Source: a virus | Lineage: Duplodnaviria; Heunggongvirae; Uroviricota; Caudoviricetes | Length of the DNA stretch: 64,000 nucleotides | IMG/VR virus record: IMGVR_UViG_3300029996_000255 | Strand: one strand, 5' to 3' | Shown here: positions 1 to 64,000 of the stretch, in pieces | Position numbering within the stretch: position 1 is the first letter of the stretch | Layout of the letters: each line of letters opens with the position of its first letter | Translations under genes and position numbers: made by a program | The notes under the pieces: model-generated | Seen by the model: the letters and a program-made list of their open reading frames with translations, nothing else | What the model was told of the DNA's origin: nothing | Databases searched by the model: none

Positions 1-471
1 TATGAGGCAGTTCTTACATTTTTAGGACAGCAATCAGCAAGAAAGGCAATGACTGTTGCTGATACATATAGGGCAGGTGTAAAGGCAAACATAAGAGAAT
101 ATATAGATTTTAAAAATTTATTTGAATCTTATAATATTCAGATTGTGACAGATGATGACAAGCTAGAAAACCCAATAGGTAAAGTCACACCATCAAGAAC
201 ATTGTTGAGAATGGTAAGAAATAATACAGATATATTAGAACTTACAATTAAGACAATTAAAGCCCTTAATTGGACAGGAAGTGAAAAGAATGCATTTACA
301 CTTAGAACATTCCATATATTCAAGAAACTGTTTGCAAATTACGAAAATAATACAGTTATTGAGGGACTTCTTATGAATTGTAAGGGAGCTTCATATTTTG
401 AAAATAAGATTGCACCTGTTAAGAGTAATGCTGAAATGTATGATATTTTAGCGAAAGCAATTACAGCTTAA
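1..471 (+). CDS. hypothetical protein; reading frame is open from the window edge, so possibly 5'-partial (first ATG at 49)
   Basis: ORF track 49..471; frame 1 has no stop from nt 1. Confidence 0.45.
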   Translation, partial: YEAVLTFLGQQSARKAMTVADTYRAGVKANIREYIDFKNLFESYNIQIVTDDDKLENPIGKVTPSRTLLRMVRNNTDILELTIKTIKALNWTGSEKNAFTLRTFHIFKKLFANYENNTVIEGLLMNCKGASYFENKIAPVKSNAEMYDILAKAITA

Positions 472-544
472 CGAGAATAATCATATATAAAGCTGTGATA
501 ACGGCTATACGGTCACATTATAATAAGGAAAGGATTGAATCAAT

Positions 545-1009
545 ATGAAATGGATAACAATTTTACGGAATGACAAATATGCTTTGTTACAAAGCGAAAG
601 CGATACACAGTATGCGGTTGTTAGTGGATATGATCCAACACAACCTGAAAATCAGCAATGGGTGAATGGAAATTATTTCTCTTATGGATTGTTTGGTAAA
701 AATGTAGAATTAAAAACACTATACCTTGCAAACGCCTTAGACTGTTTTAGGCAAAAGGTAGAAGAGAATTTTATCCCACGTTGCAGGCTTGAAGAACTTG
801 CAACATTCTTTGCGGATAGACTTATCTCTGACGACAGAGAAAGTGCAATGGAATATTTTGATGAATATTGCGAGATGTCAGAGGAAGAGAAATCTTTCTT
901 TGGTATTGAAGAAGATTCACCTATTGCAAATACAAAATTTGAGAATCCTATGTATAACAAGGGTTACGATGACGGATTTGCAGATGGAGCAAACAGCATA
1001 GAAGAGTAA
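545..1009 (+). CDS. hypothetical protein (154 aa, acidic C-terminus)
   Basis: ORF track; GGAAAGGA upstream; tight + strand packing. Confidence 0.55.
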   Translation: MKWITILRNDKYALLQSESDTQYAVVSGYDPTQPENQQWVNGNYFSYGLFGKNVELKTLYLANALDCFRQKVEENFIPRCRLEELATFFADRLISDDRESAMEYFDEYCEMSEEEKSFFGIEEDSPIANTKFENPMYNKGYDDGFADGANSIEE

Positions 1010-1044
1010 ATGGATATTTCATAGTGAAAGGTAGGTAAAAAAGA

Positions 1045-1395
1045 ATGGATAAATTAAGAGTATGGTGGATTCCACAAGCAGGTGCAACAGAGAATTCATT
1101 TTATGTTCCTGTAGAAACAGTTGAAGAAGGCAAAAAAGTAATGGATATGTTAGCAGCATATGATGCATATCAAAGACAGAATAGAATTAAGCCTGATTAT
1201 TGTAATTGCGGTGGAATTCAGAGATGGGATGAAGACTCTCAGGACTGGGAAGATTGGCATATGGAAACAGAAGATGGCTACTTTGATGATGTGGATGATT
1301 ATTGTGAGCAGTGTGAAAAGGCAGATAAACTTGAAGAGTTTAGAAATGAATTGTTTAAACAGATTGATTGGGAAAAGATAATGGAAATGTCTTAA
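1045..1395 (+). CDS. hypothetical acidic protein with CxC...CxxC motif
   Basis: ORF track; RBS AAAGGTAGG. Confidence 0.55.
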   Translation: MDKLRVWWIPQAGATENSFYVPVETVEEGKKVMDMLAAYDAYQRQNRIKPDYCNCGGIQRWDEDSQDWEDWHMETEDGYFDDVDDYCEQCEKADKLEEFRNELFKQIDWEKIMEMS

Positions 1396-1428
1396 TAAAT
1401 GCATGTTTTTTGGATTGGAGGTATTTAT

Positions 1429-1677
1429 ATGAAAACATATTTTGATAAAAAAACAGATGAAATAAAAAGTTATTGGTATAAGAGATGTGAAAAACTTCTT
1501 AAAAAGTGCGAGAAGTTAGAAAGTGAAGCAGACAAACTTAATGAAAAGGCAGAAGAGCATCTTTCTAATGGCAATGAGTTAGAATGGGAAGAAGCCATAA
1601 AAGAAGCCATTGAAAAAGAGAACTATGCTTTAGGTATTAAAGAAGCGTTAAAAGAACTTGGATTCTTTTTAGAGTAA
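1429..1677 (+). CDS. hypothetical coiled-coil protein (start refined to MKTYFDKK)
   Basis: GGAGGT RBS 8 nt upstream of ATG 1429. Confidence 0.5.
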   Translation: MKTYFDKKTDEIKSYWYKRCEKLLKKCEKLESEADKLNEKAEEHLSNGNELEWEEAIKEAIEKENYALGIKEALKELGFFLE

Positions 1678-1708
1678 ATGCGTGATTCATTAGAAAGGAG
1701 AAATAAAA

Positions 1709-1921
1709 ATGGCAAGAACAAATTTTGATATTATTAGAGGTTTAATGATTGCAGATAATACTCTTGACTCTTGGATTTGTGAAACAGAAGCAGAAGAGAA
1801 AAGAAATTTGACAGCAGAAGAAGAGAATACATATATTCAGAATACTGTGGATATATGCAAAGAGATAATGCAGGATTTGTCTTGTAGTTTAGTAGAAGCA
1901 TATAAAGAGATTTCGGAGTAA
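1709..1921 (+). CDS. hypothetical protein
   Basis: ORF track; AAAGGAGA RBS. Confidence 0.5.
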   Translation: MARTNFDIIRGLMIADNTLDSWICETEAEEKRNLTAEEENTYIQNTVDICKEIMQDLSCSLVEAYKEISE

Positions 1922-1954
1922 ATAAATGTGTGATTTTTTGTAGGAGGTGTCGAT

Positions 1955-2152
1955 TTGAAAAGACAGAATGTTAATAGAAAAAATAATATGATGGAAACAA
2001 GAATTAATGGAATTAACGAATTTGCAAAGGAAACAGCAAGTAATCTTCTTAAAAAATATCCAGATATTGATTTTTACGATTTGATGTTTCAATTTGAAAT
2101 GCAATTCAGACATGAATACTTGAAGGCTATGTTAAAAGAAACAACAGACTAA
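1955..2152 (+). CDS. hypothetical protein
   Basis: ORF track; TAGGAGGTG RBS. Confidence 0.45.
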   Translation: MKRQNVNRKNNMMETRINGINEFAKETASNLLKKYPDIDFYDLMFQFEMQFRHEYLKAMLKETTD

Positions 2153-2188
2153 ATTCGTGTTTCATTAGAAAGGTAAAAGGTAAATATT

Positions 2189-2476
2189 ATGATTAAATTT
2201 TATAATGAATGTATTGATAGTGCTGATTGGATAGAAGAAATTACTGGTTATAGACCTGTTGACAATGTTATTACTTTAGAAAAACTCGATGAAATTGCAA
2301 AAAATCTTCAGTTAAATGGTGGACTTGATAATGAACTTCCTAATCATTGGGATTATTATCCTTTAAGTGAAATTCCTAATCTTGTGCATAATGAAGATTA
2401 TGATAGAAGCGAATTTACACTTGTAAGATTTGAAGATATATACGGTGGTTATAAATACAGAGTATGTAAAATTTAA
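2189..2476 (+). CDS. hypothetical protein
   Basis: ORF track; RBS. Confidence 0.5.
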   Translation: MIKFYNECIDSADWIEEITGYRPVDNVITLEKLDEIAKNLQLNGGLDNELPNHWDYYPLSEIPNLVHNEDYDRSEFTLVRFEDIYGGYKYRVCKI

Positions 2477-2487
2477 GGAGATAAAAA

Positions 2488-2823
2488 ATGATTGGAAATA
2501 GATATGAATTAAAGCAAAATGAAAAGGAACTTCTTGAAATCGAAAAAAATTTAGCTGAATATTTAAAAGTTCCATTCGTAAAATGTAGTTATGATAGTGT
2601 GAATAGTCATAAATACAAAGACAAACACGAAATAGAATATAGAAAGAAAGAAGCAAGAGAAACTGGATTATGGGATATGTGCGATTTCATAATCAACTAT
2701 GAAAAATATAAGACAAAAGAAGATTACGAAGCAAATGATGGTGGTTATGATGGAGAAGTGTATGAGTTACTTTATCTCAAAGGTAACGGAAACTACATTG
2801 TAATTACTGGATGTGCAGAGTAA
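2488..2823 (+). CDS. hypothetical protein
   Basis: ORF track; AAGGAGA RBS. Confidence 0.5.
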   Translation: MIGNRYELKQNEKELLEIEKNLAEYLKVPFVKCSYDSVNSHKYKDKHEIEYRKKEARETGLWDMCDFIINYEKYKTKEDYEANDGGYDGEVYELLYLKGNGNYIVITGCAE

Positions 2824-2859
2824 ATTCGCATTTACTAGAAAAAATGGAGGGAAAAAATA

Positions 2860-3102
2860 ATGAATGAGGAAATGAATAGAATAAAAGATTATTTTAAAGA
2901 ACATAGATGTGTTTTTTTAGCTAAACAATGCAAGCAAGAATATATTGTATATTCTTATTTTTTGAATTATGACGGCACAGCTATAGTTAGGTTGAATAAG
3001 CAGCATTTTAAAAATAGAGATTTAGAAAGTGGAAAAAGCAAAAGAAAAAAATTAAAATTCCTATCAAAAAATTCTTTGATGATACAATTTATGATTTGTT
3101 AA
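2860..3102 (+). CDS. hypothetical basic protein
   Basis: ORF track; TGGAGGG RBS. Confidence 0.45.
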   Translation: MNEEMNRIKDYFKEHRCVFLAKQCKQEYIVYSYFLNYDGTAIVRLNKQHFKNRDLESGKSKRKKLKFLSKNSLMIQFMIC

Positions 3103-3166
3103 TTCGTGGTTATAAATTGGAAGATTGGACTTGAAACTAAGATTTCTTAGGAAGGAGTGAAGGGAA

Positions 3167-3358
3167 ATGGCAAAATATACATGTAGCAAGACAAAGGATG
3201 AAATTCTTGAAATTATTGCAGAGGAATTTAGAAAAGTAAATAAGGATTATGATGATGCAATGCAGAACGACAATGATAAACTCAAAGAACGGAATCAGGG
3301 TAGATATGTAGCAATGTTTGATTTGTTACATAAGTTAGAAATTTATGAAAAGGAGTGA
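3167..3358 (+). CDS. hypothetical protein
   Basis: ORF track; AGGAGTGAAGGG RBS. Confidence 0.5.
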   Translation: MAKYTCSKTKDEILEIIAEEFRKVNKDYDDAMQNDNDKLKERNQGRYVAMFDLLHKLEIYEKE

Positions 3359-3364
3359 AGCGAA

Positions 3365-3580
3365 ATGACAACTATTGAAAAGTCAAAAGAGGATGCACGG
3401 AACTTAAATGAACTCACGGATCATCTGATTAAGCTGCTTGAATCGGATGACAAGCGGTTCTCATTTGAATTTTGTGCAGGTGGCACAATGGAGATTTACG
3501 ACAAAGAAAAAGAAATCGGTTATGCAGTTCACATTGCACCGATTGAATATGATGAGAACGGAAAAGCAATAAATTTATAG
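3365..3580 (+). CDS. hypothetical protein
   Basis: ORF track; AAGGAGTGAAG RBS. Confidence 0.5.
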   Translation: MTTIEKSKEDARNLNELTDHLIKLLESDDKRFSFEFCAGGTMEIYDKEKEIGYAVHIAPIEYDENGKAINL

Positions 3581-3587
3581 TAACCGC

Positions 3588-3632
3588 AAGGCAGTTAGGA
3601 GAATAATCTACTAGCTGCCTATTTTATTACAA
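3588..3632 (+). terminator. putative intrinsic terminator (7-bp stem AAGGCAG/CTGCCTT followed by a T-rich run)
   Basis: inverted repeat read directly, followed by ATTTTATT. Confidence 0.4.
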
Positions 3633-3650
3633 GAAAGCGAGGTTGATTTT

Positions 3651-5279
3651 ATGAGTACCTATTATGAATATCAGGATGTAGGCGTAATGATGGCACATAA
3701 GCTTATGGCAATGGACGGATGGGAAGTGTTCGGATATCATGCAGACCATAGCGACATGATGACAGATTATTATGATCCTGCTTATTGGGGTGGAATTGCT
3801 ACAAAGAATGGATATATATTAGTTGTAAATTGGAGCAGAGATGCAAAGCCAGAAGAAATACGCAAATATAATTATGATGGAATACTTCAGGATAGAAGTA
3901 TTTCAGAAAAGATTGCAAAGCTTGAACAGATGACAATGGAAAGAGGAGCAAGTGAACAGGAAGAAGAATCAGCAAAGAAAATGATTGAGAAGTTACGGAG
4001 TAAGGCAAACGAAACTTCTGAAAAATATATTGTAACTGGTATTATTCCTGGACATATGGCAAACCCACCTAGAATGAATTGGCATATTGAAAAAGATGGT
4101 GTCTATGTAGCGAAAGGAAATGGAATTTTAAAGTTCGCTCATATTGATAACTATTATAGATATGAAGGCTACATGAAAGATATGCAGAATTTCAGAACTA
4201 TGAAGCGAGAAGAATATAAAAAATCTTTGATAACAACCTATATGGGTAGATGGAATGATGATGAAGAAAGTGCAGCACGACAGGCAGACAGTCATATTGA
4301 ATCAATGGAAAAAGATAAGGCACTTATGGATCAGTTCGAGGCATTTATCAATAAAATTGATACTACTTGTGGTGGAATGCTTGGAGAAGGAGATGGAGTT
4401 GTATATGAGAAGGTAAAAGTTACTGAATATAAAAAGGAAAACAAAGCTGTTGAAACAGAAAACGGATGTGTCAAAGATGGTCAGTGCTTTATCTTAAAAA
4501 CATCATTCAATTATGGCAGAAATAAGGGATATGTTTACAGAATTAAAGCAACTGTGTATGAGGATGGAAAAACTTCTTATCATGCATATAAACTTAATGG
4601 AAAACTTACAAAAGAATGTACAGGAAATGCAAATCAGGCTAATCACTGGTTTATTGGTACTATGACCGATGGATTTATGAAGTGGGTAAATAAAGGTGCT
4701 ATTGCATGGTGTGAAATTCAGGAAGTTAAAACACCTTATGAGGTTGAAAAGGTTGTAAAGAAAGTTATCAAGTCTAATACAAATAAGACAGAAACAAAGG
4801 CGACTGAAACTGATGTGGACGTAAATAAATATACCTACGAAGTAACAGAAGATACAGACACACGAACAGGAGAAAAGATATATCTTGCAAAGGTAATTGA
4901 GAAATTAAGCCGTGAAGAATATATCAAGGTAAATCAGTATATCAAATCTCTTGGAGGCTATTATAGTAAGTTCAAACATGCTTTCTTATTCAAAGAGAAT
5001 CCATGTGAAAAATTAAATGTAACTATTAAAGAGACAGAGAATAATACAGTGGACGATGCAACAGAACGTACAGAAACACAAATCACATACACTGTAACAG
5101 AAGATGTACACACCAAGACAGGTGAAAAGCTATTTGTAGTAAAGCCTGATACAGAATTATCAAAATCAGACTTTGCAGATGTAAAGCGAAAGCTGGCAAC
5201 ATTACAGGGATTTTACAGTAGCTTTAAGAAGGGATTTATATTCAAATATGATCCAACTGAAAAACTTAGTACAGTATAA
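3651..5279 (+). CDS. large hypothetical protein (542 aa) with two C-terminal tandem ~60-aa repeats (TGEK[IL]..K...LS..[DE][FY]..VK..L..L.G[FY]YS.FK.[AG]F[LI]FK..P.EKL)
   Basis: ORF track; GCGAGGTTGA RBS; internal repeat read from the translation. Confidence 0.7.
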   Translation: MSTYYEYQDVGVMMAHKLMAMDGWEVFGYHADHSDMMTDYYDPAYWGGIATKNGYILVVNWSRDAKPEEIRKYNYDGILQDRSISEKIAKLEQMTMERGASEQEEESAKKMIEKLRSKANETSEKYIVTGIIPGHMANPPRMNWHIEKDGVYVAKGNGILKFAHIDNYYRYEGYMKDMQNFRTMKREEYKKSLITTYMGRWNDDEESAARQADSHIESMEKDKALMDQFEAFINKIDTTCGGMLGEGDGVVYEKVKVTEYKKENKAVETENGCVKDGQCFILKTSFNYGRNKGYVYRIKATVYEDGKTSYHAYKLNGKLTKECTGNANQANHWFIGTMTDGFMKWVNKGAIAWCEIQEVKTPYEVEKVVKKVIKSNTNKTETKATETDVDVNKYTYEVTEDTDTRTGEKIYLAKVIEKLSREEYIKVNQYIKSLGGYYSKFKHAFLFKENPCEKLNVTIKETENNTVDDATERTETQITYTVTEDVHTKTGEKLFVVKPDTELSKSDFADVKRKLATLQGFYSSFKKGFIFKYDPTEKLSTV

Positions 5280-5283
5280 AACA

Positions 5284-5312
5284 AAGGTGGTTGAAATATA
5301 CCACCTTTTATA
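5284..5312 (+). terminator. intrinsic terminator (stem AAGGTGG / CCACCTT plus TTTTAT)
   Basis: hairpin plus T-run immediately after the 3651..5279 stop. Confidence 0.55.
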
Positions 5313-5322
5313 GTGAAAGGAA

Positions 5323-5529
5323 ATGGTAAATATGGTAATTGGAAATTATGAATATGGAATTAGTTATCTTCCAGATAATTGTATGGCTTATAAAGATGGT
5401 TATAGATATGGTGCATATAAAGAAAATATTAATGACAAAAATGATGCACATATAACAGAATGGTTCAAAACAAAAGATGAGATACAAAAATTCGTAAATC
5501 AACATAGAGAATATGGAAAAGAGGTATAG
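5323..5529 (+). CDS. hypothetical protein
   Basis: ORF track; AAAGGAAATGG RBS. Confidence 0.45.
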   Translation: MVNMVIGNYEYGISYLPDNCMAYKDGYRYGAYKENINDKNDAHITEWFKTKDEIQKFVNQHREYGKEV

Positions 5530-5532
5530 ATT

Positions 5533-7167
5533 ATGTTTACAGATAACAAAGATTTCTACCCAACGCCACAAAATCTTATAGATAAAATGCTTGATGGATT
5601 GGATTGGAAAATGATACATACAGTTCTTGAACCATCAGCAGGTAAGGGAAATATTGTTGAAGCATTAAAGAAAAAGGAAGATTTTAATAACAGATGGTAC
5701 ACAACAATCAAGTTAAATATTGACTGTATAGAGAATGACGTAAACTTACGAGCAGTATTAAAGGAAAAGAATTTCAGAGTTGTACATGATGATTTTTTGA
5801 CATACGACACAATGAAGGAATATGACTTAATTATTATGAATCCTCCGTTCTCAAATGGATGTAAACATCTGTTAAAAGCATTGGAAATGCAACAGAGAAA
5901 TGGCGGTGCTGTTATTTGTCTACTTAACGCAGAGACATTAAAAAATGAATGCAACAATGAAAGAATAATGCTGAATAGAATGTTAGAAGAATACAATGCA
6001 GACATTCAGTATATTCAGGATGCTTTTATGGATGCAGAGAGAAAAACAAACGTTGAAATTGCATTGATAAAAGTAAAACTTCCAGATGTACAGAGAGATT
6101 CTTTTATCTTTGATAGCTTAGAGAAAGCCAAGGAACAGAGAGAATATACATATAACACAGAAAACACGCAGCTTGCAGAAAATGATTTTTTAAAGGCAAT
6201 AGTCGAACAGTATAAAATGGAAGTTGAAGCAGGCGTGAAACTCATTAAAGAGTATTATGCAATGTCACCACATATCCTATATCAGTTTGGAAAAGACAAG
6301 CAGACAGGACAGACAATACAGACTGGCGGTTGCGTGTTAAATCTTAGTATTGGAAAAGATAGTGCATCAGTAAACGGATATATAAGAGAAATTCGTGGTA
6401 AATATTGGTCAGCATTATTTGATAATCCGAAGTTCATTGGTCAGCTCACAAATAATTTGCAGAGAGAATACTATAACAAGGTCGAAGAATTAAAAGACTA
6501 TGAATTTTCGCTGCACAATATATACGAACTGAAAATTGATATGAGCAAGAAAATCATAAAGGGAATTGAAGATACAATTATTTCACTCTTTGAAGAACTG
6601 AGTAATAAATATTCCTATTATGATGAATGCAGTAAGAACATTCATTATTTTAATGGATGGAAAACAAATAAAGCATGGATTATAAATAAAAAAGTAATCA
6701 TTCCATTAAGAGGATGGAGAGATTTGGAATATTCATGGGGTGGATTTAAACCAACCGATCACGATGTAGTAAGCAAATTAAGAGATATTGAAAAGTGCTT
6801 CAATTATCTTGATGGCGGCTTGACAGAAGCAGTTGATTTATTCCAGTCACTAGAATTTGCTGAAGAATATGGAGAGTCAAAAGATATTGTATTGAAGTAT
6901 TTCAATGTAACTTTTTATAAGAAGGGAACTTGCCACATTACATTTACAAATGAAGAGTTATTGAAAAAGTTCAATATATTTGGAGCACAACATAAAGGAT
7001 GGCTGCCACCTTCATATGGAAAGAAAAAATATTCTGATATGACATTAGAAGAAAAAGCAGTTGTAAATGACTTTGAAGGTGAAGTTGAATACAACAAGGT
7101 AATGTGCAACACAAGTTATTATCTGGCAGACACAAACAGTATGTTGATGTTGGATATGGCAGAATAG
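5533..7167 (+). CDS. N6-adenine DNA methyltransferase. The N-terminal domain has the AdoMet-binding motif LEPSAGKGN and catalytic motif IV, IIMNPPFS; a ~340-aa C-terminal extension is a putative target-recognition region
   Basis: motifs I and IV read from the translation; motif order I then IV (gamma-like). Confidence 0.7.
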   Translation: MFTDNKDFYPTPQNLIDKMLDGLDWKMIHTVLEPSAGKGNIVEALKKKEDFNNRWYTTIKLNIDCIENDVNLRAVLKEKNFRVVHDDFLTYDTMKEYDLIIMNPPFSNGCKHLLKALEMQQRNGGAVICLLNAETLKNECNNERIMLNRMLEEYNADIQYIQDAFMDAERKTNVEIALIKVKLPDVQRDSFIFDSLEKAKEQREYTYNTENTQLAENDFLKAIVEQYKMEVEAGVKLIKEYYAMSPHILYQFGKDKQTGQTIQTGGCVLNLSIGKDSASVNGYIREIRGKYWSALFDNPKFIGQLTNNLQREYYNKVEELKDYEFSLHNIYELKIDMSKKIIKGIEDTIISLFEELSNKYSYYDECSKNIHYFNGWKTNKAWIINKKVIIPLRGWRDLEYSWGGFKPTDHDVVSKLRDIEKCFNYLDGGLTEAVDLFQSLEFAEEYGESKDIVLKYFNVTFYKKGTCHITFTNEELLKKFNIFGAQHKGWLPPSYGKKKYSDMTLEEKAVVNDFEGEVEYNKVMCNTSYYLADTNSMLMLDMAE

Positions 7168-7176
7168 GAGGTCATA

Positions 7177-7443
7177 ATGGAAATTCACAAAACTACAGAT
7201 TATTTTAACATTACGAAAGAAGAAGCAGGTAAGATTCGTAACGGACATGATACACGAGAAGAAGCAGAAGTGTTAGATTCTGGGCTTGAGCATTATTTCT
7301 TTGAAACTTTAGAAGGTCTTACGAAGGAATATAATTCTAAAGAACGTAAGGAATATATCAAGAAAAAGGGTTATGACGTAATCTTGTTTGAATTTGTAGC
7401 AGACAATAGTAATCATAATAAATATTGCATGGTCTTTAGATAG
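7177..7443 (+). CDS. hypothetical protein
   Basis: ORF track; AGGAGGTCATA RBS. Confidence 0.5.
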   Translation: MEIHKTTDYFNITKEEAGKIRNGHDTREEAEVLDSGLEHYFFETLEGLTKEYNSKERKEYIKKKGYDVILFEFVADNSNHNKYCMVFR

Positions 7444-7455
7444 GAGCGTGATTAT

Positions 7456-7629
7456 ATGGCATATTACAGTAGTCCACGAAAGTATGAAAACGCAACAGGT
7501 AAAAGATTTACAACAAATTGTAGTTGTATTCATGTAACAGGTAGTGTTAGAGGTATGGTAAAGTTAGGATTTTGGAGTAAATATAGCGACAAGGTAAGAC
7601 ATGGAAACTGGATTTATCAGCAACCATAG
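7456..7629 (+). CDS. small hypothetical protein (57 aa, absent from the ORF track)
   Basis: TAGGAGCGTGA RBS upstream of ATG 7456; fills the gap. Confidence 0.35.
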   Translation: MAYYSSPRKYENATGKRFTTNCSCIHVTGSVRGMVKLGFWSKYSDKVRHGNWIYQQP

Positions 7630-7642
7630 AAAGGATGATTAT

Positions 7643-7918
7643 ATGGCACAACAAATATATTACTTGCATAGCTGCAATGAATGGAAAGAATATTCTAGTA
7701 TGAGTCTTTTATTCATTGGCACATCACAACAGAAGTTAAAGATGAAAATCTCGAAAGAGATTGAAGAAGGCAATATGGAATATTATGATGGCGACTTATC
7801 TCAAAAAGAGCAAGCTAAAAAGTTTCGCAAAGACTGGAAAACTGAAACAAGAGCTACAATTAATTCAAGATTAACATATGGAGATTTTGATTATACATAT
7901 AATAATGAAGAAATGTAA
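7643..7918 (+). CDS. hypothetical protein (start refined to MAQQIYY)
   Basis: GAAAGGATGA RBS before ATG 7643; track ORF 7601..7918. Confidence 0.5.
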   Translation: MAQQIYYLHSCNEWKEYSSMSLLFIGTSQQKLKMKISKEIEEGNMEYYDGDLSQKEQAKKFRKDWKTETRATINSRLTYGDFDYTYNNEEM

Positions 7919-7956
7919 TCAAAGGAAATTGTAATTTCCAAAGGAGAGTGATTAAA

Positions 7957-8250
7957 GTGAAAATAATAAAATGTTATGAAGATTATACAGAATTATGCAA
8001 AGCATTAAAGTCAAAACAATACAATTTAACGAATGATAGCATCGGTCAGTACAATACAGATGAATACAGCGTAGATATTACATTAAGAGATTATGATGGA
8101 AATTGGTGTATTGATTATGATGTGTACAAGCCAAATGGAAATCCAAACTATCTTGACGGTGGTAAGGTATGTGATGTATCTAAAATGCCATTGACCGACA
8201 AAGGATTTTGGAAATTGATTAAAAAGAAATTTGAAAAGCATATAAAATAA
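7957..8250 (+). CDS. hypothetical protein
   Basis: AAAGGAGAG RBS; GTG start. Confidence 0.5.
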   Translation: MKIIKCYEDYTELCKALKSKQYNLTNDSIGQYNTDEYSVDITLRDYDGNWCIDYDVYKPNGNPNYLDGGKVCDVSKMPLTDKGFWKLIKKKFEKHIK

Positions 8251-8264
8251 GGAAGGTGAATGAT

Positions 8265-8810
8265 ATGAAAATTGTAACAGTGAGAATTGAAGATAACTTT
8301 TGTAAAATTAACGAGGTTACAAAACTCGAAAATGTTAAACAGGAAGTAATTGAAAATATTTCTAACAAAATAGATGAGTTGCAGGAAGAAGGTTTTTTGC
8401 AAATTTTAGCTTACGTGAAATGTGCATATGAAGATTATGCCAGTATTGTAGGAAAAAGAAGATACGTTGATGATGGTACTGGCTGGCATGTAAATTTATT
8501 AGATGTATCAAATGTATCAAGAAGTATTAGAATATGTGCAAGGGATGATAGTGTGTTCATTGATTTCAATTATAATGGTTTACCAATCGAACAGCCACCT
8601 AGAATGAGAGCAAAATTTAAAGATAACAATATTATAATTACAGATTCTACAAGACAAGGTATTTGCGATTTAATGAATAAATGGGGAGATATGAAACAAA
8701 AAATTCAAGAAAGGATAGATGCTGTATATAAACAAAAAACAGCAGAAATAAAATCTGATATAAGCAATCTGGAACATCTTTTAAAAGTTGCAGAAAATTT
8801 TAAAGCATAA
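8265..8810 (+). CDS. hypothetical protein (182 aa)
   Basis: AAGGAAGGTGA RBS; ATG 8265. Confidence 0.55.
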   Translation: MKIVTVRIEDNFCKINEVTKLENVKQEVIENISNKIDELQEEGFLQILAYVKCAYEDYASIVGKRRYVDDGTGWHVNLLDVSNVSRSIRICARDDSVFIDFNYNGLPIEQPPRMRAKFKDNNIIITDSTRQGICDLMNKWGDMKQKIQERIDAVYKQKTAEIKSDISNLEHLLKVAENFKA

Positions 8811-8825
8811 TACAGAGAATAATAA

Positions 8826-8858
8826 GGCAGATGCAAATTATTGTGTCTGCCTTTTGTA
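8826..8858 (+). terminator. intrinsic terminator (stem AGGCAGA/TCTGCCT followed by TTTTGT)
   Basis: hairpin plus T-run after the 8810 stop. Confidence 0.5.
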
Positions 8859-8876
8859 ATGGAAGGAGAATTTAGA

Positions 8877-9113
8877 ATGAAGTTAATAGCAAAGACAATT
8901 AAAGGAAAAGAGTTTTTTCATTCACGGAAAGATGCAGCTTTCGCACCTGAATCAAGTGCAAATAAAATATGCAGAATAATGAATGATGAACGATTCAGAT
9001 TAAACAATGAAAACGAAGTATGGCATGTATATGATTATGATTTTACGATGGAAGATTATGTGCTGTATAGATTATGTATCTATAAAGGAATTGTAAAAAT
9101 GAAATTTTTGTAA
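8877..9113 (+). CDS. hypothetical protein
   Basis: GGAAGGAGAA RBS; ATG 8877. Confidence 0.5.
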   Translation: MKLIAKTIKGKEFFHSRKDAAFAPESSANKICRIMNDERFRLNNENEVWHVYDYDFTMEDYVLYRLCIYKGIVKMKFL

Positions 9114-9130
9114 TTGGAGGAGAAAGCGAA

Positions 9131-9322
9131 ATGAAAATACCAAAAGACAATTGGAGAAAATTTGCACGTAGAATCGTTGAAAAGGGGAATAGGATATCTG
9201 TTAAAGACGCAAAGGAATGTGGTATTCCTACAGTATATTTTATAGAAATATGTATGAGAGGATTGTCGGAAGAACAGCTCATAAAAAATGCAAAAACATT
9301 ATTAGAAAGGCTAGGTGAATAA
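9131..9322 (+). CDS. hypothetical protein
   Basis: TTGGAGGAGAAAG RBS. Confidence 0.5.
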   Translation: MKIPKDNWRKFARRIVEKGNRISVKDAKECGIPTVYFIEICMRGLSEEQLIKNAKTLLERLGE

Positions 9323-9323
9323 A

Positions 9324-9635
9324 ATGATTGAATTAAAAGACTTATTAGAAGATGGAGAAGTAATTGTACGGTATCATTTATGTAATGAATATTGGTCACG
9401 GAATGCAATCACAGTAAAAGGAAGTGATGATATTTCTGGTGCATTAGAAATGACATTACATAGAATACTTGAAGCTGGTGGAACAGAAAATGATGTAAAG
9501 AGAATTATGGGTGCTGAAATTCCAACAGAAGATGAACTAAAAGAACTTGAAGAGTTTGATGAATTTAGCTGGATAGATTTAGGTTATGTATTACCTGGTT
9601 TAATTGATTTATGGGAAGAAAGCGAGGTTGATTGA
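9324..9635 (+). CDS. hypothetical acidic protein
   Basis: AGGTGA RBS; ATG 9324. Confidence 0.5.
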   Translation: MIELKDLLEDGEVIVRYHLCNEYWSRNAITVKGSDDISGALEMTLHRILEAGGTENDVKRIMGAEIPTEDELKELEEFDEFSWIDLGYVLPGLIDLWEESEVD

Positions 9636-9636
9636 T

Positions 9637-10611
9637 ATGACAATGGAAATATTAAAAACCAGAATAGATGAAATATTAAAGAAAATGTGGGGTATAAATG
9701 AAGATGGTGGCATCGAAATTTATACTGACTATAGAGAAAGGGAACTTTCTGATAGTTTTTTAAAAGAGATACTTGAGCATGATAATCCAAGGGAAGCTTT
9801 TAATGATAAATTGGCTGATTGGGCTATGGATTATAAGATGGAGTACGGAGAAGATGAGTTTGAAAATAATATTCGTAAAGAACTGACAGATGAAGAAGAA
9901 AAATACTTTACAGATAATTTTGATGAAATATGGGAATATGTGAGAGAAAATACATATTTCTATTATAATTCAGAAGATTTTAATAATAAAGTCAAAGTAA
10001 ATATTATGGTGGATTGTGGTAATTGGAATTACGATTGTGTTTGCGATAATGTTCTGAATTGGTATGGAAATTCAGGAGATGGAAGTATTGATAAAGAGTC
10101 ATCTATGCTGTGGTTAGCGAAAACACAAGGTAAAGCAACTGCATTAAGAAAAGCTTGTAAACAAGTACATAGGAATGACGGATATTATGTAGATAGAGAT
10201 AAGAATAAAGACAAATTTGTTGAAAGCTGCATACAGGAATTTGAAAATCTTCCATCACATATGGCAACTGTAACATTTCTTGTAAAAATGCCGTTATTTG
10301 ATTTATTTGATTTAATCGAATTACAGAATAAAGAATATGACGAAAAGGGAAAATATGATCCACGAAAAAATGAAAAATCAAAATCTTATATAGTTCTTGG
10401 GAAAGAAACAATGTGTGGTTTATATGATTCTTGGTCTGGCAGTGGTTCTGTATTAGAAGTAGAACTGGATAAGGATGTTAAACTTCCTATTAAATATGCA
10501 ATCTTTTGTGTAGAGGGTTGTAAAATGCATGGATATGATATTGATGAAGTCTATGGACTGATTGATAGTTGTTGGAAAGAAACAGTAAAGGAAATAAAAG
10601 AGGTTGCATAA
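9637..10611 (+). CDS. hypothetical protein (324 aa)
   Basis: GCGAGGTTGA RBS; ATG 9637. Confidence 0.6.
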   Translation: MTMEILKTRIDEILKKMWGINEDGGIEIYTDYRERELSDSFLKEILEHDNPREAFNDKLADWAMDYKMEYGEDEFENNIRKELTDEEEKYFTDNFDEIWEYVRENTYFYYNSEDFNNKVKVNIMVDCGNWNYDCVCDNVLNWYGNSGDGSIDKESSMLWLAKTQGKATALRKACKQVHRNDGYYVDRDKNKDKFVESCIQEFENLPSHMATVTFLVKMPLFDLFDLIELQNKEYDEKGKYDPRKNEKSKSYIVLGKETMCGLYDSWSGSGSVLEVELDKDVKLPIKYAIFCVEGCKMHGYDIDEVYGLIDSCWKETVKEIKEVA

Positions 10612-10653
10612 AACCAAAGGAAAGAACTGTTTATTTAGAAAGAGAGGCAAATT

Positions 10654-10827
10654 ATGGTAACAAACGAAATGAAAGAACTGTTAAAGAAAATAGCAGACTT
10701 AGCTTATCGGGCATCAGATGAAGTTTATGATGATGATAATGAAAATGGAACAGCAGGGATATTAAATCTTTGTGACGAATTATATGAAAAAATTGATGAA
10801 TATTTAGGAGGTAATGCAAATGTATAG
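10654..10827 (+). CDS. small hypothetical protein (57 aa)
   Basis: AGAGAGG upstream; ATGTATAG stop/start overlap with the next small ORF at 10820. Confidence 0.35.
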   Translation: MVTNEMKELLKKIADLAYRASDEVYDDDNENGTAGILNLCDELYEKIDEYLGGNANV

Positions 10828-10951
10828 AAGCGCAATAGTAAACGAACTTGGGCATGTAATGTTTTGGTGTGATGAATTACAGGGAGACGAACAGATTGAG
10901 TGTATCTTAAATGGACATCCTGAATGGTCTGTTAAATGTATGGAAATATAG
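10820..10951 (+). CDS. small hypothetical protein (43 aa)
   Basis: translationally coupled ATG overlapping the upstream stop; TAGGAGGTAATGC RBS. Confidence 0.3.
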   Translation: MYRSAIVNELGHVMFWCDELQGDEQIECILNGHPEWSVKCMEI

Positions 10952-10968
10952 AAAGCGAGGTACAAAAT

Positions 10969-11292
10969 ATGAAAACAATAATTGATAAAAGCGAATGTAA
11001 ACCATTAAGTGACAACATTGAAGGTAAGTTGGTAGTAATTAAACCAAATTTTTTCAAACCAGAATTTAGAGAGGCAAAATATCAGATTGTGCTTGCATCT
11101 GGAGGTTTTGGTTGCGATGCAAGTAAGATGGGAAATGCAGTATTTGTAGAAGAAGTTCATACTGATAACCCAGAGCATTACAGACAGGAAAGATATAATC
11201 TTATTGGCGAACCAACAGAAGAGATTATTAAGGAATGGAAATCAATGTATGGTGAATTTAATGAGAAAGTACAGAAAGTATTGGAGGTATAG
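10969..11292 (+). CDS. hypothetical protein
   Basis: GCGAGGTACAAAAT ATG; track ORF 10936..11292. Confidence 0.5.
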   Translation: MKTIIDKSECKPLSDNIEGKLVVIKPNFFKPEFREAKYQIVLASGGFGCDASKMGNAVFVEEVHTDNPEHYRQERYNLIGEPTEEIIKEWKSMYGEFNEKVQKVLEV

Positions 11293-11297
11293 GAATT

Positions 11298-11474
11298 ATG
11301 ATGACGAGAGAAAGGTTTGCAGAGACAAACTGGAAAATGAGTTATGAGGAATATCAGAAATGCGATTGTACTGAATGTAAAAAAGAAGAATGTTCACACA
11401 GAGGAGCATATAGAAGAGTACCTGAAATTGATGGCGGTCTTGGATTATGTCCTAATCTGAAGGAGAGTGATTAA
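11298..11474 (+). CDS. small Cys-containing hypothetical protein (58 aa)
   Basis: GGAGGTATAGG RBS; ATG 11298. Confidence 0.35.
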   Translation: MMTRERFAETNWKMSYEEYQKCDCTECKKEECSHRGAYRRVPEIDGGLGLCPNLKESD

Positions 11475-11475
11475 A

Positions 11476-11670
11476 ATGTGCAAACATAAACCGAAAAATC
11501 TACGAGAATTTGAACCGATTCTCAAAGCAAATGGCTATCACGAAATCAGAAGTCGTGGTAGTCATTTTATTTATGGGAATGGTAAGAATCAGATTACAGT
11601 AAATAAGGATCTGAATAAGATGGTGCAGTTACGGTTGATTAAAGAGAATAACTTAGTGGAGGTGAAATGA
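11476..11670 (+). CDS. hicA: HicA-like mRNA interferase toxin (GSH-containing core NLREFEPILKANGYHEIRSRGSHFIY)
   Basis: size and motif pattern typical of the YcfA/HicA family; AGGAGAGTGA RBS. Confidence 0.5.
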   Translation: MCKHKPKNLREFEPILKANGYHEIRSRGSHFIYGNGKNQITVNKDLNKMVQLRLIKENNLVEVK

Positions 11671-11813
11671 TGGAATTACGGAGCGTAATTGTAGATGAAT
11701 GTGGAACTATCAAGAGATATTGCGGTGATTATTCTGATGTGGAAAATGAAAAATATTTAAAAGAGCATTCTGAGTATTATATGACTATTAGAGAAAGTGA
11801 GGGATTAGAGTGA
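11670..11813 (+). CDS. small hypothetical protein overlapping the hicA stop (TGATG); candidate antitoxin partner
   Basis: translational coupling; 47 aa. Confidence 0.3.
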   Translation: MELRSVIVDECGTIKRYCGDYSDVENEKYLKEHSEYYMTIRESEGLE

Positions 11814-12007
11814 AAATTACACAGACAAGAGTAAAACAGTATAACAGTACATACAAAACAGTTGTTTCAGTTGACGGAGTGCCTGTTTGTATTACAAGGA
11901 GCAATAAGAGAGCCAGTGATATCATGTCTTATCTTTCAGGATATGAAGTTGAAATTAATGATGGAAAATTAAAGAAACAGTTGGATAAAATTAGAAATGG
12001 AAAGTGA
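11810..12007 (+). CDS. hypothetical protein
   Basis: ORF track; GTGA overlap. Confidence 0.45.
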   Translation: MKITQTRVKQYNSTYKTVVSVDGVPVCITRSNKRASDIMSYLSGYEVEINDGKLKKQLDKIRNGK

Positions 12008-12017
12008 GGTTGAGTGA

Positions 12018-12272
12018 ATGATAGTTGATGGAGTATTTACATCTGTGTGGGCAGATGAGGGAGAGCTTAGAACAACATGTAAGGTAAACACAGAAACACA
12101 TGAAGTATTTGATATTAAAAGAGTTGATCCTGCTGATTATGATATGGAGTGTGAAATTCTTGAATATGAATATGTAGAATATGGTGATGGAAATAAATTA
12201 CATCGTTATCCTGTTTATTTTAAAGAAGGTAAAGGCGAAATCGAATTTAGCGATGCATATTGGAGAGAATGA
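12018..12272 (+). CDS. hypothetical acidic protein
   Basis: ORF track; GAGGTTGAGTGA RBS. Confidence 0.5.
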   Translation: MIVDGVFTSVWADEGELRTTCKVNTETHEVFDIKRVDPADYDMECEILEYEYVEYGDGNKLHRYPVYFKEGKGEIEFSDAYWRE

Positions 12273-12316
12273 AAGAAAGAAATAGCAATTTCATTTTAAG
12301 ATTGGAGGAACAGAAT

Positions 12317-12631
12317 ATGTTAGATTATACAAAAATTACATTCAATGAGTTAGATGACACAGACAAGCCATTACAGGCATTTTACAATTATGATTTAAAA
12401 GAAAGCGAAATTGATAGTTTTTTGGAAGAGTACGCAACAGTTGAAGAAGTTCCAGAAGGTGTATCTATTCAGAAAGTAGAATTATGCTTAACAATTTACG
12501 CACAGCATGATTTCAAATTAGAAGCTTGTTGTACAGATACAAATAACGAACAGTATTGGGTTGAAATCAATAAACAGTTTACAAATGCAGATGAATTTAT
12601 TCAGATGATTCCTAACTATGGAAAGGAGTGA
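12317..12631 (+). CDS. hypothetical protein
   Basis: TTGGAGGAACAGAAT ATG. Confidence 0.5.
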   Translation: MLDYTKITFNELDDTDKPLQAFYNYDLKESEIDSFLEEYATVEEVPEGVSIQKVELCLTIYAQHDFKLEACCTDTNNEQYWVEINKQFTNADEFIQMIPNYGKE

Positions 12632-12635
12632 TTAT

Positions 12636-12866
12636 ATGTTAAAGAAGAAACTAAAAACTGGTTCTGTAATTGAGGCATGGAACTATGATACTGGTATTTA
12701 TACAGGAATGTCAATTGGGGCTTATGACAGAATGACATGTAATTCAAAGTCAATAGTTTCTGTAGAAAGTGTAGATTCTGCTGATGGAATTGTAAACAGA
12801 ATTGTTATTAATAAAAAGAAAGCTGAAAAATATGGATTTAGAATTGTAATTGACGAAGAAAATTAA
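12636..12866 (+). CDS. hypothetical protein
   Basis: GGAAAGGAGTGA RBS. Confidence 0.5.
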   Translation: MLKKKLKTGSVIEAWNYDTGIYTGMSIGAYDRMTCNSKSIVSVESVDSADGIVNRIVINKKKAEKYGFRIVIDEEN

Positions 12867-12888
12867 ATAGAAAGGATGGTTGATTTAT

Positions 12889-13107
12889 ATGAGATTACAT
12901 CTGTTTTGGCTTGATAAGAATTGGAAGAAACGTGGTGATTGTGCAAATAATTATAATCTCATTGTTGATATGGAAAATAAAACATATAAGGTATATACGA
13001 ATGCTTTTTATGGATATTATCATCCAGAAGATATTGAGATTAAAAAGAAATCGGATATTGAAGATTACATAGAGTATTTAAAGAGAAATGGATTCAGAGG
13101 AGAGTAA
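12889..13107 (+). CDS. hypothetical protein
   Basis: AAAGGATGG RBS. Confidence 0.45.
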   Translation: MRLHLFWLDKNWKKRGDCANNYNLIVDMENKTYKVYTNAFYGYYHPEDIEIKKKSDIEDYIEYLKRNGFRGE

Positions 13108-13111
13108 TCAT

Positions 13112-13423
13112 ATGAGTAATGAATTTAAAAACGCAGATTTTCTTGATGATAAAGAAAAAATGAGAGATTTTACATATCTTACAAAGGAAGAATTCTTAAG
13201 CAGTTACAGTTATCTTACAGAAGATGAATATAACAACACATATAATAGGTATTATGCAAAACAAATAGCTGATGTATTAAGGAAATTTGCAGAGAAACCA
13301 CAAAACATAGACAATTTTGAGAACTATCTTGAAAATTGTTTTACTGGTTGGAAAGAAAAATTTGCAAATACACCTGAAAAGATGATTGAAGATATGAAGC
13401 ATTTTGCAGAGATGGAGGTATAA
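13112..13423 (+). CDS. hypothetical protein
   Basis: GGAGAGTAATCAT ATG. Confidence 0.5.
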   Translation: MSNEFKNADFLDDKEKMRDFTYLTKEEFLSSYSYLTEDEYNNTYNRYYAKQIADVLRKFAEKPQNIDNFENYLENCFTGWKEKFANTPEKMIEDMKHFAEMEV

Positions 13424-13426
13424 GAT

Positions 13427-13678
13427 ATGCTGAAATTAAGAGAATGGAACGAAGTATTAGATTATGCAGACCAGATAGAAGAAGAACTCACATCTGAAGG
13501 ATACAATGTAAGACTACATGAGTATTCAATGTATGATGGAAGAAAAGGAATTTACCTTACTTTATATGACAATCATAATAAGGTACATCAACAGTATGCA
13601 AGTGGTGTGCATAACAGCGTAAAAGAATATAAAAGATATATTGACTATTATAAGAGAAAACTTATAGAAGAATGTTAG
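13427..13678 (+). CDS. hypothetical protein
   Basis: ORF track; GGAGGTATAAG RBS. Confidence 0.5.
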   Translation: MLKLREWNEVLDYADQIEEELTSEGYNVRLHEYSMYDGRKGIYLTLYDNHNKVHQQYASGVHNSVKEYKRYIDYYKRKLIEEC

Positions 13679-13695
13679 AAATGGAGTGATGATAT

Positions 13696-13884
13696 ATGTA
13701 CAAATGTGGAAATTATGTAAAGCCTGAAATAGATGATTGTAGTTACAAAGATGATAGATGTTGTTACTACTGTGATAAGAAATGGGACTGTAAAGCAAAA
13801 TCAAAATGTGAATTTAATTGTTGGGATGATGACGATGATAATAAAGATGATATAAATGCTTATTGGGAAGATGAAAAGGAGTGA
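13696..13884 (+). CDS. small acidic Cys-rich protein
   Basis: ORF track; TGGAGTGA RBS. Confidence 0.45.
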   Translation: MYKCGNYVKPEIDDCSYKDDRCCYYCDKKWDCKAKSKCEFNCWDDDDDNKDDINAYWEDEKE

Positions 13885-13890
13885 TTTATT

Positions 13891-14067
13891 ATGGCGAAAA
13901 CATTAAGAGATTTTTGGAATAAGGCAGATGGTGTTTATGATTTTGTAGATAAGAATGGAGTTTCTATTGATGATATGAATTATCCCTTAGAAACAGAAGT
14001 GTTAAATGAACGGTTGATTAAAGGTGAACAGTATGAGATTACATTAAATGTAGAAGTAAAGGAGTGA
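13891..14067 (+). CDS. small hypothetical protein (58 aa)
   Basis: AAAGGAGTGA RBS; fills the gap. Confidence 0.35.
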   Translation: MAKTLRDFWNKADGVYDFVDKNGVSIDDMNYPLETEVLNERLIKGEQYEITLNVEVKE

Positions 14068-14073
14068 TGAAGT

Positions 14074-14313
14074 ATGCAGATTGTAAAAGAAAGTATTATC
14101 AAGAAACATTCATATGAAAATGGAATTCATACTTCTTATACAGAAGTGATAGAACAGTACCATTATGATTCAAAAGAGGAACGTAATAAACATGCAGAAC
14201 AAATGACTGAAAAAGGATTTAAAGATAGTGGTCAGGTTAAAGAAAATGTTGGTACGATTATGAATCCAGAGTTGGTCTGGTTTGGAAGTTACTATAAATA
14301 TGAAAGAAATTAG
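14074..14313 (+). CDS. hypothetical protein
   Basis: ORF track; AAGGAGTGA RBS. Confidence 0.5.
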   Translation: MQIVKESIIKKHSYENGIHTSYTEVIEQYHYDSKEERNKHAEQMTEKGFKDSGQVKENVGTIMNPELVWFGSYYKYERN

Positions 14314-14349
14314 CCAAGCAAACAAGAGTTTCAAGGGAAAGGCAAATAT

Positions 14350-14538
14350 ATGAAAGTAAAAGAATTTTTAGAAAATTTCACAGGAGATAATCATATTAAA
14401 ATTTATGATATGCATAGCTTTGATACGCATAGATATAATAATGCAAATGAAGCTATAAGACAATTTGGTTATTATACAGTCAGAGAATGGAAAATTATTG
14501 ATAATGTCTTAAAAATAACTATTAGAACACAATTCTAA
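14350..14538 (+). CDS. hypothetical protein
   Basis: ORF track. Confidence 0.45.
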   Translation: MKVKEFLENFTGDNHIKIYDMHSFDTHRYNNANEAIRQFGYYTVREWKIIDNVLKITIRTQF

Positions 14539-14554
14539 AAATGAGGTGAATTAT

Positions 14555-14734
14555 ATGCACATAACAAAGGAAATGAATATGCATAATTGTCAATTATGTA
14601 GAAAAGAATGGCTTGGAAGATGTTTCGGAAAGAAATATGGGAAAGATGTATCTGTTGATAATGAACCATGTAAGTGTTACGAATTTGGCGGTTCAGAAGA
14701 GAGACTAAAAGAAATTGAGAACAATATGAAATGA
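14555..14734 (+). CDS. small Cys-containing protein
   Basis: ATGAGGTGAATTAT ATG. Confidence 0.45.
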   Translation: MHITKEMNMHNCQLCRKEWLGRCFGKKYGKDVSVDNEPCKCYEFGGSEERLKEIENNMK

Positions 14735-14758
14735 GGATTTACTTGGAAAGGAAATATT

Positions 14759-15001
14759 ATGAAGAATGGAATTTATCACATAAAAGACGATAAAATTTAT
14801 AAAATGTCATTAGATAAGCCAGAAGAACAGATAGGCACTGTTGCGAGTATTGAGGATAGAAACAATCTTATAGATGGTTTTGCAAACAATCTCATAAACA
14901 AAATTGAATTAAAATATTGTAATGGAGATTTAACCAGTCAATATCTTGGAATACAAACTTGTGATTGGATTAGAGAGATTGCAGAAACAATGAAACGATG
15001 A
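14759..15001 (+). CDS. hypothetical protein
   Basis: ORF track; GGAAAGGAAAT RBS. Confidence 0.5.
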   Translation: MKNGIYHIKDDKIYKMSLDKPEEQIGTVASIEDRNNLIDGFANNLINKIELKYCNGDLTSQYLGIQTCDWIREIAETMKR

Positions 15002-15031
15002 TTTATTGAGATTACGAAAGGAGGAACAGCT

Positions 15032-15313
15032 ATGGATTCAAGGTTCTTTGAGAGAAAATGCTTTACAACAACATCTGATTGTTTATTGGAATTTATGAAG
15101 GAACAAAAAGATGATTCAAGCCTTATATTTAATATAGAAGAAGATACAAAAGAAGTATTCTTATATAGTCCAGCGTTTGATGTTGAATATAATGAGGATG
15201 ATATTATGGATTGTGTTGGCAGAGAGTTGGGTGTTGAAATAAATAATCTGTTCGTAGATGGAGACAAATATTGTGCAGCAATTTATTTTACTGTAAGAAA
15301 ATTAGAACAATGA
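15032..15313 (+). CDS. hypothetical protein
   Basis: AAAGGAGGAACAGCT ATG. Confidence 0.5.
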   Translation: MDSRFFERKCFTTTSDCLLEFMKEQKDDSSLIFNIEEDTKEVFLYSPAFDVEYNEDDIMDCVGRELGVEINNLFVDGDKYCAAIYFTVRKLEQ

Positions 15314-15337
15314 ATCGGAAGATTGGAGGTTGATTAC

Positions 15338-15520
15338 ATGAACGAAACACAAGAAAAAATATATGGCTTATTGGAAAGTTATTTAGAATACTGTAGGACA
15401 AACGGATATACAGAGTTTGAGGTGTGGTGTGAAGATAATATTGATACTATTAATGAGGATGTATTAATACAAGATATATATCAGGAAGTAAACTATATAG
15501 CTGATAAATTATTTGAATAG
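15338..15520 (+). CDS. hypothetical acidic protein
   Basis: TTGGAGGTTGA RBS. Confidence 0.45.
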   Translation: MNETQEKIYGLLESYLEYCRTNGYTEFEVWCEDNIDTINEDVLIQDIYQEVNYIADKLFE

Positions 15521-15536
15521 AAAGTGAGGAAATAAT

Positions 15537-15833
15537 ATGGTAAAAAAAATTAACAATAGATTGTATAAAGTTAATACATATGCTTCTGCACACATTATTG
15601 AAGTAGATGATAATTATGATGAAGAAGTACAGAAACTAAGAAAAGAAATCCAACTTGACAGTATTGGATACAAATTGAACTTACTTGCATATCTTGCCAC
15701 ATTAACGGTACAAGGATATGCAATTTTAAGCGTAACAGAATTTAATATTGATGGAAGTAAACCTAGAGTTGCTTATGCAAGTAGTAAAGATTTTAAAAAG
15801 ATTGTTAAGTATTATTTTAAGAAGAAAGCGTAG
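15537..15833 (+). CDS. hypothetical protein
   Basis: AGTGAGGAAAT RBS. Confidence 0.5.
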   Translation: MVKKINNRLYKVNTYASAHIIEVDDNYDEEVQKLRKEIQLDSIGYKLNLLAYLATLTVQGYAILSVTEFNIDGSKPRVAYASSKDFKKIVKYYFKKKA

Positions 15834-15872
15834 GAAACGGAAATTTACAGTGAAGAAAGGCAAGTAAAATTT

Positions 15873-16067
15873 ATGGATAGGAAAGAATATTTACTAAGAC
15901 AGGTACTAAAGTTATTTAAGCAACAGAAAGAAAGCCGTTATGTTTTAAATATTGAAGAGATGACTGTTATGTATGATGGAGCTGAATGCGATGGAAGTTG
16001 TCTTTGTGATGATATTATGGAAGAGTTAGGAATTGACAGCTTAGAAGATATTGAGGATGAGAAATAA
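15873..16067 (+). CDS. hypothetical acidic protein
   Basis: ORF track. Confidence 0.45.
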   Translation: MDRKEYLLRQVLKLFKQQKESRYVLNIEEMTVMYDGAECDGSCLCDDIMEELGIDSLEDIEDEK

Positions 16068-16189
16068 AGTGTGATATAATATGTAAGAAAGAAGGTTAAT
16101 AATATTTTCTGTAGAGTATGGTGTTCAGATACCAAAGGAAGCGGCAATGTTAATGAATTAAAGTAACAAATAGAATAATAGAGAATATA

Positions 16190-16226
16190 GTAAGAGACTT
16201 GTAAAAACAAGTCTCTTATTTTTATG
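16190..16226 (+). terminator. strong intrinsic terminator (10-bp stem AAGAGACTTG/CAAGTCTCTT, loop TAAAAA, then ATTTTTAT)
   Basis: perfect hairpin plus T-run in the 170-bp intergenic region. Confidence 0.75.
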
Positions 16227-16245
16227 GAAAGGAACGGTGATTACT

Positions 16246-16470
16246 ATGTTTGATTACAAAGAATTTAAGAAGGAAATGTCTAAAAGAGGACATGAAGTAC
16301 ATAAACGTGGAGATTATATAACTATTGAACCCAATAATAATTATAAAGGATATAATAAAGGATTTTTATATGCATCAGATGTCATTAAAGGATTTGAGCA
16401 TGAATTAAGACTTATTTATATGCATCATTTTAACACTTGGATATATAGTGTAAGATTTAAAATCGTATGA
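16246..16470 (+). CDS. hypothetical protein
   Basis: GGAACGGTGA RBS. Confidence 0.5.
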   Translation: MFDYKEFKKEMSKRGHEVHKRGDYITIEPNNNYKGYNKGFLYASDVIKGFEHELRLIYMHHFNTWIYSVRFKIV

Positions 16471-16524
16471 TATAATTAATACAGTAACTGTGGAAACGTG
16501 AATTAAAAAACGGAGGTAATTGTT

Positions 16525-16638
16525 ATGATAGAATTAATTAGTGTAATTATAGCTTGGATTGTTGTATTTACAATCCCAAACAGATTTCTAAGTAAATCAG
16601 AAGCTAAGAAAAGAGAAGAAAGATATAAAAATATGTAA
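16525..16638 (+). CDS. very small single-transmembrane protein (37 aa)
   Basis: CGGAGGTAAT RBS; hydrophobic IELISVIIAWIVVFTI segment. Confidence 0.3.
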   Translation: MIELISVIIAWIVVFTIPNRFLSKSEAKKREERYKNM

Positions 16639-16643
16639 GGAGA

Positions 16644-17303
16644 GTGATGAATATGTTAGGATTATTGTTGTCTTTAGGATTATTTGGTGGAGCTGCTGTA
16701 AAAAATGCTTACGATAATGCAGCAATGAAGAAGTATACAAGCTCTTATGATAATAATGGAAATCATCATTATTGTGACAATAACATGAGAGAATACATTA
16801 ATGGTGAGAGAGTAAGGAGTGATGGCTATACTGATAATGATGGAATTTATCATAGGACGGAAATTGGACTGAATAGTGGAAAGACATATACAGATTATGT
16901 ATGTCCATCTGAACAGTTGAAAAAGAAATACGATGACGAAGATAGGGAATATTACCGTAAAAAAGGATTTCCTGCATATCCCGCTTATAATCTACGATTT
17001 AAGAGAAAAGTAACAACTGAATTTGAAACAGGCAAAGTGGTAGCTGCTGTAGTATGGTTTCATAACATATTTACTCAGGAAAATCATTGGGTTAAGTTTT
17101 ATGTTAAGCCTGATGCAAAAGAATATGAATACAATGTACCAGGAGAATATGATAAAGGTATAGAAATTACCAAGGAAGAAGCAGAGTTATATGATAGAAT
17201 ATTAGGGAAATCTCATAGCGGCATGGCATTTAGAAATAAAATCTGGGAAGGGTTTGACACTAGAAAACCTGAAGGATGGGATGAGGCACATAAGAAAAAT
17301 TAA
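16644..17303 (+). CDS. hypothetical protein with N-terminal hydrophobic/signal segment (LGLLLSLGLFGGAAV)
   Basis: ORF track; AAGGAGAGTGA RBS. Confidence 0.55.
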   Translation: MMNMLGLLLSLGLFGGAAVKNAYDNAAMKKYTSSYDNNGNHHYCDNNMREYINGERVRSDGYTDNDGIYHRTEIGLNSGKTYTDYVCPSEQLKKKYDDEDREYYRKKGFPAYPAYNLRFKRKVTTEFETGKVVAAVVWFHNIFTQENHWVKFYVKPDAKEYEYNVPGEYDKGIEITKEEAELYDRILGKSHSGMAFRNKIWEGFDTRKPEGWDEAHKKN

Positions 17304-17334
17304 TAGTTTCATTTGAAGATTGGAGAGAAAATAT

Positions 17335-17778
17335 ATGAAAATTGTGAGTATTGAATGGCTAACAGACGAAATAACGGAACAATTAAATAATGAAGAAACC
17401 TGTTATTTGTCAAGTGATAAAGAATATTGGTTATTTACAGATGATATTGTGTTTAATAAAATTGACAAAGAGTTACATTCGATTTCTGTTGCAGAATGGT
17501 TGTATGGAAAGTGTGAAGACAATGATTTATATACAACATTTATGAATACACAATATGATTGGAGTGATTATAATATGGATGCAGCCGCCGATGTAGATGT
17601 GTCTAAATGCTGCAACAATCAATGGGATCAGGTTATGATAAACTATGTAAGAAATGTAGTTGAAGAATCCATTTCGTATAAATTAGAAGAATCGTTAAGA
17701 GAAATGGTGAATTACAAATTTGAAATGGATTATATAAAAGATGCTGTAAAAAATGTTTTGGACTTAGAAGACAAATAA
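17335..17778 (+). CDS. hypothetical acidic protein
   Basis: TTGGAGAGAAAATAT ATG. Confidence 0.5.
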   Translation: MKIVSIEWLTDEITEQLNNEETCYLSSDKEYWLFTDDIVFNKIDKELHSISVAEWLYGKCEDNDLYTTFMNTQYDWSDYNMDAAADVDVSKCCNNQWDQVMINYVRNVVEESISYKLEESLREMVNYKFEMDYIKDAVKNVLDLEDK

Positions 17779-17877
17779 TAGCCAATGAATCCAAGTTTTC
17801 ATAAAACGGTAACGATGTCCGTAGGCAGAAAATCTCTGATGTGTTATAGTTAATTAAAAACACAAGGAGAATTTAGG

Positions 17878-18120
17878 ATGAAGAATATTGATAGAATGAA
17901 GCTGGCTCTTATAGATCAGATTACAAATATGACAACGGAACAATTTAAAAGATTAAACGATATATTGTGTGAAGAATATGACTTTAATTCTAAGTATGTT
18001 AATAAAGCTGCAATATTTACTTGTGAAGATTGCAGGAGATTATATGGAAAATGTATTGAATCTGAACGAACAGAAGAATGCGATGAACGATTTATGAAGT
18101 ATTTGGAAAGTGAAGAGTAA
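17878..18120 (+). CDS. hypothetical protein
   Basis: ORF track; AAGGAGAATTTAGG RBS. Confidence 0.5.
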   Translation: MKNIDRMKLALIDQITNMTTEQFKRLNDILCEEYDFNSKYVNKAAIFTCEDCRRLYGKCIESERTEECDERFMKYLESEE

Positions 18121-18163
18121 TTTAAATGAAATCTAAGTTTACTATCGAATTAAGGAGAAAAAT

Positions 18164-18388
18164 ATGTCGAAGAAAATTATATATATAGATGAATTTGGAA
18201 ACAAAATAGATATTAATTCAATCGAGGGTATTCATGTTATACTTAATGATATTTTTACAACATGCGATAATGAGAACAGCTGTTTATGCGTTAAAGAGAA
18301 TATCAAAGCAAGCGTAGAAAAATGTTGTGAAACCAGAAAACTAGAAATTAAAACTGGCAAACATCAAGATAAAAGTAGCATTTGGTAA
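18164..18388 (+). CDS. hypothetical protein
   Basis: ORF track; TAAGGAGAAAAAT RBS. Confidence 0.5.
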   Translation: MSKKIIYIDEFGNKIDINSIEGIHVILNDIFTTCDNENSCLCVKENIKASVEKCCETRKLEIKTGKHQDKSSIW

Positions 18389-18432
18389 GGAAATTTAACT
18401 TTCCTTTTATTTTAAAGACGAGGTAAACAAAT

Positions 18433-18633
18433 ATGTCAAATGTAATAGAAAAATTAGTACATGAAATTATAAACCCAACAAAAATTTCTGACTTGGTTAA
18501 ATATGACGCTCCATCAAACCTATTATTAGCAGGTAACGATAAGACAATTTTATATGATCAAAATTGGTTCGTAGATGGAATTCAAAGAACTTCTATAATA
18601 AAAGAATATAAAAATGGGAGTATGAAAATATAA
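18433..18633 (+). CDS. hypothetical protein
   Basis: ORF track; GACGAGGTAAAC RBS. Confidence 0.45.
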   Translation: MSNVIEKLVHEIINPTKISDLVKYDAPSNLLLAGNDKTILYDQNWFVDGIQRTSIIKEYKNGSMKI

Positions 18634-18680
18634 TGATTAGAAATTCGACTTTCATTGGAAGATAGGAGGAAATTAAAAAT

Positions 18681-18938
18681 ATGAAGAAATTTGGAATTAA
18701 TGAGATAGAAGAAGATAGTGAAAGTAAAGTAGGTACTGTAATAGCAGAAGACATTTATGAAGCTGCAAAAATATTTAAAGGTATTACAGATAAAAATTCA
18801 GACAGCAATTATAAAATATATGAAATAAATGATACGTCTGGTAATTATTTAATTATTGGAAATTCAAAGAATGATTTAATGTTTTATAACGCATTGAGAT
18901 GGCAGTTATTAGATGAAGGAAAATTGGAAATGGAATGA
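18681..18938 (+). CDS. hypothetical protein
   Basis: ORF track; TAGGAGGAAAT RBS. Confidence 0.5.
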   Translation: MKKFGINEIEEDSESKVGTVIAEDIYEAAKIFKGITDKNSDSNYKIYEINDTSGNYLIIGNSKNDLMFYNALRWQLLDEGKLEME

Positions 18939-18948
18939 GGTGATATTA

Positions 18949-19125
18949 ATGAAAGAAACAGAGACAAAGAAAATTATTGCAGAAGAGATTTTAAATCGTA
19001 TGAATGATCAAGGCGCAGCAGATGTACTAAGAGACATTTTAAGTAATAATGACAACAAAATTGATTGGGATAAGGCATTTGAGTCTATTCAGAAACATAT
19101 GCCTGAGTTGAAAATGTTTGATTGA
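18949..19125 (+). CDS. hypothetical protein
   Basis: ATGAGGTGATATTA ATG. Confidence 0.45.
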   Translation: MKETETKKIIAEEILNRMNDQGAADVLRDILSNNDNKIDWDKAFESIQKHMPELKMFD

Positions 19126-19146
19126 TTGTGAATTGAGGTGAAGTAA

Positions 19147-19410
19147 ATGGAAAATAAAAAAACATTAAAATATTTAAATGATATGAAGAATAGTAAAATG
19201 CCACCATTTGTTAGTCAATATGAATTTTTCTTTGCTACACTGGAAGATTATTATATTGCAAAATCAAATGGTGCAAAGATAATAAAAGAGGAGCTTATGG
19301 AATGGGATTCTGAAGCGCAAAAAGAAATTGTTAATATATTGGCTGATATTATAGAATCTGATGAATTGATTGGCTTTGATAAAAATGATATTTTATCGTT
19401 AGCTGATTAA
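19147..19410 (+). CDS. hypothetical protein
   Basis: ORF track; TTGAGGTGAAGTAA RBS. Confidence 0.5.
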   Translation: MENKKTLKYLNDMKNSKMPPFVSQYEFFFATLEDYYIAKSNGAKIIKEELMEWDSEAQKEIVNILADIIESDELIGFDKNDILSLAD

Positions 19411-19471
19411 ATGACGATTTACTTGGCTTTTAAACAGAGAATAATACTATATAAAATTGAAATGGAGTGTG

Positions 19472-19681
19472 ATGCATATGTCAAAGCTTATATTACAAAG
19501 AAAAGACAGAAAACTCATAGATAATATTTTCGAGCATCCTGGAAATATTTTCAGTGTACATTTTGCAGGATATGAAGATACAGTTTGGTGTAAATCTATT
19601 TCAGAAATTTATATGGCATTAGAGCAATTTAAGAAAAATGGATTTGTGAAGACAGATGAAAATGCAGAGTTATTAGTATAG
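19472..19681 (+). CDS. hypothetical protein
   Basis: AATGGAGTGTG RBS. Confidence 0.45.
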   Translation: MHMSKLILQRKDRKLIDNIFEHPGNIFSVHFAGYEDTVWCKSISEIYMALEQFKKNGFVKTDENAELLV

Positions 19682-19693
19682 AAAGTGAGAATT

Positions 19694-20002
19694 ATGAGAG
19701 AAGAATGTAAGGCATTAAAGCAATTACTATCTGAACTATATCCATCATCAAAATTCAGTATTCGATTCAAACGGGCGAGAAATTATATAGATACATCGGA
19801 TATGATAATTGTAAGATGTCTATCAAGCATAGATACAGATGAACTTATAAAGCAAATCAAACATTATTCTTCTGGAATAGCAGTATTTAAAGATGGTTCT
19901 TGTGAATCTATATGGAATCGAAAAATTGAACCTAAAATTCTCATACCATCTACAAAAACTGTAATAGATTTAGATACAACAGAATTTATAAAAATAATAT
20001 AG
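19694..20002 (+). CDS. hypothetical protein
   Basis: AAAGTGAGAATT ATG. Confidence 0.5.
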   Translation: MREECKALKQLLSELYPSSKFSIRFKRARNYIDTSDMIIVRCLSSIDTDELIKQIKHYSSGIAVFKDGSCESIWNRKIEPKILIPSTKTVIDLDTTEFIKII

Positions 20003-20019
20003 AAAAGAGGGGAAATATA

Positions 20020-20298
20020 ATGACAAAAAATCAGATAGAAAAATTCGCAGTAGGTTATCCTTATTATCCCACAGATTATGTTGAAGCAGTATTAAAAGTT
20101 TCAAATTTTGATACGGAGATAGCTGAAGAAATTTTAGATGATAAAGAGAAAACATTGGCAATTTGGCAAAATGGAACAATTATGATTGATGGAATTACAT
20201 CTTGTTGTGGTTATGATTTTGGAGAAGATGCATTTAGCAAAAAGATAAATATTGGTTATTGTCCGATTTGTGGAAGAAAAATTGTAATTAAAAAGTAA
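20020..20298 (+). CDS. hypothetical protein with C-terminal CxxC...CPICG zinc-ribbon-like motif
   Basis: ORF track; AGAGGGGAAAT RBS. Confidence 0.5.
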   Translation: MTKNQIEKFAVGYPYYPTDYVEAVLKVSNFDTEIAEEILDDKEKTLAIWQNGTIMIDGITSCCGYDFGEDAFSKKINIGYCPICGRKIVIKK

Positions 20299-20329
20299 TG
20301 AAAGAATTGATTCAAAAGGAGGCATAGTG

Positions 20330-20581
20330 ATGAATGCTTTTGATATAAATAAATATATAATTGAAGAAATGGGATCAGCAGAAGAAAAAGGAGAAGATGT
20401 CACCGTCAGATTATATTTATCAAACAGTGAAATTATAGAGATATGGTTTGATAAGGAAAATGATTATTATACATGGAGTAATGCTTCTTATGGGTATGAA
20501 GATACACTTGCAATTATGAATGATATATTTGAATGGCTTCACGAAGAATCGTTATCTGTAATTAATATGGAAACGATTTAG
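20330..20581 (+). CDS. hypothetical protein
   Basis: AAAGGAGGCATAGTG ATG. Confidence 0.5.
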   Translation: MNAFDINKYIIEEMGSAEEKGEDVTVRLYLSNSEIIEIWFDKENDYYTWSNASYGYEDTLAIMNDIFEWLHEESLSVINMETI

Positions 20582-20670
20582 TATAATAGCTGCTAGTAGA
20601 AATGCTGGCAGTTATTTTTATTGTAAGAGAGAATATTATAATATAAAATAAAAGAAAGGTTGTGATATGA

Positions 20671-20850
20671 ATGATAACAACAGGAATTGTAAGACGCTTT
20701 GACGACTTAGGGAGAATACATATTCCAAAAGAAATTAGAAAAAAGGTGTTTGGAAAATATAATGTAGAAGGTACACCTATGGAAATTTTTTATGATAAGG
20801 ATGGAAATATTATTATAAAACTATACAAGGAGAGCAATGTCAATGAGTAA
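20671..20850 (+). CDS. AbrB/SpoVT/MazE-type swapped-hairpin DNA-binding protein (59 aa; GIVRRFDDLGRIHIPKEIRKKV)
   Basis: near-canonical AbrB N-domain motif; GAAAGGTTGTGATATGA RBS; absent from the ORF track because under 60 aa. Confidence 0.55.
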   Translation: MITTGIVRRFDDLGRIHIPKEIRKKVFGKYNVEGTPMEIFYDKDGNIIIKLYKESNVNE

Positions 20851-21166
20851 ATTAGTACAGAAAGTCAAATGGAATTTAGATGGTTCTAATATAGAAATGT
20901 ATACATATGGCGAAGCTGATTTTGAGGCAAACAAAGCAATGCAAGAACCATTGGAAAAGCTGTATCAGTATGAGAATAAACCTGATATGAGAGAAAAGGT
21001 TGTTGAATATATTGGTGAGCTTGAAATGGAAATTGATAGATGTGAACAATGTATTATTGATAATGGTATTGAAGCAGAAACTACAAATAATATGCTATTA
21101 GCACGTTGTGAGACTCTTCATGAAATTATAGGCGATTTAAAAGGTAGATTGGAGGAAAGAATATGA
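20837..21166 (+). CDS. hypothetical protein
   Basis: ORF track; overlaps the upstream stop. Confidence 0.5.
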   Translation: MSMSKLVQKVKWNLDGSNIEMYTYGEADFEANKAMQEPLEKLYQYENKPDMREKVVEYIGELEMEIDRCEQCIIDNGIEAETTNNMLLARCETLHEIIGDLKGRLEERI

Positions 21167-21387
21167 AATTTAATAATGGAGATAGAGTCTTTCATAAAGG
21201 ATTGCATTTATTTGGAGTTTTCATCGAATATGCATGGAATAGTGATGATGAAGCTATTGTAAGATTTGATAATTGTGATAATCCAGACGATTGTAGACAT
21301 ATTAGTGTTAATCAGTTAGAAAAACTTCCAAATGGTAGTGAGATTGTTAAGAGAATAATCAAATATAACAATTCTAAAAAAGATTGA
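21163..21387 (+). CDS. hypothetical protein
   Basis: ORF track; ATGA overlap coupling. Confidence 0.5.
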   Translation: MKFNNGDRVFHKGLHLFGVFIEYAWNSDDEAIVRFDNCDNPDDCRHISVNQLEKLPNGSEIVKRIIKYNNSKKD

Positions 21388-21416
21388 AAGAGTTATTTCA
21401 AATGGGAGGTGTAATT

Positions 21417-21638
21417 ATGGAAAGAGTATATCCTTCAGATTTTAACATGTCGAAAAATAAATCACAAGAATCCTTTGTTAGAGTGAGCGAAATAAATGAT
21501 ATGATTGCATATGGTGTATTCAAATTAGATAGAAATAAATTAAAAGAATATAAGTTTGATACAACAGTAATATACAATAAGGAAAGATATACGAGAGAGG
21601 AAGCAATGAATTTGTTCGGAAGTTTGGTTGGATTATAA
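21417..21638 (+). CDS. hypothetical protein
   Basis: AATGGGAGGTGTAATT ATG. Confidence 0.5.
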   Translation: MERVYPSDFNMSKNKSQESFVRVSEINDMIAYGVFKLDRNKLKEYKFDTTVIYNKERYTREEAMNLFGSLVGL

Positions 21639-21861
21639 ACCCAAAGGAAAATTGCTTTCAATAGCAGAACGGAGGATAATAAAAATGGAAAGACAGTACA
21701 TTGTAGAAGTGACAATAACGGTTGATGACAAAGATTTGTTTCATGGACAAACAGTTGATGAATTAGTTTTTGGATAGTTTAGAAGAAGCTCCTTTCCAAG
21801 TTGATACTATAGTGGTAAAATAAAGACAGTTGAAGATTGTTTTCAAGAGGAAAGTAATTAT

Positions 21862-22476
21862 ATGGAAATAAATATAGGTGATAAATTTGGTGATTGGACT
21901 GTGCTAGCTTTGTCAGATAAAACAGATTCGTCACACAATAAGTATTACACATGTCAATGTGTGTGTGGGACAATTAGAGCAATTAACAAAGGAAAATTAA
22001 TTTCAGGAAAGTCTAAGTCTTGTGGTTGTAAAAGAAAATTAGATATGACTAGGAAAATCGTAAAAGATTTATTGTTTTTAGAGCCTTTTGGCTATGAAAA
22101 TGGAAAAGTTATATGGAAATGTAAATGTCTAAAATGTGGAAGAATGTGCTACAGAACGGTATCTGAGGCAAAAAAGGTTGGTACTTGTGGAAATCATAGA
22201 GATGGGAAAACATTAAATGAAAATAGAAAAAAGCGTACACAGGTCGATGGAACGATTGTACAAACTTTAACTCAAAAAGTTTCAAAAAATAATACTTCAG
22301 GTATAAAAGGAGTTTCTTTTGACAAAACCAGAAAATTGTGGGTTGCTCAAATTGGATTTCAAGGAAAGAATTATAGTCTCGGTAAATTTAAAAAAATTGA
22401 AGATGCAGAAAAAGCTAGAAAAGATGCAGAAGATAGATTTTTTAAACCGATTATAGATAAGTATAAAAAAGACTGA
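21862..22476 (+). CDS. HNH-family homing-endonuclease-like protein with a C-terminal AP2 DNA-binding domain (GIKGVSFDKTRKLWVAQIGFQGKNYSLGKF) and N-terminal Cys clusters
   Basis: AP2-domain signature and Cys clusters read from the translation. Confidence 0.5.
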   Translation: MEINIGDKFGDWTVLALSDKTDSSHNKYYTCQCVCGTIRAINKGKLISGKSKSCGCKRKLDMTRKIVKDLLFLEPFGYENGKVIWKCKCLKCGRMCYRTVSEAKKVGTCGNHRDGKTLNENRKKRTQVDGTIVQTLTQKVSKNNTSGIKGVSFDKTRKLWVAQIGFQGKNYSLGKFKKIEDAEKARKDAEDRFFKPIIDKYKKD

Positions 22477-22493
22477 TTTGAAAGGAAGGAAAA

Positions 22494-22829
22494 ATGCCAA
22501 GAATTAGAGATTGTGTTATTTGTGGTAAGAGGTTTACAAGTTACCATGGAATAAATGTATGTAGTGAACAATGTAAAATAGAAAAAAAGAAACGACAAGA
22601 TGAAAATTCGAATAAAAGAAGATATAGTAAGGAATCGAATACACCAATAATTAAAATCTGTCCTATTTGTGGAGAAAAGTTTGAAACACTTAGAAGAACA
22701 TATTGTTCAGAAGAGTGTTCTGAGAAAGCACATAAAATACATGTAAAGGAAATTTCAGATCAATACTATAAAGATCATAGAGAAGAAATAATTGATAAAG
22801 TAAAAGAAAGAAAGAGTAATAAATATTAA
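22494..22829 (+). CDS. hypothetical protein with two tandem zinc ribbons (C.ICG[KE][RK]F...CSE[QE]C repeated)
   Basis: ORF track; GGAAGGAAAA RBS; internal repeat. Confidence 0.5.
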   Translation: MPRIRDCVICGKRFTSYHGINVCSEQCKIEKKKRQDENSNKRRYSKESNTPIIKICPICGEKFETLRRTYCSEECSEKAHKIHVKEISDQYYKDHREEIIDKVKERKSNKY

Positions 22830-22844
22830 TCATAAGGAAGCAGA

Positions 22845-22876
22845 AATCAACTGCTTCTTTTTTATTGCAAAAATGA
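22845..22876 (+). terminator. intrinsic terminator (GAAGCAG/CTGCTTC stem, loop AAATCAA, then TTTTTTATT)
   Basis: perfect 7-bp stem plus T6. Confidence 0.7.
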
Positions 22877-22888
22877 GGTGAATAATGT

Positions 22889-23146
22889 TTGAGTAGATAT
22901 AAGAATGGAAACCCAAAACATGCAAGTCGATTCATATGTTTAAAATGTATGAATGAAAATATGTTAGCCAGTGGAATTCAGAGACAGAGACAAAGAGAAC
23001 GAAAACATATTAAGGATTTGTATTGTTTGAAGTGTGGAGAGGTAACGAAGTGCATCGAAGTAAGATTTTGTGATTCTTATGAAGAAATTTTTGAGGTTGC
23101 AAAGATAAAAAGAGAGAATTATTACATAGACAATTATGAAAGGTAG
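22889..23146 (+). CDS. hypothetical zinc-ribbon protein (CLKCMN...CLKCGE)
   Basis: ORF track; AATGAGGTGAATAATG RBS. Confidence 0.45.
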   Translation: MSRYKNGNPKHASRFICLKCMNENMLASGIQRQRQRERKHIKDLYCLKCGEVTKCIEVRFCDSYEEIFEVAKIKRENYYIDNYER

Positions 23147-24152
23147 GTTGATGATAATGTGTTATAAAATAGAAGTGCAGAATAAAAATGCGGAGAAGCT
23201 TAATAAAAAATTAGATGAGTTAAATGCACCACAATTTTTAAGAGATTACTTAAATGAGTTGGAAAGCAAAAACGGAGCGCTAAATTATTTAGTGGCAATT
23301 AAAGATTTTTTACAGTGGTTGATTGAAAGTAATATTATTAATAAGAAATCAATTTCTGAAATAGAAGTTTCTGATTTTAATGACCTAAGACCACAAAATA
23401 TTAGTTCATATCTTAGATATAAGGAAACAAATGGAATGTCACCAACCACAACAGAAACAAGGAAAAATATCATTAAAAGTTTTATACAGGATATTTATTC
23501 ATACAGAGAGTGTTTGTTAAGAGAAGTTTATAGTAATATAGAAGATTTTTACAAAATGATTAAATATAAGGGAATCCCATCTGGAAACAACTTAATAAAA
23601 AAACTTCCAACAGAAAAGCAGCTTAATGACATGGAAGAGAAGATAATGTGGAAAAAGGATATTGCAGTAAAAAATAGGAATATTGCTATCTTTAGGGTAT
23701 TAAGGGGCACTGGTATAAGAGAGTCAGAGCTTGCTGGCTTAGATTTATCTGATTTACATTTGAAGGAAGAAATGCCATACATTACTATTCTTGGCAAAGG
23801 TGTGTACAGAGAAATGCAAAATAGAACCGTATATCTTAGCGGATCAGCCTTAAAAGCATTGAAAGAGTGGTTAGAGTATAGGTTGACATTGGATAATATT
23901 ATTGATACAGAAGCAGTTTTTATTAATAAAAACGGAACACGTACAACAGAGAAAAATATTAAGCAGATATTTGAAAATTACGGAAATGGTATTACTGCAC
24001 ATATGATGAGACATTATTATGCTACTGTAATGAATCAAAATGGAAATCTTGCATTCGTACAACAGCAGCTTGGGCATAGTAGTGTAAAAACAACTGTCAA
24101 AAATTATGCAAATGGAGCAGTGGGAATGAAAGATGTACTAAATAATATGTGA
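23136..24152 (+). CDS. int: tyrosine site-specific recombinase / phage integrase (alternative starts at 23151 and 23157)
   Basis: C-terminal catalytic motifs R..ELAGL, HMMRHYYAT, LGHSSVKTTVKNY read from the translation. Confidence 0.85.
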   Translation: MKGRLMIMCYKIEVQNKNAEKLNKKLDELNAPQFLRDYLNELESKNGALNYLVAIKDFLQWLIESNIINKKSISEIEVSDFNDLRPQNISSYLRYKETNGMSPTTTETRKNIIKSFIQDIYSYRECLLREVYSNIEDFYKMIKYKGIPSGNNLIKKLPTEKQLNDMEEKIMWKKDIAVKNRNIAIFRVLRGTGIRESELAGLDLSDLHLKEEMPYITILGKGVYREMQNRTVYLSGSALKALKEWLEYRLTLDNIIDTEAVFINKNGTRTTEKNIKQIFENYGNGITAHMMRHYYATVMNQNGNLAFVQQQLGHSSVKTTVKNYANGAVGMKDVLNNM

Positions 24153-24186
24153 TATGTAAAGGACAATACAGATTAGTTTGTGTCGT
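24153..24186. terminator. possible bidirectional hairpin between the convergent int and repressor genes (AAGGAC...GTCCTT)
   Basis: 6-bp stem with a long loop. Confidence 0.3.
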
Positions 24187-24439
24187 CCTTATTATTTAAT
24201 TTATAAAATTCATTTGTATAAGCTAGTAATCGTTTCATTTGAGCATCATCTGTATCAAGTATTTCAATTGGTGAACAGTTTAATTCTTTGCAGATTGATT
24301 CTAAAATATCAAATTTAATCGAGGTTGATTCACCTTTATAGATTTTGTCGATTGTTGGATATGTTACTCCTATTTTTTTAGCCAGTTCATAACGTGTCAT
24401 ATTTTTTTCTTTTAACTTATTTTGAATAGATAATCTCAT
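24173..24439 (-). CDS. XRE/cI-like helix-turn-helix repressor (MTRYELAKKIGVTYPTIDKIYKGE...). The upstream part of the track ORF (to 24595) is read-through into the promoter region
   Basis: HTH_XRE motif; AGGAGG RBS before ATG 24439 (minus strand). Confidence 0.8.
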   Translation of the reverse strand: MRLSIQNKLKEKNMTRYELAKKIGVTYPTIDKIYKGESTSIKFDILESICKELNCSPIEILDTDDAQMKRLLAYTNEFYKLNNKDDTN

Positions 24440-24515
24440 AAATGCAATCCTCCTATATACATAGAGTACCATATATAAAAGAAAAAATAAATATAAAAAA
24501 TAATTGTAATAATAC

Positions 24516-24544
24516 TTGACAATATATATAGTGAAGTATATAAT
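24516..24544 (+). promoter_or_regulatory. consensus sigma-70 promoter (TTGACA, 17-bp spacer, TATAAT) driving the mazF-like gene; the spacer contains the recurrent ATATATATAGTG element
   Basis: -35 at 24516-24521, -10 at 24539-24544, read directly. Confidence 0.6.
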
Positions 24545-24587
24545 ACAAAATATCAAAGGAACAAACAGAGAAAGGAGGGCTAAAGCA

Positions 24588-24938
24588 ATGGACATAAAAC
24601 GTGGTGAAATATACTTCGCAGATGTAGGTAGATATGATTCTCAGGGTTCTGAACAGAGTGGTAGAAGACCAGTGTTAATACTTCAGAATGACATTGGAAA
24701 TAAATTTAGCCCTACCACTATTATTGCCATTATAACTACGAAGTCTAAAAGGGAATTACCAACTCACGTTGAGTTACATAAAGATAAATTCAACGGATTA
24801 AAACACGATTCTGTTGTAGCTCTTGAACAAATTACCACAATAGATAAAGATAGACTAAAGTTTAAGATTGGTAATTTATCTAATGATGATAATGTTCGTG
24901 TTATGGAAGCGATGAAAATAAGTCTGGCTATGATATAG
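24588..24938 (+). CDS. mazF: MazF/EndoA(NdoA)/PemK-family endoribonuclease toxin (116 aa), very similar in sequence pattern to B. subtilis EndoA
   Basis: RGEIYFADVG...GSEQSGRRPVLILQNDIGNKFSPTTIIAIITT...LPTHVEL...DSVVALEQITTIDKDRL; AAAGGAGGG RBS. Confidence 0.85.
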   Translation: MDIKRGEIYFADVGRYDSQGSEQSGRRPVLILQNDIGNKFSPTTIIAIITTKSKRELPTHVELHKDKFNGLKHDSVVALEQITTIDKDRLKFKIGNLSNDDNVRVMEAMKISLAMI

Positions 24939-24953
24939 GAGAGAGGAGAGAAT

Positions 24954-25253
24954 ATGTTTATGAAGACAGAAGCATATGATTATTCAACAATTGATGAAGC
25001 TATAGAAAGATTACAGAAGTTGAAAACTGAAGGTAAAAATCCTAAAAATGTAGTAATACTTACAATGGATTTTGATAATAATACTTCGTCAAAAAAAATT
25101 GCGTCACCTGATGATGGATGTCTTTTAGTAAAGAAGTCAAAGACAATTATTATGAATGAAGATGAATATATTCCACACATGCAGCTTTTTAATACAGAAC
25201 AGAATATAAAGAATATCATTAGAAGAGGAATAATGCATGACATACTATTATAA
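24954..25253 (+). CDS. hypothetical protein (99 aa) downstream of mazF-like
   Basis: ORF track; GGAGAGAGGAGAGAATATG RBS. Confidence 0.45.
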   Translation: MFMKTEAYDYSTIDEAIERLQKLKTEGKNPKNVVILTMDFDNNTSSKKIASPDDGCLLVKKSKTIIMNEDEYIPHMQLFNTEQNIKNIIRRGIMHDILL

Positions 25254-25402
25254 TAATTTGTCCAGATAATAGAATAGAAAATATGATAAAATATAGTATT
25301 CGTAATAATTCTGCTATATTTTATCTTTACATAATTTGAGATTTTATGCAGTGTGTATAAAATAAAATGCAAAATTGTTTCGAATATATGTTTGTGTTCT
25401 AT

Positions 25403-25431
25403 TGACATCGAATACATGTTCGGATTATAAT
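25403..25431 (+). promoter_or_regulatory. sigma-70-like promoter (TTGACA, 17 nt, TATAAT) with an overlapping imperfect palindrome ATCGAATACATGTTCGGAT and an upstream TTCGAATA direct repeat
   Basis: read directly; lies in a 450-bp AT-rich intergenic region. Confidence 0.45.
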
Positions 25432-25708
25432 ATGCAATATGGAAATGGAAATAAGAAATAAAAGAGACTATACGGATGCTCGTGCGACCAAACACTTTTT
25501 GAACATCATCATATATAGCCTCTTTCTACGAAGGAGAAGAGCAACAATGTACTCTACTCACATTTATTATATGATATTTCTTTATTTTTAGTCAATGTAC
25601 TTTCGTACATTTTTTCCAAAAATTACCAAATTTAATAGTGTTTTAATTTTTCTTTGGTATACCCAAAGTTTATTAAAGTACGCCAAAAATCAGAAGGGAG
25701 TGATTTTT

Positions 25709-26302
25709 TTGGATTATGTAATAAGAAGTGGCAAAGTTTATATCCGTGTCAATAATGGGAAAACAGAAACTTGTGCAGAAAAAATGAAAGGTATATTTAG
25801 TGAAACAAAAGCAAGAAATATATTACATTCATTACCAAAAACATTAAAGAGATATGGTTTTCATATCGAAGCAATACCTGATATACCACCTAAAACCATA
25901 GAAAATAATACATATAAAATACCCGAATCCGTTTCACAATGGATTGATAAATTCGGTTCAATTGGACAGACGTTAAATGAAGCGGAAGCGAGAAGTAACA
26001 TACTCATAGCTGAACTTAATACTTGTGATGATGAACTTATAGATATTGTTCATGATGCTGAATTAGAGAATGATATGAATATGTATAAAGGATATCTGTT
26101 ATATGTCAGACTTCGTAAGAATCGTAGAAGAAGACGTGAATTAAAGGATGAACTAATGATTATATCTGATGTATTGGATGAAATAAAGCAACCATCAAAA
26201 TTTCAAAAAGAGCGTATTCAGAAAGCTGTTGATGGATTATTACATAGAAAATATAAGTATCGTGTTACGGAAATAGAAGAAGATGAAAAAAGTGCGAAGT
26301 AA
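25709..26302 (+). CDS. hypothetical protein; start refined to TTG 25709 with AGGGAG RBS, since the upstream portion of the track ORF looks like non-coding read-through
   Basis: RBS spacing; codon usage shifts after 25709. Confidence 0.45.
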   Translation: MDYVIRSGKVYIRVNNGKTETCAEKMKGIFSETKARNILHSLPKTLKRYGFHIEAIPDIPPKTIENNTYKIPESVSQWIDKFGSIGQTLNEAEARSNILIAELNTCDDELIDIVHDAELENDMNMYKGYLLYVRLRKNRRRRRELKDELMIISDVLDEIKQPSKFQKERIQKAVDGLLHRKYKYRVTEIEEDEKSAK

Positions 26303-26338
26303 ATCGAGAATATATAAATGGAAAGGTAGGTAGATGGC

Positions 26339-26995
26339 ATGATTAATAAAGAAATGATGTTGGTTATTAAAAACAATCCTAAATTGTCAGAAATACTTGA
26401 TTTATATATGGCAAATGAAATGAAGAAGTTAAAAAATATTTGCTATAAAATATGGAAAGGTAAGGTTGATAATTACGAAGAAGATGAATTGCTTGACGAT
26501 GCTATAGAAGTATTAATAGAATCTTTAGTTACATATGACGCTAAAAGTAAGGCAAAATTTGAAACTTACCTAACGGGTAATATTTCAAGATCGTCTTACA
26601 GTTGGTTTCGGGATAATAAATATACAGGCTGCCGAAATAATCTTGCCAGAGATGGTAATGGAAAGATTATATATGAAGATGTTAATGGCAAGAAAAGACC
26701 TATAAGAATTGACAATGTTTCATTTGACTTGGATAGTGACGAAATACAGAATTTAAAAGAAACACTATCATCCAAGATAAACATAGAAGATATTCTCATT
26801 GCGGAGGAATATACAGATAAGGTTGAACTATATCTTAGCAATTTACCTAAAAGAGTTAGAGGCGTAGCAAAGTTATTTTCTCAAGAATACAATCGAGATG
26901 AAATTATGGAATTATTACATATAACAGAACAACAATTATTAGACTGTATGAAGATTCTAAAGTCATACGAATACATATCATTATTATTTAATTAA
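26339..26995 (+). CDS. sigma-70-family (ECF/phage-type) RNA polymerase sigma factor-like protein; region-2-like segment DDAIEVLIESLVTYDAKSKAKFETYLTGNISRS and region-4-like HTH segment LPKRVRGVAKLFSQEYNRDEIMELLHITEQQL
   Basis: motif resemblance read from the translation. Confidence 0.5.
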   Translation: MINKEMMLVIKNNPKLSEILDLYMANEMKKLKNICYKIWKGKVDNYEEDELLDDAIEVLIESLVTYDAKSKAKFETYLTGNISRSSYSWFRDNKYTGCRNNLARDGNGKIIYEDVNGKKRPIRIDNVSFDLDSDEIQNLKETLSSKINIEDILIAEEYTDKVELYLSNLPKRVRGVAKLFSQEYNRDEIMELLHITEQQLLDCMKILKSYEYISLLFN

Positions 26996-27013
26996 AGAAG
27001 GGAGAATATTACA

Positions 27014-28558
27014 ATGGCAGTAATGTTAGGAAGAGATAAGGTAGTAAAGACACAATTAATGTTAGGAACGGTGATTAAGCAGTTTAGAACAAATGTAATC
27101 AATAAGAATCATCCATTACAGAGAAAACCTGATCAGTGGTCGGACGAAGCAAAATCTGGACTTGCTGCCAGTGTAATTAAACATGAAGATATTGATTCAA
27201 TTAAATTATGTGAACAGATTTACGAAAATAGTTTCACAAACTGGCTTATTGATGGATTACAGAGATTAACTGTATTGGAAGAGTTTAAAAATAATGTCTT
27301 TGCAATGGGAAAATCATTGAGAATGCCTATGATAGCTTATCAAGCTGAAGATGGAAGTGGTAATGTTGTTGAGTATGATTTAAGAGGTAAGAAATACAAA
27401 GACCTTCCAGATGAGTTAAGAGAAGAATTTGATAATTTCCAGGTAGATATAGTTAAGCATCTTGATTGTACTAATGAAGAGATAGCTTATCATATTGATA
27501 GATATAATAAGCAGACAAGTATGAATACAAATCAGAAAAATGTTTTGATGATGTATAAAGTGGTAGATTCACTTAAAAGGGTTACAAAGAATAGATTCTT
27601 CTTGGACTGTGGTGAATATACAGCACCTGAAAGAAAGAAAGAAGTATTAAATAGAGTAGTTGAAGAGTCATTAATGTTAATGTTCCATTCTGATTCTTGG
27701 AAGAAAAACGCAGCTATGGCTAAGTATCTTAATGAAAATGCCGCAGAAGAGGAATTCAATATATTAGAAGAGGAACTTAATAGATTACAAAAAGTAATAG
27801 ATCAAGATACTAACGGACAGTTATTTAATAGCAAGAATAGCTTTATTTGGTTGGCAGCTTTTCATAAGTTTACTTCATATAACATAGAAGATATTAAATT
27901 TGCTGATTTCTTAAATGAATTTCAGGGAATATTACATAGCATGACATTTAAAGAATATGATAATGAATCATTTGATACATATGATAGCAACCGAAGCACA
28001 AAGGATAAAAAAGTTGTAATGGCTAAGTTAGATATGGTTACTAAGCTTATGGAAGAATATTTACATATAAATAAGGAAGAAACTCATTCAGAAATCGAAG
28101 AAGTTGTTGAAAATACAACAGAAAACACAGTACAAATTATCTCTGGAACAGAGAATAATACTATGTCTTCTAATGAAGACGATGAAACAGATAGTAATAT
28201 ATCAGAACAGAATACGGGTAGTTCTGATGTATTACAGTTTGTTCAAAATAGTGTGGCAGAAGATATAGAGAATGAAGATATAAGTGAATATCAAGATTTT
28301 GTTGATGTATATATTGATATAAATTCATCGTTATATAAACAGTGTGAAGCAGCGTTAATGGCATTAACAGCTTATGCTTATAAAACTGATAAGGATGAAG
28401 AACTTGCAACTTGGATTGAACAGTATCAGAAGAATTCAATTGATAAGACATATAGTTCTTCGCAGGAAGTAAATTATAGATATATGAAGAGAGATTTTGA
28501 TAATTACATAAATTTCTTAAATAATATGGAGAAAGGAAGAACAGCTAGTGTTAATTAA
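27014..28558 (+). CDS. DUF262 (ParB/GmrSD-N-like) domain protein with the IDGLQRLT motif; long acidic low-complexity C-terminal tail and no recognisable HNH/DUF1524 domain
   Basis: DGQQR-type motif at residues ~79-86. Confidence 0.55.
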   Translation: MAVMLGRDKVVKTQLMLGTVIKQFRTNVINKNHPLQRKPDQWSDEAKSGLAASVIKHEDIDSIKLCEQIYENSFTNWLIDGLQRLTVLEEFKNNVFAMGKSLRMPMIAYQAEDGSGNVVEYDLRGKKYKDLPDELREEFDNFQVDIVKHLDCTNEEIAYHIDRYNKQTSMNTNQKNVLMMYKVVDSLKRVTKNRFFLDCGEYTAPERKKEVLNRVVEESLMLMFHSDSWKKNAAMAKYLNENAAEEEFNILEEELNRLQKVIDQDTNGQLFNSKNSFIWLAAFHKFTSYNIEDIKFADFLNEFQGILHSMTFKEYDNESFDTYDSNRSTKDKKVVMAKLDMVTKLMEEYLHINKEETHSEIEEVVENTTENTVQIISGTENNTMSSNEDDETDSNISEQNTGSSDVLQFVQNSVAEDIENEDISEYQDFVDVYIDINSSLYKQCEAALMALTAYAYKTDKDEELATWIEQYQKNSIDKTYSSSQEVNYRYMKRDFDNYINFLNNMEKGRTASVN

Positions 28559-28742
28559 AACATTGTTAAAAAGTATTGTATTAAAAAAGAAAATGCAAAT
28601 TGAAATAATGGAAACCTTGTCTGATATTTGTTTATATATGCAATTAGACGGATTCAAAAAAGATAATGGGTATGGTCAATTTATGTATACACATTATAGC
28701 AATTTACAGGATATTTTAAAAGAGTATAAGGGAGAAAAATAA
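28548..28742 (+). CDS. hypothetical protein
   Basis: ORF track. Confidence 0.35.
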   Translation: MLIKTLLKSIVLKKKMQIEIMETLSDICLYMQLDGFKKDNGYGQFMYTHYSNLQDILKEYKGEK

Positions 28743-28744
28743 CT

Positions 28745-28945
28745 ATGCCAGATATTACAATGTGTACAAGCAAAACATGTGAAAGAAGAAAACAGTGTTA
28801 TAGAGCAATAGCAAAGCCAGATAAGATACAAAGTTATGCTGATTTTACTTCGTTATGTGCAGATAGAGATTTTAGATGTCAATGGATTGTTACTGACAGA
28901 GAAGTACTTGCTGATGATATAAGTAGCTTGTTAGTAAGATGCTAA
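28745..28945 (+). CDS. small Cys-rich protein
   Basis: ORF track; ATGC overlap. Confidence 0.4.
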   Translation: MPDITMCTSKTCERRKQCYRAIAKPDKIQSYADFTSLCADRDFRCQWIVTDREVLADDISSLLVRC

Positions 28946-28964
28946 AATACAGGAGAATAATAAA

Positions 28965-29108
28965 ATGGATAAAGATACAAATAAGCGAAATGAACTTAGA
29001 AAACAGTTACAAGCCTTATCAAAGGAGCGAATTATTGAATTATATATTCACTTATTCATGAATTTTTCTAATGATAAGGATGAAACCGATTGGGAAGATA
29101 TTAAATAG
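28965..29108 (+). CDS. small hypothetical protein (47 aa)
   Basis: AGGAGAATAATAAA ATG. Confidence 0.3.
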   Translation: MDKDTNKRNELRKQLQALSKERIIELYIHLFMNFSNDKDETDWEDIK

Positions 29109-29244
29109 AAGAGAACAGATTGCAAAAGTTTGCCGACCTAAACAATCTGCTCAGAGAATAAAATATAGGATAAACTATATATGTTCTATTATAACAAATC
29201 TATTTGGCTAATTCAAGCCAGTTTATCCTATAACAATTAGTCTT

Positions 29245-29324
29245 TTGACTACGGGCTATTTTGAGTCCGAATAGTGAGGATTATATCACTCACTGAAAAG
29301 TATGTAATTTATATGTAATTTGAA
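29245..29324 (+). repeat. module A: ~80-bp structured prefix (..CCGAATAGTGAGG hairpin CTCACTGAAAAGTATGTAATT..TTTGAA) directly preceding repeat unit 1; a ~65%-identical copy (module B) lies at 29508-29587
   Basis: alignment of the two segments by eye. Confidence 0.5.
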
Positions 29325-29688
29325 GTTTTGGAAGTATATGAAATTACATACTAACAAAATACCTGGCAACAGAGAGGAGATGTTTCAGTTGTTTTGGAAG
29401 TATAGTTACATACTAGCAAAATTACATGATATATATCGACACAAGTTATAAAATTTTAGAAGTATATAAAATTACATCTCATTAAAAGAATATATAAATG
29501 AAATTAAAATCAATTCTATTGCGGTAGATTTTACTGCCGAATCGTGAGTGCAATGCAACTCATGAAAATCTATGTAATAAGTTTGAGGTTTTAGATACAT
29601 ATAAAATTACATAGGTATAAAACTAAAAATATGAAAATAAAAGTTAATGACAGTTTTAGATACATATAAAATTACATAGGTATAAAAC
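29325..29688 (+). CRISPR. CRISPR-like mini-array with five 32-36-bp direct repeats: 29325-29360, 29391-29422, 29453-29488, 29588-29623 and 29653-29688, the last two identical (GTTTTAGATACATATAAAATTACATAGGTATAAAAC). Spacers are 30, 30 and 29 bp, plus one ~99-bp interval occupied by module B
   Basis: repeat/spacer periodicity of 62-66 bp; repeats begin GTTTTRGA and end AAAA[CT]/AAAG with GTTTTA...TAAAAC terminal complementarity. Confidence 0.55.
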
Positions 29689-29769
29689 ACTTGCGTTGTT
29701 GTACTTGTAAACTGTTTAATTTTAGAGATATTTAAAATTACAAAAAATATAAAAGGAGATTTACAAATT

Positions 29770-31158
29770 ATGGGAAACAATAGAATGACAATTTGTAGAA
29801 AAATTAAATTATTTCCAGTAGGAGATAAGGATGAAATCAATAGAGTATATGACTTTATTAGAAATGGTCAGTATGCTCAATATCAGGCTTGTAACCTGCT
29901 TATGGGACAGCTTATGAGTGAATATTACAAATATAATCGTGATATTAAGAATGAAGAATTTAAGGCAAGACAGAAAGAAATAATGACAAACTCTAATATC
30001 ATATTAAAAGATATTGATTTTGCAACTGGTGTAGACACTCCATCAGCCGTTACTCAGAAAGTCAAGCAGGATTTCAGCACAGCTTTAAAGAATGGATTGG
30101 CTAAAGGTGAACGAACTGTAACAAATTATAAGAGAACTAATCCACTTATTACAAGAGGCAGAAACTTAACTTTTTATCATGAGTATGAAACATATCATGA
30201 TTTTTTAGACAAGATTAATGATTCTGATTTGGCGGTATATGTCAAGTGGGTTAATAAAATTGTATTTAAGGTTGTGTTTGGCAATCCGCATAGGTCATTA
30301 GAGTTAAGATCTGTTATTCAGAATATATTAGAAGAGAATTATAAAGTGCAAGGAAGTAGCATTGAAATTGATGGTAAGTCAATCATTTTAAATCTCTCAA
30401 TATCTATTCCAAAACAACTTAGAGAGCTGGATGAAAATATAGTAGTAGGTGTTGATTTAGGCATTGCAGTTCCTGCTATGTGTGCTTTAAACAATAATCT
30501 TTACGAGAGATTGGCAATTGGAAATGCAGATGATTTTCTAAGAATAAGAACTAAAATGCAAGCTCAGAGAAAAAGATTACAGAAGTCATTACGAAATACT
30601 TCTGGTGGTCATGGTAGAGCAAAGAAACTGAAAGCATTAGAAAGATTGCAGAAAGCAGAAGTACATTTTGTTGAAACATATTGTCATATGATAAGTAAAA
30701 GAGTCGTTGATTTTGCTTTAAAACATAATGCTAAATACATAAATATTGAGAATTTAACAGGATATGATACAAGTGATTTTATCCTGAGAAATTGGAGTTA
30801 TTATAAACTTCAAGATTATATTACATATAAAGCAGCTAAATACGGAATAGAAGTAAGAAAAATCAATCCTTGTTATACATCACAGATTTGTAGTGTATGT
30901 GGTAATTGGGAGTTTGGTCAGAGAAAGTCACAGTCAGTATTTGAATGTGCAAATGAGAATTGTGATAGTCATAAAAAATATGAAAAAACTGGTTTTAATG
31001 CAGACTTCAATGCTGCCAGAAACATTGCAATGTCAACTCTTTGGATGGGAAGTGGACAAGTTACTGAAAAGAGTAAACAGGAAGCAAGAGAATATTATGA
31101 TATCTCTGAAAAATATGAACAAAGTAAGAATGGTTCAGAGAATAATAAAGTAGCTTAA
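29770..31158 (+). CDS. TnpB/Cas12f-like RuvC nuclease (462 aa): RuvC-I VVGVDLGIAVPAM, Arg-rich helix, RuvC-II YINIENLTG, CxxC...CxxC zinc ribbon (CYTSQICSVCG...FECANENCDSH), RuvC-III NADFNAARNIA; catalytic D/E/D all present
   Basis: domain order and motifs match OrfB_IS605 plus the Zn-ribbon architecture; AAAAGGAGA RBS. Confidence 0.8.
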   Translation: MGNNRMTICRKIKLFPVGDKDEINRVYDFIRNGQYAQYQACNLLMGQLMSEYYKYNRDIKNEEFKARQKEIMTNSNIILKDIDFATGVDTPSAVTQKVKQDFSTALKNGLAKGERTVTNYKRTNPLITRGRNLTFYHEYETYHDFLDKINDSDLAVYVKWVNKIVFKVVFGNPHRSLELRSVIQNILEENYKVQGSSIEIDGKSIILNLSISIPKQLRELDENIVVGVDLGIAVPAMCALNNNLYERLAIGNADDFLRIRTKMQAQRKRLQKSLRNTSGGHGRAKKLKALERLQKAEVHFVETYCHMISKRVVDFALKHNAKYINIENLTGYDTSDFILRNWSYYKLQDYITYKAAKYGIEVRKINPCYTSQICSVCGNWEFGQRKSQSVFECANENCDSHKKYEKTGFNADFNAARNIAMSTLWMGSGQVTEKSKQEAREYYDISEKYEQSKNGSENNKVA

Positions 31159-31268
31159 GTGCTACTTAATCAATCGTAAGATTGCAGGTGATTTTGCACC
31201 TGAATGGCGAGGTTGTTAATTAATGGCACTCGTTAGAATCTATGTTAATAGTATCTGTGTGATTTGAG

Positions 31269-31304
31269 GTTTTAGATATGTTTAATTTAACATAGATACA
31301 AAAC
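31269..31304 (+). repeat. solitary 36-bp repeat downstream of the nuclease gene (GTTTTAGATATGTTTAATTTAACATAGATACAAAAC, ~78% identical to the upstream units), preceded by a partial module-like prefix (AATCTATGTTAATA..GATTTGAG)
   Basis: direct comparison with units 4 and 5. Confidence 0.5.
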
Positions 31305-31419
31305 ACGGTTAAGACAACATTTTACTCAGTAAAATGATTATTCAATATAGATACTACAGAAATGTTGAGATTATCAAGCTAATGGAAGAAAAATATAATA
31401 CGAAAAGGAGAATAGTTAA

Positions 31420-31581
31420 ATGTCAGTATTTTTTATATTAGTTTTAATAGGATTAATAATTTTATGGTTTCTACTGTCACCTTTATTTGAAAAAATTGGT
31501 AAGTTTGTTATCAATGTTATAAATAAAGTATTTTCGACAGATGAAATAAATAATAACGAAGAAAAGGAGACAAAAGAATGA
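31420..31581 (+). CDS. NfeD-like small membrane protein (53 aa), translationally coupled (ATGA) to the SPFH gene
   Basis: hydrophobic N-terminus FFILVLIGLIILWFLL; classic NfeD-SPFH operon arrangement; AAAGGAGAATAG RBS. Confidence 0.4.
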   Translation: MSVFFILVLIGLIILWFLLSPLFEKIGKFVINVINKVFSTDEINNNEEKETKE

Positions 31582-32447
31582 AGAAAACAATCGGAGGAGT
31601 AGTAACAGTAGTAGTAATTGTTGTTGTAGCAATATTATTATTTATGTCAAGTGTGCGTGTACCTGCTGGCTATATTGCCGTACAGTACAGTATGTCGGGT
31701 GGAGTAAAAGGCGATATTCTTACACAAGGATGGCATTTAAAGTCACCAACTGTAAAAACGACACTTTACTCGGTGAGTCTTGAACAGAGTTATTTAACAT
31801 CTGGTAAGGACGGAGACTCTAAAGATGATGACAGCTTTTCAGCGAGTTCATCTGAGGGTAAGGCTATGCAGATAGATCTTACATTTACATATCAGTATAG
31901 TCCTGATAAGGTAGCTGATCTATTTACAAGATTTAGAGGACAATCTGGAAAGGAAGTAAGAGACAGTTTTATTAAACCTAACATTATTTCTTGGACTAAA
32001 GAAATTGTTGCTAACTATAAGGTGTCAGATATTCTTGGTTCTGAAAGAGCAAATGTAAATACAGCATTAACTGATTATCTTAATAAGAAGTTTGAACCAT
32101 ATGGTATAGCGATTAGTAATGTATCATTGATTAATATTTCCGTTGATACAAAGACACAGGAAGCTATTAATGCAAAGATTACAGCACAGCAGGCAGCCGA
32201 AACTCAGGAAATTAATAATCAGACAGCTATTAATAAGGCAAAGGCTGATGCAGAAGTAACTAAGGCAGAAGCACAAGCAAAGGCTGATGCACAGTTAATC
32301 GAAGCCAAAGCACAGGCAGAGGCGAATAATAAGTTAAGTTCTTCTATTACAGATGAGCTTATAAGAATGAAGGAAGCCGAAGCAAGAAATAAATTTGGTT
32401 GGGTTACTATTTCTGGAACTAACAATACAGTTGTAACAGATAAGTAA
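31578..32447 (+). CDS. SPFH/band-7 (HflC/HflK/prohibitin-like) membrane protein with N-terminal TM helix and C-terminal Ala/Gln-rich coiled coil
   Basis: PAGYIAVQYSMSGGVKGDILTQGWHLKSP SPFH core motif. Confidence 0.7.
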   Translation: MKKTIGGVVTVVVIVVVAILLFMSSVRVPAGYIAVQYSMSGGVKGDILTQGWHLKSPTVKTTLYSVSLEQSYLTSGKDGDSKDDDSFSASSSEGKAMQIDLTFTYQYSPDKVADLFTRFRGQSGKEVRDSFIKPNIISWTKEIVANYKVSDILGSERANVNTALTDYLNKKFEPYGIAISNVSLINISVDTKTQEAINAKITAQQAAETQEINNQTAINKAKADAEVTKAEAQAKADAQLIEAKAQAEANNKLSSSITDELIRMKEAEARNKFGWVTISGTNNTVVTDK

Positions 32448-32468
32448 TTATTAATATTAATTAAAAGG

Positions 32469-32490
32469 TGTGATATAACTCACACCTTAC
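32469..32490 (+). terminator. hairpin (AGGTGTGA / TCACACCT, 8 bp) between the SPFH gene and tRNA-Gln; no T-run, so a terminator or processing structure
   Basis: read directly. Confidence 0.35.
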
Positions 32491-32493
32491 TAA

Positions 32494-32566
32494 TGGGATG
32501 TGGTGAAGTGGTCAACACATCAGATTTTGATTCTGACATTCGTGGGTTCGAATCCCACCATCCTAG
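32494..32566 (+). tRNA. tRNA-Gln (anticodon TTG)
   Basis: manual cloverleaf: acceptor TGGGATG/CATCCTA (U1:A72, typical of bacterial tRNA-Gln), anticodon stem TCAGA/TCTGA with loop TTTTGAT, T-arm GTGGG-TTCGAAT-CCCAC. Confidence 0.7.
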
Positions 32567-32570
32567 CTGT

Positions 32571-32643
32571 GTGCTATTAGATCAATAGGTAGAGCACTTG
32601 ACTTTTAATCAAGATGTTACGAGTTCAAGCCTCGTATGGCACA
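32571..32643 (+). tRNA. tRNA-Lys (anticodon TTT)
   Basis: acceptor GTGCTAT/ATGGCAC, D-loop with GG, anticodon stem CTTGA/TCAAG with loop CTTTTAA, T-arm ACGAG-TTCAAGC-CTCGT. Confidence 0.7.
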
Positions 32644-32672
32644 TTATTTATTATATTAGGAGGTATTTCAAA

Positions 32673-33047
32673 ATGAAAACAATATACAATAAATTTGAGA
32701 TTGGCGAAGAATGTTATACATATGCAAGAAAGAATGTAGAAATTGATTGTTCTGTATGCAAAGGGACAAAGAAAATTATCTACAATTGTTACGAAATTCC
32801 TTGTAAACAGTGCAATATGTCTGGGAAAATTATTATTAAACAGACCGTTGTTGCTCCACATAAGGTTAGAATCAGAAGAATCAACGCAAGCATTTGGCAA
32901 GATGTAACAACTGTTAAATATAAGGTTGATCCTATTGGAGAATATGTAAATATCAGGAATAGAAGTGAAAATGCGTTATTCAAAACGTTGGAAGAATGTG
33001 AACAGAAATGTAAGGAAATCAATCAAGGTGAAGCTGGTGAGTTTTAG
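32673..33047 (+). CDS. small zinc-ribbon protein (CSVCKG...CKQCNMSG); start refined, since the track ORF 32598.. overlaps tRNA-Lys
   Basis: AGGAGGTATTTCAAA ATG. Confidence 0.5.
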   Translation: MKTIYNKFEIGEECYTYARKNVEIDCSVCKGTKKIIYNCYEIPCKQCNMSGKIIIKQTVVAPHKVRIRRINASIWQDVTTVKYKVDPIGEYVNIRNRSENALFKTLEECEQKCKEINQGEAGEF

Positions 33048-33087
33048 TAAGAAATGTGGTTTTCTTTGGATTGCTTGGAGGTGCAAT

Positions 33088-33396
33088 ATGATAGATATGC
33101 TTAATATTTTTGCGTTTTCTTTGTTAGAAAGTAAATATAGAGCAGATTTAGAACACTATGACAAAAAGAAAAATAAATATTTTTTAAAAGAATGTATAAA
33201 AGCAAATTCTGATTATTTAGACCTAATGAAAGATACACAAAAAATACTAGCAGAGAGTATTTTGGTTCAAAATAAATCAGAGGAACAATTTGAAAAAATA
33301 AAAGAATTGAAACAAATTTTTGATGAATATTTGGAATACATGAATAGGTTATCAAAGTGTCTTGATATAGTAATTACACCACCTAACCCACATTAA
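33088..33396 (+). CDS. hypothetical protein
   Basis: TGGAGGTGCAAT ATG. Confidence 0.45.
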   Translation: MIDMLNIFAFSLLESKYRADLEHYDKKKNKYFLKECIKANSDYLDLMKDTQKILAESILVQNKSEEQFEKIKELKQIFDEYLEYMNRLSKCLDIVITPPNPH

Positions 33397-33430
33397 AATC
33401 AAATAAAAGTTTTGTTTCAACAGAAGCGAG

Positions 33431-33760
33431 GTGATTATATTGAAATTAATTAACAAATATACTGACAACAAATATAGTAAAATGGAAGAATATTTTTGTG
33501 ATATTACATCAGAGCTGGATAAGTTGGCAGGAATTAACGCAGATGATCTTTGGAAACATTATATATTGGTTGATAAATATTGCATTAATGAAAAATGTTT
33601 AGCAATCAGAATACCAGGAGGTACACTTGGAGGAATTTGGTTTGATGACAATAATATTATCACAAAAATAAAAGTTGATAAAAATTATGTTGTAAAAACT
33701 TATCCAAGTGATGTAAATGAACAAATTCAGAAATTTGTAGGACAGAAAATTGAATTTTAA
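33431..33760 (+). CDS. hypothetical protein, paralog of 55958..56281 (KLINKY..YSKM.EY.C.IT.ELDKLAG......WKHY.L.D......IRIPGGTLG.I..DDN..ITKI.V...YVVKTYP.DVN.Q.QKF.GQKIE)
   Basis: about 55-60% identity between the two translations. Confidence 0.55.
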   Translation: MIILKLINKYTDNKYSKMEEYFCDITSELDKLAGINADDLWKHYILVDKYCINEKCLAIRIPGGTLGGIWFDDNNIITKIKVDKNYVVKTYPSDVNEQIQKFVGQKIEF

Positions 33761-33802
33761 GGAGAATAAATATTGAAATTTCTCTTTCAAGCGGAGGTGA
33801 AC

Positions 33803-34591
33803 ATGAAAAAACATTATTTTATTGATACTATTCACATCATGACAGATTACATGGGTGGATGGTCAAATCAATGGAAAGAAGTTGGTTGGTATGATGATAG
33901 AACAGAAAAATATTTTAATCCAGATGAAGTAAAAGAAATTTTCTTGCAAGGACAAGCAGATAACGTGAATATTGACGAAGACGGGAATTTATATATGGAA
34001 AAACACTGGCTTGATGCAAGAACGGCATTTTCTATTATATGTGGAATTCCATTTGGTGTAACTGATAAATATGAAAATTTACTAAGTTACGCTAAGAAAG
34101 AAAAATGGATAACAGAAACTCCAATTCCAATTCAAATGTATTCTGGAACAAAAACACTTCAAATTAATGATAATAATACATATACAATTAAATACACATT
34201 AGATAAAAATAAATATAATTCTCCGAATATTGATTTTATTCGTAAAATATGTGTTGGTAAAATAAATAAATTAAAAAATAGTGTGTATTTATATTGTCAT
34301 GATGGAATACAAGAAAGTAAAAATTGGTTTACATGTGGAGAAGTTATTTTTGATAGTAAAAATTTAACTCTTGTTATTAATGATATTCCATATTCAGAAG
34401 TATATAAAAGAGAATTAATTGATGCGATAAGAAATTTAGATTTAGAACTTTTGGTATCAAATCGTAATATAGTTAATTTTTCAAATGTGCTATCTGCTTG
34501 TAAAAATTGGTGTAGAGATTGTGGGCAGTATCATTGGATTGATGAAAGTCCAGAAGATAAAAATTCAAATATATATTGGTATGATAAGTAG
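33803..34591 (+). CDS. hypothetical protein (262 aa)
   Basis: GCGGAGGTGAAC ATG. Confidence 0.55.
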   Translation: MKKHYFIDTIHIMTDYMGGWSNQWKEVGWYDDRTEKYFNPDEVKEIFLQGQADNVNIDEDGNLYMEKHWLDARTAFSIICGIPFGVTDKYENLLSYAKKEKWITETPIPIQMYSGTKTLQINDNNTYTIKYTLDKNKYNSPNIDFIRKICVGKINKLKNSVYLYCHDGIQESKNWFTCGEVIFDSKNLTLVINDIPYSEVYKRELIDAIRNLDLELLVSNRNIVNFSNVLSACKNWCRDCGQYHWIDESPEDKNSNIYWYDK

Positions 34592-34630
34592 TTTTGAAAT
34601 TTTCATTTCTTTGGATTGTGAGGTAAAAAT

Positions 34631-35002
34631 ATGCAAATAAATATTAGTTATACATTATATACAGACGGGGATTACAGTTTAAGGAATGCCGAAGATTTTG
34701 GTTGTACTAATAGAGACGTAGTAGTTGATGATTTTGAATATTATGATTATGTTGGTTCTATAGAATTTAAATATGAAGAGGAGTGGCGTTGTAAAAGCGA
34801 AGCAAAAAATTTTCTTTGGAGATTTTTATGTGATGGAATTCATATATCTTATACACATCCTTGGTTACTTAAAGATTTTTATGACATTATGGAATCTTTA
34901 GAGAATATTATTAATGAATATCAAGAGGGAATATCTGTAGCCAAAAAGCATATAACAGGTAACTATGAGGGAACAGAAATTAAAATAGAAATATTGAAGT
35001 AA
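34631..35002 (+). CDS. hypothetical protein
   Basis: ORF track; conserved 5'UTR TTCTTTGGATTGTGAGGT. Confidence 0.5.
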   Translation: MQINISYTLYTDGDYSLRNAEDFGCTNRDVVVDDFEYYDYVGSIEFKYEEEWRCKSEAKNFLWRFLCDGIHISYTHPWLLKDFYDIMESLENIINEYQEGISVAKKHITGNYEGTEIKIEILK

Positions 35003-35030
35003 AGTTCTTTGGATTGTGAGGTGAAAAAGG

Positions 35031-35276
35031 ATGTTTAGAAGAAAAACAAAACTTAAGAAAGTATTAGACAAGAGAACAAATTATGTAACATTTAGAGATT
35101 TTCTAAAATCGTTATCACACAAGGAGTTACATATCTTGGCAGAAGAAATTATCTGGAAAGAATACGATGGATATAATGGTTCATCTTGTCGTATGGAACA
35201 AAATCATTATGACTTAATGGACAGGTGGCAGAAAGAATTTTATATAAAGGAAAGAGAGTATTTATTACCATGGTAA
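35031..35276 (+). CDS. hypothetical protein
   Basis: ORF track; identical 5'UTR TTCTTTGGATTGTGAGGT. Confidence 0.45.
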   Translation: MFRRKTKLKKVLDKRTNYVTFRDFLKSLSHKELHILAEEIIWKEYDGYNGSSCRMEQNHYDLMDRWQKEFYIKEREYLLPW

Positions 35277-35313
35277 AGTTCGATTTATTTTGGAAAAATG
35301 AAAGGAGATTTAT

Positions 35314-35706
35314 ATGGGCGTATCATGTGATATTTGTAAATATGGATGTGAACATGATTATGTGAGAAATAATTATTATTGTTCAAATAAGAACAGCTGC
35401 CATCCAATAGCAGATTCCCCAATTGTTAAGAATTGTAGATATGGAGAAATAGACCAATGGAAATATGATTTTAAATATAAACCAAATAAGAGTGATAAAA
35501 ATGTATCAAAAAAACTTATGTATGAAGAATTGAAAAAGATTCTTTTTGGAATTAAGTTAAAAGATATTGATACTATTATGAAAGAAATTAATGAACTACA
35601 AGATAAAATTACATCATACAGAGAACCATATAAATGTGAAACTTGTGCGGTTAAAGAGTGTGATGTATATGCATTAGGTTGTAGAGATTGTAGTGGTTGG
35701 AAGTAG
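35314..35706 (+). CDS. Cys-rich hypothetical protein
   Basis: ORF track; AAAGGAGATTTAT ATG. Confidence 0.5.
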   Translation: MGVSCDICKYGCEHDYVRNNYYCSNKNSCHPIADSPIVKNCRYGEIDQWKYDFKYKPNKSDKNVSKKLMYEELKKILFGIKLKDIDTIMKEINELQDKITSYREPYKCETCAVKECDVYALGCRDCSGWK

Positions 35707-35799
35707 AAAGAAAACTTCGTTTCCTTTGGATTATAAACGGAGAATATAACAGTAGAAACCATTAACAAAAATAAATATAAGAAAGAAGAGGTACAAAAC

Positions 35800-37911
35800 A
35801 TGGATGGATTTATGATGTTTAAAAAGGCTTTACAGAAGCACTTCGATGAAATGCAGAAAGAGGCAACACATTTATTTGAGGTAAATGTAGATAAGGATGA
35901 ATTATGGAATACATATCTTGATAGCTTCCCTGCTGGTACAAATGAGATTTTCAGAGAGCGTAGAGAACATGATTGTAGTTGTTGTAGACAGTTTATTAAG
36001 AATATTGGTTCTGCTGTCACTATCAAGGATAACCGGATTCATACAATTTGGGAACTGAATCTTGGTGATACAACATATCAGCCAGTATGTGACGCACTTG
36101 ACGCATTTGTAAAGGCTCATACAGTAACAGATATTTACACAACTAAGTTTTCTAAGGTTGGTACAGATTTTAATTTCGAGGAAATCAATGGCAAGTCTCA
36201 TCAGTGGGATCATTTCTTCTTAAAGTTGCCAAGTAAGTTTGTGAACAGAACAAGTCGTTCTAATGAGGAAGTTAAGGGACAGTTTAGAGATACAAGAAAT
36301 GTATTTAAGCGTTCTCTTGATGAAATTACTATGGAAGCACTTGATACAATTCTTGAACTTATCAATTCCAATACTCTTTATAAGGGTGAAGAGTGGAAGG
36401 GTGTTCTCACAGAGTTTAAGAGATATAAGAAGGAATATGATAAGCTCACTTCTGATTCAGAGAAGGAATTATATGCTTGGGAGAAGTCAGTAACAGCAGG
36501 CATGGCTATTGGTAGAATCAGAAATCATTCTATTGGTACACTTCTTATTAATGTAAGCGAGGATATGGACTTAGATACAGCAGTTAAGAAGTATGAGCAG
36601 ATTACCGCTCCGAGCAATTATAAAAGACCAAAGGCTATTTTCACAAAGAAGATGCTTGAAGATGCAAAGAAAACAATCACAGAGCTTGGATATATGGATT
36701 CATTACAGAGAAGATTTGCTAATCTGAATGATATTACTGTGAATAATGTGCTGTTTTCGAATAAAAGTGCTGCAAGAAGAATGGTTGGAGCTGATGATAT
36801 TTTTGGTCAGATGGAGAAGGATGTAGCTGTAAGTCCTAAGAAGTTCTCAAAGGTTGAAGAGATCTCAGCACAGGATTTTATTGATAAGGTACTTCCAACT
36901 GCAAAGGAAATTGAAGCATTTATAGAGAATAAACATGAGAAGAACTTTGTGTCTATGATTGCACCAGTTAATCCAGATGCTAAGACAATGTTCAAGTGGA
37001 ATAATGGATTATCTTGGGCTTATTCAGGAAACATTACTGACTCTGAAATTACAGAAAAAGTGAAAGCTGCTGGTGGAAGAACTGATGGTGTTTTAAGATT
37101 TTCACATAGTTGGAATTATGATGGAATGAGAAATGCTTCTCTTATGGATTTACATGTATTTATGCCTGGTTCAAATCAGAATGTTGTTATCAAGAATGGA
37201 AAAGAAATTCATGATAATTATGGAAATGATGAAAGAGTTGGATGGAATCATAGAAGACATTATGCTTCTGGTGGAGTTCAGGATGTAGATTATACCGCTC
37301 CTGCTCCTATTGGATATGTTCCAGTTGAAAACACAACGTTTCCTTCAATTGATAAATTGAAAGAGGGTGTATACACTTTTAAAATCCATAATTGGAATTT
37401 TAGAAATCCGACAACAGGTGGTTTTAAAGCAGAAATTGCATTTGGCGGTAATGTTTATAGATTTGTAAGAAGAGAACCATTACAGCACAAGGAATGGATT
37501 ACTCTTGCAAAATTAGAATTAAAAAATGGCGAGTTTAGTATTCTTGAGATGGCAGAAAATGATAGTACACCTATTGAAAAGTGGAATATCAAAACAAATC
37601 AGTTTGTGCCTGTATCAGTAATCAGCTATAGTCCAAACTACTTTGATGAGCAGGATGGAATTGGTCATAGACATTTGTTCTTCTTCCTGAAGGATTGTGT
37701 GAATAACGAAGAGCCAAACGGTTACTACAATGAGTTCTTAAAGAGTGACCTTGAAAAGCACAAGAGAGTATTTGAAGCATTAGGTGCTAAGTGTCATGTA
37801 GAAGATACAGATGATCAGCTTTCAGGAATTGGTTTTTCTATGACAAAGAGAGCAGATTTAGTTGTTAAGGTTAAAGGCGCAACAGAGCGTGTAATGAAGA
37901 TTAAATTTTAA
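35800..37911 (+). CDS. large hypothetical protein (703 aa) with an N-terminal HDCSCC motif
   Basis: ORF track; AAGAGGTACAAAAC ATG. Confidence 0.7.
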   Translation: MDGFMMFKKALQKHFDEMQKEATHLFEVNVDKDELWNTYLDSFPAGTNEIFRERREHDCSCCRQFIKNIGSAVTIKDNRIHTIWELNLGDTTYQPVCDALDAFVKAHTVTDIYTTKFSKVGTDFNFEEINGKSHQWDHFFLKLPSKFVNRTSRSNEEVKGQFRDTRNVFKRSLDEITMEALDTILELINSNTLYKGEEWKGVLTEFKRYKKEYDKLTSDSEKELYAWEKSVTAGMAIGRIRNHSIGTLLINVSEDMDLDTAVKKYEQITAPSNYKRPKAIFTKKMLEDAKKTITELGYMDSLQRRFANLNDITVNNVLFSNKSAARRMVGADDIFGQMEKDVAVSPKKFSKVEEISAQDFIDKVLPTAKEIEAFIENKHEKNFVSMIAPVNPDAKTMFKWNNGLSWAYSGNITDSEITEKVKAAGGRTDGVLRFSHSWNYDGMRNASLMDLHVFMPGSNQNVVIKNGKEIHDNYGNDERVGWNHRRHYASGGVQDVDYTAPAPIGYVPVENTTFPSIDKLKEGVYTFKIHNWNFRNPTTGGFKAEIAFGGNVYRFVRREPLQHKEWITLAKLELKNGEFSILEMAENDSTPIEKWNIKTNQFVPVSVISYSPNYFDEQDGIGHRHLFFFLKDCVNNEEPNGYYNEFLKSDLEKHKRVFEALGAKCHVEDTDDQLSGIGFSMTKRADLVVKVKGATERVMKIKF

Positions 37912-37932
37912 TTAGAAAAGGAGATTATTATT

Positions 37933-38322
37933 ATGACAAACAATGAATTATTTATCAATGCAACAAGAGCAAACTATCAGTTCCCATTCAGAGGAATGAT
38001 TAACGTAATTGATTTGTGGGATTTATCTCTCACAAATCTGGACTCAGTATTTAAGACACTCAATGCGGAAGTAAAGAAGTCTGAGGAAGAGAGTCTTCTG
38101 AATACTAAGTCAAAGGAAGACGAGGAGATTTCTAACAAGATTGAAATTGTTAAGTATATTGTTAGCGTAAAGCTTGATGAAAAGAAGAAGAGAGAAGACG
38201 CTAAGAAAAACGCTGAGATGAGACAGAGATTGCTTGGAATCAAAGCTAAGAGACAGGATGCAGCACTTGAGAATATGTCTGATGAGGATCTTGATAAGGC
38301 ACTTGCAGAGTTAGCTGAGTAA
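37933..38322 (+). CDS. hypothetical charged/coiled-coil protein
   Basis: ORF track; AAAGGAGATTATTATT ATG. Confidence 0.5.
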   Translation: MTNNELFINATRANYQFPFRGMINVIDLWDLSLTNLDSVFKTLNAEVKKSEEESLLNTKSKEDEEISNKIEIVKYIVSVKLDEKKKREDAKKNAEMRQRLLGIKAKRQDAALENMSDEDLDKALAELAE

Positions 38323-38436
38323 TTGTTATAAATATACCATATATAGTATTAAAAATAAGCATTGCATACTATATATGGTATATATTTTATATTAGAATGA
38401 ATCGCACATTTCTTGAGAGATTTTGGAGGCTAAGAC

Positions 38437-38808
38437 ATGAAAAATAGAAATAGTTATGAACGATTAAAAAGTATTCAGGTATCGTTATCTGAATTGTCAA
38501 AGAGTCTTGACGAGCAGTATTACAAGATGCGTCAGGAATGTATGGATGAAATTATTGAGGATAGAAAAGAATTTGTGACAAAGAAAAATGAAATGTATTC
38601 ACTGTATGAGAAAATTTCTGAAAGCGATTCTATGAGAATGACATGGATTAAGAATAAATTACCATGGTATATTACAAAATTTTGTAAGATTTCAAGTACA
38701 GAAATATCATTGAGAGATACAAGTATTTTAATTGGTGTAAATTTTGGAAAATCATATAGACCAAATTGTTATATTGAGATTACACCAAGAGATATTGGAT
38801 GGATTTAA
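38437..38808 (+). CDS. hypothetical protein
   Basis: ORF track; TTGGAGGCTAAGAC ATG. Confidence 0.5.
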   Translation: MKNRNSYERLKSIQVSLSELSKSLDEQYYKMRQECMDEIIEDRKEFVTKKNEMYSLYEKISESDSMRMTWIKNKLPWYITKFCKISSTEISLRDTSILIGVNFGKSYRPNCYIEITPRDIGWI

Positions 38809-38822
38809 GGAGAATAAATACA

Positions 38823-39377
38823 ATGTCAAATTTATATGTATATTTAATTCGTTCTCGAAATAAAGACAATAAGGATATTCCAAATTTCAAAGAACGAGCC
38901 GAAACAATTCTTGAATGTAGAGAGAATGAAGACAAGGTAATTGAAGATTTTAAGAGTTTTGCAGCTGAAGGAGTTCCTGGTGAACAGACAAGGTTGTATA
39001 GGTCGGTTAATTCAAGAAACGAAGAGAAAATCAGAGAAGAGTTTGTTATTCGTCTGTTAAGAGATAAACCAAGTATGACCCGGTTAAATCGCACATTAGC
39101 ATCTGTTGCACAACAGGTACAGAATCGTGATGAGAGTAAGTGGTTGTTTGATTTTGATGTGGATGATGATAGTTTAGTTTTAGAATTTATCTATGATATT
39201 ACAAATTATGGAATCGTGTTTAATCAAATCAAATTGTATAAGACACCGAATGGGTTTGCCGTTATAGTTCCGCATGGATTTGATACAAGAGAGCTGATGG
39301 AAAAGTGGAAAGATTATGACATTACATTGAAAAAAGATGAGTTGTTGTTTTTGAATATGATAACGAATGGAGAATAG
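38823..39377 (+). CDS. hypothetical protein (184 aa)
   Basis: TAAGGAGAATAAATACA ATG. Confidence 0.5.
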   Translation: MSNLYVYLIRSRNKDNKDIPNFKERAETILECRENEDKVIEDFKSFAAEGVPGEQTRLYRSVNSRNEEKIREEFVIRLLRDKPSMTRLNRTLASVAQQVQNRDESKWLFDFDVDDDSLVLEFIYDITNYGIVFNQIKLYKTPNGFAVIVPHGFDTRELMEKWKDYDITLKKDELLFLNMITNGE

Positions 39378-39378
39378 T

Positions 39379-40119
39379 ATGTACGAAAAATTGAGAGAAT
39401 ATATAGAAGAATCAAATGATATTGTATTCTTTGGTGGAGCAGGTGTATCTACTGAAAGTGGTATTCCAGATTTTCGTTCCAAGGATGGATTATATAATCA
39501 GCATGATGTTCAGTTTGATAAATACGAGCCAGAGTATCTTTTGAGTAGAGAATGTTTATATAACAATCCAAAAGTATTTTATGAATTCTATCGTCAGAAG
39601 ATGGATACAAGAAACATTGAGCCAAACATTACTCATAAGGTACTTGCTAAAATGGAAAAGATGGGTAAGCTGAAGGCTATTGTTACACAGAATATTGATG
39701 GACTTCATCAGAAGGCTGGCAGTAAAAATGTATTTGAGATTCATGGAACTACTCAGAAAAATTATTGTAGCAAATGCAAAATGGAATATCATCCTGATTT
39801 CTTATTCGATACTAAAGAAGCTATCCCAAAGTGTAAATGTGGTGGACTAATCAGACCTGATGTGACTTTATATGGAGAAAAATTGCCTGATGAAGCTGTA
39901 AATGGTGCTGTTGAAGCAATTAGTAAAGCCGATATGTTGATTATTGGTGGTACTTCATTACAGGTTTATCCAGCAGCAAATTACATCTCATATTTTAGTG
40001 GTAGACATTTGATTGTTATCAATAGAGAAAAAATCCATGTGCTATTGAACGGAGATACTGATTTGATGATTGTTGATTCGTTGGGTAATGTATTTACTGA
40101 GATTGAGAAATGGATGTGA
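39379..40119 (+). CDS. Sir2-family NAD+-dependent protein deacylase / ADP-ribosyltransferase-like protein (CobB-like, 246 aa)
   Basis: GAGVSTESGIPDFRS NAD-binding motif; Zn-binding CSKCK...CKCGG; GTSLQVYPAA motif. Confidence 0.85.
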   Translation: MYEKLREYIEESNDIVFFGGAGVSTESGIPDFRSKDGLYNQHDVQFDKYEPEYLLSRECLYNNPKVFYEFYRQKMDTRNIEPNITHKVLAKMEKMGKLKAIVTQNIDGLHQKAGSKNVFEIHGTTQKNYCSKCKMEYHPDFLFDTKEAIPKCKCGGLIRPDVTLYGEKLPDEAVNGAVEAISKADMLIIGGTSLQVYPAANYISYFSGRHLIVINREKIHVLLNGDTDLMIVDSLGNVFTEIEKWM

Positions 40120-40127
40120 GGTGAACT

Positions 40128-40289
40128 ATGGCGGTATATGTGACAGGTGACATACATGGAACTCCTATAAGATTAAGTAAGGATAGTTTTTATGAACAGA
40201 AAGATTTTTCTGGTAATAAAGATGAAAATATCTTAATTATCCTTGGTGATTTTGGTCTTGTATGGAGCAGAGATGAAGAAAGCAAATAA
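40128..40289 (+). pseudogene. N-terminal fragment (53 aa) of a metallophosphoesterase (GDIHG...ILGDFG), followed by ~290 bp of non-coding DNA; likely a gene remnant
   Basis: only motifs I and II are present; downstream frames do not continue the domain. Confidence 0.4.
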
Positions 40290-40576
40290 GAAAAATATAA
40301 ATCTTATTCATGATCAGTTAATACATATTCTTCAAATTGTTATAACATGGATTGTGTTTATAGCAATTCGATAGAGAATAATTATATATAGAAATTTCTA
40401 TCTTGGCGATTCAGCCAAATTTTCCAAATAAAAGTAACAAGAAATATTTTTTCTTATGGTTTTTGCAGACGTGCAAATTCCATAGGATTTTACAACAAAA
40501 TAATATTAAGAAGAAAGGAATTAAGCAGTAACTCCTAGGTAATTATGGTTACGTAACCTCTGTAAAATAATGTATT

Positions 40577-41065
40577 TTGACAGAGAATAATAAAAAAAAT
40601 AATTCTCAAGGGCTACGAGTGTTAAGTTTATGTGGTGGTGTAGAAACAGGATTATATGCGTTACAACAACTTGGAATACCTATAAGAGAATATCATACAT
40701 ATGAAATTTTACCAGAAGCCATAGCAGTTTCTCAGTATCATTTTCCGCTTGTGGTACATCATGGTGATTTATATGAAGCGGATTTTGAACAGTTCAAAGG
40801 ATTTGATCTTCTATTGGCAGGTACGTGCTGTCAGTCTCTTTCAAGAGTACGAATTGAAAATAAAGAAGTCAACAATGGTCTCGATGGTAAGTCAGGAATT
40901 TTCTTTAAAGCGATTGAGTGTCTTAGGGTAATTCAACCCAAATGTTTCATGTTTGAAAATGTAATACCAAGCAGTGATGAAGATCTAAAGACAATGACAG
41001 ATGAAATTATACATAATTATTACAATGATGATGAATGGGAGATGGTGGAAGATATTACTTACTAA
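40577..41065 (+). CDS. C5-cytosine DNA methyltransferase, N-terminal half (motif I LSLCGGVETG, catalytic-Cys motif IV GTCCQSLS, motif VI FMFENV). The last ~19 codons are insertion-derived
   Basis: motifs read from the translation. Confidence 0.7.
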   Translation: MTENNKKNNSQGLRVLSLCGGVETGLYALQQLGIPIREYHTYEILPEAIAVSQYHFPLVVHHGDLYEADFEQFKGFDLLLAGTCCQSLSRVRIENKEVNNGLDGKSGIFFKAIECLRVIQPKCFMFENVIPSSDEDLKTMTDEIIHNYYNDDEWEMVEDITY

Positions 41066-41699
41066 AGAAGTTAAAGTAAAAGCAAGAAGTAGAAATACAA
41101 AATTATTCGAGAGTTTGGGGTATAAGATTCCAAGAGACAAAGATGATCGAGGAAGAACTCGTGTAGTCCCTAATGCTACCATCATGGTTAAAATAGAGGA
41201 TCTACCAGAAGGGAGCAATGCAATAGTTAAATATCAATGTGATGATTGCGGTTCAATACATACAGTACATTATTCAGATTTAGCATATAGAAAAAATAGT
41301 CGTTTTAAGAAAAATGGTGAGACGTTATGTATTTATTGTTCTAATCATAGAAATTCTGGACAAAATAATCCTCAATATAAACATGGAGAACAAAGGTATT
41401 CTGAATATAGAAGTAACGCACGAAATAGGGGAATAGAGTTTAAACTGTCAGTTGAAGAGTTTAAAAATATAGTAAAACAACCTTGTCATTATTGTGGAGG
41501 ATTTTCATCAGAGTGGAATAAAAATAGCAGAGGTAATGGAATAGATAGAAAAAATAGTGACATAGGTTATATTTATGAAAATTGTGTTCCGTGTTGTAGT
41601 AAATGTAATTTTGTAAAAAACAATACCCCATATGATAAATTTTTGATATATATACGGAGGTTATATGAGACAACAAAGAATTATAAAATTTCGAAATAG
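41001..41699 (+). CDS. HNH homing endonuclease inserted inside the C5-methyltransferase gene (CHYCGG...NGIDRKNSDIGYIYENCVPCCSKCNFVK). Start uncertain; alternative ATGs at 41025-41031
   Basis: HNH motif; sits in a different frame from both methyltransferase halves. Confidence 0.7.
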   Translation: MKLYIIITMMMNGRWWKILLTKEVKVKARSRNTKLFESLGYKIPRDKDDRGRTRVVPNATIMVKIEDLPEGSNAIVKYQCDDCGSIHTVHYSDLAYRKNSRFKKNGETLCIYCSNHRNSGQNNPQYKHGEQRYSEYRSNARNRGIEFKLSVEEFKNIVKQPCHYCGGFSSEWNKNSRGNGIDRKNSDIGYIYENCVPCCSKCNFVKNNTPYDKFLIYIRRLYETTKNYKISK

Positions 41700-42210
41700 A
41701 AAGACAGGTGAAATTCAAACTTTTTCAGTAAGATTGATAGACTCTTCTTTATTTGGTTCTCAGAATCGTGAGAGATATTATTGGACAAACATACCGCTAG
41801 GTGAATTGCCTGAAGAATCTCCATTAGTTTTGAAAGATATTATGGAAAATAATGTAGGTGAGAAGTATTTCTACAAGAAGGACTTTGAGATTTTGGATAT
41901 GAATAAGCGTGTATGTGCTGAACTAAAGGTCAACACAACAGAAATGTGTAAAAGAATTTATAATCCAGATTTCAAAATGTCAACATTAACATGCGTGTCA
42001 GGTGGATATCACGAAAAGAAAGTATTAGATAGTGGTAGACCACGAAAACTTACAGAAGTTGAATATGAAAGATTACAGGGATTGCCTGATAATTTTACAA
42101 AAATTCAGCTTAACAATCGTTGGTTATCATACTCAAAAAGATGTAGTTTGATGGGCAATGGATGGAATGAACCTACTATTGAATGGATTTTGAGTGGGTT
42201 AAGAGAATAA
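41665..42210 (+). CDS. C5-cytosine DNA methyltransferase, C-terminal half (motif VIII QNRERYYW, target-recognition domain, motif IX RKLTEVEYERLQGLPDNF, motif X GNGW), with its own RBS (ACGGAGG) and ATG
   Basis: motifs read from the translation. Confidence 0.7.
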   Translation: MRQQRIIKFRNRKTGEIQTFSVRLIDSSLFGSQNRERYYWTNIPLGELPEESPLVLKDIMENNVGEKYFYKKDFEILDMNKRVCAELKVNTTEMCKRIYNPDFKMSTLTCVSGGYHEKKVLDSGRPRKLTEVEYERLQGLPDNFTKIQLNNRWLSYSKRCSLMGNGWNEPTIEWILSGLRE

Positions 42211-42267
42211 AAGAAAGGAGTAAGAGGTTTGGTATACCGAAAACGCAGCGTTTACTCCTGATACATA

Positions 42268-42771
42268 ATGATAATAAATAGAGTCTGGCAGATGCCAAAT
42301 AGCAACACATTTTCAATTAAGCCAATTAAGGAATTAATTGAGAAATATGCAACTGGTAAGATTGTTGATCCGTTTGCTAATAGCAATAAATTGGCAACAG
42401 TGACAAATGACTTAGATACACAATATGATACTGATTACCATATGGATGCATTGGATTTCTTAAAGATGTTCGATGATAACTCAGTAGATACAGTGTTATA
42501 TGATCCACCATACTCGCCACGACAGGTAAGCGAATGTTACAAAAATCTTGGACAGACAGTAAATATGCAGACAACACAAGCTTCATATTGGTCTAAACAG
42601 AAGGAGCAGATAGGAAGAATTGTAAAGAAAGATGGCATTGTAATTACTTGTAGCTGGAATAGTGGTGGTATTGGTAAGAAGTATGGCTTTGAAATTCAGG
42701 AAATTTTACTTGTTCCGCATGGCGGCTGGCACAATGATACAATTGTTGTGGTTGAGAAGAAGATCGAGTAG
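42268..42771 (+). CDS. small N6-adenine/N4-cytosine DNA methyltransferase-like protein (VDPFANSN ... LYDPPYSP)
   Basis: DPPY catalytic motif and FxGxG-like motif. Confidence 0.5.
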   Translation: MIINRVWQMPNSNTFSIKPIKELIEKYATGKIVDPFANSNKLATVTNDLDTQYDTDYHMDALDFLKMFDDNSVDTVLYDPPYSPRQVSECYKNLGQTVNMQTTQASYWSKQKEQIGRIVKKDGIVITCSWNSGGIGKKYGFEIQEILLVPHGGWHNDTIVVVEKKIE

Positions 42772-42867
42772 AGAATAACATAATATGAAGTTCGCAGGAA
42801 AGCGGAATTTCTTCTAAGTTTTCAGAGAATAAATACATATAAAAAACAAGAAAAGAGGATTAAATGT

Positions 42868-43173
42868 ATGAGTAAAGCTATTTTAGTGTTAGATATGCCT
42901 GGAACTTGTTGTGATTGTAATTTTTGTAGAGAAATACAAGAAGGTATCGAAGCATGTTGTGAATTAATGGATGAGCCAAATGATAATACTCTTTGTAGAA
43001 TGGTTGATAGTAAAAATGAATATTGTCAAGAAAAACCAAATTGGTGTCCATTAAAAGAATTGCCAGAAGAGACTCACAATGATGAATATATGGATGAATA
43101 TTGTGATGGCTACGATGATGGTTGGAACTCATTAAGAAAGAAAATTTTAGGTGAAGATGAAGAGAATAAATAG
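42868..43173 (+). CDS. Cys-rich acidic protein
   Basis: ORF track; AAAGAGGATTAAATGT ATG. Confidence 0.45.
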   Translation: MSKAILVLDMPGTCCDCNFCREIQEGIEACCELMDEPNDNTLCRMVDSKNEYCQEKPNWCPLKELPEETHNDEYMDEYCDGYDDGWNSLRKKILGEDEENK

Positions 43174-43521
43174 ATGACAATTGGTGTAAAAATATGTGAA
43201 GCAAAAGATACAATTAAGAAATACGAAAACCTTGGGTATAGATTTGTTAGTGAAGAAAATGTGGGTGAAGGATACCTAAAGCTCATATTCAGAGAACCAA
43301 TTATTCCAAAAGAGACTTTGATTAAAATACCGAATGTTTCATCTGCTGTTACAGGTACAATTCCAAGAGTATTTCTTTTTAAAACTGATTTACCATTTGA
43401 CGAAGCCGAGAGAACAGGTGAATGGATTTATAAAAACATTAAGAAAGGTGTGCTTGTTATTCCAGAATGTGTTGAATTCATAGGTGTAGAAGATCTATTT
43501 AAGACAGAAAGGATAGAATAA
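43174..43521 (+). CDS. hypothetical protein
   Basis: ORF track; TAGATG coupling. Confidence 0.5.
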   Translation: MTIGVKICEAKDTIKKYENLGYRFVSEENVGEGYLKLIFREPIIPKETLIKIPNVSSAVTGTIPRVFLFKTDLPFDEAERTGEWIYKNIKKGVLVIPECVEFIGVEDLFKTERIE

Positions 43522-43728
43522 ATGAATAAAGAAAAACAAATTGAGGTATTAGAAGATCTAAAATCTTATGTAAATGAAGAGTGGGATGAGTATGAATACG
43601 CAGATGATATAAAGGATGCCAATGTAGTACTGGATGTAGCGATAGCTTTAATCAAATCGTCTAATGTTGCAGGTACATTATCTATAAATGATAAAAATTA
43701 TATAGTTCTTGAAGGTCAAGAATCATAG
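43522..43728 (+). CDS. hypothetical acidic protein
   Basis: ORF track; TAAATG coupling. Confidence 0.45.
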   Translation: MNKEKQIEVLEDLKSYVNEEWDEYEYADDIKDANVVLDVAIALIKSSNVAGTLSINDKNYIVLEGQES

Positions 43729-43755
43729 ATTTCTTTTGGAGTTTAGGAGGGTTTT

Positions 43756-43905
43756 ATGAGAATATATACTGAAATGGAATGCGATATTGGTTGTGAAGAT
43801 GGATTTTTTTGCGAATATTACAATGAAGAAACAAAAAGTTGTAATTATCCAAATGTTTGTAATGTTTATAAAGAAAATAAAAAGAAACATTGGTGGCAGA
43901 AATAA
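43756..43905 (+). CDS. small Cys-rich protein (49 aa)
   Basis: TTAGGAGGGTTTT ATG. Confidence 0.3.
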   Translation: MRIYTEMECDIGCEDGFFCEYYNEETKSCNYPNVCNVYKENKKKHWWQK

Positions 43906-43936
43906 TAGAGAATAAAACAACAGGAGGTGCAAATAA

Positions 43937-44350
43937 ATGCAGAATATTAGTATTAAAGGAGTTTGCGATTGTGTAGACTTAGACAGAAATATCAAATTAA
44001 CAAATGGTGCAGTCGTAGTGCAGAAAGAAAATAATAATGTAATAGGTGTTTATTTAGTGATTTCGTTCAGAGATAATAAAAACAAATATGGTAGCGATAG
44101 TACATCAACATACTGTAGTTTGGTAAATCTCGACAATGGACAATTAGCTTTTGAAGAAAGATGTAGTCGTGCTACAACAGAGAGACGTGTTCTTAGACAT
44201 CTAACAAGAGCAGGTTTTAGTTATCCTTATAATCCAAATTCTCATGAGCAGGATAGTAAGTTTTACAATATGAGAGTTCAGGTTTATAACAATGGAAATT
44301 ACAAAATGAATCTTGAACTTGGTGACGAATACATTATGTATGGTAGATAG
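43937..44350 (+). CDS. hypothetical protein
   Basis: ORF track; CAGGAGGTGCAAATAA ATG. Confidence 0.5.
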   Translation: MQNISIKGVCDCVDLDRNIKLTNGAVVVQKENNNVIGVYLVISFRDNKNKYGSDSTSTYCSLVNLDNGQLAFEERCSRATTERRVLRHLTRAGFSYPYNPNSHEQDSKFYNMRVQVYNNGNYKMNLELGDEYIMYGR

Positions 44351-44363
44351 GAGAATAAATCAT

Positions 44364-44576
44364 ATGAAGAAGAAAATTTTAGCAGTTGTATTAGGATTGA
44401 CATTATGCTTTGGATTATCTGGATGTGCGAATAAACATGAAACAATCACTATAAGTAGTCATGATGATTTTATCTTTGATGATATTACTATCAATTTGAA
44501 AGAAGGATATTGGGTAAGAGATTATAATATTGACTATGAAAATGGGGTTGTAATCATAAATTTGGACAAAGATTAA
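44364..44576 (+). CDS. small lipoprotein (signal peptide MKKKILAVVLGLTLCFGLSGC with lipobox LSGC); candidate superinfection-exclusion-type surface protein
   Basis: lipobox read from the translation; TAGGAGAATAAATCAT ATG. Confidence 0.55.
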   Translation: MKKKILAVVLGLTLCFGLSGCANKHETITISSHDDFIFDDITINLKEGYWVRDYNIDYENGVVIINLDKD

Positions 44577-44675
44577 GAAGCACAAGAATCCGACATTTCA
44601 TGGTAAGTTTAACACTACATATACTGGTTAGATAAAATAATAATAACAAGATATAGTATAGAAAGGAAAAACATT

Positions 44676-45188
44676 ATGAGTAAAACACTAATTGTAATTG
44701 ATATGCAGAATGACTTTATTGATGGCTCACTTGGCACAAATGAAGCACAGAGTATTGTACTTAATGTGGCAAAGAAAATCAAGGAGTACAGAGAAAATGG
44801 TGATAGTGTAATTTTTACAAGAGATACACACCCAAATAATTATTTAGAAACATATGAAGGAAAGCATCTCCCAGTTGTCCATTGTGTAAAAAATACAATC
44901 GGATGGCAGATTTCAGATAAGTTAGATTTTGATATTGAGAATGACGTAGTTATTGATAAGCCGACTTTCGGATGGACACATTGGGATGATTTTGATTTTA
45001 CAGAAGTAGAAGTTTGTGGTCTTTGTACAGACATTTGTGTAGTGTCAAATGCACTTATGATTAGAGCAAATTATCCTAATATTGATATTACAGTGGATGC
45101 AAGTTGCTGTGCAGGTGTTACACCTGAGACGCATAAGGCTGCATTAGAGACAATGAAGATGTGTCAGATTAACGTGATTGGAGAGTAG
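44676..45188 (+). CDS. pncA: isochorismatase-family cysteine hydrolase, nicotinamidase (PncA)-like
   Basis: LIVIDMQNDFIDGSLG N-terminal motif, catalytic Cys in VCGLCTDICV, Zn-binding H...H. Confidence 0.7.
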   Translation: MSKTLIVIDMQNDFIDGSLGTNEAQSIVLNVAKKIKEYRENGDSVIFTRDTHPNNYLETYEGKHLPVVHCVKNTIGWQISDKLDFDIENDVVIDKPTFGWTHWDDFDFTEVEVCGLCTDICVVSNALMIRANYPNIDITVDASCCAGVTPETHKAALETMKMCQINVIGE

Positions 45189-45191
45189 AAT

Positions 45192-46028
45192 ATGATTAAA
45201 ATTAATGGTGAAATTGTAGCAATCAACAAGTTCCCAGATGGAACACCAAGAGTAAATATTGATACAAACAACATCGAGGAAGACACTTATGATGGCTCTC
45301 CTTGCATTTGGATTGAATGGATTTATGAGAGTAACGATGAGATGTTTTATCTGATGTTAGTAAGGAAACATCTTGAAAGATTTTTTACTAATGTGGATTA
45401 TTATTTATATCTTCCATATATTCCTAATGCACGAATGGATAGAGTAAAAAATGATGATGAAGTATTCACATTGAAGTATTTTTGCGATTTTATCAATTGG
45501 TTAGGATTTTCATCAGTTTATGTTTTAGATGCTCATAGCGATGTTTCTACTGCATTACTCAATAATTGTGTAAAAGAAAATCCAAAAGAGTATGTTGATA
45601 AAGCTATTTCAAAGATTGGCATGAGAAATCTTGTACTTTATTTCCCAGACGCAGGTGCAGCTAAGAGATATTCAGATTTATTCCCTGAGTTACCATATTG
45701 TTATGGTGAAAAGAAAAGAGATTGGAAGACTGGCAAAATCCTTGGATTAGACATTATAACAAATGGTATTGATTTGAAGGACAAAGCTGTGTTAATGATT
45801 GATGATATTATCGCATATGGCGGTTCACTTTATTATAGCGCAGAAGAATTAAAGAAGATTGGTGTAAATGAGATTTATGCTTATGCAACACATACAGAAA
45901 ATTCAATTCTTGATAAAGAAAAGGGTACGTTGATTAAGTCTTTGGAGAATAATACAGTGAGAGCATTATTCACAACAAACAGTATTTTTACTGGCAAGCA
46001 TGAAAAGATTACAGTTATGGAGGTTTAA
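45192..46028 (+). CDS. ribose-phosphate pyrophosphokinase (PRPP synthetase)-family protein; candidate ADP-ribose pyrophosphokinase (Adps) of an NARP1-type NAD+ reconstitution pathway
   Basis: PRPP/phosphoribosyl-binding loop VLMIDDIIAYGGSL; adjacent to a NAMPT homolog. Confidence 0.65.
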   Translation: MIKINGEIVAINKFPDGTPRVNIDTNNIEEDTYDGSPCIWIEWIYESNDEMFYLMLVRKHLERFFTNVDYYLYLPYIPNARMDRVKNDDEVFTLKYFCDFINWLGFSSVYVLDAHSDVSTALLNNCVKENPKEYVDKAISKIGMRNLVLYFPDAGAAKRYSDLFPELPYCYGEKKRDWKTGKILGLDIITNGIDLKDKAVLMIDDIIAYGGSLYYSAEELKKIGVNEIYAYATHTENSILDKEKGTLIKSLENNTVRALFTTNSIFTGKHEKITVMEV

Positions 46029-46032
46029 AATT

Positions 46033-47493
46033 ATGGATAACACAATGGCTTTATTACTTAGTGATACTTATAAGCAGTGTCATGATCGTATGTACCCAAA
46101 GGGATTAACTAAGTTAGTCTCATATTGGGTGCCTCGTAAATCAATGTTGGAAAATCAGAATCATATGGTTTTCTTCGGATTACAGGCTTTTATTAAGGAA
46201 TATCTAATTGGATATTTCCAGAAGAATTTCTTTGAATTATCAGAGAATGAGATGTTATCTCTTTATACAGATTCAATGGATGTGCAGATTGGCAGAGATA
46301 ATTACGACTTAGAGAAGATTGTAGAACTTCACAGACTTGGTTATCTGCCACTTGAAATTAGAGCTTTACCAGAGGGAACACTTGTACCAATGGGAGTTCC
46401 TTGTATTGAAATTACCAATACAGATGACAAATTTGCATGGCTTGTTCAGTGGATTGAGTGTATCCTTCAGGTTGAATTATGGAAGCCTTGCTGTCACGCA
46501 ACTATTGGTCATATGTATCGTGAGATTGCAGATTATTGGTATAACAAAACAACAGACGGTTTACCTGGCAATATGGCTTGTGCCGATTTTGGTATGAGAG
46601 GTATGTCTTGTATGGACGAAGCTACAAGATGTTCTGCTTCATGGTTATTATCTTTCAATAAGACTTCAACTATTCCTGCCATTACATATATTGATAAATA
46701 TTACAATGCTGATTGTAAGAATAATGGTATTGGAATTGGTGCAGTGTCAACAGAACATTCCGTAATGGGAGCAAATTACTCAATTGATGGTGATGAGATT
46801 ACATTTGTTAAGAGATTGCTTACAGAATTATATCCAAATACTTCATTCAGTATGGTTTCAGATACTTATGATTATTGGAATATGGTAAACAATATTCTTC
46901 CACAGTGCAAGGAAGAAATTATGAATCATAATGGCAAGTTACTTGTTCGTCCTGATAGTGGTGATATTGTAGAGATTTCAGTTAAGACAGTAGAAAGATT
47001 ATGGGATATCTTTGGTGGTTCTATCAATGGCAAGGGTTATAAGGTGTTAGATCCACATATTGGTATTATCTATGGTGACGGATGTACTCTTTCTAATGTA
47101 GAAACTATTTGGAAAGAATTAGAAAAGCGTGGATTTGCAGCTAATAACATTGCTTATGGTGTAGGTGCATTTTGTTTTACAGCTATTGTCGAGAATGGAA
47201 AGATGATTGTTGTTACAAGAGATACTTTTGGAATTGCAATGAAGGCTACTTATGGAGTTATTGATGGTAAGAAGCTTATGATCTTCAAAGATCCGAAGAC
47301 TGATACAAGCCATTTAAAGAAATCTCATAAGGGGTGTTGCAAAGTATATGAAGAAGATGGAGAACTGAAGTGTCAGGATCAGTTACTCGATATGAATGAA
47401 GATAGTTTGCTTACAACTGTATTCAAGAATGGAGAATTAGTAAGAGAGGATACATTTGAGGACATTAGGAACAGAATGTATGGAGGAAAGTAA
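46033..47493 (+). CDS. nadV: nicotinamide phosphoribosyltransferase (NAMPT/NadV) family protein; candidate Namat
   Basis: N-terminal LLLSDTYKQCHDRMYPKG...VSYWVPR pattern and ~490-aa size typical of NAMPT. Confidence 0.7.
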   Translation: MDNTMALLLSDTYKQCHDRMYPKGLTKLVSYWVPRKSMLENQNHMVFFGLQAFIKEYLIGYFQKNFFELSENEMLSLYTDSMDVQIGRDNYDLEKIVELHRLGYLPLEIRALPEGTLVPMGVPCIEITNTDDKFAWLVQWIECILQVELWKPCCHATIGHMYREIADYWYNKTTDGLPGNMACADFGMRGMSCMDEATRCSASWLLSFNKTSTIPAITYIDKYYNADCKNNGIGIGAVSTEHSVMGANYSIDGDEITFVKRLLTELYPNTSFSMVSDTYDYWNMVNNILPQCKEEIMNHNGKLLVRPDSGDIVEISVKTVERLWDIFGGSINGKGYKVLDPHIGIIYGDGCTLSNVETIWKELEKRGFAANNIAYGVGAFCFTAIVENGKMIVVTRDTFGIAMKATYGVIDGKKLMIFKDPKTDTSHLKKSHKGCCKVYEEDGELKCQDQLLDMNEDSLLTTVFKNGELVREDTFEDIRNRMYGGK

Positions 47494-47494
47494 T

Positions 47495-47902
47495 ATGGAT
47501 TTTTATCTTCAAGCCAATAATTCCTACAATAGATTAGAGGAAGAATTTAAGAAATATGGCAAGCTTATTTTTTGTGTAGATTTCGATGATACGATTTATG
47601 ACTTCCATAAGAAGGGTAGGACATATGAGAATGTCATTAATCTTTTACAAAGATGGGAGAATTATTCAGAGATAATTATTTTTACTGGGAATGGTGAAGA
47701 TAAATACGGAATGATTGAGCAGTATCTAAAGGACAACAATATCAAGTATAGAGGTATCAATTGTGACGCATCTGTAGCTTTTGCAAGTAGAAAAATATAT
47801 GCAAATGTTTATATTGATGACAGAGGCGGTTTAATTCAGGTGTACAATGAATTACTTACATTGATTGAGAAGATTGAAAAAGGAGAGATAAAGCATGAGT
47901 AA
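47495..47902 (+). CDS. HAD-superfamily hydrolase-like protein (motif I FCVDFDDTIY)
   Basis: DxDxT motif; GGAAAGTAAT ATG. Confidence 0.5.
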   Translation: MDFYLQANNSYNRLEEEFKKYGKLIFCVDFDDTIYDFHKKGRTYENVINLLQRWENYSEIIIFTGNGEDKYGMIEQYLKDNNIKYRGINCDASVAFASRKIYANVYIDDRGGLIQVYNELLTLIEKIEKGEIKHE

Positions 47903-48638
47903 TTTTGACGCAAAGACAGTAAAGAATGAAGTAGTACAGTGGATCAGAGATTGGTTTGAGAAGAATGGCAAGGATTGTAATGCAGTAGTTGGGATTTCAG
48001 GAGGTAAGGACTCAAGTGTTGTAGCTGCTCTGTGCGTAGAAGCTCTTGGAAAGGATAGAGTGTTTGGTGTACTTATGCCACAGGGAGAACAGTCAGACAT
48101 TAGTTATTCTCATATGCTTGTTGAACATCTTGGAATTGATAGTTGTGTTGTTAATATTGGTAACACAGTTCGTACATTAAAGCATGAGATTAAGCCACAG
48201 TTAGGAGATCATTGGTCAAAACAGACATCTACAAATCTTCCAGCTCGTATCAGAATGGCTACACTTTATGCAGTATCTCAGACAATCAATGGTCGTGTTG
48301 CTAATACGTGCAATCTTTCAGAGGATTGGGTAGGTTATGCGACCAGATATGGAGATGCAGCAGGTGATTTCAGTCCACTATCGCAGCTCACAGTTTCGGA
48401 AGTTAAGGCGATTGGTCGTGAATTAGGACTTCCATCTGAGTTAGTAGATAAGACACCTACTGACGGTCTTTGTGGAAAGACTGACGAGGACAACCTTGGA
48501 TTCACTTATTACACTCTTGATAGATATATCAGAACAGGGGAGATTGATGATGAGGATGTAAAAGCGAAGATTGATTCAATGCATGAGAAGAATTTATTCA
48601 AGCTTCAGCTTATGCCATCATTTCATCCAAATTTTTAA
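47895..48638 (+). CDS. nadE: NH3-dependent NAD+ synthetase (NadE, PP-loop ATP pyrophosphatase)
   Basis: GISGGKDSSVVAAL PP-loop; typical ~245-aa size. Confidence 0.8.
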   Translation: MSNFDAKTVKNEVVQWIRDWFEKNGKDCNAVVGISGGKDSSVVAALCVEALGKDRVFGVLMPQGEQSDISYSHMLVEHLGIDSCVVNIGNTVRTLKHEIKPQLGDHWSKQTSTNLPARIRMATLYAVSQTINGRVANTCNLSEDWVGYATRYGDAAGDFSPLSQLTVSEVKAIGRELGLPSELVDKTPTDGLCGKTDEDNLGFTYYTLDRYIRTGEIDDEDVKAKIDSMHEKNLFKLQLMPSFHPNF

Positions 48639-48894
48639 AAAAATATATATTATATATAGTGATACATAAAGACAAATACAACTATATATAGTGTTAAATT
48701 GAAAGCGATATTTCATTAGTTTGTAGGAGTTTATTACGGGCTTAGGATTTAGATGGTTTAAAGATTATAAAATATTAGATTCTGGTGAAACATATCAGGC
48801 ATTTGGACATTGTTATTATGATGAATACTCAATTAAATATATCAACTGCGACTCTACATCTCATTCTTATTATAATGTAAGTCTGGTAAGAGAA

Positions 48895-49119
48895 TTGTTT
48901 GAAAAGACGATTGGTGTTCAGTTCCCTAAATTACCAAACGAGGAGTGGATTGACTCAAAGAATTATAAATTAAAATTAATTGAACCAATCGACATGTCCA
49001 AATATTGTGAAAAGATACTAGAGGGAACGGAAGTCGATGCTATTGATATGAGAAATAGATTTGAATGCTTTAAAAAGTTATCAGATCAAGGATATTATAT
49101 AGCGTATGATTGGGAATAA
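48895..49119 (+). CDS. hypothetical protein
   Basis: ORF track. Confidence 0.45.
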   Translation: MFEKTIGVQFPKLPNEEWIDSKNYKLKLIEPIDMSKYCEKILEGTEVDAIDMRNRFECFKKLSDQGYYIAYDWE

Positions 49120-49589
49120 CACCATTTTATATGGTTGCAGGAGGTAAAATAGTGAAAATTAAAGATAAAATACGAGACAAATTAAAACAATGGTTATTTT
49201 CAAAAGAGTTATCAAAATTTGAATCGGCTGAACAGAATTATAAAGATGCAGAAGACTTATATAATAGGGCAAAAGGGTATCTAAATGCTGCAAAGGATGA
49301 ATATAGCTGGTCATTTAAATTAGTTGATGATTGTCATAAGCTAATGAATTCTATGATAGACGTTGGAACAGATGTAGGATTTCTTTCTAATGAGCATTCG
49401 TGGGCGGTTGTATGTATTAAAGGTCATCCAGAATATGTGAAATTTATTCCATTGTCGCATAAAGACGCACGAGATGTATTGGATTTTCTGAAACATTTTA
49501 AATATTCAGATAGAATTGTAGATTCTTCATTTGCGTTTAGAGGTATGGTTGACCATTATATTGTGGAAAATCCGTTTTTGAAAAAATAA
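49110..49589 (+). CDS. hypothetical protein (possible GTG start at 49152 after GCAGGAGGTAAAATA)
   Basis: ORF track. Confidence 0.5.
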   Translation: MGITPFYMVAGGKIVKIKDKIRDKLKQWLFSKELSKFESAEQNYKDAEDLYNRAKGYLNAAKDEYSWSFKLVDDCHKLMNSMIDVGTDVGFLSNEHSWAVVCIKGHPEYVKFIPLSHKDARDVLDFLKHFKYSDRIVDSSFAFRGMVDHYIVENPFLKK

Positions 49590-49737
49590 AGCTATAATGA
49601 AATTTTGGTTTCTTGGCTTGTCACGAAAACTACACAATATTCGAGACAAAAAGAGAATATAACAATATAATTACAAATTAATGAAAGGATTAGAGTTCAC
49701 ATGTGAGTAAAGCTGCGCAGCTACCAGGTGAACAAAT

Positions 49738-50610
49738 TTGAAAAATACATATATCAAATCGCCTCTAAATTATGTCGGAGGCAAGTATAAGTTACTGCCA
49801 CAGATTATACCCCTTATACCAAAAGATATTAATACATTTGTAGATTTATTTGGTGGTGGATTTAATGTTGGGATTAACATTGAAGTAAAGCATTTGGTTT
49901 ACAATGATATTTGTAAACAGGTGGTAGATTTATTGGAACATTTCTACAATAATGATTCTGAGTATATTCATAATATGATTTTAAAAACCATATCTGATTT
50001 TGGATTAAGCAGGTCTGATCTTAATGGTTATGAAGTATATGGATGTGAGTCAAGTAAAGGTCTTGGCGAATATAATAAGCCTAAATACTTTGAATTAAGA
50101 AAAGCATACAACTCTAATCCTGATTGGATTAAATTCTATACACTTATAACGTGTTCGTTTAGTAATCAGATACGATTCAATTCTAAAGGTGAATTTAATA
50201 TGCCTTATGGAAAACGTGATTATAATATTTCCCTACAAGAAAAATTAAAGACTTTTGTTGATGAAATGCATAAAAAAGACATTCAATTTTGGAATAAAGA
50301 TTTTAGAGAATGTAATTTTTTTGCAGACGATTTTATATATGTTGATCCACCATATTACAACTCAGTTGCTACTTATAACGAAAATGGCGGTTGGTCAGAA
50401 CAGGACGAGAAAGATTTGTTAAGTGTGTTAGATGTTGTGGACAAGCATGGCAGATTTGCACTAAGCAACAATCTTAAATATGATAATCCGTTATTAGATG
50501 AATGGAAAAATAAATATAACATTCATTATCTTAATGGTGATTATAGCAACTGTAATTATCAGAAAAAGGACAAGAGTGCCGATTGCGAGGTATTAATCAC
50601 AAATTATTAA
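49738..50610 (+). CDS. dam: Dam-family (D12 class) N6-adenine DNA methyltransferase
   Basis: SPLNYVGGKYKLLPQI, DLFGGGFNVG and YVDPPY motifs. Confidence 0.75.
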   Translation: MKNTYIKSPLNYVGGKYKLLPQIIPLIPKDINTFVDLFGGGFNVGINIEVKHLVYNDICKQVVDLLEHFYNNDSEYIHNMILKTISDFGLSRSDLNGYEVYGCESSKGLGEYNKPKYFELRKAYNSNPDWIKFYTLITCSFSNQIRFNSKGEFNMPYGKRDYNISLQEKLKTFVDEMHKKDIQFWNKDFRECNFFADDFIYVDPPYYNSVATYNENGGWSEQDEKDLLSVLDVVDKHGRFALSNNLKYDNPLLDEWKNKYNIHYLNGDYSNCNYQKKDKSADCEVLITNY

Positions 50611-50626
50611 ATAGGAGAATAAAAAC

Positions 50627-50827
50627 ATGAGAATGTATGAATGCACCAAAGAATTTAAAACAACTCTATTTGATAAAAATGAGTTAGAAAGAATAAAAAT
50701 AGAAATTGGTTCTGTTTGGTTTGTAGCAAAAAAATTATCAGATGGTAGATATATTCTCAGTAATAACAAAATAGAACTTATTCTATGTGAAAATTTATTA
50801 AAAAATAATTTTGAGCAATACGGATAG
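50627..50827 (+). CDS. hypothetical protein
   Basis: ORF track; TAGGAGAATAAAAAC ATG. Confidence 0.45.
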   Translation: MRMYECTKEFKTTLFDKNELERIKIEIGSVWFVAKKLSDGRYILSNNKIELILCENLLKNNFEQYG

Positions 50828-50992
50828 TTTTATTAAAATCCCAATCTCTGAAATGCCCTAAAATCAAGGCTTTCAGAGGTTGAAAACAGCAAGAATTAAA
50901 AGAATATATAAATGTAATTACAAAAAATATTAAGAAAGGTATAGGTTTCTTGCAAGAATTAAACAACGTTGTACCTTTTTGAAAAAATAATA

Positions 50993-51514
50993 ATGATTAA
51001 TAGTCAAGAAGTATTATATAGTAAAGGAAATAATGACGAATGTATGACACCAAATTACGGTGTTAAACCGATAGTAAAATATATACCAAAAGAAGCAACG
51101 GTTTGGTGTCCATTTGACAAGGAAAATAGTGAATTTGTTAAACAAATTAGAGAAGCAGGTCACAAAGTAATCGCTACTCATATAGATAATGGACAAGACT
51201 TCTATACATATGAACCTGATGAGAACTGGGATTGTATTGTGTCTAATCCACCATTTACTAATAAAAGAAAAATCTTTGAAAGAGCATTAAGTTTTGGCAA
51301 ACCATTTGCGCTTATTGCACCCAATACTTGGTGGAATGATGCAGCTCCATATCATTTGTTTAAAGATAAAGAATTACAAATATTATCTTTTAACAAGAGA
51401 ATGAAATTTTTAAATAATGGTGTTATTCAAAATAAAATCACTTTTATGAGTGCTTATTGGTGCTATAAATTATTACCTAAACAAATTGTATTTGAGGAGT
51501 TATATATGGAATGA
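50993..51514 (+). CDS. small phage-type N6-adenine DNA methyltransferase (MTP..., IVSNPPF motif IV)
   Basis: NPPF motif; ~170 aa as in T1 Dam-like phage methyltransferases. Confidence 0.55.
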   Translation: MINSQEVLYSKGNNDECMTPNYGVKPIVKYIPKEATVWCPFDKENSEFVKQIREAGHKVIATHIDNGQDFYTYEPDENWDCIVSNPPFTNKRKIFERALSFGKPFALIAPNTWWNDAAPYHLFKDKELQILSFNKRMKFLNNGVIQNKITFMSAYWCYKLLPKQIVFEELYME

Positions 51515-51721
51515 TTAATATAATTGAAGATTTAGGAAAAATATATTATAAAAATAATTTTAAACAAAGAGTATCATGTGTTTTGGTAGAGTGTAATATC
51601 TGTAAAATTAAAAATATTATATCTAAAACACGATTTAAAAAATAAAGATGTATATATATGCAAACCCTGTGCTGCAAGAATAAAGTAGGAAAACCACGTT
51701 TCATTCGGGGGAGGTGATTGA

Positions 51722-51883
51722 GTGGATACATCATGTGAAACTTGTAAATGTAATACCTGTAAGATGAATGAAAATGGTGGCATTTATGGTGGATGTTTCG
51801 ATTGTGAGGATTGCAAAGAACAAAATTTATACAGTGAAGATTGTTCAATGTATGAATATGACAAATATAGACTGAGTAATTAG
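51722..51883 (+). CDS. small Cys-rich protein (53 aa)
   Basis: GGGGGAGGTGA RBS; preceded by a CGTTTCATT element. Confidence 0.35.
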   Translation: MDTSCETCKCNTCKMNENGGIYGGCFDCEDCKEQNLYSEDCSMYEYDKYRLSN

Positions 51884-51895
51884 GAGAATAACAAT

Positions 51896-52174
51896 ATGAA
51901 CAAAAGACAGAAAAAGAAATTATTTAAGCAGACACTTATCAAGGTTAGAAAATTGCATCCACAGAAGGGCGATGTAATTTGTTTTCAGTTAGATTTAGAT
52001 CGGGTTGATGCTGAAACTATGTGCCAGTTTATGAAAGTTTATTCGAATAATGATGTTTTCGGTGAATCGAAGTTAGCTTTTGTACCTGTTGATATTAAGC
52101 AACTTAAACATAAAAAGGACGCTCAGATATATATTGACAAGTTACAGAGTATTGTAGATCAGATGGGAGAATAA
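51896..52174 (+). CDS. hypothetical protein
   Basis: ORF track; TAGGAGAATAACAAT ATG. Confidence 0.5.
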   Translation: MNKRQKKKLFKQTLIKVRKLHPQKGDVICFQLDLDRVDAETMCQFMKVYSNNDVFGESKLAFVPVDIKQLKHKKDAQIYIDKLQSIVDQMGE

Positions 52175-52178
52175 AACT

Positions 52179-52403
52179 ATGGGTAAAGTTGTAGATATGA
52201 GTAATTTTGATCCGTTATTTGATAATTTGGAAAAGTATGTGAATAAACAAGGATGTACTCTCGGTAAAGACGCTGAGAGATTACAAAAGTTATTATATTC
52301 AATTCAGTATTGTTATATACATGGAGTATTAACAGATAGTCAAAATGAATCGGCTTGTAAGAAATTTAGAAAACAATTTCAGAAAGCTTTATATGAGAAA
52401 TAA
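52179..52403 (+). CDS. hypothetical protein
   Basis: ORF track. Confidence 0.45.
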   Translation: MGKVVDMSNFDPLFDNLEKYVNKQGCTLGKDAERLQKLLYSIQYCYIHGVLTDSQNESACKKFRKQFQKALYEK

Positions 52404-52486
52404 GAAAGAAGCATTTCTTTCGAGTTTTTGAATGACAAAGAGAGAATAAATATATAGAAAATAGAAAGAGAGGTACTGAAAATTTG

Positions 52487-53089
52487 ATGACTCATGAATT
52501 GTATGATGACATACCAAATGCAAATGCTACACCAGAAATGCATTATAGATATGCACATAGATATGATAATTTGAATACTGATATGCTTAAGAATACAGGA
52601 ATCAAAATAGTTAAAAACAATTTTATTCAAAATGATTTGAATAAAAAAGTTGAAACAAAATTAGAGAGAATACATATCTTCTGTGAACATTGTGATTCAG
52701 AATTGGAAATTTCTAAAGAAGATACCCATATTGGATGGCTTGGTGCAGCATTTGTTAAGTGTCCTTGTTGTGGACAAGAATCAATGGTTGATGAATTAGA
52801 AGGAATCACATTAACAAAAAACAATATTGATTATCCTATACATTTCAATAGAACTAACAAGGATCTGAGAAATGTTGTTGAAGTGAAAAAAGATGAAGTA
52901 ATTAAAGAAATTCAGAGAGGTATTGATTATTTTAGAGTAAATAAAAATGAGTTCTATTGGTATACATGTCATGGAGACTTGTTTTTAATTGTATTCAGGT
53001 ACGAAGGTGATGAGGAATATTTTGTCTTAGTAACAAGAGATTTTTACGAGACAGATATTCCCTTTGAAAAGGAGGATTATAATGACTGA
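52487..53089 (+). CDS. hypothetical protein with CxxC...CPCCG zinc ribbon
   Basis: AGAGAGGTACTGAAAATTTG ATG. Confidence 0.55.
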   Translation: MTHELYDDIPNANATPEMHYRYAHRYDNLNTDMLKNTGIKIVKNNFIQNDLNKKVETKLERIHIFCEHCDSELEISKEDTHIGWLGAAFVKCPCCGQESMVDELEGITLTKNNIDYPIHFNRTNKDLRNVVEVKKDEVIKEIQRGIDYFRVNKNEFYWYTCHGDLFLIVFRYEGDEEYFVLVTRDFYETDIPFEKEDYND

Positions 53090-53131
53090 TTTTAAATTTA
53101 CATATTTCCCCGATGACGATAGTATTGAGAA

Positions 53132-54037
53132 TTGGGAGTGAAAATTATGAATAAACCTACATTGTATATCATGTGCGGTTTGAGTGGTAGTGGCAAGTCA
53201 ACCATTGCCGCTCAGATTGCCAACGAGAATCCAAACACAGTAATTGTATCATCAGATGCAATTCGTGAAGAATTGACAGGCAATTACGAAGACCAAGAAC
53301 ATAATGAAGAAGTGTTTAAATTTTTCACGATAGAATCCGCAAGAATTTAGAGAATAAAAAGAATGTAATTGCTGATGCAACTAATCTGACTATGAAATCT
53401 CGCAGAACAATTATCATGAAAGTAAATGGTTTTAAATGTCAGAAAAGTATGTGTAATTATTCCAAAGCCATTTGAACAGTGTAAAGAAGATAATTTACAT
53501 AGAGAACATCCTGTACCTAACTTTGTGTTGGATAAGCAGATTAGAAAATTTCAGATTCCGTTCTACGAGGAAGGATTCGATGAGATTATTATTCATAAAT
53601 TTCATAATACTAATGCAATGACTACAGGTGAATTGATTGCTAAAATGAAAGATTTTGACCAGAAGAATCCCCATCATACTATGACTTTGGAAAATCATTG
53701 TTTTAATACATATGATTTATTTACAGAAAAAGAATATAAGGCTGAATACAATATGGGAGCAGTTCTTCATGATTATGGCAAATTATACTGTCAGATCATT
53801 GATGAAAATGGTATAGCTCATTATTATGACCATCCATCTGTCGGCTGTTATTTGGTTTTAGAGAGCTTAGTGGAAGAGTTTAATAAGGTTGTTTTAGATA
53901 TATGTTTCCTCATCAATTACCATATGATGCCTTTTAGTTGGGATACTGATAAAGCAAAGCAGCGTTGGAAAGAAAGGTTTGGAGAATATAAATATAAGAT
54001 GCTTTTAGATTTCAATGAATGTGATAAAGCGAGGTAA
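53132..54037 (+). pseudogene. P-loop kinase (GLSGSGKST; ...NVIADATNL...RRTII...) fused to an HD phosphohydrolase (H...H, LHDYGK, YYDHP). It is interrupted by two compensating frameshifts at homopolymers, a -1 shift near 53320 (T5) and a +1 shift near 53437 (A4), so it currently reads as three ORF pieces
   Basis: conserved kinase segment is readable only in the alternate frame between the two shift points. Confidence 0.5.
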
Positions 54038-54041
54038 GTGT

Positions 54042-54233
54042 ATGAGATCGGAGATTAAAAGACGACAATTTTCTGAAAATCATCAATCTTGGTTCTCCCA
54101 CGATTATGCTTGTTGGGCAAATAATCACAATGGTTGGAGAAAGATGAAAAAGAAGAATCGTAGATTATTTAAAAAGAAGTATAGAAGAGAAGTTGAGAAA
54201 GATATTAATAAAGAATTGAATGATATGCAATAA
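54042..54233 (+). CDS. small basic protein
   Basis: GCGAGGTAAGTGT ATG. Confidence 0.45.
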   Translation: MRSEIKRRQFSENHQSWFSHDYACWANNHNGWRKMKKKNRRLFKKKYRREVEKDINKELNDMQ

Positions 54234-54302
54234 CAATAAATTCAGGTTTCCTTTGGACGCAAAGAGAGGATAGGAGTTAGAAAAGATAAAAGAGGTGAAT
54301 TA

Positions 54303-54923
54303 ATGTCTTTAGTATATAAAAATGATACATATAGCTATAATGGCGAATATGAAATGGGTTCATTAAATAAGTTTGCACAAGCAGAAAGAAGATTGTCAGC
54401 AAAGAAACAAGCATTGGATGACATAAAAAATGAATATGATCTTATTGAACAACAGGCATTTCGCACTTATAAAGAGAACATTCAGTATATGCTACTCGAT
54501 CAGTCGTCTACAATTAAAATGTGTAGAGAATGGTTAAATATGTTATCAAAGAATCAGGATACTGATGGTAACAAGCTTGATAAAAGAAAGAAGTATAAAG
54601 AAAGGGAAATGTATGATTGGTATATTGATTATATTAAAAAACTTCTTGATATTGAGTATATGAATAACGTTAAATTCATTGATTATAATTTTGGTCAAGC
54701 TACTAATATCCAGTTTGAATATAAAGAGCATAATTGGTATTTAGAAATTCCTCATATTAAAGCTATCAAATTAGATGCATATAAGAATTATGGTGGCAGT
54801 GTATTTAAACTTGCGTTAGTACACAATGATACAGAATGTAGTTGGTCGCAGTTTGGCTCTACATATGAAGAAGACGAATTAAGAGATATTATGACACAAG
54901 GTATTGAAAAATATTGTAATTAG
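54303..54923 (+). CDS. hypothetical protein
   Basis: ORF track; AAGAGGTGAATTA ATG; GGTTTCCTTTGGA element upstream. Confidence 0.55.
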   Translation: MSLVYKNDTYSYNGEYEMGSLNKFAQAERRLSAKKQALDDIKNEYDLIEQQAFRTYKENIQYMLLDQSSTIKMCREWLNMLSKNQDTDGNKLDKRKKYKEREMYDWYIDYIKKLLDIEYMNNVKFIDYNFGQATNIQFEYKEHNWYLEIPHIKAIKLDAYKNYGGSVFKLALVHNDTECSWSQFGSTYEEDELRDIMTQGIEKYCN

Positions 54924-54980
54924 TTGTGGTAGCTTCACAAGAATGCAACATATCATTGGATTATAGAAAAGAGGTATCAA

Positions 54981-55274
54981 ATGGAAGATTATAAAAAGCT
55001 AATTGATTCAACCGAATTACAGAAAACAGTATTGAATTTCATTGGTTCTGAAGAATTTAACAAGATGGTCAATTGTTCAATATTCAAGGATAATCAAGAG
55101 TGTAAATCTGCTATTATTTACGGAATGTCAATCGCATCAATGTTGGTCTGTGATTGTACTCCATTTTATATTAAATTTAATGAAGAAACTGATGAAGACG
55201 ATAACAGACCACAATGCTGCATAGATCACGATAAGTATTTTTCAACATGTGACACTTGTGAGTTTGGAGAATAA
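54981..55274 (+). CDS. Cys-rich hypothetical protein
   Basis: ORF track. Confidence 0.5.
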   Translation: MEDYKKLIDSTELQKTVLNFIGSEEFNKMVNCSIFKDNQECKSAIIYGMSIASMLVCDCTPFYIKFNEETDEDDNRPQCCIDHDKYFSTCDTCEFGE

Positions 55275-55302
55275 CAAAAAATTATAAAGGAGAATATTAA
55301 AC

Positions 55303-55614
55303 ATGGAAACAATTTTAAGATTATTAGCAGAGAACCCAGAAAGTTTAGGAGAGGTAGTAAAGACATACATTACAAAGTATAAAGAGCCTGTATATGATGT
55401 TCTGAAGGAACTTATGATCATTGCAAAGGATTATTCTGAGAATACTGAGTATCCTGCAATTCAGGCGAAAACTAAGAAAAATATGTTTGACGCATATATA
55501 AATGTTGGATTTACAGAGGATCAGGCATTAGCACTTATGATTAACGACAATATTCAGCTTATGAAGAATATTCAGAAGTCAGTTAATAATACTTCTGCAA
55601 AGAAGATCAAGTAG
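55303..55614 (+). CDS. hypothetical protein
   Basis: ORF track; AAAGGAGAATATTAAAC ATG. Confidence 0.5.
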   Translation: METILRLLAENPESLGEVVKTYITKYKEPVYDVLKELMIIAKDYSENTEYPAIQAKTKKNMFDAYINVGFTEDQALALMINDNIQLMKNIQKSVNNTSAKKIK

Positions 55615-55662
55615 TGGTTTCGAAGTAAACCAATCTTTCATTTGGCAGATTGGAGGTGTGAA

Positions 55663-55920
55663 ATGAGAAACTTCTATAGTGGTATCAGTAATGATAAAAC
55701 ACAATTTTTGATAAATATGAATTGGTATAAGGATAATGATGTAGAGACTTGTTTTAACCTTAATAAAAATTTTCATGGATTGTCTAAAAAATGCAGTATT
55801 GAAAAAAATGATTTTGAATTAGTATATTTAAAATTTAAATGGGTTGGTAATACATATTACCCACAAGAAAGTAATAAAAGTGAAGGACAACCAATTAGAG
55901 TATATAAAATTAAGACATAA
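55663..55920 (+). CDS. hypothetical protein
   Basis: TTGGAGGTGTGAA ATG. Confidence 0.5.
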   Translation: MRNFYSGISNDKTQFLINMNWYKDNDVETCFNLNKNFHGLSKKCSIEKNDFELVYLKFKWVGNTYYPQESNKSEGQPIRVYKIKT

Positions 55921-55957
55921 ATAATAAATATATAATTTTGAATCGGAGAATAATATT

Positions 55958-56281
55958 ATGAAATTGATTAACAAATATGCAAATTCAAGATATTCAAAAA
56001 TGAATGAATATTATTGTGGAATCACAACAGAATTGGACAAGCTTGCTGGACTTGATCCTAATGGATATTGGAAACATTATGTGCTTTGCGATTGTGAGGA
56101 TGGTTATTTGTATATCAGAATTCCAGGTGGAACACTTGGAAGTATTGAGTATGATGATAATAGGGTTATTACAAAAATTCATGTTTGCACTGATTATGTT
56201 GTGAAAACTTATCCTGATGATGTAAATAAACAGCTTCAGAAATTCATTGGTCAGAAGATAGAAATAGGAGAAGCAAAATGA
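55958..56281 (+). CDS. hypothetical protein, paralog of 33431..33760
   Basis: alignment of the two translations. Confidence 0.55.
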   Translation: MKLINKYANSRYSKMNEYYCGITTELDKLAGLDPNGYWKHYVLCDCEDGYLYIRIPGGTLGSIEYDDNRVITKIHVCTDYVVKTYPDDVNKQLQKFIGQKIEIGEAK

Positions 56282-56550
56282 GATTAATTGAAGCGGACAA
56301 GTTGAGTTTTCATTGCAACTACGAAGGTGATTGTTCAGGAGATATATCACACTGTCAAGAGTGTAGTAATTATGTGTTAGATTATAGAGATATAAAAGAC
56401 CAACCAGCAGCTTATGATATTGATGGTGTTGTAGGGCAGTTGAAAACGGACTCTTCTGTAAAACTGTATGGAAGTGGCAACAGTAATAATTATCTTATTC
56501 CTCTCAAAAAGGCAATTGAGATAGTGAAAGCAGGTGGAATAAATGGATAA
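56278..56550 (+). CDS. hypothetical protein
   Basis: ORF track; ATGA coupling. Confidence 0.5.
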   Translation: MRLIEADKLSFHCNYEGDCSGDISHCQECSNYVLDYRDIKDQPAAYDIDGVVGQLKTDSSVKLYGSGNSNNYLIPLKKAIEIVKAGGING

Positions 56551-57286
56551 TTTAACACACAGAGAAGAAGTAAATCTTTATGAGGCAATTCAAAAATCGT
56601 TCCCTAAAATTCTAATCAAGGATCTTACAGAACATGAAAGAATTTGTCCTGTCTGCAATGGTCTTGGAATGAGAATTGAAGATAATGCTTATGGAATTAA
56701 AGGTGACACATCCGAAGTTGGCAGAAAATATCATTTTCCATACAAGCATCAATCACTTTCATTCTGCCATAGTTGTTTTAATGGTGTACAGAGATTGTGT
56801 CCTTATTGTGGACATCCTTATAAGAATCAGGCGTATATGTATTGTGACTGTGAAGGACAGAAGAAAGCTGACGAAGAAGAGAGAATAAAGAAGTGGAATG
56901 AGAAAGTAGCAAATGCAGTAGCTGTTGATGAAAAAGATATAGATACAATGCTTTACTGTGAGGAATTTGACGAGTATTACGATACAGTTGATGATTTCTT
57001 TGACGATTATTTTGGGCGTTATACAGATGAAGAATTTAATAATGATGGCAGACCTGAGAGATTATGGGTGTGCAGCGTGGAGAAGATTCATATTGATGCT
57101 GATAATGTAGTTGACAATGCTTGCGAAGAGTTACATGAAGATGCTTATGAACAGTGTGATATTGGTGGTCTGCAAAATTTGTTAGATACCTGGTGTAAAG
57201 ATCAGACAGGAGCTACTACATATTATCCATGTTATAAGCAGTATGTAGAAATTGATTGGAGTGAATATGAAGATTGTAGCAGGTAA
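56543..57286 (+). CDS. DnaJ-type CxxCxGxG zinc-finger-like protein with acidic C-terminal half
   Basis: CPVCNGLG, CHSCFNG and CPYCGHPY repeats. Confidence 0.45.
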   Translation: MDNLTHREEVNLYEAIQKSFPKILIKDLTEHERICPVCNGLGMRIEDNAYGIKGDTSEVGRKYHFPYKHQSLSFCHSCFNGVQRLCPYCGHPYKNQAYMYCDCEGQKKADEEERIKKWNEKVANAVAVDEKDIDTMLYCEEFDEYYDTVDDFFDDYFGRYTDEEFNNDGRPERLWVCSVEKIHIDADNVVDNACEELHEDAYEQCDIGGLQNLLDTWCKDQTGATTYYPCYKQYVEIDWSEYEDCSR

Positions 57287-57581
57287 TTATTTTGGTAAAA
57301 ATATTCAGTTTGTATGTAGATGCTGCAACTGTGTATATGAAGTTGAATCAAAGGATGATTGGAATGTTCAGATGATATTTCCTAATTATTGTAGTTTTAA
57401 ATATAAAGTTCCTGAATATGGAGTAACTTGTCCTAATTGTGGTCATGAAGAATATCTTGGTTGCGATCAAGATGACTTGATAGGAACTGAATCTGAAAAC
57501 CTACACTGTTCTTGGATTCCATTATTAAAGAAGAGAGCAGATTGGAATGAACGATATAGGGTTGAGCCAATAAGAGAATAA
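57267..57581 (+). CDS. Cys-rich hypothetical protein
   Basis: ORF track 57252..57581; ATG 57267. Confidence 0.45.
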   Translation: MKIVAGNYFGKNIQFVCRCCNCVYEVESKDDWNVQMIFPNYCSFKYKVPEYGVTCPNCGHEEYLGCDQDDLIGTESENLHCSWIPLLKKRADWNERYRVEPIRE

Positions 57582-57626
57582 ATTAACAGGAAAGATTCGT
57601 TTCTTGTGGAAATGTGGAGATAAAAA

Positions 57627-58199
57627 ATGGAGAAATTTTATATTGTAACAAATGAGAAATTCCTCAAAGAGATTGATGATTATAGAAAACATGAGGAAGA
57701 AAGAAGAATATTAGTAAATAATTTTTTTGAGAATAAAGGTATTGCTGGAAAAGAATATCATATTAGTGGAGATGGATTTGTAAATCGTCCATTTAAAGAG
57801 CATGAGAAACATAATATTAGATTATATATTGCCCATTGCGATGAAAACAATCAGAAATTTGGTAAGGAATTACTAAAACCAACTAAGTTATTCTGCGATT
57901 CTAATGTATTAATGAGAAAATTTAGAGCCAATAGCAAAACATTAAAAGAGTTCCAGGATTTGTGCATTGAAAAAGAAATTGTTATTAATAATCATCCAAT
58001 TCAAGAAGGAGATTATTTCAAGGAATTACATTTAGGGGGATATTCAATTTTAAAATTTGAGTATGGAAATAAATTATATTTGAAGATTTCTACAACAAAA
58101 TATGAAACTATTACACCAGATAATGATATAGGTTTTACAGAAATTAAAGGTAGTGAATTTTATAAAGCACTTGAAGAATTTGAATCGAAGAACGGATAA
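57627..58199 (+). CDS. hypothetical protein
   Basis: ORF track; TGGAGATAAAAA ATG; TCGTTTCTTGTGG element upstream. Confidence 0.5.
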   Translation: MEKFYIVTNEKFLKEIDDYRKHEEERRILVNNFFENKGIAGKEYHISGDGFVNRPFKEHEKHNIRLYIAHCDENNQKFGKELLKPTKLFCDSNVLMRKFRANSKTLKEFQDLCIEKEIVINNHPIQEGDYFKELHLGGYSILKFEYGNKLYLKISTTKYETITPDNDIGFTEIKGSEFYKALEEFESKNG

Positions 58200-58251
58200 A
58201 TATCGTTTCCTTTAGAAATAATTTTGCACAAAGAAAGGAGAGAATAATAGA

Positions 58252-59514
58252 TTGAACAGTAGTATTTTTGTTCCTAAAACGATAAATGTTGGGTATCAAA
58301 ATCGTTCAGGAACTTACACAGGAAAACTTGCCTATGTCATTTACTATGACGAAAAAGGCAAGCTGCGAAAAGAAGCATCATGGAATAGTTGGCGTGATGA
58401 TAAAATTCCGAATGATGAATTTGACAATATTCCAACAGAAGGATTTGTACTAAATAAGAAAGCTGGTGATTACTCTACAGGATGGGATCACAGACATGCT
58501 TATTGTAGAGTATATGATCCAAGAGGATTTGAGTTTGAAATTACCATTGAAAATTTATTGTATATTCTCGAAAATGCAAACTGTATCAAAGGTAAGGGGC
58601 TTGAAGGAGAATTTATATATGGATGGGACGGTAAGGATTTAGTTCTTATGCCAGTTGAATCACCTGATTATAAGCAGATTGCAGCTTATAATAAGATTGT
58701 ACATAATAATGAGTCCATTAAGACAAAAGATTTAATTCTTGGTGCAACATATCTTACAAAAGAGAATATTGAATGGATTTACATGGGACGTTTCGAAACA
58801 TATGGATATGGTTATGAATTTATGCAGAATGGTAAAATTGTAAGAATAAAATCTTATAAAGATATTCCAACCGAACCAACTCGTTTTGGATATACAAAAA
58901 TTTCTTATAAAGGAATTAACAATCTCTCATATGGTAAAATGCATTGGTTCGCAAGATTAAGCGATGAAAAGTATGAATTTGAGCAATTCAAAAGTGTTCC
59001 TAAAAACAAACTTATTAGTTGTCTTGATGATAAATGCACATCTAAATATTCTGAAATTTATGATTCAATGGAATCATCTTATCAATTTTCCCCTATAGAC
59101 GATAGCAAGGATAAAATTGTAAATATCTCATTTGAAGATTTTTATGAAAAAGCAATTAATACATATGTCGATGATGATATAACAAGAAAATATGTCAATG
59201 TTCGTTTTATGGTAAACAACAATGGAGAATATATTAAATATGAAATGACAACGCCATATAGGTCAGAAGATAACGGCAAATATACTGTTTATAAATATAG
59301 TGTCAAGAATATCTATCATGGAGATAAGGAAGCAATTGATATTTTCCCGACAGAAGAAAGAGAAGTGGAAGTACGTTATAGTCAAAAAGAAATTCAGACG
59401 CATATGATTCCAGTTTCTATTGAAACAGTTTTTGAAAAGTTAAAACCAGTATGTAAGCAGAAATATTTAGCAAATGGCAGAGAATATAAAAAGGAGTACG
59501 AGTTTAATGAGTAA
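58252..59514 (+). CDS. hypothetical protein (420 aa)
   Basis: ORF track; AAGGAGAGAATAATAGA TTG. Confidence 0.6.
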   Translation: MNSSIFVPKTINVGYQNRSGTYTGKLAYVIYYDEKGKLRKEASWNSWRDDKIPNDEFDNIPTEGFVLNKKAGDYSTGWDHRHAYCRVYDPRGFEFEITIENLLYILENANCIKGKGLEGEFIYGWDGKDLVLMPVESPDYKQIAAYNKIVHNNESIKTKDLILGATYLTKENIEWIYMGRFETYGYGYEFMQNGKIVRIKSYKDIPTEPTRFGYTKISYKGINNLSYGKMHWFARLSDEKYEFEQFKSVPKNKLISCLDDKCTSKYSEIYDSMESSYQFSPIDDSKDKIVNISFEDFYEKAINTYVDDDITRKYVNVRFMVNNNGEYIKYEMTTPYRSEDNGKYTVYKYSVKNIYHGDKEAIDIFPTEEREVEVRYSQKEIQTHMIPVSIETVFEKLKPVCKQKYLANGREYKKEYEFNE

Positions 59515-59914
59515 AAATGATGACAGAATTTTAGAATTAAAGAAACAAATTGAAACTAAGAAGAAATCAATTTCTGAGAAGAAGGTTAGGTTTATTCCTG
59601 AAACAAACTGTGTTCTTAATATGGATGGAATGACAATTAATCTCAATGTGTGTTCAGACGATGCATTATTATTACTTTTGATTAGATTGAATTCATATTT
59701 AATGTCTGCAAAAGATCTTGATATGACTGATTTTGAAATTTCAGGATACAGTGTAACAGCATGGATTAAAGATATTAAAAGTAAGTTAGAGGTATCTGAT
59801 CTGAAGAAAGAAGAGTCTGATTTGAAGAAAATGGAGAGCAAGTTGGACAAGCTGCTTTCTGATGATAAGAAAACAGAGCTGGAAATTGATGAGATTGCTG
59901 CTTTATTGAAGTAA
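59507..59914 (+). CDS. hypothetical coiled-coil protein (ATGAGTAA overlap with the upstream stop)
   Basis: translational coupling. Confidence 0.5.
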   Translation: MSKNDDRILELKKQIETKKKSISEKKVRFIPETNCVLNMDGMTINLNVCSDDALLLLLIRLNSYLMSAKDLDMTDFEISGYSVTAWIKDIKSKLEVSDLKKEESDLKKMESKLDKLLSDDKKTELEIDEIAALLK

Positions 59915-60047
59915 AAGAGAGAATAATACAATAGGTGGTATATTTCATAAAATCGCATACTATATATAGTGGTTATATAAATTTAAACTACTATATATAG
60001 TAATAAAAAGGACAAGAAATATCGGTTTCCTTAGGAGGTGAAAAATG

Positions 60048-60224
60048 GACATTAAATACATAGGTGGTGCATATCAAATTTCAATATCAGACTTGCAATG
60101 TACAATTGGTTGCGACAATGTAATGAAATGTAAGCAGAGATTTTTAGATATAATGTCAAAAGAATTTGACAAAGTTGTGAATGAAAAACTTGGTGACTAC
60201 GGTTTCTATAAAGAGGATAATTAA
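60048..60224 (+). CDS. small hypothetical protein (58 aa)
   Basis: TTAGGAGGTGAAAA ATG. Confidence 0.35.
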   Translation, partial: DIKYIGGAYQISISDLQCTIGCDNVMKCKQRFLDIMSKEFDKVVNEKLGDYGFYKEDN

Positions 60225-60590
60225 ATGACTTGCAAATATCCAGTAAATAGCAGAAGTTATAAATTTTGTATAGGCTGTAACGATATAGATTGTTGTAAAG
60301 ACGCAGTTACTCCAATCATTTCTATACCAAAATTTCAGTCACCAAAGAATGTTATTCCGTCTGCATCAGAAGCAAATAAAATGACAAACAATGCAATTGA
60401 TAGTTGCACGACACAGCAATTAGCAGAATTATCTAAATTGATTAGAGATGCGGTTGCAGATGGCAAATTTTCAATCAGTGAAGATGGTTGTTTAAAACCT
60501 GAAATACGAAAGAAATTAGAGGAACTTGGTTATAAAGTTGAAACTGGCAATCAATATAATGAATCGTATTACAGTATAAGTTGGAGATAA
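60225..60590 (+). CDS. hypothetical protein
   Basis: ORF track; TAAATG coupling. Confidence 0.5.
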   Translation: MTCKYPVNSRSYKFCIGCNDIDCCKDAVTPIISIPKFQSPKNVIPSASEANKMTNNAIDSCTTQQLAELSKLIRDAVADGKFSISEDGCLKPEIRKKLEELGYKVETGNQYNESYYSISWR

Positions 60591-60613
60591 ACGAAGCAAA
60601 GGAGATTTAAAAA

Positions 60614-60907
60614 ATGATGAATTTTGGACAGGCAATTGAAGCATTAAAGAATGGTAAGAAAGTAGCAAGAGTTGGATGGAATGGTAAGGGTGTGTTTTTG
60701 TATATGACAACAGGAAGTGTTGTTCATTTAGATGAAATGAAATCAGAAACAGCAAATTATTTAAGAAGTTTTTGTAAAGATAAAGGTATGGACGAAATTG
60801 AAATTTGCCCACATATTGATATGAAGACAGCAGACAATAAGTTAGTTATTGGATGGCTTGCAAGTCAGACAGATATGCTTGCTAAAGATTGGAACGTGGT
60901 AGAGTAA
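60614..60907 (+). CDS. DUF2829-like protein (MNFGQAIEALKNGKKVARVGWNGKGVFLYM); candidate Tad2-type signalling-nucleotide sponge
   Basis: N-terminal sequence pattern characteristic of DUF2829/Tad2 proteins. Confidence 0.5.
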   Translation: MMNFGQAIEALKNGKKVARVGWNGKGVFLYMTTGSVVHLDEMKSETANYLRSFCKDKGMDEIEICPHIDMKTADNKLVIGWLASQTDMLAKDWNVVE

Positions 60908-61011
60908 AATAAGATACTATATACAGTGTGTATTAAATAAATATACACTATATATAGTAATAAAAGTACCATGAAATTTCGATTTCTTTTGGAGAATATA
61001 CATAAGGAGGA

Positions 61012-61905
61012 TTGATACATACGAATTTAGTACAAGCATTAGAAAAGCAGATTAGGTTCTGTGAACAATATGAGAGATATAAATGTGGAGTATTCGTAAG
61101 AACACAAATTCAACGTGAGATTGCAGCGAAATGTATTTCCAATTTATTGTCATCTTCTGTACAAGTTCAGCACAGAGCTAGTAGTCATGAGACAAGATTT
61201 TGGTGGGAGAACGGAAGTTGTATTACGGTTCTTCAAGTTAGTGATTATGTGCGAGGACATAAATTTAATGGTGTAGTAATTGATGGTGAAATTGATAGAG
61301 ATGTTGCTAATTATTCAATTATGCCATATTTAACAACCATTACATACAATATCGAAGATAAACGAATAGAAAATTTTGACAATGTTGAAGAAAGAGTATT
61401 TGTTGTAGATATTAAATGCAAAGATATTAAGGAGTCAGAATTAGCTCAAATTATAAAGCCACTTGTTTATTGTTCTAGTAAAATTGATTTCTCAGAAATG
61501 AGACGATATGACGAAGTATTAAGAAATGCAATAACAGTCGGTAAAGAATTGGGTTTATTTAAGAAGGAGAATAAAAGTATGTTTAATAATTATACAGCAG
61601 CTTTTAGAGTTGCACAGGTAGGAACAGATAAGATTTATATTTACAATGCGATTGGTATTCCAAAGGAGAATATTAAATATGAGACAGAGTTTGTTAATAG
61701 AACTAAGGAAACTTATTTAAATATCAAAGGCGAACATAAAGTTGAAGGTATTGGATTTGAGAATGAAATTGATATTCATTTACTAATTGATACTGATGTA
61801 TATGATAAGTATGAAGTTGATTTCCATGATGGTCTTGTTTTTGTGTTTTTACATGAGATTATCAATGAGAAGCCTGTTTTAGAGGATGTTTCAGGTGAAA
61901 AATAA
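61012..61905 (+). CDS. hypothetical protein (297 aa)
   Basis: ORF track; TAAGGAGGA TTG. Confidence 0.55.
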   Translation: MIHTNLVQALEKQIRFCEQYERYKCGVFVRTQIQREIAAKCISNLLSSSVQVQHRASSHETRFWWENGSCITVLQVSDYVRGHKFNGVVIDGEIDRDVANYSIMPYLTTITYNIEDKRIENFDNVEERVFVVDIKCKDIKESELAQIIKPLVYCSSKIDFSEMRRYDEVLRNAITVGKELGLFKKENKSMFNNYTAAFRVAQVGTDKIYIYNAIGIPKENIKYETEFVNRTKETYLNIKGEHKVEGIGFENEIDIHLLIDTDVYDKYEVDFHDGLVFVFLHEIINEKPVLEDVSGEK

Positions 61906-61955
61906 AACACAAGAATCTGACATTTCTTGGTTCAATTTTAAAGGAGAGTTATAAA

Positions 61956-62126
61956 ATGAGCGATATTTGTAAAGATAGAGAAGCTTTAAGACCTAAATAC
62001 GAACATTTTATTCAGACTGAGAGAGGTAAAGAATGGAAACACTTTTGGCAGAGTCAAATAGGTTCAGATATAGGTGGAGATTTTGGAGATTATTTGTATG
62101 ACTTTTATCCAGAAATGTTGCAGTAA
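61956..62126 (+). CDS. small hypothetical protein (56 aa)
   Basis: AAAGGAGAGTTATAAA ATG. Confidence 0.35.
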   Translation: MSDICKDREALRPKYEHFIQTERGKEWKHFWQSQIGSDIGGDFGDYLYDFYPEMLQ

Positions 62127-62138
62127 GGAGAAAAATAA

Positions 62139-62387
62139 ATGGCGAAAAAGAAAGGTTTTGGTGTAAGTCCAATAACAAATACAATCTACTATGGAACACA
62201 GGATACAGAAAAACATATGTGGGTTGGACAGAAAACAGATGTTACGAATGATGTGATAGCTGCTGTATATGAATGGTTTATGGGTAATATGGAAGACTCT
62301 GAAGGTAAGAAAGAAGAATATCAGATCACATATCCTAATACAGAGTTTGAATTAGTAATGAGAAGAAAGAAAACAGAGAGCATATAG
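62139..62387 (+). CDS. hypothetical protein
   Basis: ORF track; TAAGGAGAAAAATAA ATG. Confidence 0.5.
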   Translation: MAKKKGFGVSPITNTIYYGTQDTEKHMWVGQKTDVTNDVIAAVYEWFMGNMEDSEGKKEEYQITYPNTEFELVMRRKKTESI

Positions 62388-62402
62388 TTGGAGGTGAGAA
62401 AT

Positions 62403-62687
62403 GTGATTCAAGTAATTGAGACAAATTTGAGCATTGATAATGATAATATTATAAGAGATCATCAGTCACTAATTGTTGAAGTTGAAGATTGGGATACATA
62501 TTGCAAAGCATTTGAAAAATACAATGGCAAAGCTGTTTATTTCAAGTCAAAGACTATGCCTGGTAACAGTATCTTATCGAATTGCTCTATAACAGATCTG
62601 ATATATGATGACATTCATCTATCTTGTATAATCTTACACCAATCAGGTTTTATTACGAAGAAACTTGCATATAGAATTGTTTTATAA
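62403..62687 (+). CDS. hypothetical protein
   Basis: TTGGAGGTGAGAAAT GTG. Confidence 0.45.
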   Translation: MIQVIETNLSIDNDNIIRDHQSLIVEVEDWDTYCKAFEKYNGKAVYFKSKTMPGNSILSNCSITDLIYDDIHLSCIILHQSGFITKKLAYRIVL

Positions 62688-62800
62688 TCTATGATTCATT
62701 CGAATCACAATTTCCAATAAAAATGAAAATCGAATAGAGAATAAGTAAGTGAAAGGAGTGAGTGGCAGCCTTAAAGATATATCGCTCTGAGTAAATTACA

Positions 62801-63625
62801 ATGTACGAACCAGTAATTAAATGGAGTGGAAGTAAAAGAAGTCAGGCTGAAAAGATTTTAACATTTTTTCCAAAAGAGATTGATACCTATTATGAACCGT
62901 TTTGTGGTGGAGCTTCAGTTTTAAGGAGACTTCTCGATAGTGATATACGAGTTAAGCATTATATATGTAGTGATTTGAATAGTGGGTTGATTGACTTATG
63001 GAATGAAATTATTAACAATCCGTTAGAAGTTTCTTCTTATTATAAGAAGCTTTGGAATGAATTAAATACAGATGACGACAAGCAACGAAAGAAAGAATAT
63101 TTTGCCAATGTTAGGGACAGATACAACAAAGAGCATAATCCATTAGATTTTATGTTTATTATGAGAACAACAACTAATGGTATGCCAAGATATAACCGTA
63201 ATGGTGAATTTAACAATTCATTTCATGTGACTAGAAATGGTATTATTCCTGAAACATTTGAGAAGATAATTTTTGAATGGAGTCAATTATTAAAACAGAA
63301 TGATGTTAAATTTATCAGTTGTTTGTATGAAGATATAAAACCAACAGAGAATGATTATATGTATCTTGATCCACCTTATGCGAATACAAAAGGCATGTAT
63401 TATGGAACTATTGATTATGAAAAATTTTGGGACTATTTAAGGCAGTTGCCATGCAGATATGCTTTATCTTTTGATGGTAAGAGTGGTGATATAGATAATA
63501 CTTGGAATGTCCCTAAAGACATATATACAACACATGAGTATTTGCTAAGTGGTAATAGCAGTTTTAAGCGTACAATTGGTAAATCAAACGACAGCATTGT
63601 TTACGAAAGTTTGTATGTAAAGTAG
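62801..63625 (+). CDS. dam: Dam-family (D12 class) N6-adenine DNA methyltransferase
   Basis: IKWSGSKRSQAEKIL, EPFCGGASV and LDPPYANT motifs. Confidence 0.8.
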   Translation: MYEPVIKWSGSKRSQAEKILTFFPKEIDTYYEPFCGGASVLRRLLDSDIRVKHYICSDLNSGLIDLWNEIINNPLEVSSYYKKLWNELNTDDDKQRKKEYFANVRDRYNKEHNPLDFMFIMRTTTNGMPRYNRNGEFNNSFHVTRNGIIPETFEKIIFEWSQLLKQNDVKFISCLYEDIKPTENDYMYLDPPYANTKGMYYGTIDYEKFWDYLRQLPCRYALSFDGKSGDIDNTWNVPKDIYTTHEYLLSGNSSFKRTIGKSNDSIVYESLYVK

Positions 63626-63884
63626 AGAATATATAAGTAGTAAGAAACCTGCGTTTCATTGGCTTTGCAAACATAGTATTTACAAGGGTTTTAGAGGTCA
63701 AAAATTTCAAAAAATGCTCAAATCGAGCTAAATTCCATAATTTTCAATGATTTTTAGAGAATAACAAAAATGAGGTGCTAAAAACCCTTATAAATCAATG
63801 GTTTTATAGCATCAATATCAAGAAACAGAGAATATAAGAATAGCAAGAAATCACTGTTTCTTTGGAATTTGAGGAGGTGAGAAA

Positions 63885-64000
63885 GTGTCACAATTTATAT
63901 TTAATGAAGACTTTGCAAATAATTGGAAGTCAGGTCAGATAGTTACTTGTGAAGAAAAAGAGGATGGTTATTTAATTAATAAAGTTGCACTTATTGAAAA
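63885..64000 (+). CDS. hypothetical protein, 3'-partial at the window end
   Basis: GAGGAGGTGAGAAA GTG; open to the end of the window. Confidence 0.4.
   Translation, partial: MSQFIFNEDFANNWKSGQIVTCEEKEDGYLINKVALIE

Follow-up and report, generated by a model that had tools for sequence, protein, structure and literature searches.

Few bacterial toxins have been studied as well as MazF, which nearly always has as its partner a MazE encoded upstream. Antitoxins of the MazE/EndoAI kind combine an RHH or AbrB N-domain with a C-terminal helix that binds MazF. In the ndoA-ndoAI operon of Bacillus subtilis, the antitoxin EndoAI is an RHH protein, encoded upstream of the toxin EndoA, and it autoregulates the operon. 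From structural work on BsMazF we take R25 and T48 to be the catalytic residues of EndoA, and UACAU is presumably the cleavage motif of EndoA-type MazF. In omega-epsilon-zeta and in paaR-paaA-parE the antitoxin has no DNA-binding domain and the promoter is controlled by a third small DNA-binding protein, the product of the first gene of the operon. In HigBA and MqsRA the toxin gene precedes the antitoxin gene, and HigA and MqsA are HTH proteins that also regulate. Swapping of partners and hyperpromiscuity have been described for toxin-antitoxin (TA) networks (NetFlax; PMC10440598). Phages take part in such circuits too. AimX and YosL, encoded by phi3T/SPbeta, inhibit the host MazF within the arbitrium lysis-lysogeny circuit (PMC10769878), and in the rac prophage a cI-like repressor, RacR, divergently controls the toxic gene in the cro position (YdaS/YdaT; PMC5700373). 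Regarding SOS control, the dinBox1 of GIL01 belongs to a phage promoter under the control of the host LexA (PMC4551915).

The locus described here occupies positions 24173-25253 of a 64-kb window (the whole stretch of DNA analysed, 64,000 nucleotides) and consists of three genes: a divergent XRE gene on the minus strand, and the genes for a MazF and a 99-aa protein, ORF99, on the plus strand. A preliminary description, made from the letters alone, presented it as an orphan MazF/EndoA-type toxin in the cro position of a lysogeny switch, with no adjacent antitoxin. The DNA belongs to a large gut phage of about 155 kb or more; contigs with an identical ORF99 reach 300-709 kb, and IMG/VR genomes end near 160 kb. 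Our best guess for the host is a member of the Bacillota. No match to the DNA of 22800-26400 was found among the PLSDB and GenBank phage collections searched.

Regarding the toxin, the 116-aa product of 24588-24938 (plus strand) is an EndoA-type MazF/PemK endoribonuclease, as the preliminary description had recognised from its conserved motifs. It matches the Pfam family PemK_toxin (PF02452) with an E-value of 1.4e-30 and 106.1 bits against a cut-off of 23.1, residues 4-112 spanning profile positions 1-108 of 109, and PHROG 1936 ('MazF-like growth inhibitor') with an E-value of 2.5e-30. The structures of B. subtilis EndoA/YdcE (PDB 4ME7, 4MDX and 1NE8) are matched over the full length at E-values of about 5e-31 and 57% identity, which makes the phage protein a clear homologue with the catalytic Arg and Thr and other invariant positions in common. 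Altered catalytic residues had been named as a sign of an inactive MazF-fold protein. In the alignment they are unaltered: R27 and T50 of the phage MazF align with R25 and T48 of EndoA, and both are invariant in 34 of 34 distinct variants from the clade and in the toxins of 12 divergent ORF99-type partners. With this pair intact the protein is, judging from its sequence, a real and intact EndoA-type MazF, and it is under strong purifying selection (median dN/dS 0.10). In a scan of species-representative genomes with this MazF, only chromosomal EndoA was found, at 58% identity or less. PADLOC models matched neither MazF nor ORF99.

The stop of mazF is separated by 15 nt (24938 to 24954) from the start of ORF99 (24954-25253, plus strand), a member of an unannotated family of about 90-115 aa which always follows a MazF/PemK gene and probably serves as a protein antitoxin. 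Translation may really begin at the ATG at 24960, the start used in many homologues. The preliminary description had seen no RHH or AbrB features in this ORF, and our profile searches agree, with no HTH, RHH or AbrB match and no match to Pfam MazE; the family as a whole gave no match in Pfam, PHROG, NCBIfam, PADLOC or PDB, and no description of it was found in the searched literature. Neither PLSDB nor the GenBank phages contained a family member, and a scan of 185,579 species-representative genomes with ORF99 found nothing. The AlphaFold model is confident (pLDDT 89.3) and shows a compact globular alpha/beta domain with no known fold relative, a BFVD search returning only a family member. Both in sequence and in fold ORF99 is unlike any known antitoxin, and its net charge, by residue count, is near neutral. 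The family is small but deep, with 50 clusters at 50% identity that reach down to about 22% identity with ORF99, and the protein is under strong purifying selection (median dN/dS 0.03), tighter than that on MazF.

We also considered a MazE-like helix in ORF99 and rejected it. Its C-terminal segment IIRRGIMHDI resembles LMRRGYMEMA, the MazF-binding helix of EndoAI (PMC10769878), but family members do not conserve the RR pair, and the model shows the segment as a beta-strand within the fold. Besides, hhalign of ORF99 against EndoAI gave a probability of 0.2%, with only 9 residues aligned. ORF99 differs from EndoAI in being encoded downstream, in lacking a DNA-binding domain and in being unrelated in sequence and fold. 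We propose that this previously unannotated family binds and neutralises MazF.

Turning to genomic linkage, a MazF/PemK gene stands directly 5' of each family member that we examined, in a sample of about 60 close relatives, four loci at 39-41% MazF identity and 11 divergent lineages. Among the related IMG/VR loci, all 59 that extend past MazF have an intact ORF99 homologue after it; the sole exception in the set is a contig that ends at MazF. In the four loci whose MazF has just 39-41% identity, that position is taken by a distant member of the family. In the divergent lineages looked up (among them P0042, P0088, P0079, P0082, P0070, P0095, P0064, P0085 and the partners of P0132 and P0128), a family member stands immediately 3' of a PemK_toxin gene in 11 of 11 cases, with gaps between the two genes of -26 to +36 nt. 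Two loci, L143 and L144, have the pair in other gene contexts, with no divergent HTH/RHH gene adjoining, and since the pair recurs there without the divergent HTH, the two-gene unit is what is conserved. The linkage would also fit ORF99 as a co-factor or co-effector of MazF.

As a control, we used the 80 chromosomal loci of species-representative genomes whose MazF is closest (51-58% identity), all but one of them named as Bacillota, Clostridia, Peptococcaceae or Bacillaceae. An EndoAI-like MazE is directly upstream in 65 of the 80, and the ORF99 family is present in none. Conversely, phmmer with EndoAI, which matched those 65 of 80 chromosomal loci, detected no MazE in about 75 phage loci with a linked ORF99, and in the window the 148-bp gap between the XRE start and mazF contains no ORF. 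The preliminary description was right that no MazE lies upstream. ORF99 family and MazE are mutually exclusive, the one indirect sign of neutralisation, with ORF99 replacing the upstream MazE of the chromosomal homologues, and the label of an orphan without an adjacent antitoxin does not suit a toxin with an invariable downstream genomic partner across deep divergence. Another neutraliser put forward earlier, the AbrB/SpoVT-like protein at 20671-20850, was discarded as an antitoxin, as it is present in only one of six contigs carrying the identical MazF-ORF99 pair.

Upstream of the pair, the minus-strand gene at 24173-24439 encodes an 88-aa XRE/Cro-C1-type HTH protein (Pfam HTH_26, 3.2e-17; HTH_3, 1.5e-10), which probably represses the MazF promoter. 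No other convincing gene was seen on the minus strand of the window, and the protein has the HTH domain only, with no peptidase or oligomerisation domain. As reported before, MazF is divergent from it and stands behind a consensus sigma-70/sigma-A promoter, TTGACA-17-TATAAT (24516-24544, plus strand), which matches at 12 of 12 positions and is one of only two such plus-strand sites in 14000-33000. An imperfect 28-bp palindrome, ATACTTGAC-N10-GTGAAGTAT (24512-24539), covers the -35 and the spacer of this promoter as a candidate operator, and it is the sole match in the window at up to 3 mismatches. A consensus scan of the intergenic region gave no minus-strand promoter for XRE itself. In relatives, at least 5 other HTH types, or an RHH protein, take the place of XRE, and every one comes with a palindrome of its own, so that regulator type and palindrome co-vary; the 5'UTR that follows is invariant whatever the regulator type. 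The promoter, the overlapping palindrome and this co-variation support local repression, and XRE most likely represses the MazF promoter through the candidate operator. It had also been suggested as the neutraliser of MazF, which is unlikely, because it is exchanged for unrelated HTH or RHH proteins, or missing beside the pair (L143 and L144), while MazF-ORF99 stays.

The flanks of the module were also analysed. The gene at 23136-24152 (plus strand) encodes a Xer-like tyrosine recombinase (Pfam Phage_integrase, 1.2e-27), with XerS, XerC and XerA as best NCBIfam matches, all below their cut-offs. It had been called an integrase; it is Xer-like and co-directional with the other genes, and in relatives it shuffles independently of regulator type. 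A tblastn search with it against the phage collection (E 1e-10) returned no record of a Bacillus or SPbeta-like phage, and it is thus no near kin of MrpR, the SPbeta repressor with an integrase fold. Where the convergent recombinase and XRE genes meet there is a hairpin (24159-24190; -13.3 kcal/mol, z -3.05), terminator-like on the plus strand and followed by UUAUUAUUUAAUUU. The final codons of XRE (KDDTN) lie in its right arm, and an equivalent hairpin adjoins unrelated regulators in relatives, which share a KDD(T/A)K tail because that hairpin encodes it. On the other side, a 14-bp AU-rich hairpin followed by a U-rich stretch (25285-25325, plus strand) is a possible weak terminator of the MazF-ORF99 operon. 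It is present in the MFE and centroid folds of 25240-25420, and we treat it as tentative since a consensus terminator scan did not flag it. The hairpin upstream, together with the hairpin and a fresh promoter downstream, suggests an insulated operon.

This second promoter, P2 (TTGACA-18-TATAAT, 25402-25431, plus strand, 12 of 12), is part of the context and not of the toxin module, and it precedes a gene for a sigma-like factor. Its region (25381-25431, plus strand) carries two candidate LexA (Cheo) boxes, CGAATATATGTTTG at 25381-25394 and CGAATACATGTTCG at 25409-25422, identified with the consensus of PMC4551915 and PMC4234289. The box at 25409 is the only match to CGAAC-N4-GTTCG with up to one mismatch in the 64 kb. 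In 45 of 62 related loci, boxes of this type (up to one mismatch) occur at the P2 spot and almost nowhere else; there are typically two, 28 nt apart, and they are perfect in L076-78. The likeness to GIL01 concerns P2 only and, at the sequence level, lies in CGAAC-N4-GTTCG-type boxes that overlap a phage promoter in both. P2 has two boxes 28 nt apart, one of them inside the -35/-10 spacer, and sits before a sigma-like factor gene in a genome of about 155 kb or more, whereas GIL01 is a 15-kb tectivirus that needs the gp7 co-repressor.

A lysogeny-switch setting is plausible because P2 has conserved candidate LexA boxes and precedes the sigma-like factor gene. Of the switch seen by the preliminary description, the divergent repressor and an early promoter with an overlapping candidate operator palindrome are present, as in cI/Cro. 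The several operators of such a switch and a repressor domain for oligomerisation or self-cleavage are not, there being one palindrome in 64 kb and an HTH-only XRE. Any SOS link would run through the candidate LexA boxes on the adjacent P2 and not through XRE. According to these results, 24173-25253 probably lies inside the lysis-lysogeny control region of the phage.

Taking all of this together, the reading that we find likely is that MazF and ORF99 would form a toxin-first type II TA pair with a new antitoxin family, whose transcription would be controlled by an exchangeable divergent XRE. From the gene arrangement we infer that XRE would bind the palindrome over the -35 and so control the promoter of a MazF and ORF99 transcript, and that ORF99, with no DNA-binding domain, would bind and neutralise MazF while leaving transcriptional control to the exchangeable divergent repressor. 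At steady state the two proteins would be held as an inert complex. If synthesis stopped, by loss of the element or shutting of the promoter, and ORF99 decayed or was titrated, MazF would be freed and would cut mRNA, probably at U^ACAU like EndoA, leading to cell arrest. The role could be prophage addiction, exclusion of the abortive-infection type or an influence on the choice between lysis and lysogeny. As expected of a type II TA pair, the two genes are small, adjacent and co-oriented, and they stay linked across divergent homologues and gene contexts. An antitoxin that autoregulates the operon through a DNA-binding domain is what ORF99 does not provide. Counting against the TA reading, the divergent-repressor layout is unusual for a TA operon, and the ORF99 model is globular, with no hint of disorder, whereas labile antitoxins are usually partly disordered. 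The near-neutral charge of ORF99, its lack of likeness to known antitoxins, the missing consensus promoter for XRE and a frameshift in one relative (L140, below) weigh against it as well.

In order to contextualize this proposal, the module can be set beside the known systems. The toxin-first order is that of HigBA and MqsRA, whose HTH antitoxins also regulate; ORF99 matches no Pfam or PADLOC model. A separate regulator is shared with omega-epsilon-zeta and paaR-paaA-parE, which differ in toxin family and gene order, and whose regulator is the first operon gene, while that of the phage is divergent and exchanged among XRE and RHH types. A MazF/PemK-fold toxin with a non-canonical partner fits the hyperpromiscuity of PMC10440598. 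AimX/YosL and ORF99 are all phage-encoded, non-MazE, proposed MazF binders in the lysis-lysogeny circuitry of Bacillota phages, but the former act on the host MazF through a MazE-like helix, and ORF99 has no such helix and travels with its own phage MazF. A bolder reading, to which we give a low probability, extends the TA pair further: the ORF99 family would be a structurally new, phage-restricted MazF-binding protein that, with MazF and interchangeable immunity-type repressors, makes up a tripartite switch component. The phage MazF, as first product of a repressor-controlled early promoter, would then be a lysis-lysogeny effector, as the host MazF is for phi3T, upstream of a LexA-gated sigma-factor operon, and not merely an addiction module.

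One could argue that nothing but transcriptional repression by the divergent XRE keeps a free MazF toxin silent, as RacR does with YdaS/YdaT, and that de-repression releases it as an effector of lysis-lysogeny or of exclusion, ORF99 being an unrelated or co-operating early gene and no inhibitor. The strong consensus promoter, the palindrome over its -35, the adjoining LexA-box promoter P2 and the swapping of regulator/palindrome cassettes, like that of immunity regions, would all suit such a toxin, as would an ORF99 unlike any antitoxin. A repressor that serves as 'antitoxin' to a toxin in the cro position also has a precedent (PMC5700373), where the layout is shared, but the toxin is not a MazF-family RNase and has no dedicated protein inhibitor, while the phage locus has a conserved downstream partner. 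In L140 (a 508-kb scaffold), a 1-nt deletion in an A-run frameshifts the ORF99 homologue and leaves MazF intact which, if real, would mean that MazF is tolerable without ORF99. We consider this explanation unlikely, since the ORF99 family is never apart from MazF, nor the reverse in the clade, even without the divergent HTH, and exactly replaces MazE. Besides, ORF99 is more constrained than the toxin (dN/dS 0.03 against 0.10), and an unopposed EndoA-type RNase behind a leaky consensus promoter would be hard to carry.

Still less probable is that MazF serves as an early host-shutoff nuclease that destroys host mRNA, with phage transcripts avoiding its motif and ORF99 only timing or limiting its activity. 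Avoidance was looked for and rejected: taking UACAU as the presumed motif, a specificity assumed from the 57% identity to EndoA (the real motif may differ), we counted 133 sites on the coding strand of the window against 115 expected (third-order Markov, z +2.3), about one site per 480 nt and no depletion, and the mazF gene itself contains UACAU. The perfect early-type promoter would fit host shutoff, as would the frequency of 'MazF-like growth inhibitor' genes in gut phage genomes (PMC12291355) and the many other phage MazF genes that likewise have no upstream MazE. Finally, the least credible option is that ORF99 is mainly a counter-defence against the host chromosomal MazF, with the phage MazF as a secondary acquisition or decoy: phi3T/SPbeta do have proteins that bind the host MazF and so steer lysis-lysogeny (YosL/AimX; PMC10769878), cross-inhibition is conceivable at 51-58% identity to Bacillota chromosomal EndoA and candidate counter-defence genes abound in the window (DNA methyltransferases, an NAD-synthesis cluster), but no family member occurs without its own MazF (11 of 11 divergent lineages and the whole clade), the MazE/YosL-type helix is absent (hhalign 0.2%, 9 residues; a beta-strand in the model) and the catalytic residues of the phage MazF are kept under purifying selection.

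An EndoA-type MazF is thus present throughout a clade of large gut phages, abundant and uncultivated, in which its partner is of a different kind, encoded downstream and without structural assignment, and its regulator is detachable. Should ORF99 neutralise MazF, it would be a new antitoxin fold in the MazF network and a new natural MazF inhibitor, and many of the phage MazF genes annotated as 'orphan' (PHROG 1936) may be toxin-first pairs that were mis-read. The site of the pair, with a repressor cassette of immunity type on one side and a sigma-factor promoter that LexA may gate on the other, would in that case make a role of an RNase toxin in lysis-lysogeny control testable. If ORF99 does not neutralise MazF, the locus would hold a phage toxin controlled by a repressor only, which would be more unusual still.

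The gene at 24588-24938 on the + strand encodes a 116-aa MazF/PemK toxin which, judging by its sequence, is unremarkable within the MazF/EndoA family. Its hits include Pfam PemK_toxin (E 1.4e-30, 106 bits; cut-off 23.1) and PHROG 1936 ("MazF-like growth inhibitor"), and the solved structures of Bacillus subtilis EndoA/YdcE align across its full length (E ~5e-31, 57% identity). On alignment the catalytic residues are intact: R27 and T50 align with R25 and T48 of EndoA, which from structure work on BsMazF we take to be the catalytic pair, and both are invariant within the clade and in the toxins of divergent ORF99-family partners. The gene is preceded by a consensus promoter, TTGACA-17-TATAAT (24516-24544, +, 12/12 match), one of just two perfect + strand sites between 14000 and 33000. 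Upstream lies an 88-aa HTH_26/HTH_3 protein, the XRE-type regulator (24173-24439, − strand), and the 148-bp interval between both genes contains no ORF. The preliminary description is confirmed in all that it describes. Phage-borne MazF genes are commonly annotated (PMC12291355).

That description also called the toxin an orphan with no adjacent antitoxin, a claim against which we regard the genomic evidence as decisive. An intact member of the family of ORF99, the 99-aa product of 24954-25253 (+), follows MazF in all 59 related loci that reach beyond the toxin gene, and a distant member occupies the same position at four loci where MazF is only 39-41% identical. Besides, in each of the 11 divergent lineages looked up, an ORF99-family gene was found immediately 3' of a PemK_toxin gene, with spacing that varies between an overlap of 26 nt and a gap of 36 nt; the divergent regulator is lacking in two of these contexts. 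As a control we used the best 80 MazF loci in species-representative genomes (51-58% identity; all but one named Bacillota or a Bacillota lineage). EndoAI-type MazE was encoded directly upstream of the toxin in 65 of these 80 loci and an ORF99-family gene in none, while no EndoAI-like ORF was present in ~75 ORF99-linked phage loci. Purifying selection is strong on both genes, MazF having a median pairwise dN/dS of 0.10 and ORF99 one of 0.03. Conserved linkage, mutual exclusivity of MazE and ORF99, and purifying selection together form the sequence signature of antitoxin replacement, in which ORF99 would substitute for MazE in an inverted gene order. On these grounds ORF99 is a rather likely cognate neutraliser of MazF.

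Nothing in Pfam, PHROGs, NCBIfam, PADLOC or PDB sequences matches ORF99. When 1.84 billion representatives were searched with a profile, a small but deep family emerged, of 50 clusters (90-115 aa, identity to ORF99 down to ~22%), with a single invariant Gly near the C-terminus. All members come from uncultivated-phage and metagenome contigs, with no hits in GenBank phages, PLSDB or species-representative genomes. The C-terminal IIRRGIMHDI of ORF99 resembles LMRRGYMEMA, the MazF-binding helix of EndoAI, described together with its mimics AimX and YosL (PMC10769878). We rejected a MazE-like helix because the family does not conserve the arginines, the hhalign probability is 0.2% and the model shows this segment as a strand within the fold. 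At L140, a related locus on the 508-kb scaffold ERZ28617382 scaffold_2, the ORF99 homologue (~5366-5671) is frameshifted by the loss of 1 nt from an A-run, next to an intact, identical MazF; either an assembly error or natural variation could account for this. Separately, 51-53-aa SHOCT_2 (PF20612) proteins follow phage MazF genes lacking an upstream MazE in loci L067 (3542-3697) and L068 (4393-4554), and may be another toxin-first partner family.

Regarding other explanations, a purely transcriptional "antitoxin", acting in the manner of RacR-YdaS (PMC5700373), is by analogy a minority possibility. The XRE regulator, proposed earlier as a neutraliser, is unlikely to act at the protein level, since it is swapped for unrelated proteins and missing from some contexts. 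The second proposed neutraliser, a 59-aa SpoVT/AbrB-type DNA-binding protein at 20671-20850 (NCBIfam spore_V_T 8.9e-16, N-domain), is present in one of six contigs with the identical toxin pair, and this variability among otherwise identical relatives leaves it with no tie to MazF. Finally, host shutoff with motif avoidance found no support: UACAU shows no depletion on the coding strand (133 observed, 115 expected).

The -35 and spacer of the MazF promoter are covered by a 28-bp imperfect palindrome, ATACTTGAC-N10-GTGAAGTAT (24512-24539), found once in the 64 kb. In relatives the divergent regulator belongs to at least five other HTH types (14-57% identity), or is an RHH protein (L136), and each type pairs with its own repeat over a near-consensus promoter; the repeats are mostly palindromes, with direct repeats in L020 and L027. 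This co-variation supports the regulator as a repressor of the MazF promoter. The 5'UTR, MazF and ORF99 stay constant across the swaps, with the recombination boundary between the -10 and the transcript start. In loci L003-L062 (positions ~3850-4000), at least five regulator-plus-operator cassettes, of XRE types and with RHH in L136, are exchanged before the invariant 5'UTR-MazF-ORF99 as an immunity-region-like mosaic, and this swapping resembles that of temperate-phage immunity cassettes. Recombinase types shuffle independently of regulator type. Relative to L141, L140 has two substitutions in the operator/-35 region that make its palindrome and TTGACA perfect. Where the recombinase and regulator genes converge, a hairpin at 24159-24190 (-13.3 kcal/mol, z -3.05) is a probable stop for + strand transcription arriving from upstream, and has equivalents in L010, L020, L021, L027, L032, L037, L038, L075, L142 and L145. 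Its right arm encodes the last regulator codons, which accounts for the KDD(T/A)K tail common to unrelated HTH regulators.

The window has ~30% G+C and almost all genes on the + strand. Protein-guided IMG/VR scans retrieved ~60 close relatives (contigs up to ~150-165 kb), all sharing the order Zn-ribbon protein, tyrosine recombinase, regulator (−), MazF, ORF99, variable gene, sigma-like factor and DUF262/GmrSD_N-like protein; GenBank phages and PLSDB contain no relative. Metagenome contigs with identical ORF99 reach 300-709 kb (317-709 kb for those behind L126-L131 and L140), while clade IMG/VR genomes reach at most ~160 kb with consistent ends; the long contigs may reflect prophage integration, a genome of larger size or an artefact. 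In L142 the toxin module lies 7 kb from the end of a 158-kb contig. The window also encodes an NAD-synthesis cluster of Sir2 (39367-40119), ribose-phosphate pyrophosphokinase (Prs, 45192-46028), NAMPT (46000-47493) and NAD synthetase (NadE, 47895-48638), which may form an NAD-reconstitution counter-defence set. Four DNA methyltransferases (5533-7167, 41665-42210, 49738-50610 and 62801-63625) and a TnpB (OrfB_IS605/Cas12f-like, 29770-31158) lie in one co-directional array, and homing-type endonucleases are encoded too.

Beyond ORF99, an AU-rich hairpin (25285-25325) precedes a second consensus promoter (25402-25431, +, 12/12) within 25381-25431. Its -35/-10 spacer holds a LexA/Cheo-type box, CGAATACATGTTCG (25409-25422), the only match in the window with at most one mismatch to CGAAC-N4-GTTCG, the Bacillota LexA consensus (PMC4551915, PMC4234289). 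A second box with two mismatches (25381-25394) lies 28 nt upstream. Two boxes 28 nt apart are the usual arrangement in relatives (perfect in L076-78), and 45 of 62 related loci have boxes with at most one mismatch here and almost nowhere else within ~8 kb. Behind the promoter are orf235, the sigma-like factor (26339-26995) and a DUF262/GmrSD_N/NsnA-like protein (27014-28558). The boxes suggest that host LexA directly controls the phage sigma-factor operon, and point to SOS-dependent control like that of GIL01 (PMC4551915) and to a host with Cheo-box-type LexA, as found in Gram-positive bacteria (PMC4551915, PMC4234289). Together with the closest MazF homologues, they make Bacillota our best guess for the host.

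This putative SOS-type promoter next door makes it plausible that the toxin sits in a lysis-lysogeny control region. This placement carries caveats: the XRE protein lacks a cleavage or oligomerisation domain, the window has one operator, the recombinase is exchanged independently of regulator type, and the "integrase" (23136-24152) is Xer-like, closest to Xer-type recombinases, with catalytic R, H-x-x-R, H and Y motifs present by eye. A further tyrosine recombinase lies ~8 kb upstream in some relatives (upstream regions of L128 and L131). SPbeta-like phages have repressors with an integrase fold (PMC10516654), and by analogy the Xer-like recombinase may have a regulatory role. Both the toxin-first order and the swapping of partners are established principles (PMC10440598). 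The partner family, unannotated and with no known fold relative, appears to be new, as does the tripartite arrangement, whose divergent regulator is exchangeable and which lies beside a predicted LexA-gated sigma-factor promoter.

Follow-up and report, generated by a model that had tools for sequence, protein, structure and literature searches.

A phage-borne CRISPR-Cas12f cassette with one effector gene, three guide-RNA modules and no adaptation genes, probably aimed at competing phages

The 64-kb stretch of viral DNA that we analyzed (the window) encodes on its plus strand, at positions 29770-31158, a protein of 462 amino acids that a preliminary description had credited with the motifs of TnpB and type V nucleases and with three catalytic acidic residues. 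We confirmed this reading. The motifs GVDLG, NIENL, CSVC...C..C and NADFNAARNI are present, the RuvC triad is complete with D229 (GVDLG), E327 (NIENL) and D412 (NADFN), and in alignments with 8hr5 and 9nzp these three residues fall on the catalytic motifs. In a comparison of 16 homologs all three were invariant or nearly so, as were C374, C377 and C393 of the zinc ribbon.

Searches against the TnpB and Cas12f families by way of PDB sequences and PADLOC profiles place the effector with Cas12f1, and it is on these matches, on its identity to RhCas12f1 and on the conserved catalytic columns that we name the gene cas12f1. The best PDB sequence matches were the Cas12f1 structures 8hr5 (E = 1.3e-87) and 9nzp (RhCas12f, 2e-81), followed by Al3Cas12f (9nzo/9nzr, 5e-62) and, more weakly, by Os, As and Un1Cas12f (1e-29 to 1e-41, with Os/AsCas12f at about 1e-40). 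PDB 8HR5 is a protein of 497 aa whose entry is labelled only 'Transposase' and which we take to be CnCas12f1 from Clostridium novyi. All strong matches were to Cas12f, no Cas12j or Cas-lambda chain was found among the PDB matches at E<=1, and Cas12p reached only 0.0024. The PADLOC profiles for the CAS-V-F effector Cas12f and for Cas12u3 matched at 2.5e-110 and 1.1e-110, respectively, the Pfam family Cas12f1-like_TNB matched at 1.7e-15, and the protein is 40% identical to RhCas12f1 across 426 aa. A tblastn search of GenBank phages with the effector returned only distant TnpB-like 'transposases' of at most 38% identity. By these matches the 462-aa protein belongs, as an ordinary member, to the Cas12f1 (V-F1/V-U3) lineage and is an ortholog of the characterized V-F1 nucleases. 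The preliminary description had also considered a plain IS200/IS605-type element with TnpB only and with an array that arose by amplification of its omega-RNA and ends. The nuclease of such an element would serve transposon retention or homing rather than act on foreign DNA. The NCBIfam subfamily 'guided_TnpB' does score 162 bits on the protein, and its PHROGs family carries the label 'transposase', but ISDra2 TnpB reached only E = 0.002 in the same PDB search in which the best Cas12f1 structure reached 1e-87.

Five direct repeats upstream of the gene, starting at 29325, 29391, 29453, 29588 and 29653, stand where they had been described, and the two copies closest to the gene (29588 and 29653) are indeed identical to each other; their 36-mer had no match at <=3 mismatches in 100 shuffles of the window. 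The reported spacer lengths of 30, 30 and 29 nt were likewise borne out. What did not hold was the view of these repeats as a single array decaying away from a leader next to the gene. The 99-nt gap at 29488-29588 is not a spacer; it contains the second copy of a structured scaffold, further copies of which precede the repeats at 29325 and 31269. The repeats form three modules, all on the plus strand, two upstream and one downstream of cas12f1, and in each of them a tracrRNA-like scaffold of 70-90 nt is fused directly to the module's own first repeat. The mini-array of module 1 (29325-29488) comprises a 36-bp repeat (29325-29360), spacer W1 (29361-29390), a repeat shortened to 32 nt by a 4-nt deletion (29391-29422), spacer W2 (29423-29452) and a degenerate terminal repeat of 36 bp (29453-29488). 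That of module 2 (29588-29754) comprises a 36-bp repeat (29588-29623), spacer W3 (29624-29652), an identical copy of that repeat (29653-29688), a fourth spacer, W4 (29689-29718), and an additional degenerate terminal repeat (29719-29754) that abuts the cas12f ribosome-binding site GGAG (29755-29758). Module 3 (31269-31336) has one 36-bp repeat (31269-31304), a conserved trailer (ACGGTTAAGACAAC...) and a hairpin at 31318-31336. This repeat had been seen as a sixth, downstream copy; it is there, but as the opening repeat of a third module, which lacks a spacer in the window phage and holds one in relatives.

In each module repeat degeneration runs 5' to 3'. Because the repeats are decayed at the 3' end, the leader side is that of the scaffold rather than that of the gene, and in both upstream modules it is gene-distal. 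Tandem Repeats Finder did not detect the arrays, as expected of a repeat-spacer structure, and reported only a duplicated anti-repeat. The layout of three mini-arrays recurs at 26 viral loci and at several bacterial loci.

The scaffolds of modules 1 (29248-29324), 2 (29518-29587) and 3 (31181-31268, beginning 23 nt past the cas12f1 stop codon) are on the plus strand, can all be aligned with one another and have a similar predicted fold. In module 1, CGGGCU/AGUCCG form stem 1 around the loop AUUUUG, GUGAGG/CACUCAC form stem 2, and the anti-repeat GUAUGUAAUUU is tandemly duplicated (the 11-nt duplication found by Tandem Repeats Finder at 29301-29321). The corresponding elements are GCGGUAG/CUGCCG (loop AUUUUA), CGUGAGUG/CACUCAUG and the anti-repeat CUAUGUAAU in module 2, and GCAGGUG/CACCUG (loop AUUUUG), an extended stem 2 and the anti-repeat AUCUAUGUUAA in module 3. 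Fold z-scores were -5.4, -3.6 and -2.15 for modules 1 to 3; for module 3, 5 of 200 shuffles reached an equally good fold. A covariance model matched exactly three places in the window, 29248-29360 (116.7 bits), 29518-29623 (112.2 bits) and 31181-31304 (105.4 bits), and it detected copies not seen before next to cas12f at loci of Roseburia, Clostridium and Lachnospiraceae. Covariation supports the fold: across 35 distinct modules 90% of the cells are paired, compared with 29-45% in slid controls, and compensatory changes occur in 21 of the 30 pairs, including those of the pseudoknot helix between the stem-1 loop AUUUUG and the repeat 3' end CAAAAY, values that none of 500 shuffles reached. The 5' part of the scaffold also resembles the validated RhCas12f1 tracrRNA (ACGGTTGATTTAGCAACCGAAG..TGAGGG against ACGGGCTATTTTGAGTCCGAAT.GTGAGG), and an Rfam scan of 28500-32000 at E<=1 returned no family. 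The covariation and this resemblance support the prediction that the scaffold is a tracrRNA with an anti-repeat, stem 1, a pseudoknot and stem 2. A terminator-like hairpin on the plus strand at 29204-29221, roughly 25 nt upstream of the module 1 scaffold, came from a consensus scan and would close the upstream genes. It is the probable left limit of the transcription unit, albeit only suggestively, because two such sites were found where 0.8 were expected; the sites from the promoter and terminator consensus scans did not exceed those in shuffles.

How does this cassette compare with systems already characterized? RhCas12f1 (Ruminiclostridium herbifermentans, PDB 9NZP) and 8HR5 belong to the same family, whose RuvC triad and zinc ribbon are intact here, and the predicted tracrRNA core shares with that of RhCas12f1 its stem 1, pseudoknot to the repeat 3' end, stem 2 and anti-repeat duplex. 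However, both were reported from bacterial genomes and have one tracrRNA and one array, whereas the window system is encoded by a large phage and has three scaffold and mini-array modules flanking the gene. In addition, its scaffolds of about 70-90 nt lack the long stem 2 insert and the extra stem before the anti-repeat found in the RhCas12f1 tracrRNA of about 125 nt, and its repeats are 36 nt long rather than 30 nt. Cas12j/CasPhi, Cas-lambda and the Cas12p 'hacker' are likewise phage-carried miniature RuvC effectors with short arrays; they too lack adaptation genes and are presumed to act against competing genetic elements, but they represent other effector lineages, whereas the effector of the window falls in an already characterized bacterial family. 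To our knowledge CasPhi needs no tracrRNA, in contrast to the window system with its conserved tracrRNA-like scaffold. Viral mini-arrays such as those of Saccharolobus portogloboviruses (PMC11656645) also carry one to a few spacers matching other viruses, but these borrow host Cas proteins and copy host repeats, whereas the window phage brings its own effector and predicted tracrRNA. The nuclease-dead, sigma-E-associated dCas12f relatives (PMC10691335, PMC13472631) similarly have repeated units of scaffold, repeat remnant and guide, but their RuvC residues are gone and their role is in transcription, while the window effector keeps its three acidic residues and has phage targets flanked by a PAM.

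The carrier of the cassette is a large gut phage, and its phage origin is supported by its IMG/VR membership, its PHROG matches and phage-typical accessory genes. The window contains PHROG families, an integrase, Tad2-like and GP17 genes, an NAD-salvage cluster and two tRNAs; one of the families, phrog_1735, scores 851 bits and has 55% identity to Bacillus phage TsarBomba. There are no virion genes within the 64 kb, and the total size of the phage is probably >100 kb, with Cas12f proteins 95-100% identical to that of the window occurring on IMG/VR viral contigs of 83-186 kb. In agreement with the preliminary description, no Pfam match at E<=1e-5 to cas1, cas2, cas4 or tnpA was found among the 107 plus-strand ORFs of the window, and cas1, cas2 and cas4 are absent within 10 kb of the cassette in four relatives. 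The greater Cas12f branch is generally without these three genes (PMC10691335). The locus has the GC content of the phage and therefore shows no sign of recent import, and it has no DNA similarity to GenBank phages.

Several of these features bear on the plain IS reading. In its favor at the level of the locus, scaffold and first repeat are fused as they would be in an omega-RNA, and phages with Cas12f proteins >=95% identical carry the cassette in at least three distinct flanks, although recombinational exchange fits the differing flanks as well as mobility does. The RNA core of stem 1, pseudoknot and stem 2 is in any case common to Cas12f sgRNAs and TnpB RNA (PMC12255294). Against a transposable element, tnpA is missing from the 64 kb, no Y1 transposase family is among the Pfam matches of the 107 ORFs or annotated in the flanks of the relatives, the cassette appears to lack recognizable ends, and the covariance model sees the three modules of this cassette and no other copy in the window. 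An IS200/IS605 omega-RNA overlaps the 3' end of its gene and takes its guide from the right-end flank, an arrangement that the window does not have; its guides are instead exchangeable 29-30 nt spacers between repeats, which differ between near-identical genomes and have PAM-flanked matches in unrelated phages. The only candidate for an omega-RNA-like 'flank guide' is the trailer of module 3, and we rejected it as a homing guide: it occurs solely in cassette-bearing contigs, so no empty homing site was found. The cassette shares with TnpB and its omega-RNA a RuvC and zinc-ribbon core and a first guide continuous with the scaffold, but we found no support for a plain TnpB-only element, a reading that is largely refuted and that we regard as scarcely credible.

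In the window, target matches were found for the spacers of module 2. W3 has a 29/29 match in seven viral contigs of 23-46 kb, with the 5' flank YCCCA. In the same phages W4 matches at 27/30 with the 5' flank NCCA, and the three mismatches are present in every target copy found; the variant of W4 in the related locus L005 matches this target at 28/30. The W4 protospacer lies about 1.1 kb from that of W3, inside a PhageMin_Tail gene. A spacer from a relative has a 30/30 match, again in the phages targeted by W3. All three protospacers are preceded by 5'-CCA, a C-rich motif akin to the 5'-CCCA/TCCA PAMs with which RhCas12f1 was assayed (PMC10090079), and the target phages are tailed and similar in GC content to the window phage. 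These three are the only spacers with detected targets among the 57 pooled from the window and its relatives. Since all three are from module-2-type arrays, it is structure that argues for the activity of modules 1 and 3. A BLAST search of GenBank phages and PLSDB plasmids with the 57 spacers concatenated into a single query gave no match at E<=1, and exact 22-26-nt scans of IMG/VR with six spacers returned only the arrays themselves for five. We also rejected an apparent targeting of loci L010-L013 by a spacer of L014, as these loci hold the same protospacer region in opposite orientation inside their own arrays. The high GC content of W1 had been taken as a sign of capture. It is real (47% against 31% for the window), but it lies only in the top 3.5% of random 30-mers from the window, and W1 had no protospacer in GenBank phages, PLSDB, IMG/VR or a JGI metagenome scan (arrays only); W2 had no match in GenBank phages or PLSDB. 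Protospacers were found for the AT-rich spacers of module 2, not for W1.

The lack of a viral match for most spacers, the old and conserved W1 among them, could also be expected if the RNA modules were decoys or hijackers of a host Cas12f, or if the system were directed at the host for regulation or chromosome degradation. The mean spacer GC of 36% is slightly higher than the 31% of the phage, and there is a report of single-guide RNAs by which phages subvert Cas9 (bioRxiv 10.64898/2026.06.01.729453). However, an intact effector adjoins the RNAs in every relative examined, and the only targets found in viral, plasmid and metagenome scans are phages with a proper PAM. We consider a decoy or host-directed role most unlikely.

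Dozens of near-identical phages carry the cassette and differ mainly in their scaffold-proximal spacers. L004 equals the window with three extra scaffold-proximal units; its protein is identical and its flank 99.9% identical. Trailer-side spacers are common to many phages, and W1 is one of these in relatives with one or two additional scaffold-proximal spacers. Module 3 holds one spacer and a second repeat before a trailer in L006, L007, L018-L021 and L023; the trailer is the same as that of the window in L006, L007, L020 and L021, and it has not moved where the spacer was added (L006, L020, L021). One 30-nt spacer is shared between module 2 of a phage and module 3 of a different phage, in each case lying between the module's own repeats. 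Because spacers turn over at the scaffold-proximal end, the scaffold would double as a leader. We tentatively raise the possibility, which we hold to be less probable than not, that it is a CRISPR leader at which new spacers enter precisely where scaffold and repeat meet, in three co-existing modules of a phage without adaptation genes. This would imply that host Cas1-Cas2 is recruited to a tracrRNA-encoding leader, or that there is another route of spacer loading, and the cis-fused unit of scaffold, repeat and spacer would be a natural single-guide RNA renewed with each acquisition.

Could such a cassette be an evolutionary intermediate between TnpB with its omega-RNA and CRISPR-Cas12, the fused scaffold and repeat representing an omega-RNA on its way to a separate tracrRNA and crRNA? 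In every module the scaffold runs on covalently into the first repeat, the more distant relatives L026-L028 have successive modules, each with a single spacer, that look like omega-RNA arrays, and omega-RNA-like arrays are known in Cas12f1-related clades (Altae-Tran et al., 2023; PMC10691335). Nevertheless, the protein lies inside the established Cas12f1 group, far closer to its structures than to ISDra2 TnpB; the PAM type and tracrRNA core are as in orthologs in experimental use; genuine repeat-spacer-repeat units are present, the later repeats of which need the scaffold in trans; and V-F1 loci normally have their tracrRNA between cas12f and the array, as described in the methods of PMC10090079. 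The intermediate, which the preliminary description had listed as its third option, therefore did not find favor, and we think it very improbable.

With these alternatives weighed, we conclude that the cassette is very probably a type V-F1 CRISPR-Cas12f system of the phage that lacks an adaptation module, consists of one cas12f1 gene and three guide-RNA modules and is aimed at competing phages. Cas12f1 homology, the conserved tracrRNA fold and PAM-flanked protospacers, together with the polarized spacer differences and the phage context, bear out the first option of the preliminary description, a minimal phage type V effector with a mini-array. In the mechanism we propose, each module would be transcribed from a point just upstream of its own scaffold and its RNA processed, and the scaffold would pair with the repeat via the anti-repeat duplex and the pseudoknot. 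The first repeat, paired in cis, would yield a natural single-guide RNA, while later repeats would be paired in trans. Members of the Cas12f1 family bind guide RNA as homodimers. The window protein would presumably bind the scaffold-repeat RNA in this form, and asymmetric homodimers with RNA-guided cleavage of dsDNA have been described for Un1, As, Cn, Sp, Os, Rh and Al3 Cas12f (PMC12255294, PMC13186708). The complex would then recognize dsDNA with 5'-CCA beside a spacer match and cut it with the RuvC site. Because the targets are tailed phages of 23-46 kb with a similar GC content, the system would most likely eliminate competing phages, in co-infected or lysogenic cells. Each mini-array would offer zero to two functional spacers, and new spacers would presumably be integrated by Cas1-Cas2 supplied in trans.

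The effector family, the missing adaptation module and phage-borne CRISPR have all been described before, and current understanding is not overturned. The unusual aspect is the multi-module layout, with modules on both sides of the gene. The cassette is a well-documented natural case of a phage deploying a 462-aa Cas12f1 against other phages, for which spacers, targets and a PAM have been identified, and the protein, a natural guide scaffold of roughly 110 nt and a 5'-CCA PAM make it a candidate compact editor. Its relatives provide a population-level data set that bears on how Cas12f-type arrays, which never travel with cas1/cas2, gain spacers. The three-module layout with its scaffold-fused first repeat is also relevant to the origin of tracrRNA and crRNA from omega-RNA; if the scaffold does act as a leader, such modules would be a living model of an omega-RNA becoming tracrRNA plus crRNA.

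The region 29204-31336 contains only one long open reading frame, 29770-31158 (+ strand), and its 462-aa product is, judged by sequence, a Cas12f1. The profile and structure-sequence search proposed in the preliminary description, which had called the protein TnpB/Cas12f-like, placed it with Cas12f1: the best matches among solved-structure sequences were the Cas12f1 proteins 8hr5 (497 aa, E 1.3e-87), which we take to be Clostridium novyi CnCas12f1, 9nzp (2e-81) and 9nzo/9nzr (5e-62), and the PADLOC CAS-V-F effector model matched at 2.5e-110. The Os-, As- and Un1Cas12f1 structures matched at 1e-29 to 1e-41, and the TnpB of transposon ISDra2 reached an E-value of only 0.002. The 9NZP structure is of RhCas12f and 9NZO/9NZR are of Al3Cas12f (PMC13186708); identity to RhCas12f1 is 40% over 426 residues (RhCas12f1 sequence from PMC10090079). 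Pfam identified a Cas12f1-like TNB domain, and the generic "guided_TnpB" subfamily was the only NCBIfam model above cut-off. When 16 homologues (58-89% identity) were aligned, RuvC residues E327 and D412 and zinc-ribbon residues C374, C377 and C393 were invariant, and D229 was nearly so.

Around this gene, 36-nt direct repeats begin at 29325, 29391 (32 nt), 29453, 29588, 29653 and 31269 on the + strand, and an extra degenerate repeat (29719-29754) lies directly next to the ORF's ribosome-binding site. Two exact copies of the consensus 36-mer are present in the window, and no occurrence at ≤3 mismatches was found in 100 window shuffles. The coordinates, spacer lengths and protein motifs first reported were all confirmed on the window sequence, but the single array thought to decay from a gene-proximal leader proved to be three modules, in each of which the degenerate repeats sit 3'. 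We distinguish three modules because repeats 29325, 29588 and 31269 share scaffolds, as judged by alignment, fold, covariation and a covariance model. All on the + strand, module 1 consists of a scaffold (29248-29324) and an array (29325-29488), module 2 of a scaffold (29518-29587) and an array (29588-29754) followed by cas12f, and module 3 of a scaffold (31181-31268) and a single repeat (31269-31304) followed by a trailer.

The tracrRNA-like scaffolds, about 70-90 nt long, each terminate in TTTGA(G/A) directly before their repeat (3/3 modules) and share one fold: a short stem 1 with loop AUUUU(G/A), GAAU, stem 2 (GUGAG...CACUC), an A-rich linker and an anti-repeat predicted to pair with the 3' half of the repeat in all three modules. 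Between modules, changes in the anti-repeat are accompanied by changes in the repeat (GUAUGUAAUUU/AAAUUACAUAC, CUAUGUAAU/AUUACAUAG and AUCUAUGUUAA/UUAACAUAGAU). Module 1 carries its anti-repeat as a tandem duplication (29301-29321; TATGTAATTTA x1.9), modules 2 and 3 carrying it once. The loop of stem 1 and the 3'-terminal bases of the repeat are complementary (in module 1, AUUUUG with CAAAAU), and such a loop-repeat pseudoknot is known in the guide RNAs of Cas12f and other Cas12 enzymes (PMC12255294; bioRxiv 10.1101/2025.01.20.633832). The window and 29 related loci together yielded 46 distinct modules, of which 35 were aligned; across their four helices standard pairs filled 90% of cells, versus 29-45% when partners were slid by 1-3 columns, two-sided changes occurred in 21/30 helix pairs, and none of 500 column shuffles reached the observed pairing values. 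Trained on this alignment, a covariance model located three copies, and no more, in the 64-kb window and, in loci outside the training set (Roseburia, Clostridium sp. and Lachnospiraceae), copies up- and downstream of cas12f homologues, always on the strand of the gene. In its 5' part the scaffold bears a recognisable similarity to the RhCas12f1 tracrRNA used experimentally.

What kind of element is this? An insertion sequence carrying TnpB alone, one of the options first entertained, fails on the features that define such elements: there is no TnpA among the 107 window ORFs (nor any member of the Y1 transposase, Cas1, Cas2 or Cas4 families at E≤1e-5), no omega-RNA overlaps the gene end, the guide is not flank-derived, and the similarity of the protein to TnpB is marginal. 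The related notion that spacer-less module 3 guides cleavage of the empty site was rejected, its trailer occurring in cassette-bearing contigs only. An evolutionary intermediate between TnpB/omega-RNA and CRISPR-Cas12 has one genuine point in its favor, the continuity of scaffold and first repeat, against which both protein and RNA are ordinary members of a characterised Cas12f1 clade. The remaining option, a minimal phage-encoded type V effector with a mini-array, is upheld by the Cas12f1 homology, the conserved scaffold fold and phage targets flanked by CCA.

These targets came from the scaffold-proximal spacer of module 2 (29624-29652), which has 29/29 matches in seven further viral contigs (23-46 kb), all of them outside arrays and with (C/T)CCCA directly 5'; the target reads CCCA-TAAAAATATGAAAATAAAAG... 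and spans the start codon of a 56-aa ORF in the target phage. The next spacer (29689-29718) matches the same contigs about 1.1 kb away with three mismatches and ACCA or TCCA 5', within a gene with a PhageMin_Tail (tape-measure-type) domain, and its variant in one related contig (L005) has two mismatches to the same targets. A spacer of two further relatives (L015/L017) matches these contigs 30/30 with TCCA 5'. That CCA should precede three independent protospacers by chance in DNA of about 31% GC is unlikely (roughly 0.008 per protospacer, estimated from base frequencies), and it agrees with the C-rich PAM, CCCA/TCCA, used for RhCas12f1 (PMC10090079). In one target variant (L059, 625-664) CTA replaces CCA upstream of the second protospacer, with an extra internal mismatch, possibly a PAM-escape allele. 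The target contigs have 30-34% GC, like the carrier, which is compatible with a shared host. The search of spacers against phage databases, also suggested at the outset, succeeded for the first module 2 spacer but not for the first module 1 spacer (29361-29390), which, scanned exactly in JGI metagenomes, hit nothing but arrays. None of 57 spacers from the window and its relatives matched GenBank phages or PLSDB plasmids, and an exact IMG/VR scan of five matched only the arrays themselves.

Phages with Cas12f at 95-100% identity differ in how many repeat-spacer units each module contains; the differences are scaffold-proximal, and spacers on the trailer side are shared. Contig L004, which encodes an identical protein and has an upstream flank of 99.9% identity, shows the arrays of the window with one additional module 1 spacer and two additional module 2 units; L018, L020 and L022 carry one or two differing extra spacers before a shared old spacer A(C/T)CTGGCAAC...; and module 3, without a spacer in the window, has one in L006, L007, L018-L021 and L023. 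In the array sequences compared, the spacer differences are those that acquisition next to a leader produces, the scaffold taking the part of the leader. The spacer GTAAAAGGAAAGTGG... (GTAAAAGGAAAGTGGTCTGATGCTGATCTT) occurs twice in tandem in module 2 of L004 (2723-2752, 2789-2818) and once in module 3 of L023 (4536-4565), flanked each time by its own module's repeat type, which favors integration on more than one occasion over the movement of a repeat-spacer block; no protospacer for it was found in IMG/VR. With no adaptation genes in cis, integration would use host Cas1-Cas2. The module 2 arrays of L010-L013 (2856-2886) and L014 (2811-2840) hold the same ~30-nt protospacer region in opposite orientations with a 4-nt offset; this could reflect two independent opposite-strand acquisitions or inversion of a spacer unit between self-complementary repeat termini.

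Twenty IMG/VR viral contigs, the longest 186 kb and 16 in the range 83-186 kb, encode a Cas12f of 95-100% identity, and six more encode relatives of 50-60% identity. One carrier bears the label human gut metagenome. More distant homologues lie among phage genes (terminase, capsid, scaffold, YorF/YorH, DnaB), with no cas1/2/4 within 10 kb. Species-representative genomes of Lachnospiraceae, Roseburia, Clostridium, Ruminococcus, Anaerotignum and Pseudobutyrivibrio also carry relatives, again with adjacent arrays. Three relatives of 50-58% identity (L026 4127-4960, L027 4146-4990 and L028 4432-5020) have three to four consecutive scaffold-repeat modules downstream of cas12f, each with one spacer or none and a period of ~170-450 nt, an arrangement that approaches a series of whole single-guide units. 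Among close relatives the cassette occurs in at least three differing flanking contexts, which is consistent with recombinational exchange of the cassette as an accessory unit and may reflect mobility; its GC equals that of the phage.

All sizeable window ORFs lie on the + strand, and family searches found PHROG families, an integrase, DNA methyltransferases and a Sir2 protein. The tyrosine-recombinase integrase (23136-24152), 5.6 kb upstream of the cassette, suggests a temperate or plasmid-like lifestyle. Directly upstream of the cassette, a 514-aa ORF (27014-28558) has a weak GmrSD N-terminal (DUF262) match (25 bits, below the Pfam cut-off of 33). An SPFH/Band 7 gene (31578-32447) adjoins cas12f in the window, as another does, there with NfeD, in a chromosomal Anaerotignum locus (L052, 8923-9858), and a third lies near the homologue in L033 (19680-20648); this could be coincidence or a recurrent neighbor. 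The window's two tRNA genes, tRNA-Gln(ttg) and tRNA-Lys(ttt), stand in tandem downstream of the cassette (32494-32644). There are at least four DNA methyltransferases (5533-7164, 41665-42207, 49738-50607 and 62801-63622), and Pfam matches among the 107 ORFs include a Thoeris anti-defence Tad2-like protein, a PemK/MazF-type toxin, a GP17 superinfection-exclusion protein and a Zeta-toxin/AAA_33 kinase-like protein. Genes for an isochorismatase/nicotinamidase-type protein (44676-45185), a phosphoribosyltransferase (45192-46025), NAMPT (46000-47490) and NAD synthase (47895-48635) form an NAD-salvage cluster. With the Sir2-family protein (39367-40116), they resemble the NAD-reconstitution sets by which phages counter NAD-depleting defences. 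The CRISPR cassette lies within an accessory "arsenal" region.

Cas12f1 effectors with their C-rich PAMs and tracrRNA architecture, the lack of adaptation genes that marks this branch, omega-RNA-like arrays in related clades, and phage-encoded CRISPR systems and viral mini-arrays directed against related viruses have all been described (PMC10090079, PMC13186708, PMC10691335, PMC11656645). In the literature we found no description of this Cas12f-bearing phage lineage, of a single gene surrounded by three scaffold-array modules that co-vary, or of polarised spacer gain, evidenced at population level, at the junction of tracrRNA and repeat, and the layout of the locus is unusual. We conclude that the evidence best supports reading the locus as a type V-F1 CRISPR-Cas12f system that is encoded by a phage and directed at competing phages.

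What the first reader, a model, noticed from the sequence alone, without database searches (positions are those of the whole stretch)
29245..29623. Two diverged copies of a ~110-bp structured module, each ending in a repeat unit, with a conserved internal hairpin
Segment 29245-29360 (module A plus unit 1) and segment 29508-29623 (module B plus unit 4) align along their whole length. The shared elements are ..G.TA.ATTTT...T.CCGAAT.GTGAG, a hairpin (GTGAGGattatatCaCTCAC in A versus TGAGTgcaatgcaACTCA in B), then TGAAAA.TATGTAAT, TTTGA[AG] and the GTTTT.GA repeat. The conserved stem-loop and repeat terminus suggest a transcribed structured RNA, either a tracrRNA/omega-RNA-like scaffold or a transposon right-end module, duplicated within the array. 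A partial third copy of the prefix (AATCTATGTTAATA...GATTTGAG) precedes the downstream repeat at 31269. A plain CRISPR leader occurs only once, so this multiplicity is unusual.
Basis: seen in the sequence. Interest (0 to 1): 0.6.

Follow-up and report, generated by a model that had tools for sequence, protein, structure and literature searches.

The report
Three tracrRNA copies heading phage Cas12f arrays
A gut phage carries a miniature CRISPR nuclease (Cas12f) whose helper RNA scaffold is present in three diverged copies, each joined directly to the first repeat of its own small, actively growing CRISPR array, so that scaffold, repeat and newest spacer can form one ready-made guide RNA.

Summary
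There are three full copies of the module, not two and a partial third: 29242-29360, 29512-29623 and 31175-31304, all on the + strand. They flank a 462-aa Cas12f1 gene (29770-31158) that is closest to CnCas12f1 and RhCas12f1.

Each module has stem 1, a bulged stem 2 and an anti-repeat. The anti-repeat pairs with the 3' half of the adjacent repeat, and the stem-1 loop forms a pseudoknot with the last bases of that repeat. This is the conserved core of Cas12f guide RNAs and TnpB omega RNAs.

Across 26 diverse units, 92.6% of cells pair and 18 of 30 pairs show compensatory changes. Each module matches its own array's repeats better than those of its neighbours.

Among near-identical phages, new 30-nt spacers appear only at the module-proximal end. 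Five such spacers hit one foreign element, all beside a 5'-CCA PAM. Nothing supports a transposon end.

My reading is that these are tracrRNA paralogues sitting in the leader position and fused to mini-arrays, a hybrid between an omega RNA and a CRISPR array. Tracr-repeat fusion and omega-RNA-like arrays have already been noted for Cas12f relatives, so this is a new variant of a known kind. No RNA data exist, so whether the scaffold acts in cis is inferred.

The parts
29204..29231 (+). Terminator-like hairpin plus T-run just upstream of module A. It may insulate the module-A transcription unit from upstream genes.
   Evidence: Consensus scan only. Promoter scan is uninformative in this AT-rich DNA: 19 sites found against 18.3 expected.
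29242..29324 (+). Module A, tracrRNA-type scaffold. Stem 1 is 29252-29257/29264-29269 with loop 29258-29263. Stem 2 is 29274-29281/29285-29293 with bulged A29288. The anti-repeat is 29299-29308. An 11-nt tandem duplication of the anti-repeat lies at 29301-29321. The leader-end motif TTTGAA is at 29319-29324.
   Evidence: CM hit 29242-29360 at 121.8 bits. MFE fold gives the three helices, z = -5.6. Covariation. Tandem repeat.
29325..29360 (+). Repeat 1, the first repeat of array 1 and contiguous with module A. Its 3' half (29343-29352) pairs with the module-A anti-repeat. Its last bases (29355-29360, CAAAAT) pair with the stem-1 loop as a pseudoknot.
   Evidence: Own-module complementarity is 15 of 15.
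29361..29488 (+). Rest of array 1: spacer s1 (29361-29390), repeat 2 (29391-29422, 4-nt deletion in its 5' half, 3' half intact), spacer s2 (29423-29452) and a degenerate terminal repeat 3 (29453-29488).
   Evidence: Spacers s1 and s2 are the shared trailer-end spacers of sibling phages.
29512..29587 (+). Module B, the second tracrRNA-type scaffold. Stem 1 is 29522-29527/29534-29539 with loop 29528-29533. Stem 2 is 29544-29551/29555-29563 with bulged A29558. The anti-repeat is 29569-29578 and TTTGAG is at 29582-29587.
   Evidence: CM hit 29512-29623 at 117.5 bits. Fold z = -3.9. A promoter-like site at 29482-29510 lies just upstream, which is weak evidence.
29588..29753 (+). Array 2: repeat 4 (29588-29623, fused to module B), spacer s3 (29624-29652), repeat 5 (29653-29688), spacer s4 (29689-29718) and a degenerate terminal repeat 6 (about 29719-29753) that abuts the Cas12f ribosome-binding site.
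   Evidence: Own-module complementarity is 15 of 15, against 12-13 of 15 with modules A and C.
29770..31158 (+). cas12f1 gene, 462 aa. It is a TnpB-type RuvC nuclease with a zinc ribbon, and the catalytic D229, E327 and D412 are conserved.
   Evidence: NCBIfam guided_TnpB 2.8e-47 and Pfam Cas12f1-like_TNB 1.7e-15. PDB matches: 8HR5 CnCas12f1 1.3e-87 and 9NZP RhCas12f 2e-81. Alignment A4.
31175..31268 (+). Module C, the third and complete tracrRNA-type scaffold. It starts 17 nt after the cas12f stop codon, which is the canonical tracrRNA / omega-RNA position. Stem 1 is 31185-31190/31197-31202 with loop 31191-31196. Stem 2 lies within 31207-31233. The anti-repeat is 31239-31248, an extended anti-repeat is 31251-31257, and TTTGAG is at 31263-31268.
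   Evidence: CM hit 31175-31304 at 111.4 bits. Fold z = -4.1. The Rh-like tracrRNA occupies the same position in L044.
31269..31304 (+). Repeat 7, a single repeat fused to module C, so in this phage the array is empty. Siblings have module-repeat-spacer-repeat here. Bases 31287-31296 pair with the anti-repeat and 31299-31304 with the stem-1 loop.

Best explanation
The modules are three paralogous copies of the tracrRNA-type guide scaffold of a phage-borne type V-F1 (Cas12f1) CRISPR system. Each copy sits where a CRISPR leader would be, directly upstream of its own mini-array, and runs without a gap into that array's first repeat.

When transcribed on the + strand, each module plus first repeat folds into the conserved Cas12f / TnpB guide core:
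- stem 1;
- a 5-bp pseudoknot between the stem-1 loop and the last bases of the repeat;
- a bulged stem 2;
- an anti-repeat:repeat duplex, whose loop is the linker plus the 5' half of the repeat.

The spacer that follows is always the newest one, because new spacers are added at this end. It is therefore expressed as part of a covalently continuous, omega-RNA-like single guide. RNase III may or may not later nick that guide.

The same scaffold, made in excess or from sister transcripts, serves the internal repeats of its own array in trans. Each scaffold has co-evolved with its own repeat variant.

The Cas12f dimer loaded with these guides cuts DNA next to a 5'-CCA PAM, and the phage uses it against competing mobile elements.

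Shown: the sequence anatomy, the covariation, homology to the RhCas12f tracrRNA, polarised spacer turnover, and protospacers with a PAM.

Inferred: transcription, action in cis rather than trans, processing, and cleavage.
For: 1. The effector is a Cas12f1 of the Cn/Rh clade with intact catalytic residues.

2. The structure is supported by covariation. On an independent MAFFT alignment of 26 diverse units, 92.6% of cells pair, against 29-45% when partners are slid. Eighteen of 30 pairs have compensatory changes, and the covariation score is 0.443 against 0.167 for shuffles (0 of 500). Pseudoknot pairs 18-140, 21-137 and 22-136 covary. RNAalifold finds the same three nested helices on its own.

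3. Many G-U pairs and better folding on the + strand (z = -3.9 to -5.6) indicate an RNA made from the gene strand.

4. Stems 1 and 2 match the RhCas12f-type tracrRNA directly downstream of the gene in L044. The validated sgRNA sequence comes from PMC13186708. Stem 1, the pseudoknot and stem 2 are the conserved core of Cas12f1 sgRNAs and of the TnpB reRNA (PMC12255294).

5. Pairing is cognate. Own module against own repeats gives 14.6 of 15 pairs, against 11.8 of 15 for other arrays in the same locus.

6. Canonical relatives (L044, L038, L034) have one tracrRNA, a gap of about 180 nt and 7-15 repeats. This clade always has the anti-repeat 3-45 nt from the first repeat, and 2-6 modules each with 1-5 repeats.

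7. Spacer addition is polarised. Trailer spacers are shared while module-proximal ones differ among phages whose Cas12f is 95-100% identical.

8. Five module-proximal spacers from different strains hit one foreign element, each with 5'-NCCA. RhCas12f uses a CCD PAM (PMC10090079).

9. In L006-L011 the downstream module has lost its anti-repeat and repeat while the upstream units are intact. The upstream copies must therefore be sufficient on their own.
Against: - There is no RNA-seq or end mapping, so transcription, the 5' and 3' ends and the fused species are all unproven. The promoter scan is uninformative.
- Internal repeats are copies of the first repeat made at each acquisition. Their match to the module is therefore expected and does not separate cis from trans use.
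- Adjacency alone could reflect economy of space in a phage genome. An RNase III cut in the long anti-repeat:repeat duplex would give an ordinary two-piece guide.
- No adaptation genes lie within +/-10 kb, and none of the eight other ORFs of at least 300 aa matches a Cas family in Pfam, so how spacers are acquired is unexplained.
- Three units in relatives have a different 5' hairpin and no obvious pseudoknot.
Confidence: 0.7

Rival explanations
1. The modules are ordinary trans-acting tracrRNA genes that happen to lie next to their arrays. The scaffold and the first repeat are never a functional single molecule, either because of separate promoters or terminators or because of obligatory RNase III processing, and the fusion has no consequence.
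For: - Internal repeats keep full complementarity to their own module.
- Modules A and C carry extended complementarity to the 5' half of the repeat, which would make a long RNase III-type duplex.
- Canonical relatives use a separate tracrRNA.
Against: - Contiguity is conserved in about 100 units across 50-100% protein identity.
- Some linkers are reduced to nothing beyond the repeat's own 5' half (L023 at 3671 and 4523).
- Module number rises as array length falls, and module-plus-single-repeat units are frequent.
- No terminator-like site lies between module and repeat.
Confidence: 0.2
2. The modules are only CRISPR leaders, acting at the DNA level as promoter plus integration signal for three arrays. 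The apparent RNA structure is irrelevant.
For: - New spacers enter next to the module.
- The last bases of the module are a nearly invariant TTTGAG|GTTT junction, like the leader end of type II-A arrays.
Against: - Compensatory changes occur in four helices, including long-range pairs between module and repeat.
- Stems 1 and 2 are homologous to a validated tracrRNA.
- No other tracrRNA candidate exists in the locus, although this Cas12f clade needs one.
- Leader and tracrRNA functions are not mutually exclusive.
Confidence: 0.04
3. The modules are right ends and omega RNAs of IS200/IS605-type TnpB transposons, so the locus is a cluster of mobile-element ends.
For: - The protein matches the TnpB family model.
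- Module C lies directly after the gene, like an omega RNA.
- Some bacterial relatives have a single module plus one 'repeat' and no array (L027, L030, L032).
Against: - There is no TnpA within +/-10 kb.
- The window holds only three copies, all at this gene.
- The guides are 29-31-nt spacers bounded by repeats, turned over in a polarised way, with foreign protospacers and a PAM.
- The nearest structures are Cas12f1.
Confidence: 0.03
4. The modules and repeats are RNA decoys (RNA anti-CRISPRs or solitary repeat units) that the phage uses to sequester a host Cas protein.
For: Phages are known to carry repeat-like decoys. That rests on my own knowledge and was not tested here.
Against: A cognate, catalytically intact cas12f gene sits between the arrays. 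The spacers have perfect foreign protospacers with the PAM expected for this effector.
Confidence: 0.02

Closest known systems
Type V-F1 CRISPR-Cas12f1 of the Clostridia clade (CnCas12f1, PDB 8HR5; RhCas12f1, PDB 9NZP) with its tracrRNA:crRNA guide
   Same: - The effector is homologous (E = 1e-87 and 2e-81).
- The scaffold has the same stem 1, a bulged-A stem 2 and an anti-repeat.
- A pseudoknot forms between the stem-1 loop and the repeat end.
- The tracrRNA starts just after the stop codon on the gene strand.
- The PAM is 5'-CCA, as reported for RhCas12f.
   Different: - Canonical loci have one tracrRNA, a leader of about 180 nt and one long array of identical 30-nt repeats (L044, L038, L034).
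- Here there are three diverged tracrRNA copies, and up to six in relatives. Each is fused to the first repeat of its own mini-array and lacks stems 3 and 4.
- Two arrays lie upstream of the gene.
- Repeats are 36 nt and spacers 30 nt.
TnpB omega RNA / reRNA (IS200/IS605 OMEGA systems)
   Same: The scaffold is contiguous with the guide, it has the same stem 1-pseudoknot-stem 2 core, and one copy lies directly downstream of the nuclease gene.
   Different: There is no transposase or transposon ends. The guides are acquired spacers bounded by repeats rather than flanking DNA. Several scaffold copies are present. The nuclease is a Cas12f1 rather than a mobile TnpB.
TranC, transposon-CRISPR intermediates (Jin et al., Cell 2025; known to me only through citing papers)
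   Same: The concept is the same: a compact TnpB-like nuclease able to use both a single-molecule scaffold-guide RNA and split tracrRNA plus crRNA from an array. Splitting of the RNA is the key evolutionary step.
   Different: This protein falls with the established Cas12f1 enzymes. I could not check whether the clade is one of the named TranC clades. Multiple co-evolving scaffold copies in the leader position are not described in the texts I could read.
Chimeric single guide RNAs and omega-RNA-like arrays of nuclease-dead Cas12f associated with sigma-E (Altae-Tran et al., PNAS 2023, PMC10691335; bioRxiv 10.1101/2025.06.10.658865)
   Same: The tracrRNA is fused to a (half) repeat to re-create an omega-RNA-like guide, and that unit is duplicated into arrays. 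Both descend from CnCas12f-like Cas12f1. [quoted passage not shown]
   Different: - Here the nuclease is catalytically intact and phage-borne, and is not linked to rpoE.
- Each fused unit is followed by normal repeat-spacer units that are still acquiring 30-nt spacers against foreign DNA.
- Each scaffold has diverged together with its own repeats.
tracr-L natural single guide of Streptococcus pyogenes Cas9 (Workman et al., 2021; from my own knowledge)
   Same: It is a naturally occurring RNA that combines tracrRNA and guide functions.
   Different: It belongs to a different effector family and its role is auto-repression of the cas promoter. I found no match between the post-repeat sequences and the cas12f promoter region.

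Membership tests
Type V-F1 CRISPR-Cas12f1 | Compact (about 400-550 aa) TnpB-derived effector with a RuvC domain and zinc ribbon, homologous to characterised Cas12f1 | tested here: met
   The protein is 462 aa. Pfam Cas12f1-like_TNB 1.7e-15, NCBIfam guided_TnpB 2.8e-47, and PDB 8HR5 1.3e-87 and 9NZP 2e-81.
Type V-F1 CRISPR-Cas12f1 | Intact RuvC catalytic residues (D-E-D) | tested here: met
   E327 is invariant and D229 and D412 are at least 90% conserved in alignment A4 with Rh, Cb3/4, Pt2 and Ch Cas12f1.
Type V-F1 CRISPR-Cas12f1 | Adjacent CRISPR array with variable spacers | tested here: met
   Three mini-arrays are present. There are 36 distinct 29-31-nt spacers among 20 sibling phages, turned over in a polarised way.
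Type V-F1 CRISPR-Cas12f1 | tracrRNA with an anti-repeat and the stem 1-pseudoknot-stem 2 core | tested here: met
   Covariation on A3 and a match to the Rh-type tracrRNA. The core is defined in PMC12255294.
Type V-F1 CRISPR-Cas12f1 | Dual-RNA guide: a single tracrRNA gene separate from the array | tested here: not met
   At the DNA level there are three tracrRNA copies, each contiguous with the first repeat. The RNA species actually made cannot be tested here.
Type V-F1 CRISPR-Cas12f1 | Targeting of double-stranded DNA that depends on a 5' PAM | tested here: inconclusive
   Five of five protospacers in L122 carry 5'-NCCA, which matches the RhCas12f CCD PAM. Cleavage itself cannot be tested.
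Type V-F1 CRISPR-Cas12f1 | Homodimer on one guide RNA | not testable with these tools
   Not attempted.
TnpB-omega RNA (IS200/IS605) | Association with TnpA and transposon ends, and multiple copies | tested here: not met
   No Y1 or serine transposase lies within +/-10 kb. Modules occur only at this gene in the window. The first genome-contig scan found no close copy.
TnpB-omega RNA (IS200/IS605) | Scaffold contiguous with the guide, encoded at the 3' end of the gene | tested here: met
   Module C starts 17 nt after the stop codon and runs into repeat 7. All modules are contiguous with a repeat and then a spacer.
TnpB-omega RNA (IS200/IS605) | The guide is the DNA flanking the element, not an acquired spacer | tested here: not met
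   The guides are 29-31-nt spacers bounded by repeats and have foreign protospacers.
TranC (transposon-CRISPR intermediate) | Placement in one of the TranC clades defined by Jin et al. 2025 | not tested
   The paper is not held in the library, so only citing texts were read.
TranC (transposon-CRISPR intermediate) | Uses both a single-molecule reRNA and tracrRNA plus crRNA | not testable with these tools
   The DNA arrangement is compatible, with a fused first unit followed by plain repeats, but RNA and activity data are needed.
dCas12f-sigma-E omega-RNA-like arrays | Nuclease-dead effector linked to rpoE | tested here: not met
   Catalytic residues are intact and no sigma factor lies nearby.
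dCas12f-sigma-E omega-RNA-like arrays | tracrRNA fused to (part of) a repeat, with the unit duplicated | tested here: met
   The precedent is described in PMC10691335.
Type II-A CRISPR array (considered only for the junction motif) | Leader end and repeat start ATTTGAG/GTTT, 36-nt repeats, 30-nt spacers | tested here: met
   TTTGAG|GTTT occurs in about 80 of 97 units. The motif is defined in PMC5382924. Repeats are 36 nt and spacers 29-31 nt.
Type II-A CRISPR array (considered only for the junction motif) | Cas9, Csn2, Cas1 and Cas2 adjacent, and the PAM on the leader-distal (3') side of spacers | tested here: not met
   These genes are absent. The conserved flank is 5'-CCA on the leader-proximal side, and there is no 3' consensus.

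The most novel reading that the evidence does not exclude
In this phage clade the tracrRNA has taken over the leader position, so spacer acquisition and guide expression are physically coupled. Every newly acquired spacer is inserted directly behind a scaffold-repeat fusion and is at once expressed as a self-sufficient, omega-RNA-like single guide.

The unit has been duplicated into 3-6 co-evolving, partly orthogonal scaffold/repeat sets that serve one nuclease-active Cas12f.

This would be a living hybrid between an omega-RNA array and a CRISPR array. It would show that the split between tracrRNA and crRNA is reversible, or not yet complete, in an adaptive, nuclease-active system. The leader-end motif, identical to that of type II-A arrays, hints that a host adaptation machine is borrowed.
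Probability: 0.35. Interest if true: 0.8.

Novelty: new variant of a known kind. Interest (0 to 1): 0.65.

Why it matters
- **Evolution of type V guides.** The current model is that type V CRISPR systems arose from TnpB when the omega RNA split into tracrRNA and crRNA. In one clade of dead Cas12f the two pieces later re-fused. This locus is a nuclease-active, still-adapting system in which the fused first unit and the split internal repeats coexist in the same arrays. Canonical split relatives and single-unit, omega-like relatives sit in the same protein clade. That makes the split/fusion step directly testable by comparison and mutagenesis.
- **Paralogous scaffolds.** One effector served by several co-evolving scaffold/repeat sets within a single type V locus is something I did not find described in the held literature.
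- **Practical value.** The scaffold lacks stems 3 and 4 of the Rh and Cn guides. Its core is roughly 85 nt, which is short for a Cas12f guide.
- **Ecology.** Sibling phages independently acquired spacers against the same small replicon, which gives a clear case of phage-encoded CRISPR used in conflicts between mobile elements.

Tried and rejected
- **Rfam.** No family matches the modules at gathering or at E <= 1. The only hit is a sub-threshold CRISPR-DR22 match to repeat 5.
- **GenBank phages (INPHARED).** No DNA match to the locus.
- **First genome-contig scan with the single protein.** It found nothing. The alignment-based scan was needed.
- **Promoter scan.** At chance level, so not usable.
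- **Window spacers s1 and s4, and the L015, L005 and L009 spacers, against IMG/VR.** These returned only the arrays themselves. I found no protospacer for any of the window's own four spacers.
- **Auto-regulatory guide idea (tracr-L-like).** No partial match of spacers or post-repeat sequences to the cas12f upstream region.
- **Repeat-repeat recombination as the cause of the deletions after the last downstream repeat.** There is no repeat-like sequence at the distal breakpoint.
- **Type II-A hijack as the source of spacers.** The junction motif fits, but the PAM side and orientation do not.
- **Pfam context for the outer parts of the window.** Exact-protein look-up failed. The large ORFs show no Cas1.
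- **The TranC paper.** It could not be read.
Full report
**1. The observation**

The region holds a 462-aa ORF (29770-31158, + strand) flanked by CRISPR-like repeats of 36 nt. They share 80 of 116 identical positions, and 0 of 2000 shuffles score as well. The scaffold parts without the repeat align too (alignment).

The 'partial' third copy upstream of the repeat at 31269 is in fact complete. A covariance model built later scores the three copies at 121.8, 117.5 and 111.4 bits (29242-29360, 29512-29623, 31175-31304). It finds nothing else in the 64-kb window, even with filters off around the locus.

The layout is as follows:
- Module A, then repeat 1, spacer s1, repeat 2, spacer s2 and repeat 3.
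- Module B, then repeat 4, spacer s3, repeat 5, spacer s4 and repeat 6.
- The cas12f gene.
- Module C, then repeat 7.

**2. The gene**

The protein matches NCBIfam guided_TnpB (2.8e-47) and Pfam Cas12f1-like_TNB. Its best solved relatives are 8HR5 (1.3e-87) and 9NZP (2e-81). According to PMC13186708 these are CnCas12f1 and RhCas12f, and bioRxiv 10.1101/2025.06.10.658865 also names 8HR5 as CnCas12f.

In an alignment with published Cas12f1 sequences of that clade it is 43-50% identical. E327 is invariant and D229 and D412 are at least 90% conserved. It is therefore a nuclease-competent Cas12f1.

The context is a phage or prophage region:
- An integrase, an HTH protein, a PemK toxin, methyltransferases and two tRNA genes are present.
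- There is no Cas1, Cas2, Cas4 or TnpA within +/-10 kb.
- None of the eight other ORFs of at least 300 aa matches a Cas family in Pfam.

**3. What the module is**

I collected 26 IMG/VR phage loci that encode relatives of the protein. Twenty are 95-100% identical and six are 50-60% identical. A profile of the three modules finds two upstream copies and one downstream copy in the close relatives. In the distant relatives it finds one upstream copy and up to five downstream copies.

A MAFFT alignment of 26 diverse module-plus-first-repeat units (A3) shows four helices:
- Stem 1 (columns 11-16 with 23-28).
- Stem 2 with a conserved bulged A (columns 33-40 with 52-61).
- A 10-bp duplex between the module's 3' part and the 3' half of the repeat (columns 67-76 with 124-133).
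- A pseudoknot between the stem-1 loop and the last bases of the repeat (columns 18-22 with 136-140).

The pair counts support this structure:
- 92.6% of cells form standard pairs, against 29-45% when partners are slid by 1-3 columns.
- 18 of 30 pairs show changes on both sides.
- The covariation score is 0.443, against 0.167 +/- 0.012 for shuffles (0 of 500 reach it).
- The pseudoknot covaries at three positions: G-C versus A-U at 22-136, U-A versus C-G at 21-137, and U-A versus C-G at 18-140.

RNAalifold, run on the same alignment without my structure, predicts the same three nested helices, and 15 of 24 pairs have compensatory changes. Single-sequence folds of the three window copies give this structure on the + strand, with z = -5.6, -3.9 and -4.1. 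The - strand folds less well. Many pairs are G-U, which only work on the + strand.

**4. Homology to a validated tracrRNA**

The RhCas12f sgRNA used for cryo-EM (supplement of PMC13186708) begins ACGGCUGAUUUAGCAGCCGAAGUCUGAGGGC...GCCACUCGGAAAG. That is the same stem 1, GAA linker and bulged-A stem 2 as in the modules. Its stem-1 loop AUUUA can pair with the crRNA end UAAAU.

The covariance model finds this element in L044, a MAG whose tracrRNA is nearly identical to the Rh sgRNA. It lies about 35 nt after the cas12f stop codon on the gene strand, and only stems 1 and 2 align. Stem 1, the pseudoknot and stem 2 are described as the conserved core of Cas12f1 sgRNAs and of the TnpB reRNA (PMC12255294).

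The modules are therefore tracrRNA homologues that lack stems 3 and 4. Module C occupies the canonical position. Rfam has no family for them.

**5. What differs from canonical loci**

In L044, L038 and L034 the order is gene, tracrRNA, a gap of about 180 nt, and then one array of 7-15 identical 30-nt repeats.

In the window's clade the arrangement is different:
- The anti-repeat lies 3-45 nt from the first repeat in every unit. In the shortest units the hairpin loop is just the 5' half of the repeat.
- Several modules occur per locus, each followed by only 1-5 repeats.
- Bacterial MAG loci (Lachnospiraceae, Butyrivibrio, Roseburia) and further metagenomic relatives with 55-70% identity show the same fused arrangement. 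They often have one module upstream and one downstream of the gene.

Within a locus each module fits its own array. Own module against own repeats gives 14.6 of 15 pairs for both first and internal repeats, against 11.8 of 15 for the other arrays. In the window the values are 15 of 15 against 10-13 of 15.

In L006-L011 the downstream module has lost its anti-repeat and repeat while the upstream units are intact, so the upstream copies are not mere relics.

**6. The arrays are live CRISPR arrays, and the module is at the leader end**

Among 20 sibling phages there are 36 distinct spacers of 29-31 nt:
- Trailer-end spacers are shared (s1-s2, s4, s17-s18, s31).
- Differences lie at the module-proximal end (for example s5, s7, s29, s30, s35, s19 and s33).
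- Spacers s17 and s25 are overlapping reverse complements.
- Spacer s6 occurs in two different arrays.

The newest array-1 spacer of L001, whose Cas12f is 100% identical to the window's, matches four gut-metagenome contigs at 30 of 30 positions. Re-screening all spacers gave the following:
- Five module-proximal spacers from different strains hit one 1.5-kb stretch of that same element (L122).
- Each of the five has 5'-NCCA.
- The 3' flanks share no motif.

The element encodes a replication-initiation protein (phrog_4402) and resembles an unannotated faecal phage record. CCA agrees with the CCD PAM reported for RhCas12f1 (PMC10090079). A first spacer of L023 and L024 has a perfect protospacer in another viral contig, L119, with a different flank.

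I found no protospacers for the window's own four spacers.

**7. How it most likely works**

Shown:
- Three paralogous tracrRNA-type scaffolds are present.
- Each is contiguous with, and co-evolving with, the repeats of its own mini-array.
- Spacers are added next to the scaffold.
- Foreign targets carry a Cas12f-type PAM.

Inferred:
- Each unit is transcribed on the + strand. Module C may come from read-through of cas12f, as omega RNAs do.
- The scaffold pairs in cis with the first repeat and forms the pseudoknot. This gives an omega-RNA-like single guide that carries the newest spacer.
- Internal repeats are served in trans by the same scaffold.
- RNase III may nick the long duplex seen in modules A and C.

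The main rival is that the scaffolds act only in trans and the adjacency has no functional meaning. Sequence alone cannot separate the two. The other readings fail, as follows:
- Leader-only function is contradicted by the compensatory changes and by the tracrRNA homology.
- A transposon end is contradicted by the absence of TnpA and of further copies, and by the spacer biology.
- A decoy RNA is contradicted by the intact cognate nuclease and the PAM-flanked protospacers.

**8. Relation to what is known**

Altae-Tran et al. (PNAS 2023, PMC10691335) noted three relevant points:
- Cas12 arrays usually lie downstream of the gene, as omega RNAs do.
- In the sigma-E-linked dead-Cas12f clade, a half repeat fused to the tracrRNA and the unit was then duplicated into omega-RNA arrays.

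The Sternberg-lab preprint shows that those dCas12f enzymes use chimeric single guides. Jin et al. (Cell 2025) proposed that splitting of the RNA created type V systems and named the TranC intermediates. I could read this only through citing papers.

Full-text searches for natural loci with several tracrRNAs, or for phage Cas12f mini-arrays, found no description of this arrangement.

The elements of the idea are therefore known. What I did not find described is a nuclease-active, phage-borne, still-adapting Cas12f1 with several co-evolving scaffold/repeat sets, each scaffold sitting in the leader position. I rate it a new variant of a known kind.

**9. Open points**

The module-repeat junction is TTTGAG|GTTT in about 80 of 97 units. 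That is the type II-A group-1 leader end ATTTGAG/GTTT (PMC5382924). The repeats are 36 nt and the spacers 30 nt, as in type II-A arrays. However, the conserved CCA lies on the leader-proximal side, which is the type I / type V orientation. The adaptation machinery remains unknown.

All RNA-level claims need RNA-seq and interference assays.

Noticed in passing
window 29319-29328, 29582-29591, 31263-31272; same junction in L001-L026: The last bases of every module plus the repeat start read (A)TTTGAG|GTTT in about 80 of 97 units. This is identical to the conserved leader end and repeat start of group-1 type II-A CRISPR arrays. Repeats are 36 nt and spacers 30 nt, also as in type II-A. However, the PAM (5'-CCA) lies on the leader-proximal side, which is not the type II-A orientation. 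Which adaptation machinery serves these arrays is unexplained.
   Followed up: partly
L122 759-2210 (also L123, L124, L126); spacers from L001, L002, L003/L004, L012/L014, L015/L016: Five different leader-proximal spacers from sibling phages all target a 1.5-kb stretch of one small foreign element that encodes a replication-initiation protein. Each has 5'-NCCA. One spacer (L012) matches only the 23 PAM-proximal bases. This looks like repeated, independent immunisation against one competitor.
   Followed up: partly
L015/L016/L019 at about 4103 or 4037 and L020 at about 4102, compared with window 31305-32488 and 31305-31748: In these siblings the sequence immediately after the last downstream repeat continues with what lies 1.2 kb further on in the window (just before the tRNA at 32494), or 0.44 kb further on (inside the Band_7 gene). 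So deletions or insertions begin exactly at the repeat end. There is no repeat-like sequence at the distal breakpoint.
   Followed up: partly
L006-L011 at 3911-3965; L014 at 3911-3970; L012 at 3911-4032: The downstream module C is truncated in several sibling phages. Stems 1 and 2 are kept while the anti-repeat and repeat are deleted, or there is an internal deletion. The two upstream units remain intact.
   Followed up: partly
L024 4302-4415, L025 4359-4484, L026 3945-4049: Three units in distant relatives replace stem 1 with a different, shifted 5' hairpin followed by UACGCCGAA. They have no obvious pseudoknot partner for the repeat end, so they may be a variant scaffold architecture.
   Followed up: no
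L007-L010 (spacer s17) and L011 (spacer s25); L001 array 2 and L020 downstream array (spacer s6): Spacer s25 is the reverse complement of s17 shifted by 4 nt, so the same target site was sampled on both strands. Spacer s6 occurs twice in tandem in L001 array 2 and also in the downstream array of L020.
   Followed up: no
window 29301-29321: An 11-nt tandem duplication (TATGTAATTTA x 1.9) duplicates the anti-repeat of module A and lengthens the predicted anti-repeat:repeat hairpin.
   Followed up: no
L044 4591-5276, L038 4549-4985: Canonical Rh-like Cas12f1 arrays use 30-nt repeats that end in GGAATGTAAAT, with spacers of about 36 nt. From memory these resemble clostridial type I-B repeats, which also use a CCN PAM. 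That would suggest this Cas12f clade borrows whichever adaptation system its host has.
   Followed up: no
window 32494-32566, 32571-32643; 23136-24152; 24516-24938; 27014-28558; 46000-47493: The neighbourhood holds two tRNA genes, a tyrosine integrase, a PemK-type toxin with an HTH neighbour, a weak (below Pfam's cut-off) GmrSD_N-like protein directly upstream of the arrays, and a NAMPT/NAPRTase gene. This looks like an accessory or counter-defence island of a large gut phage.
   Followed up: no
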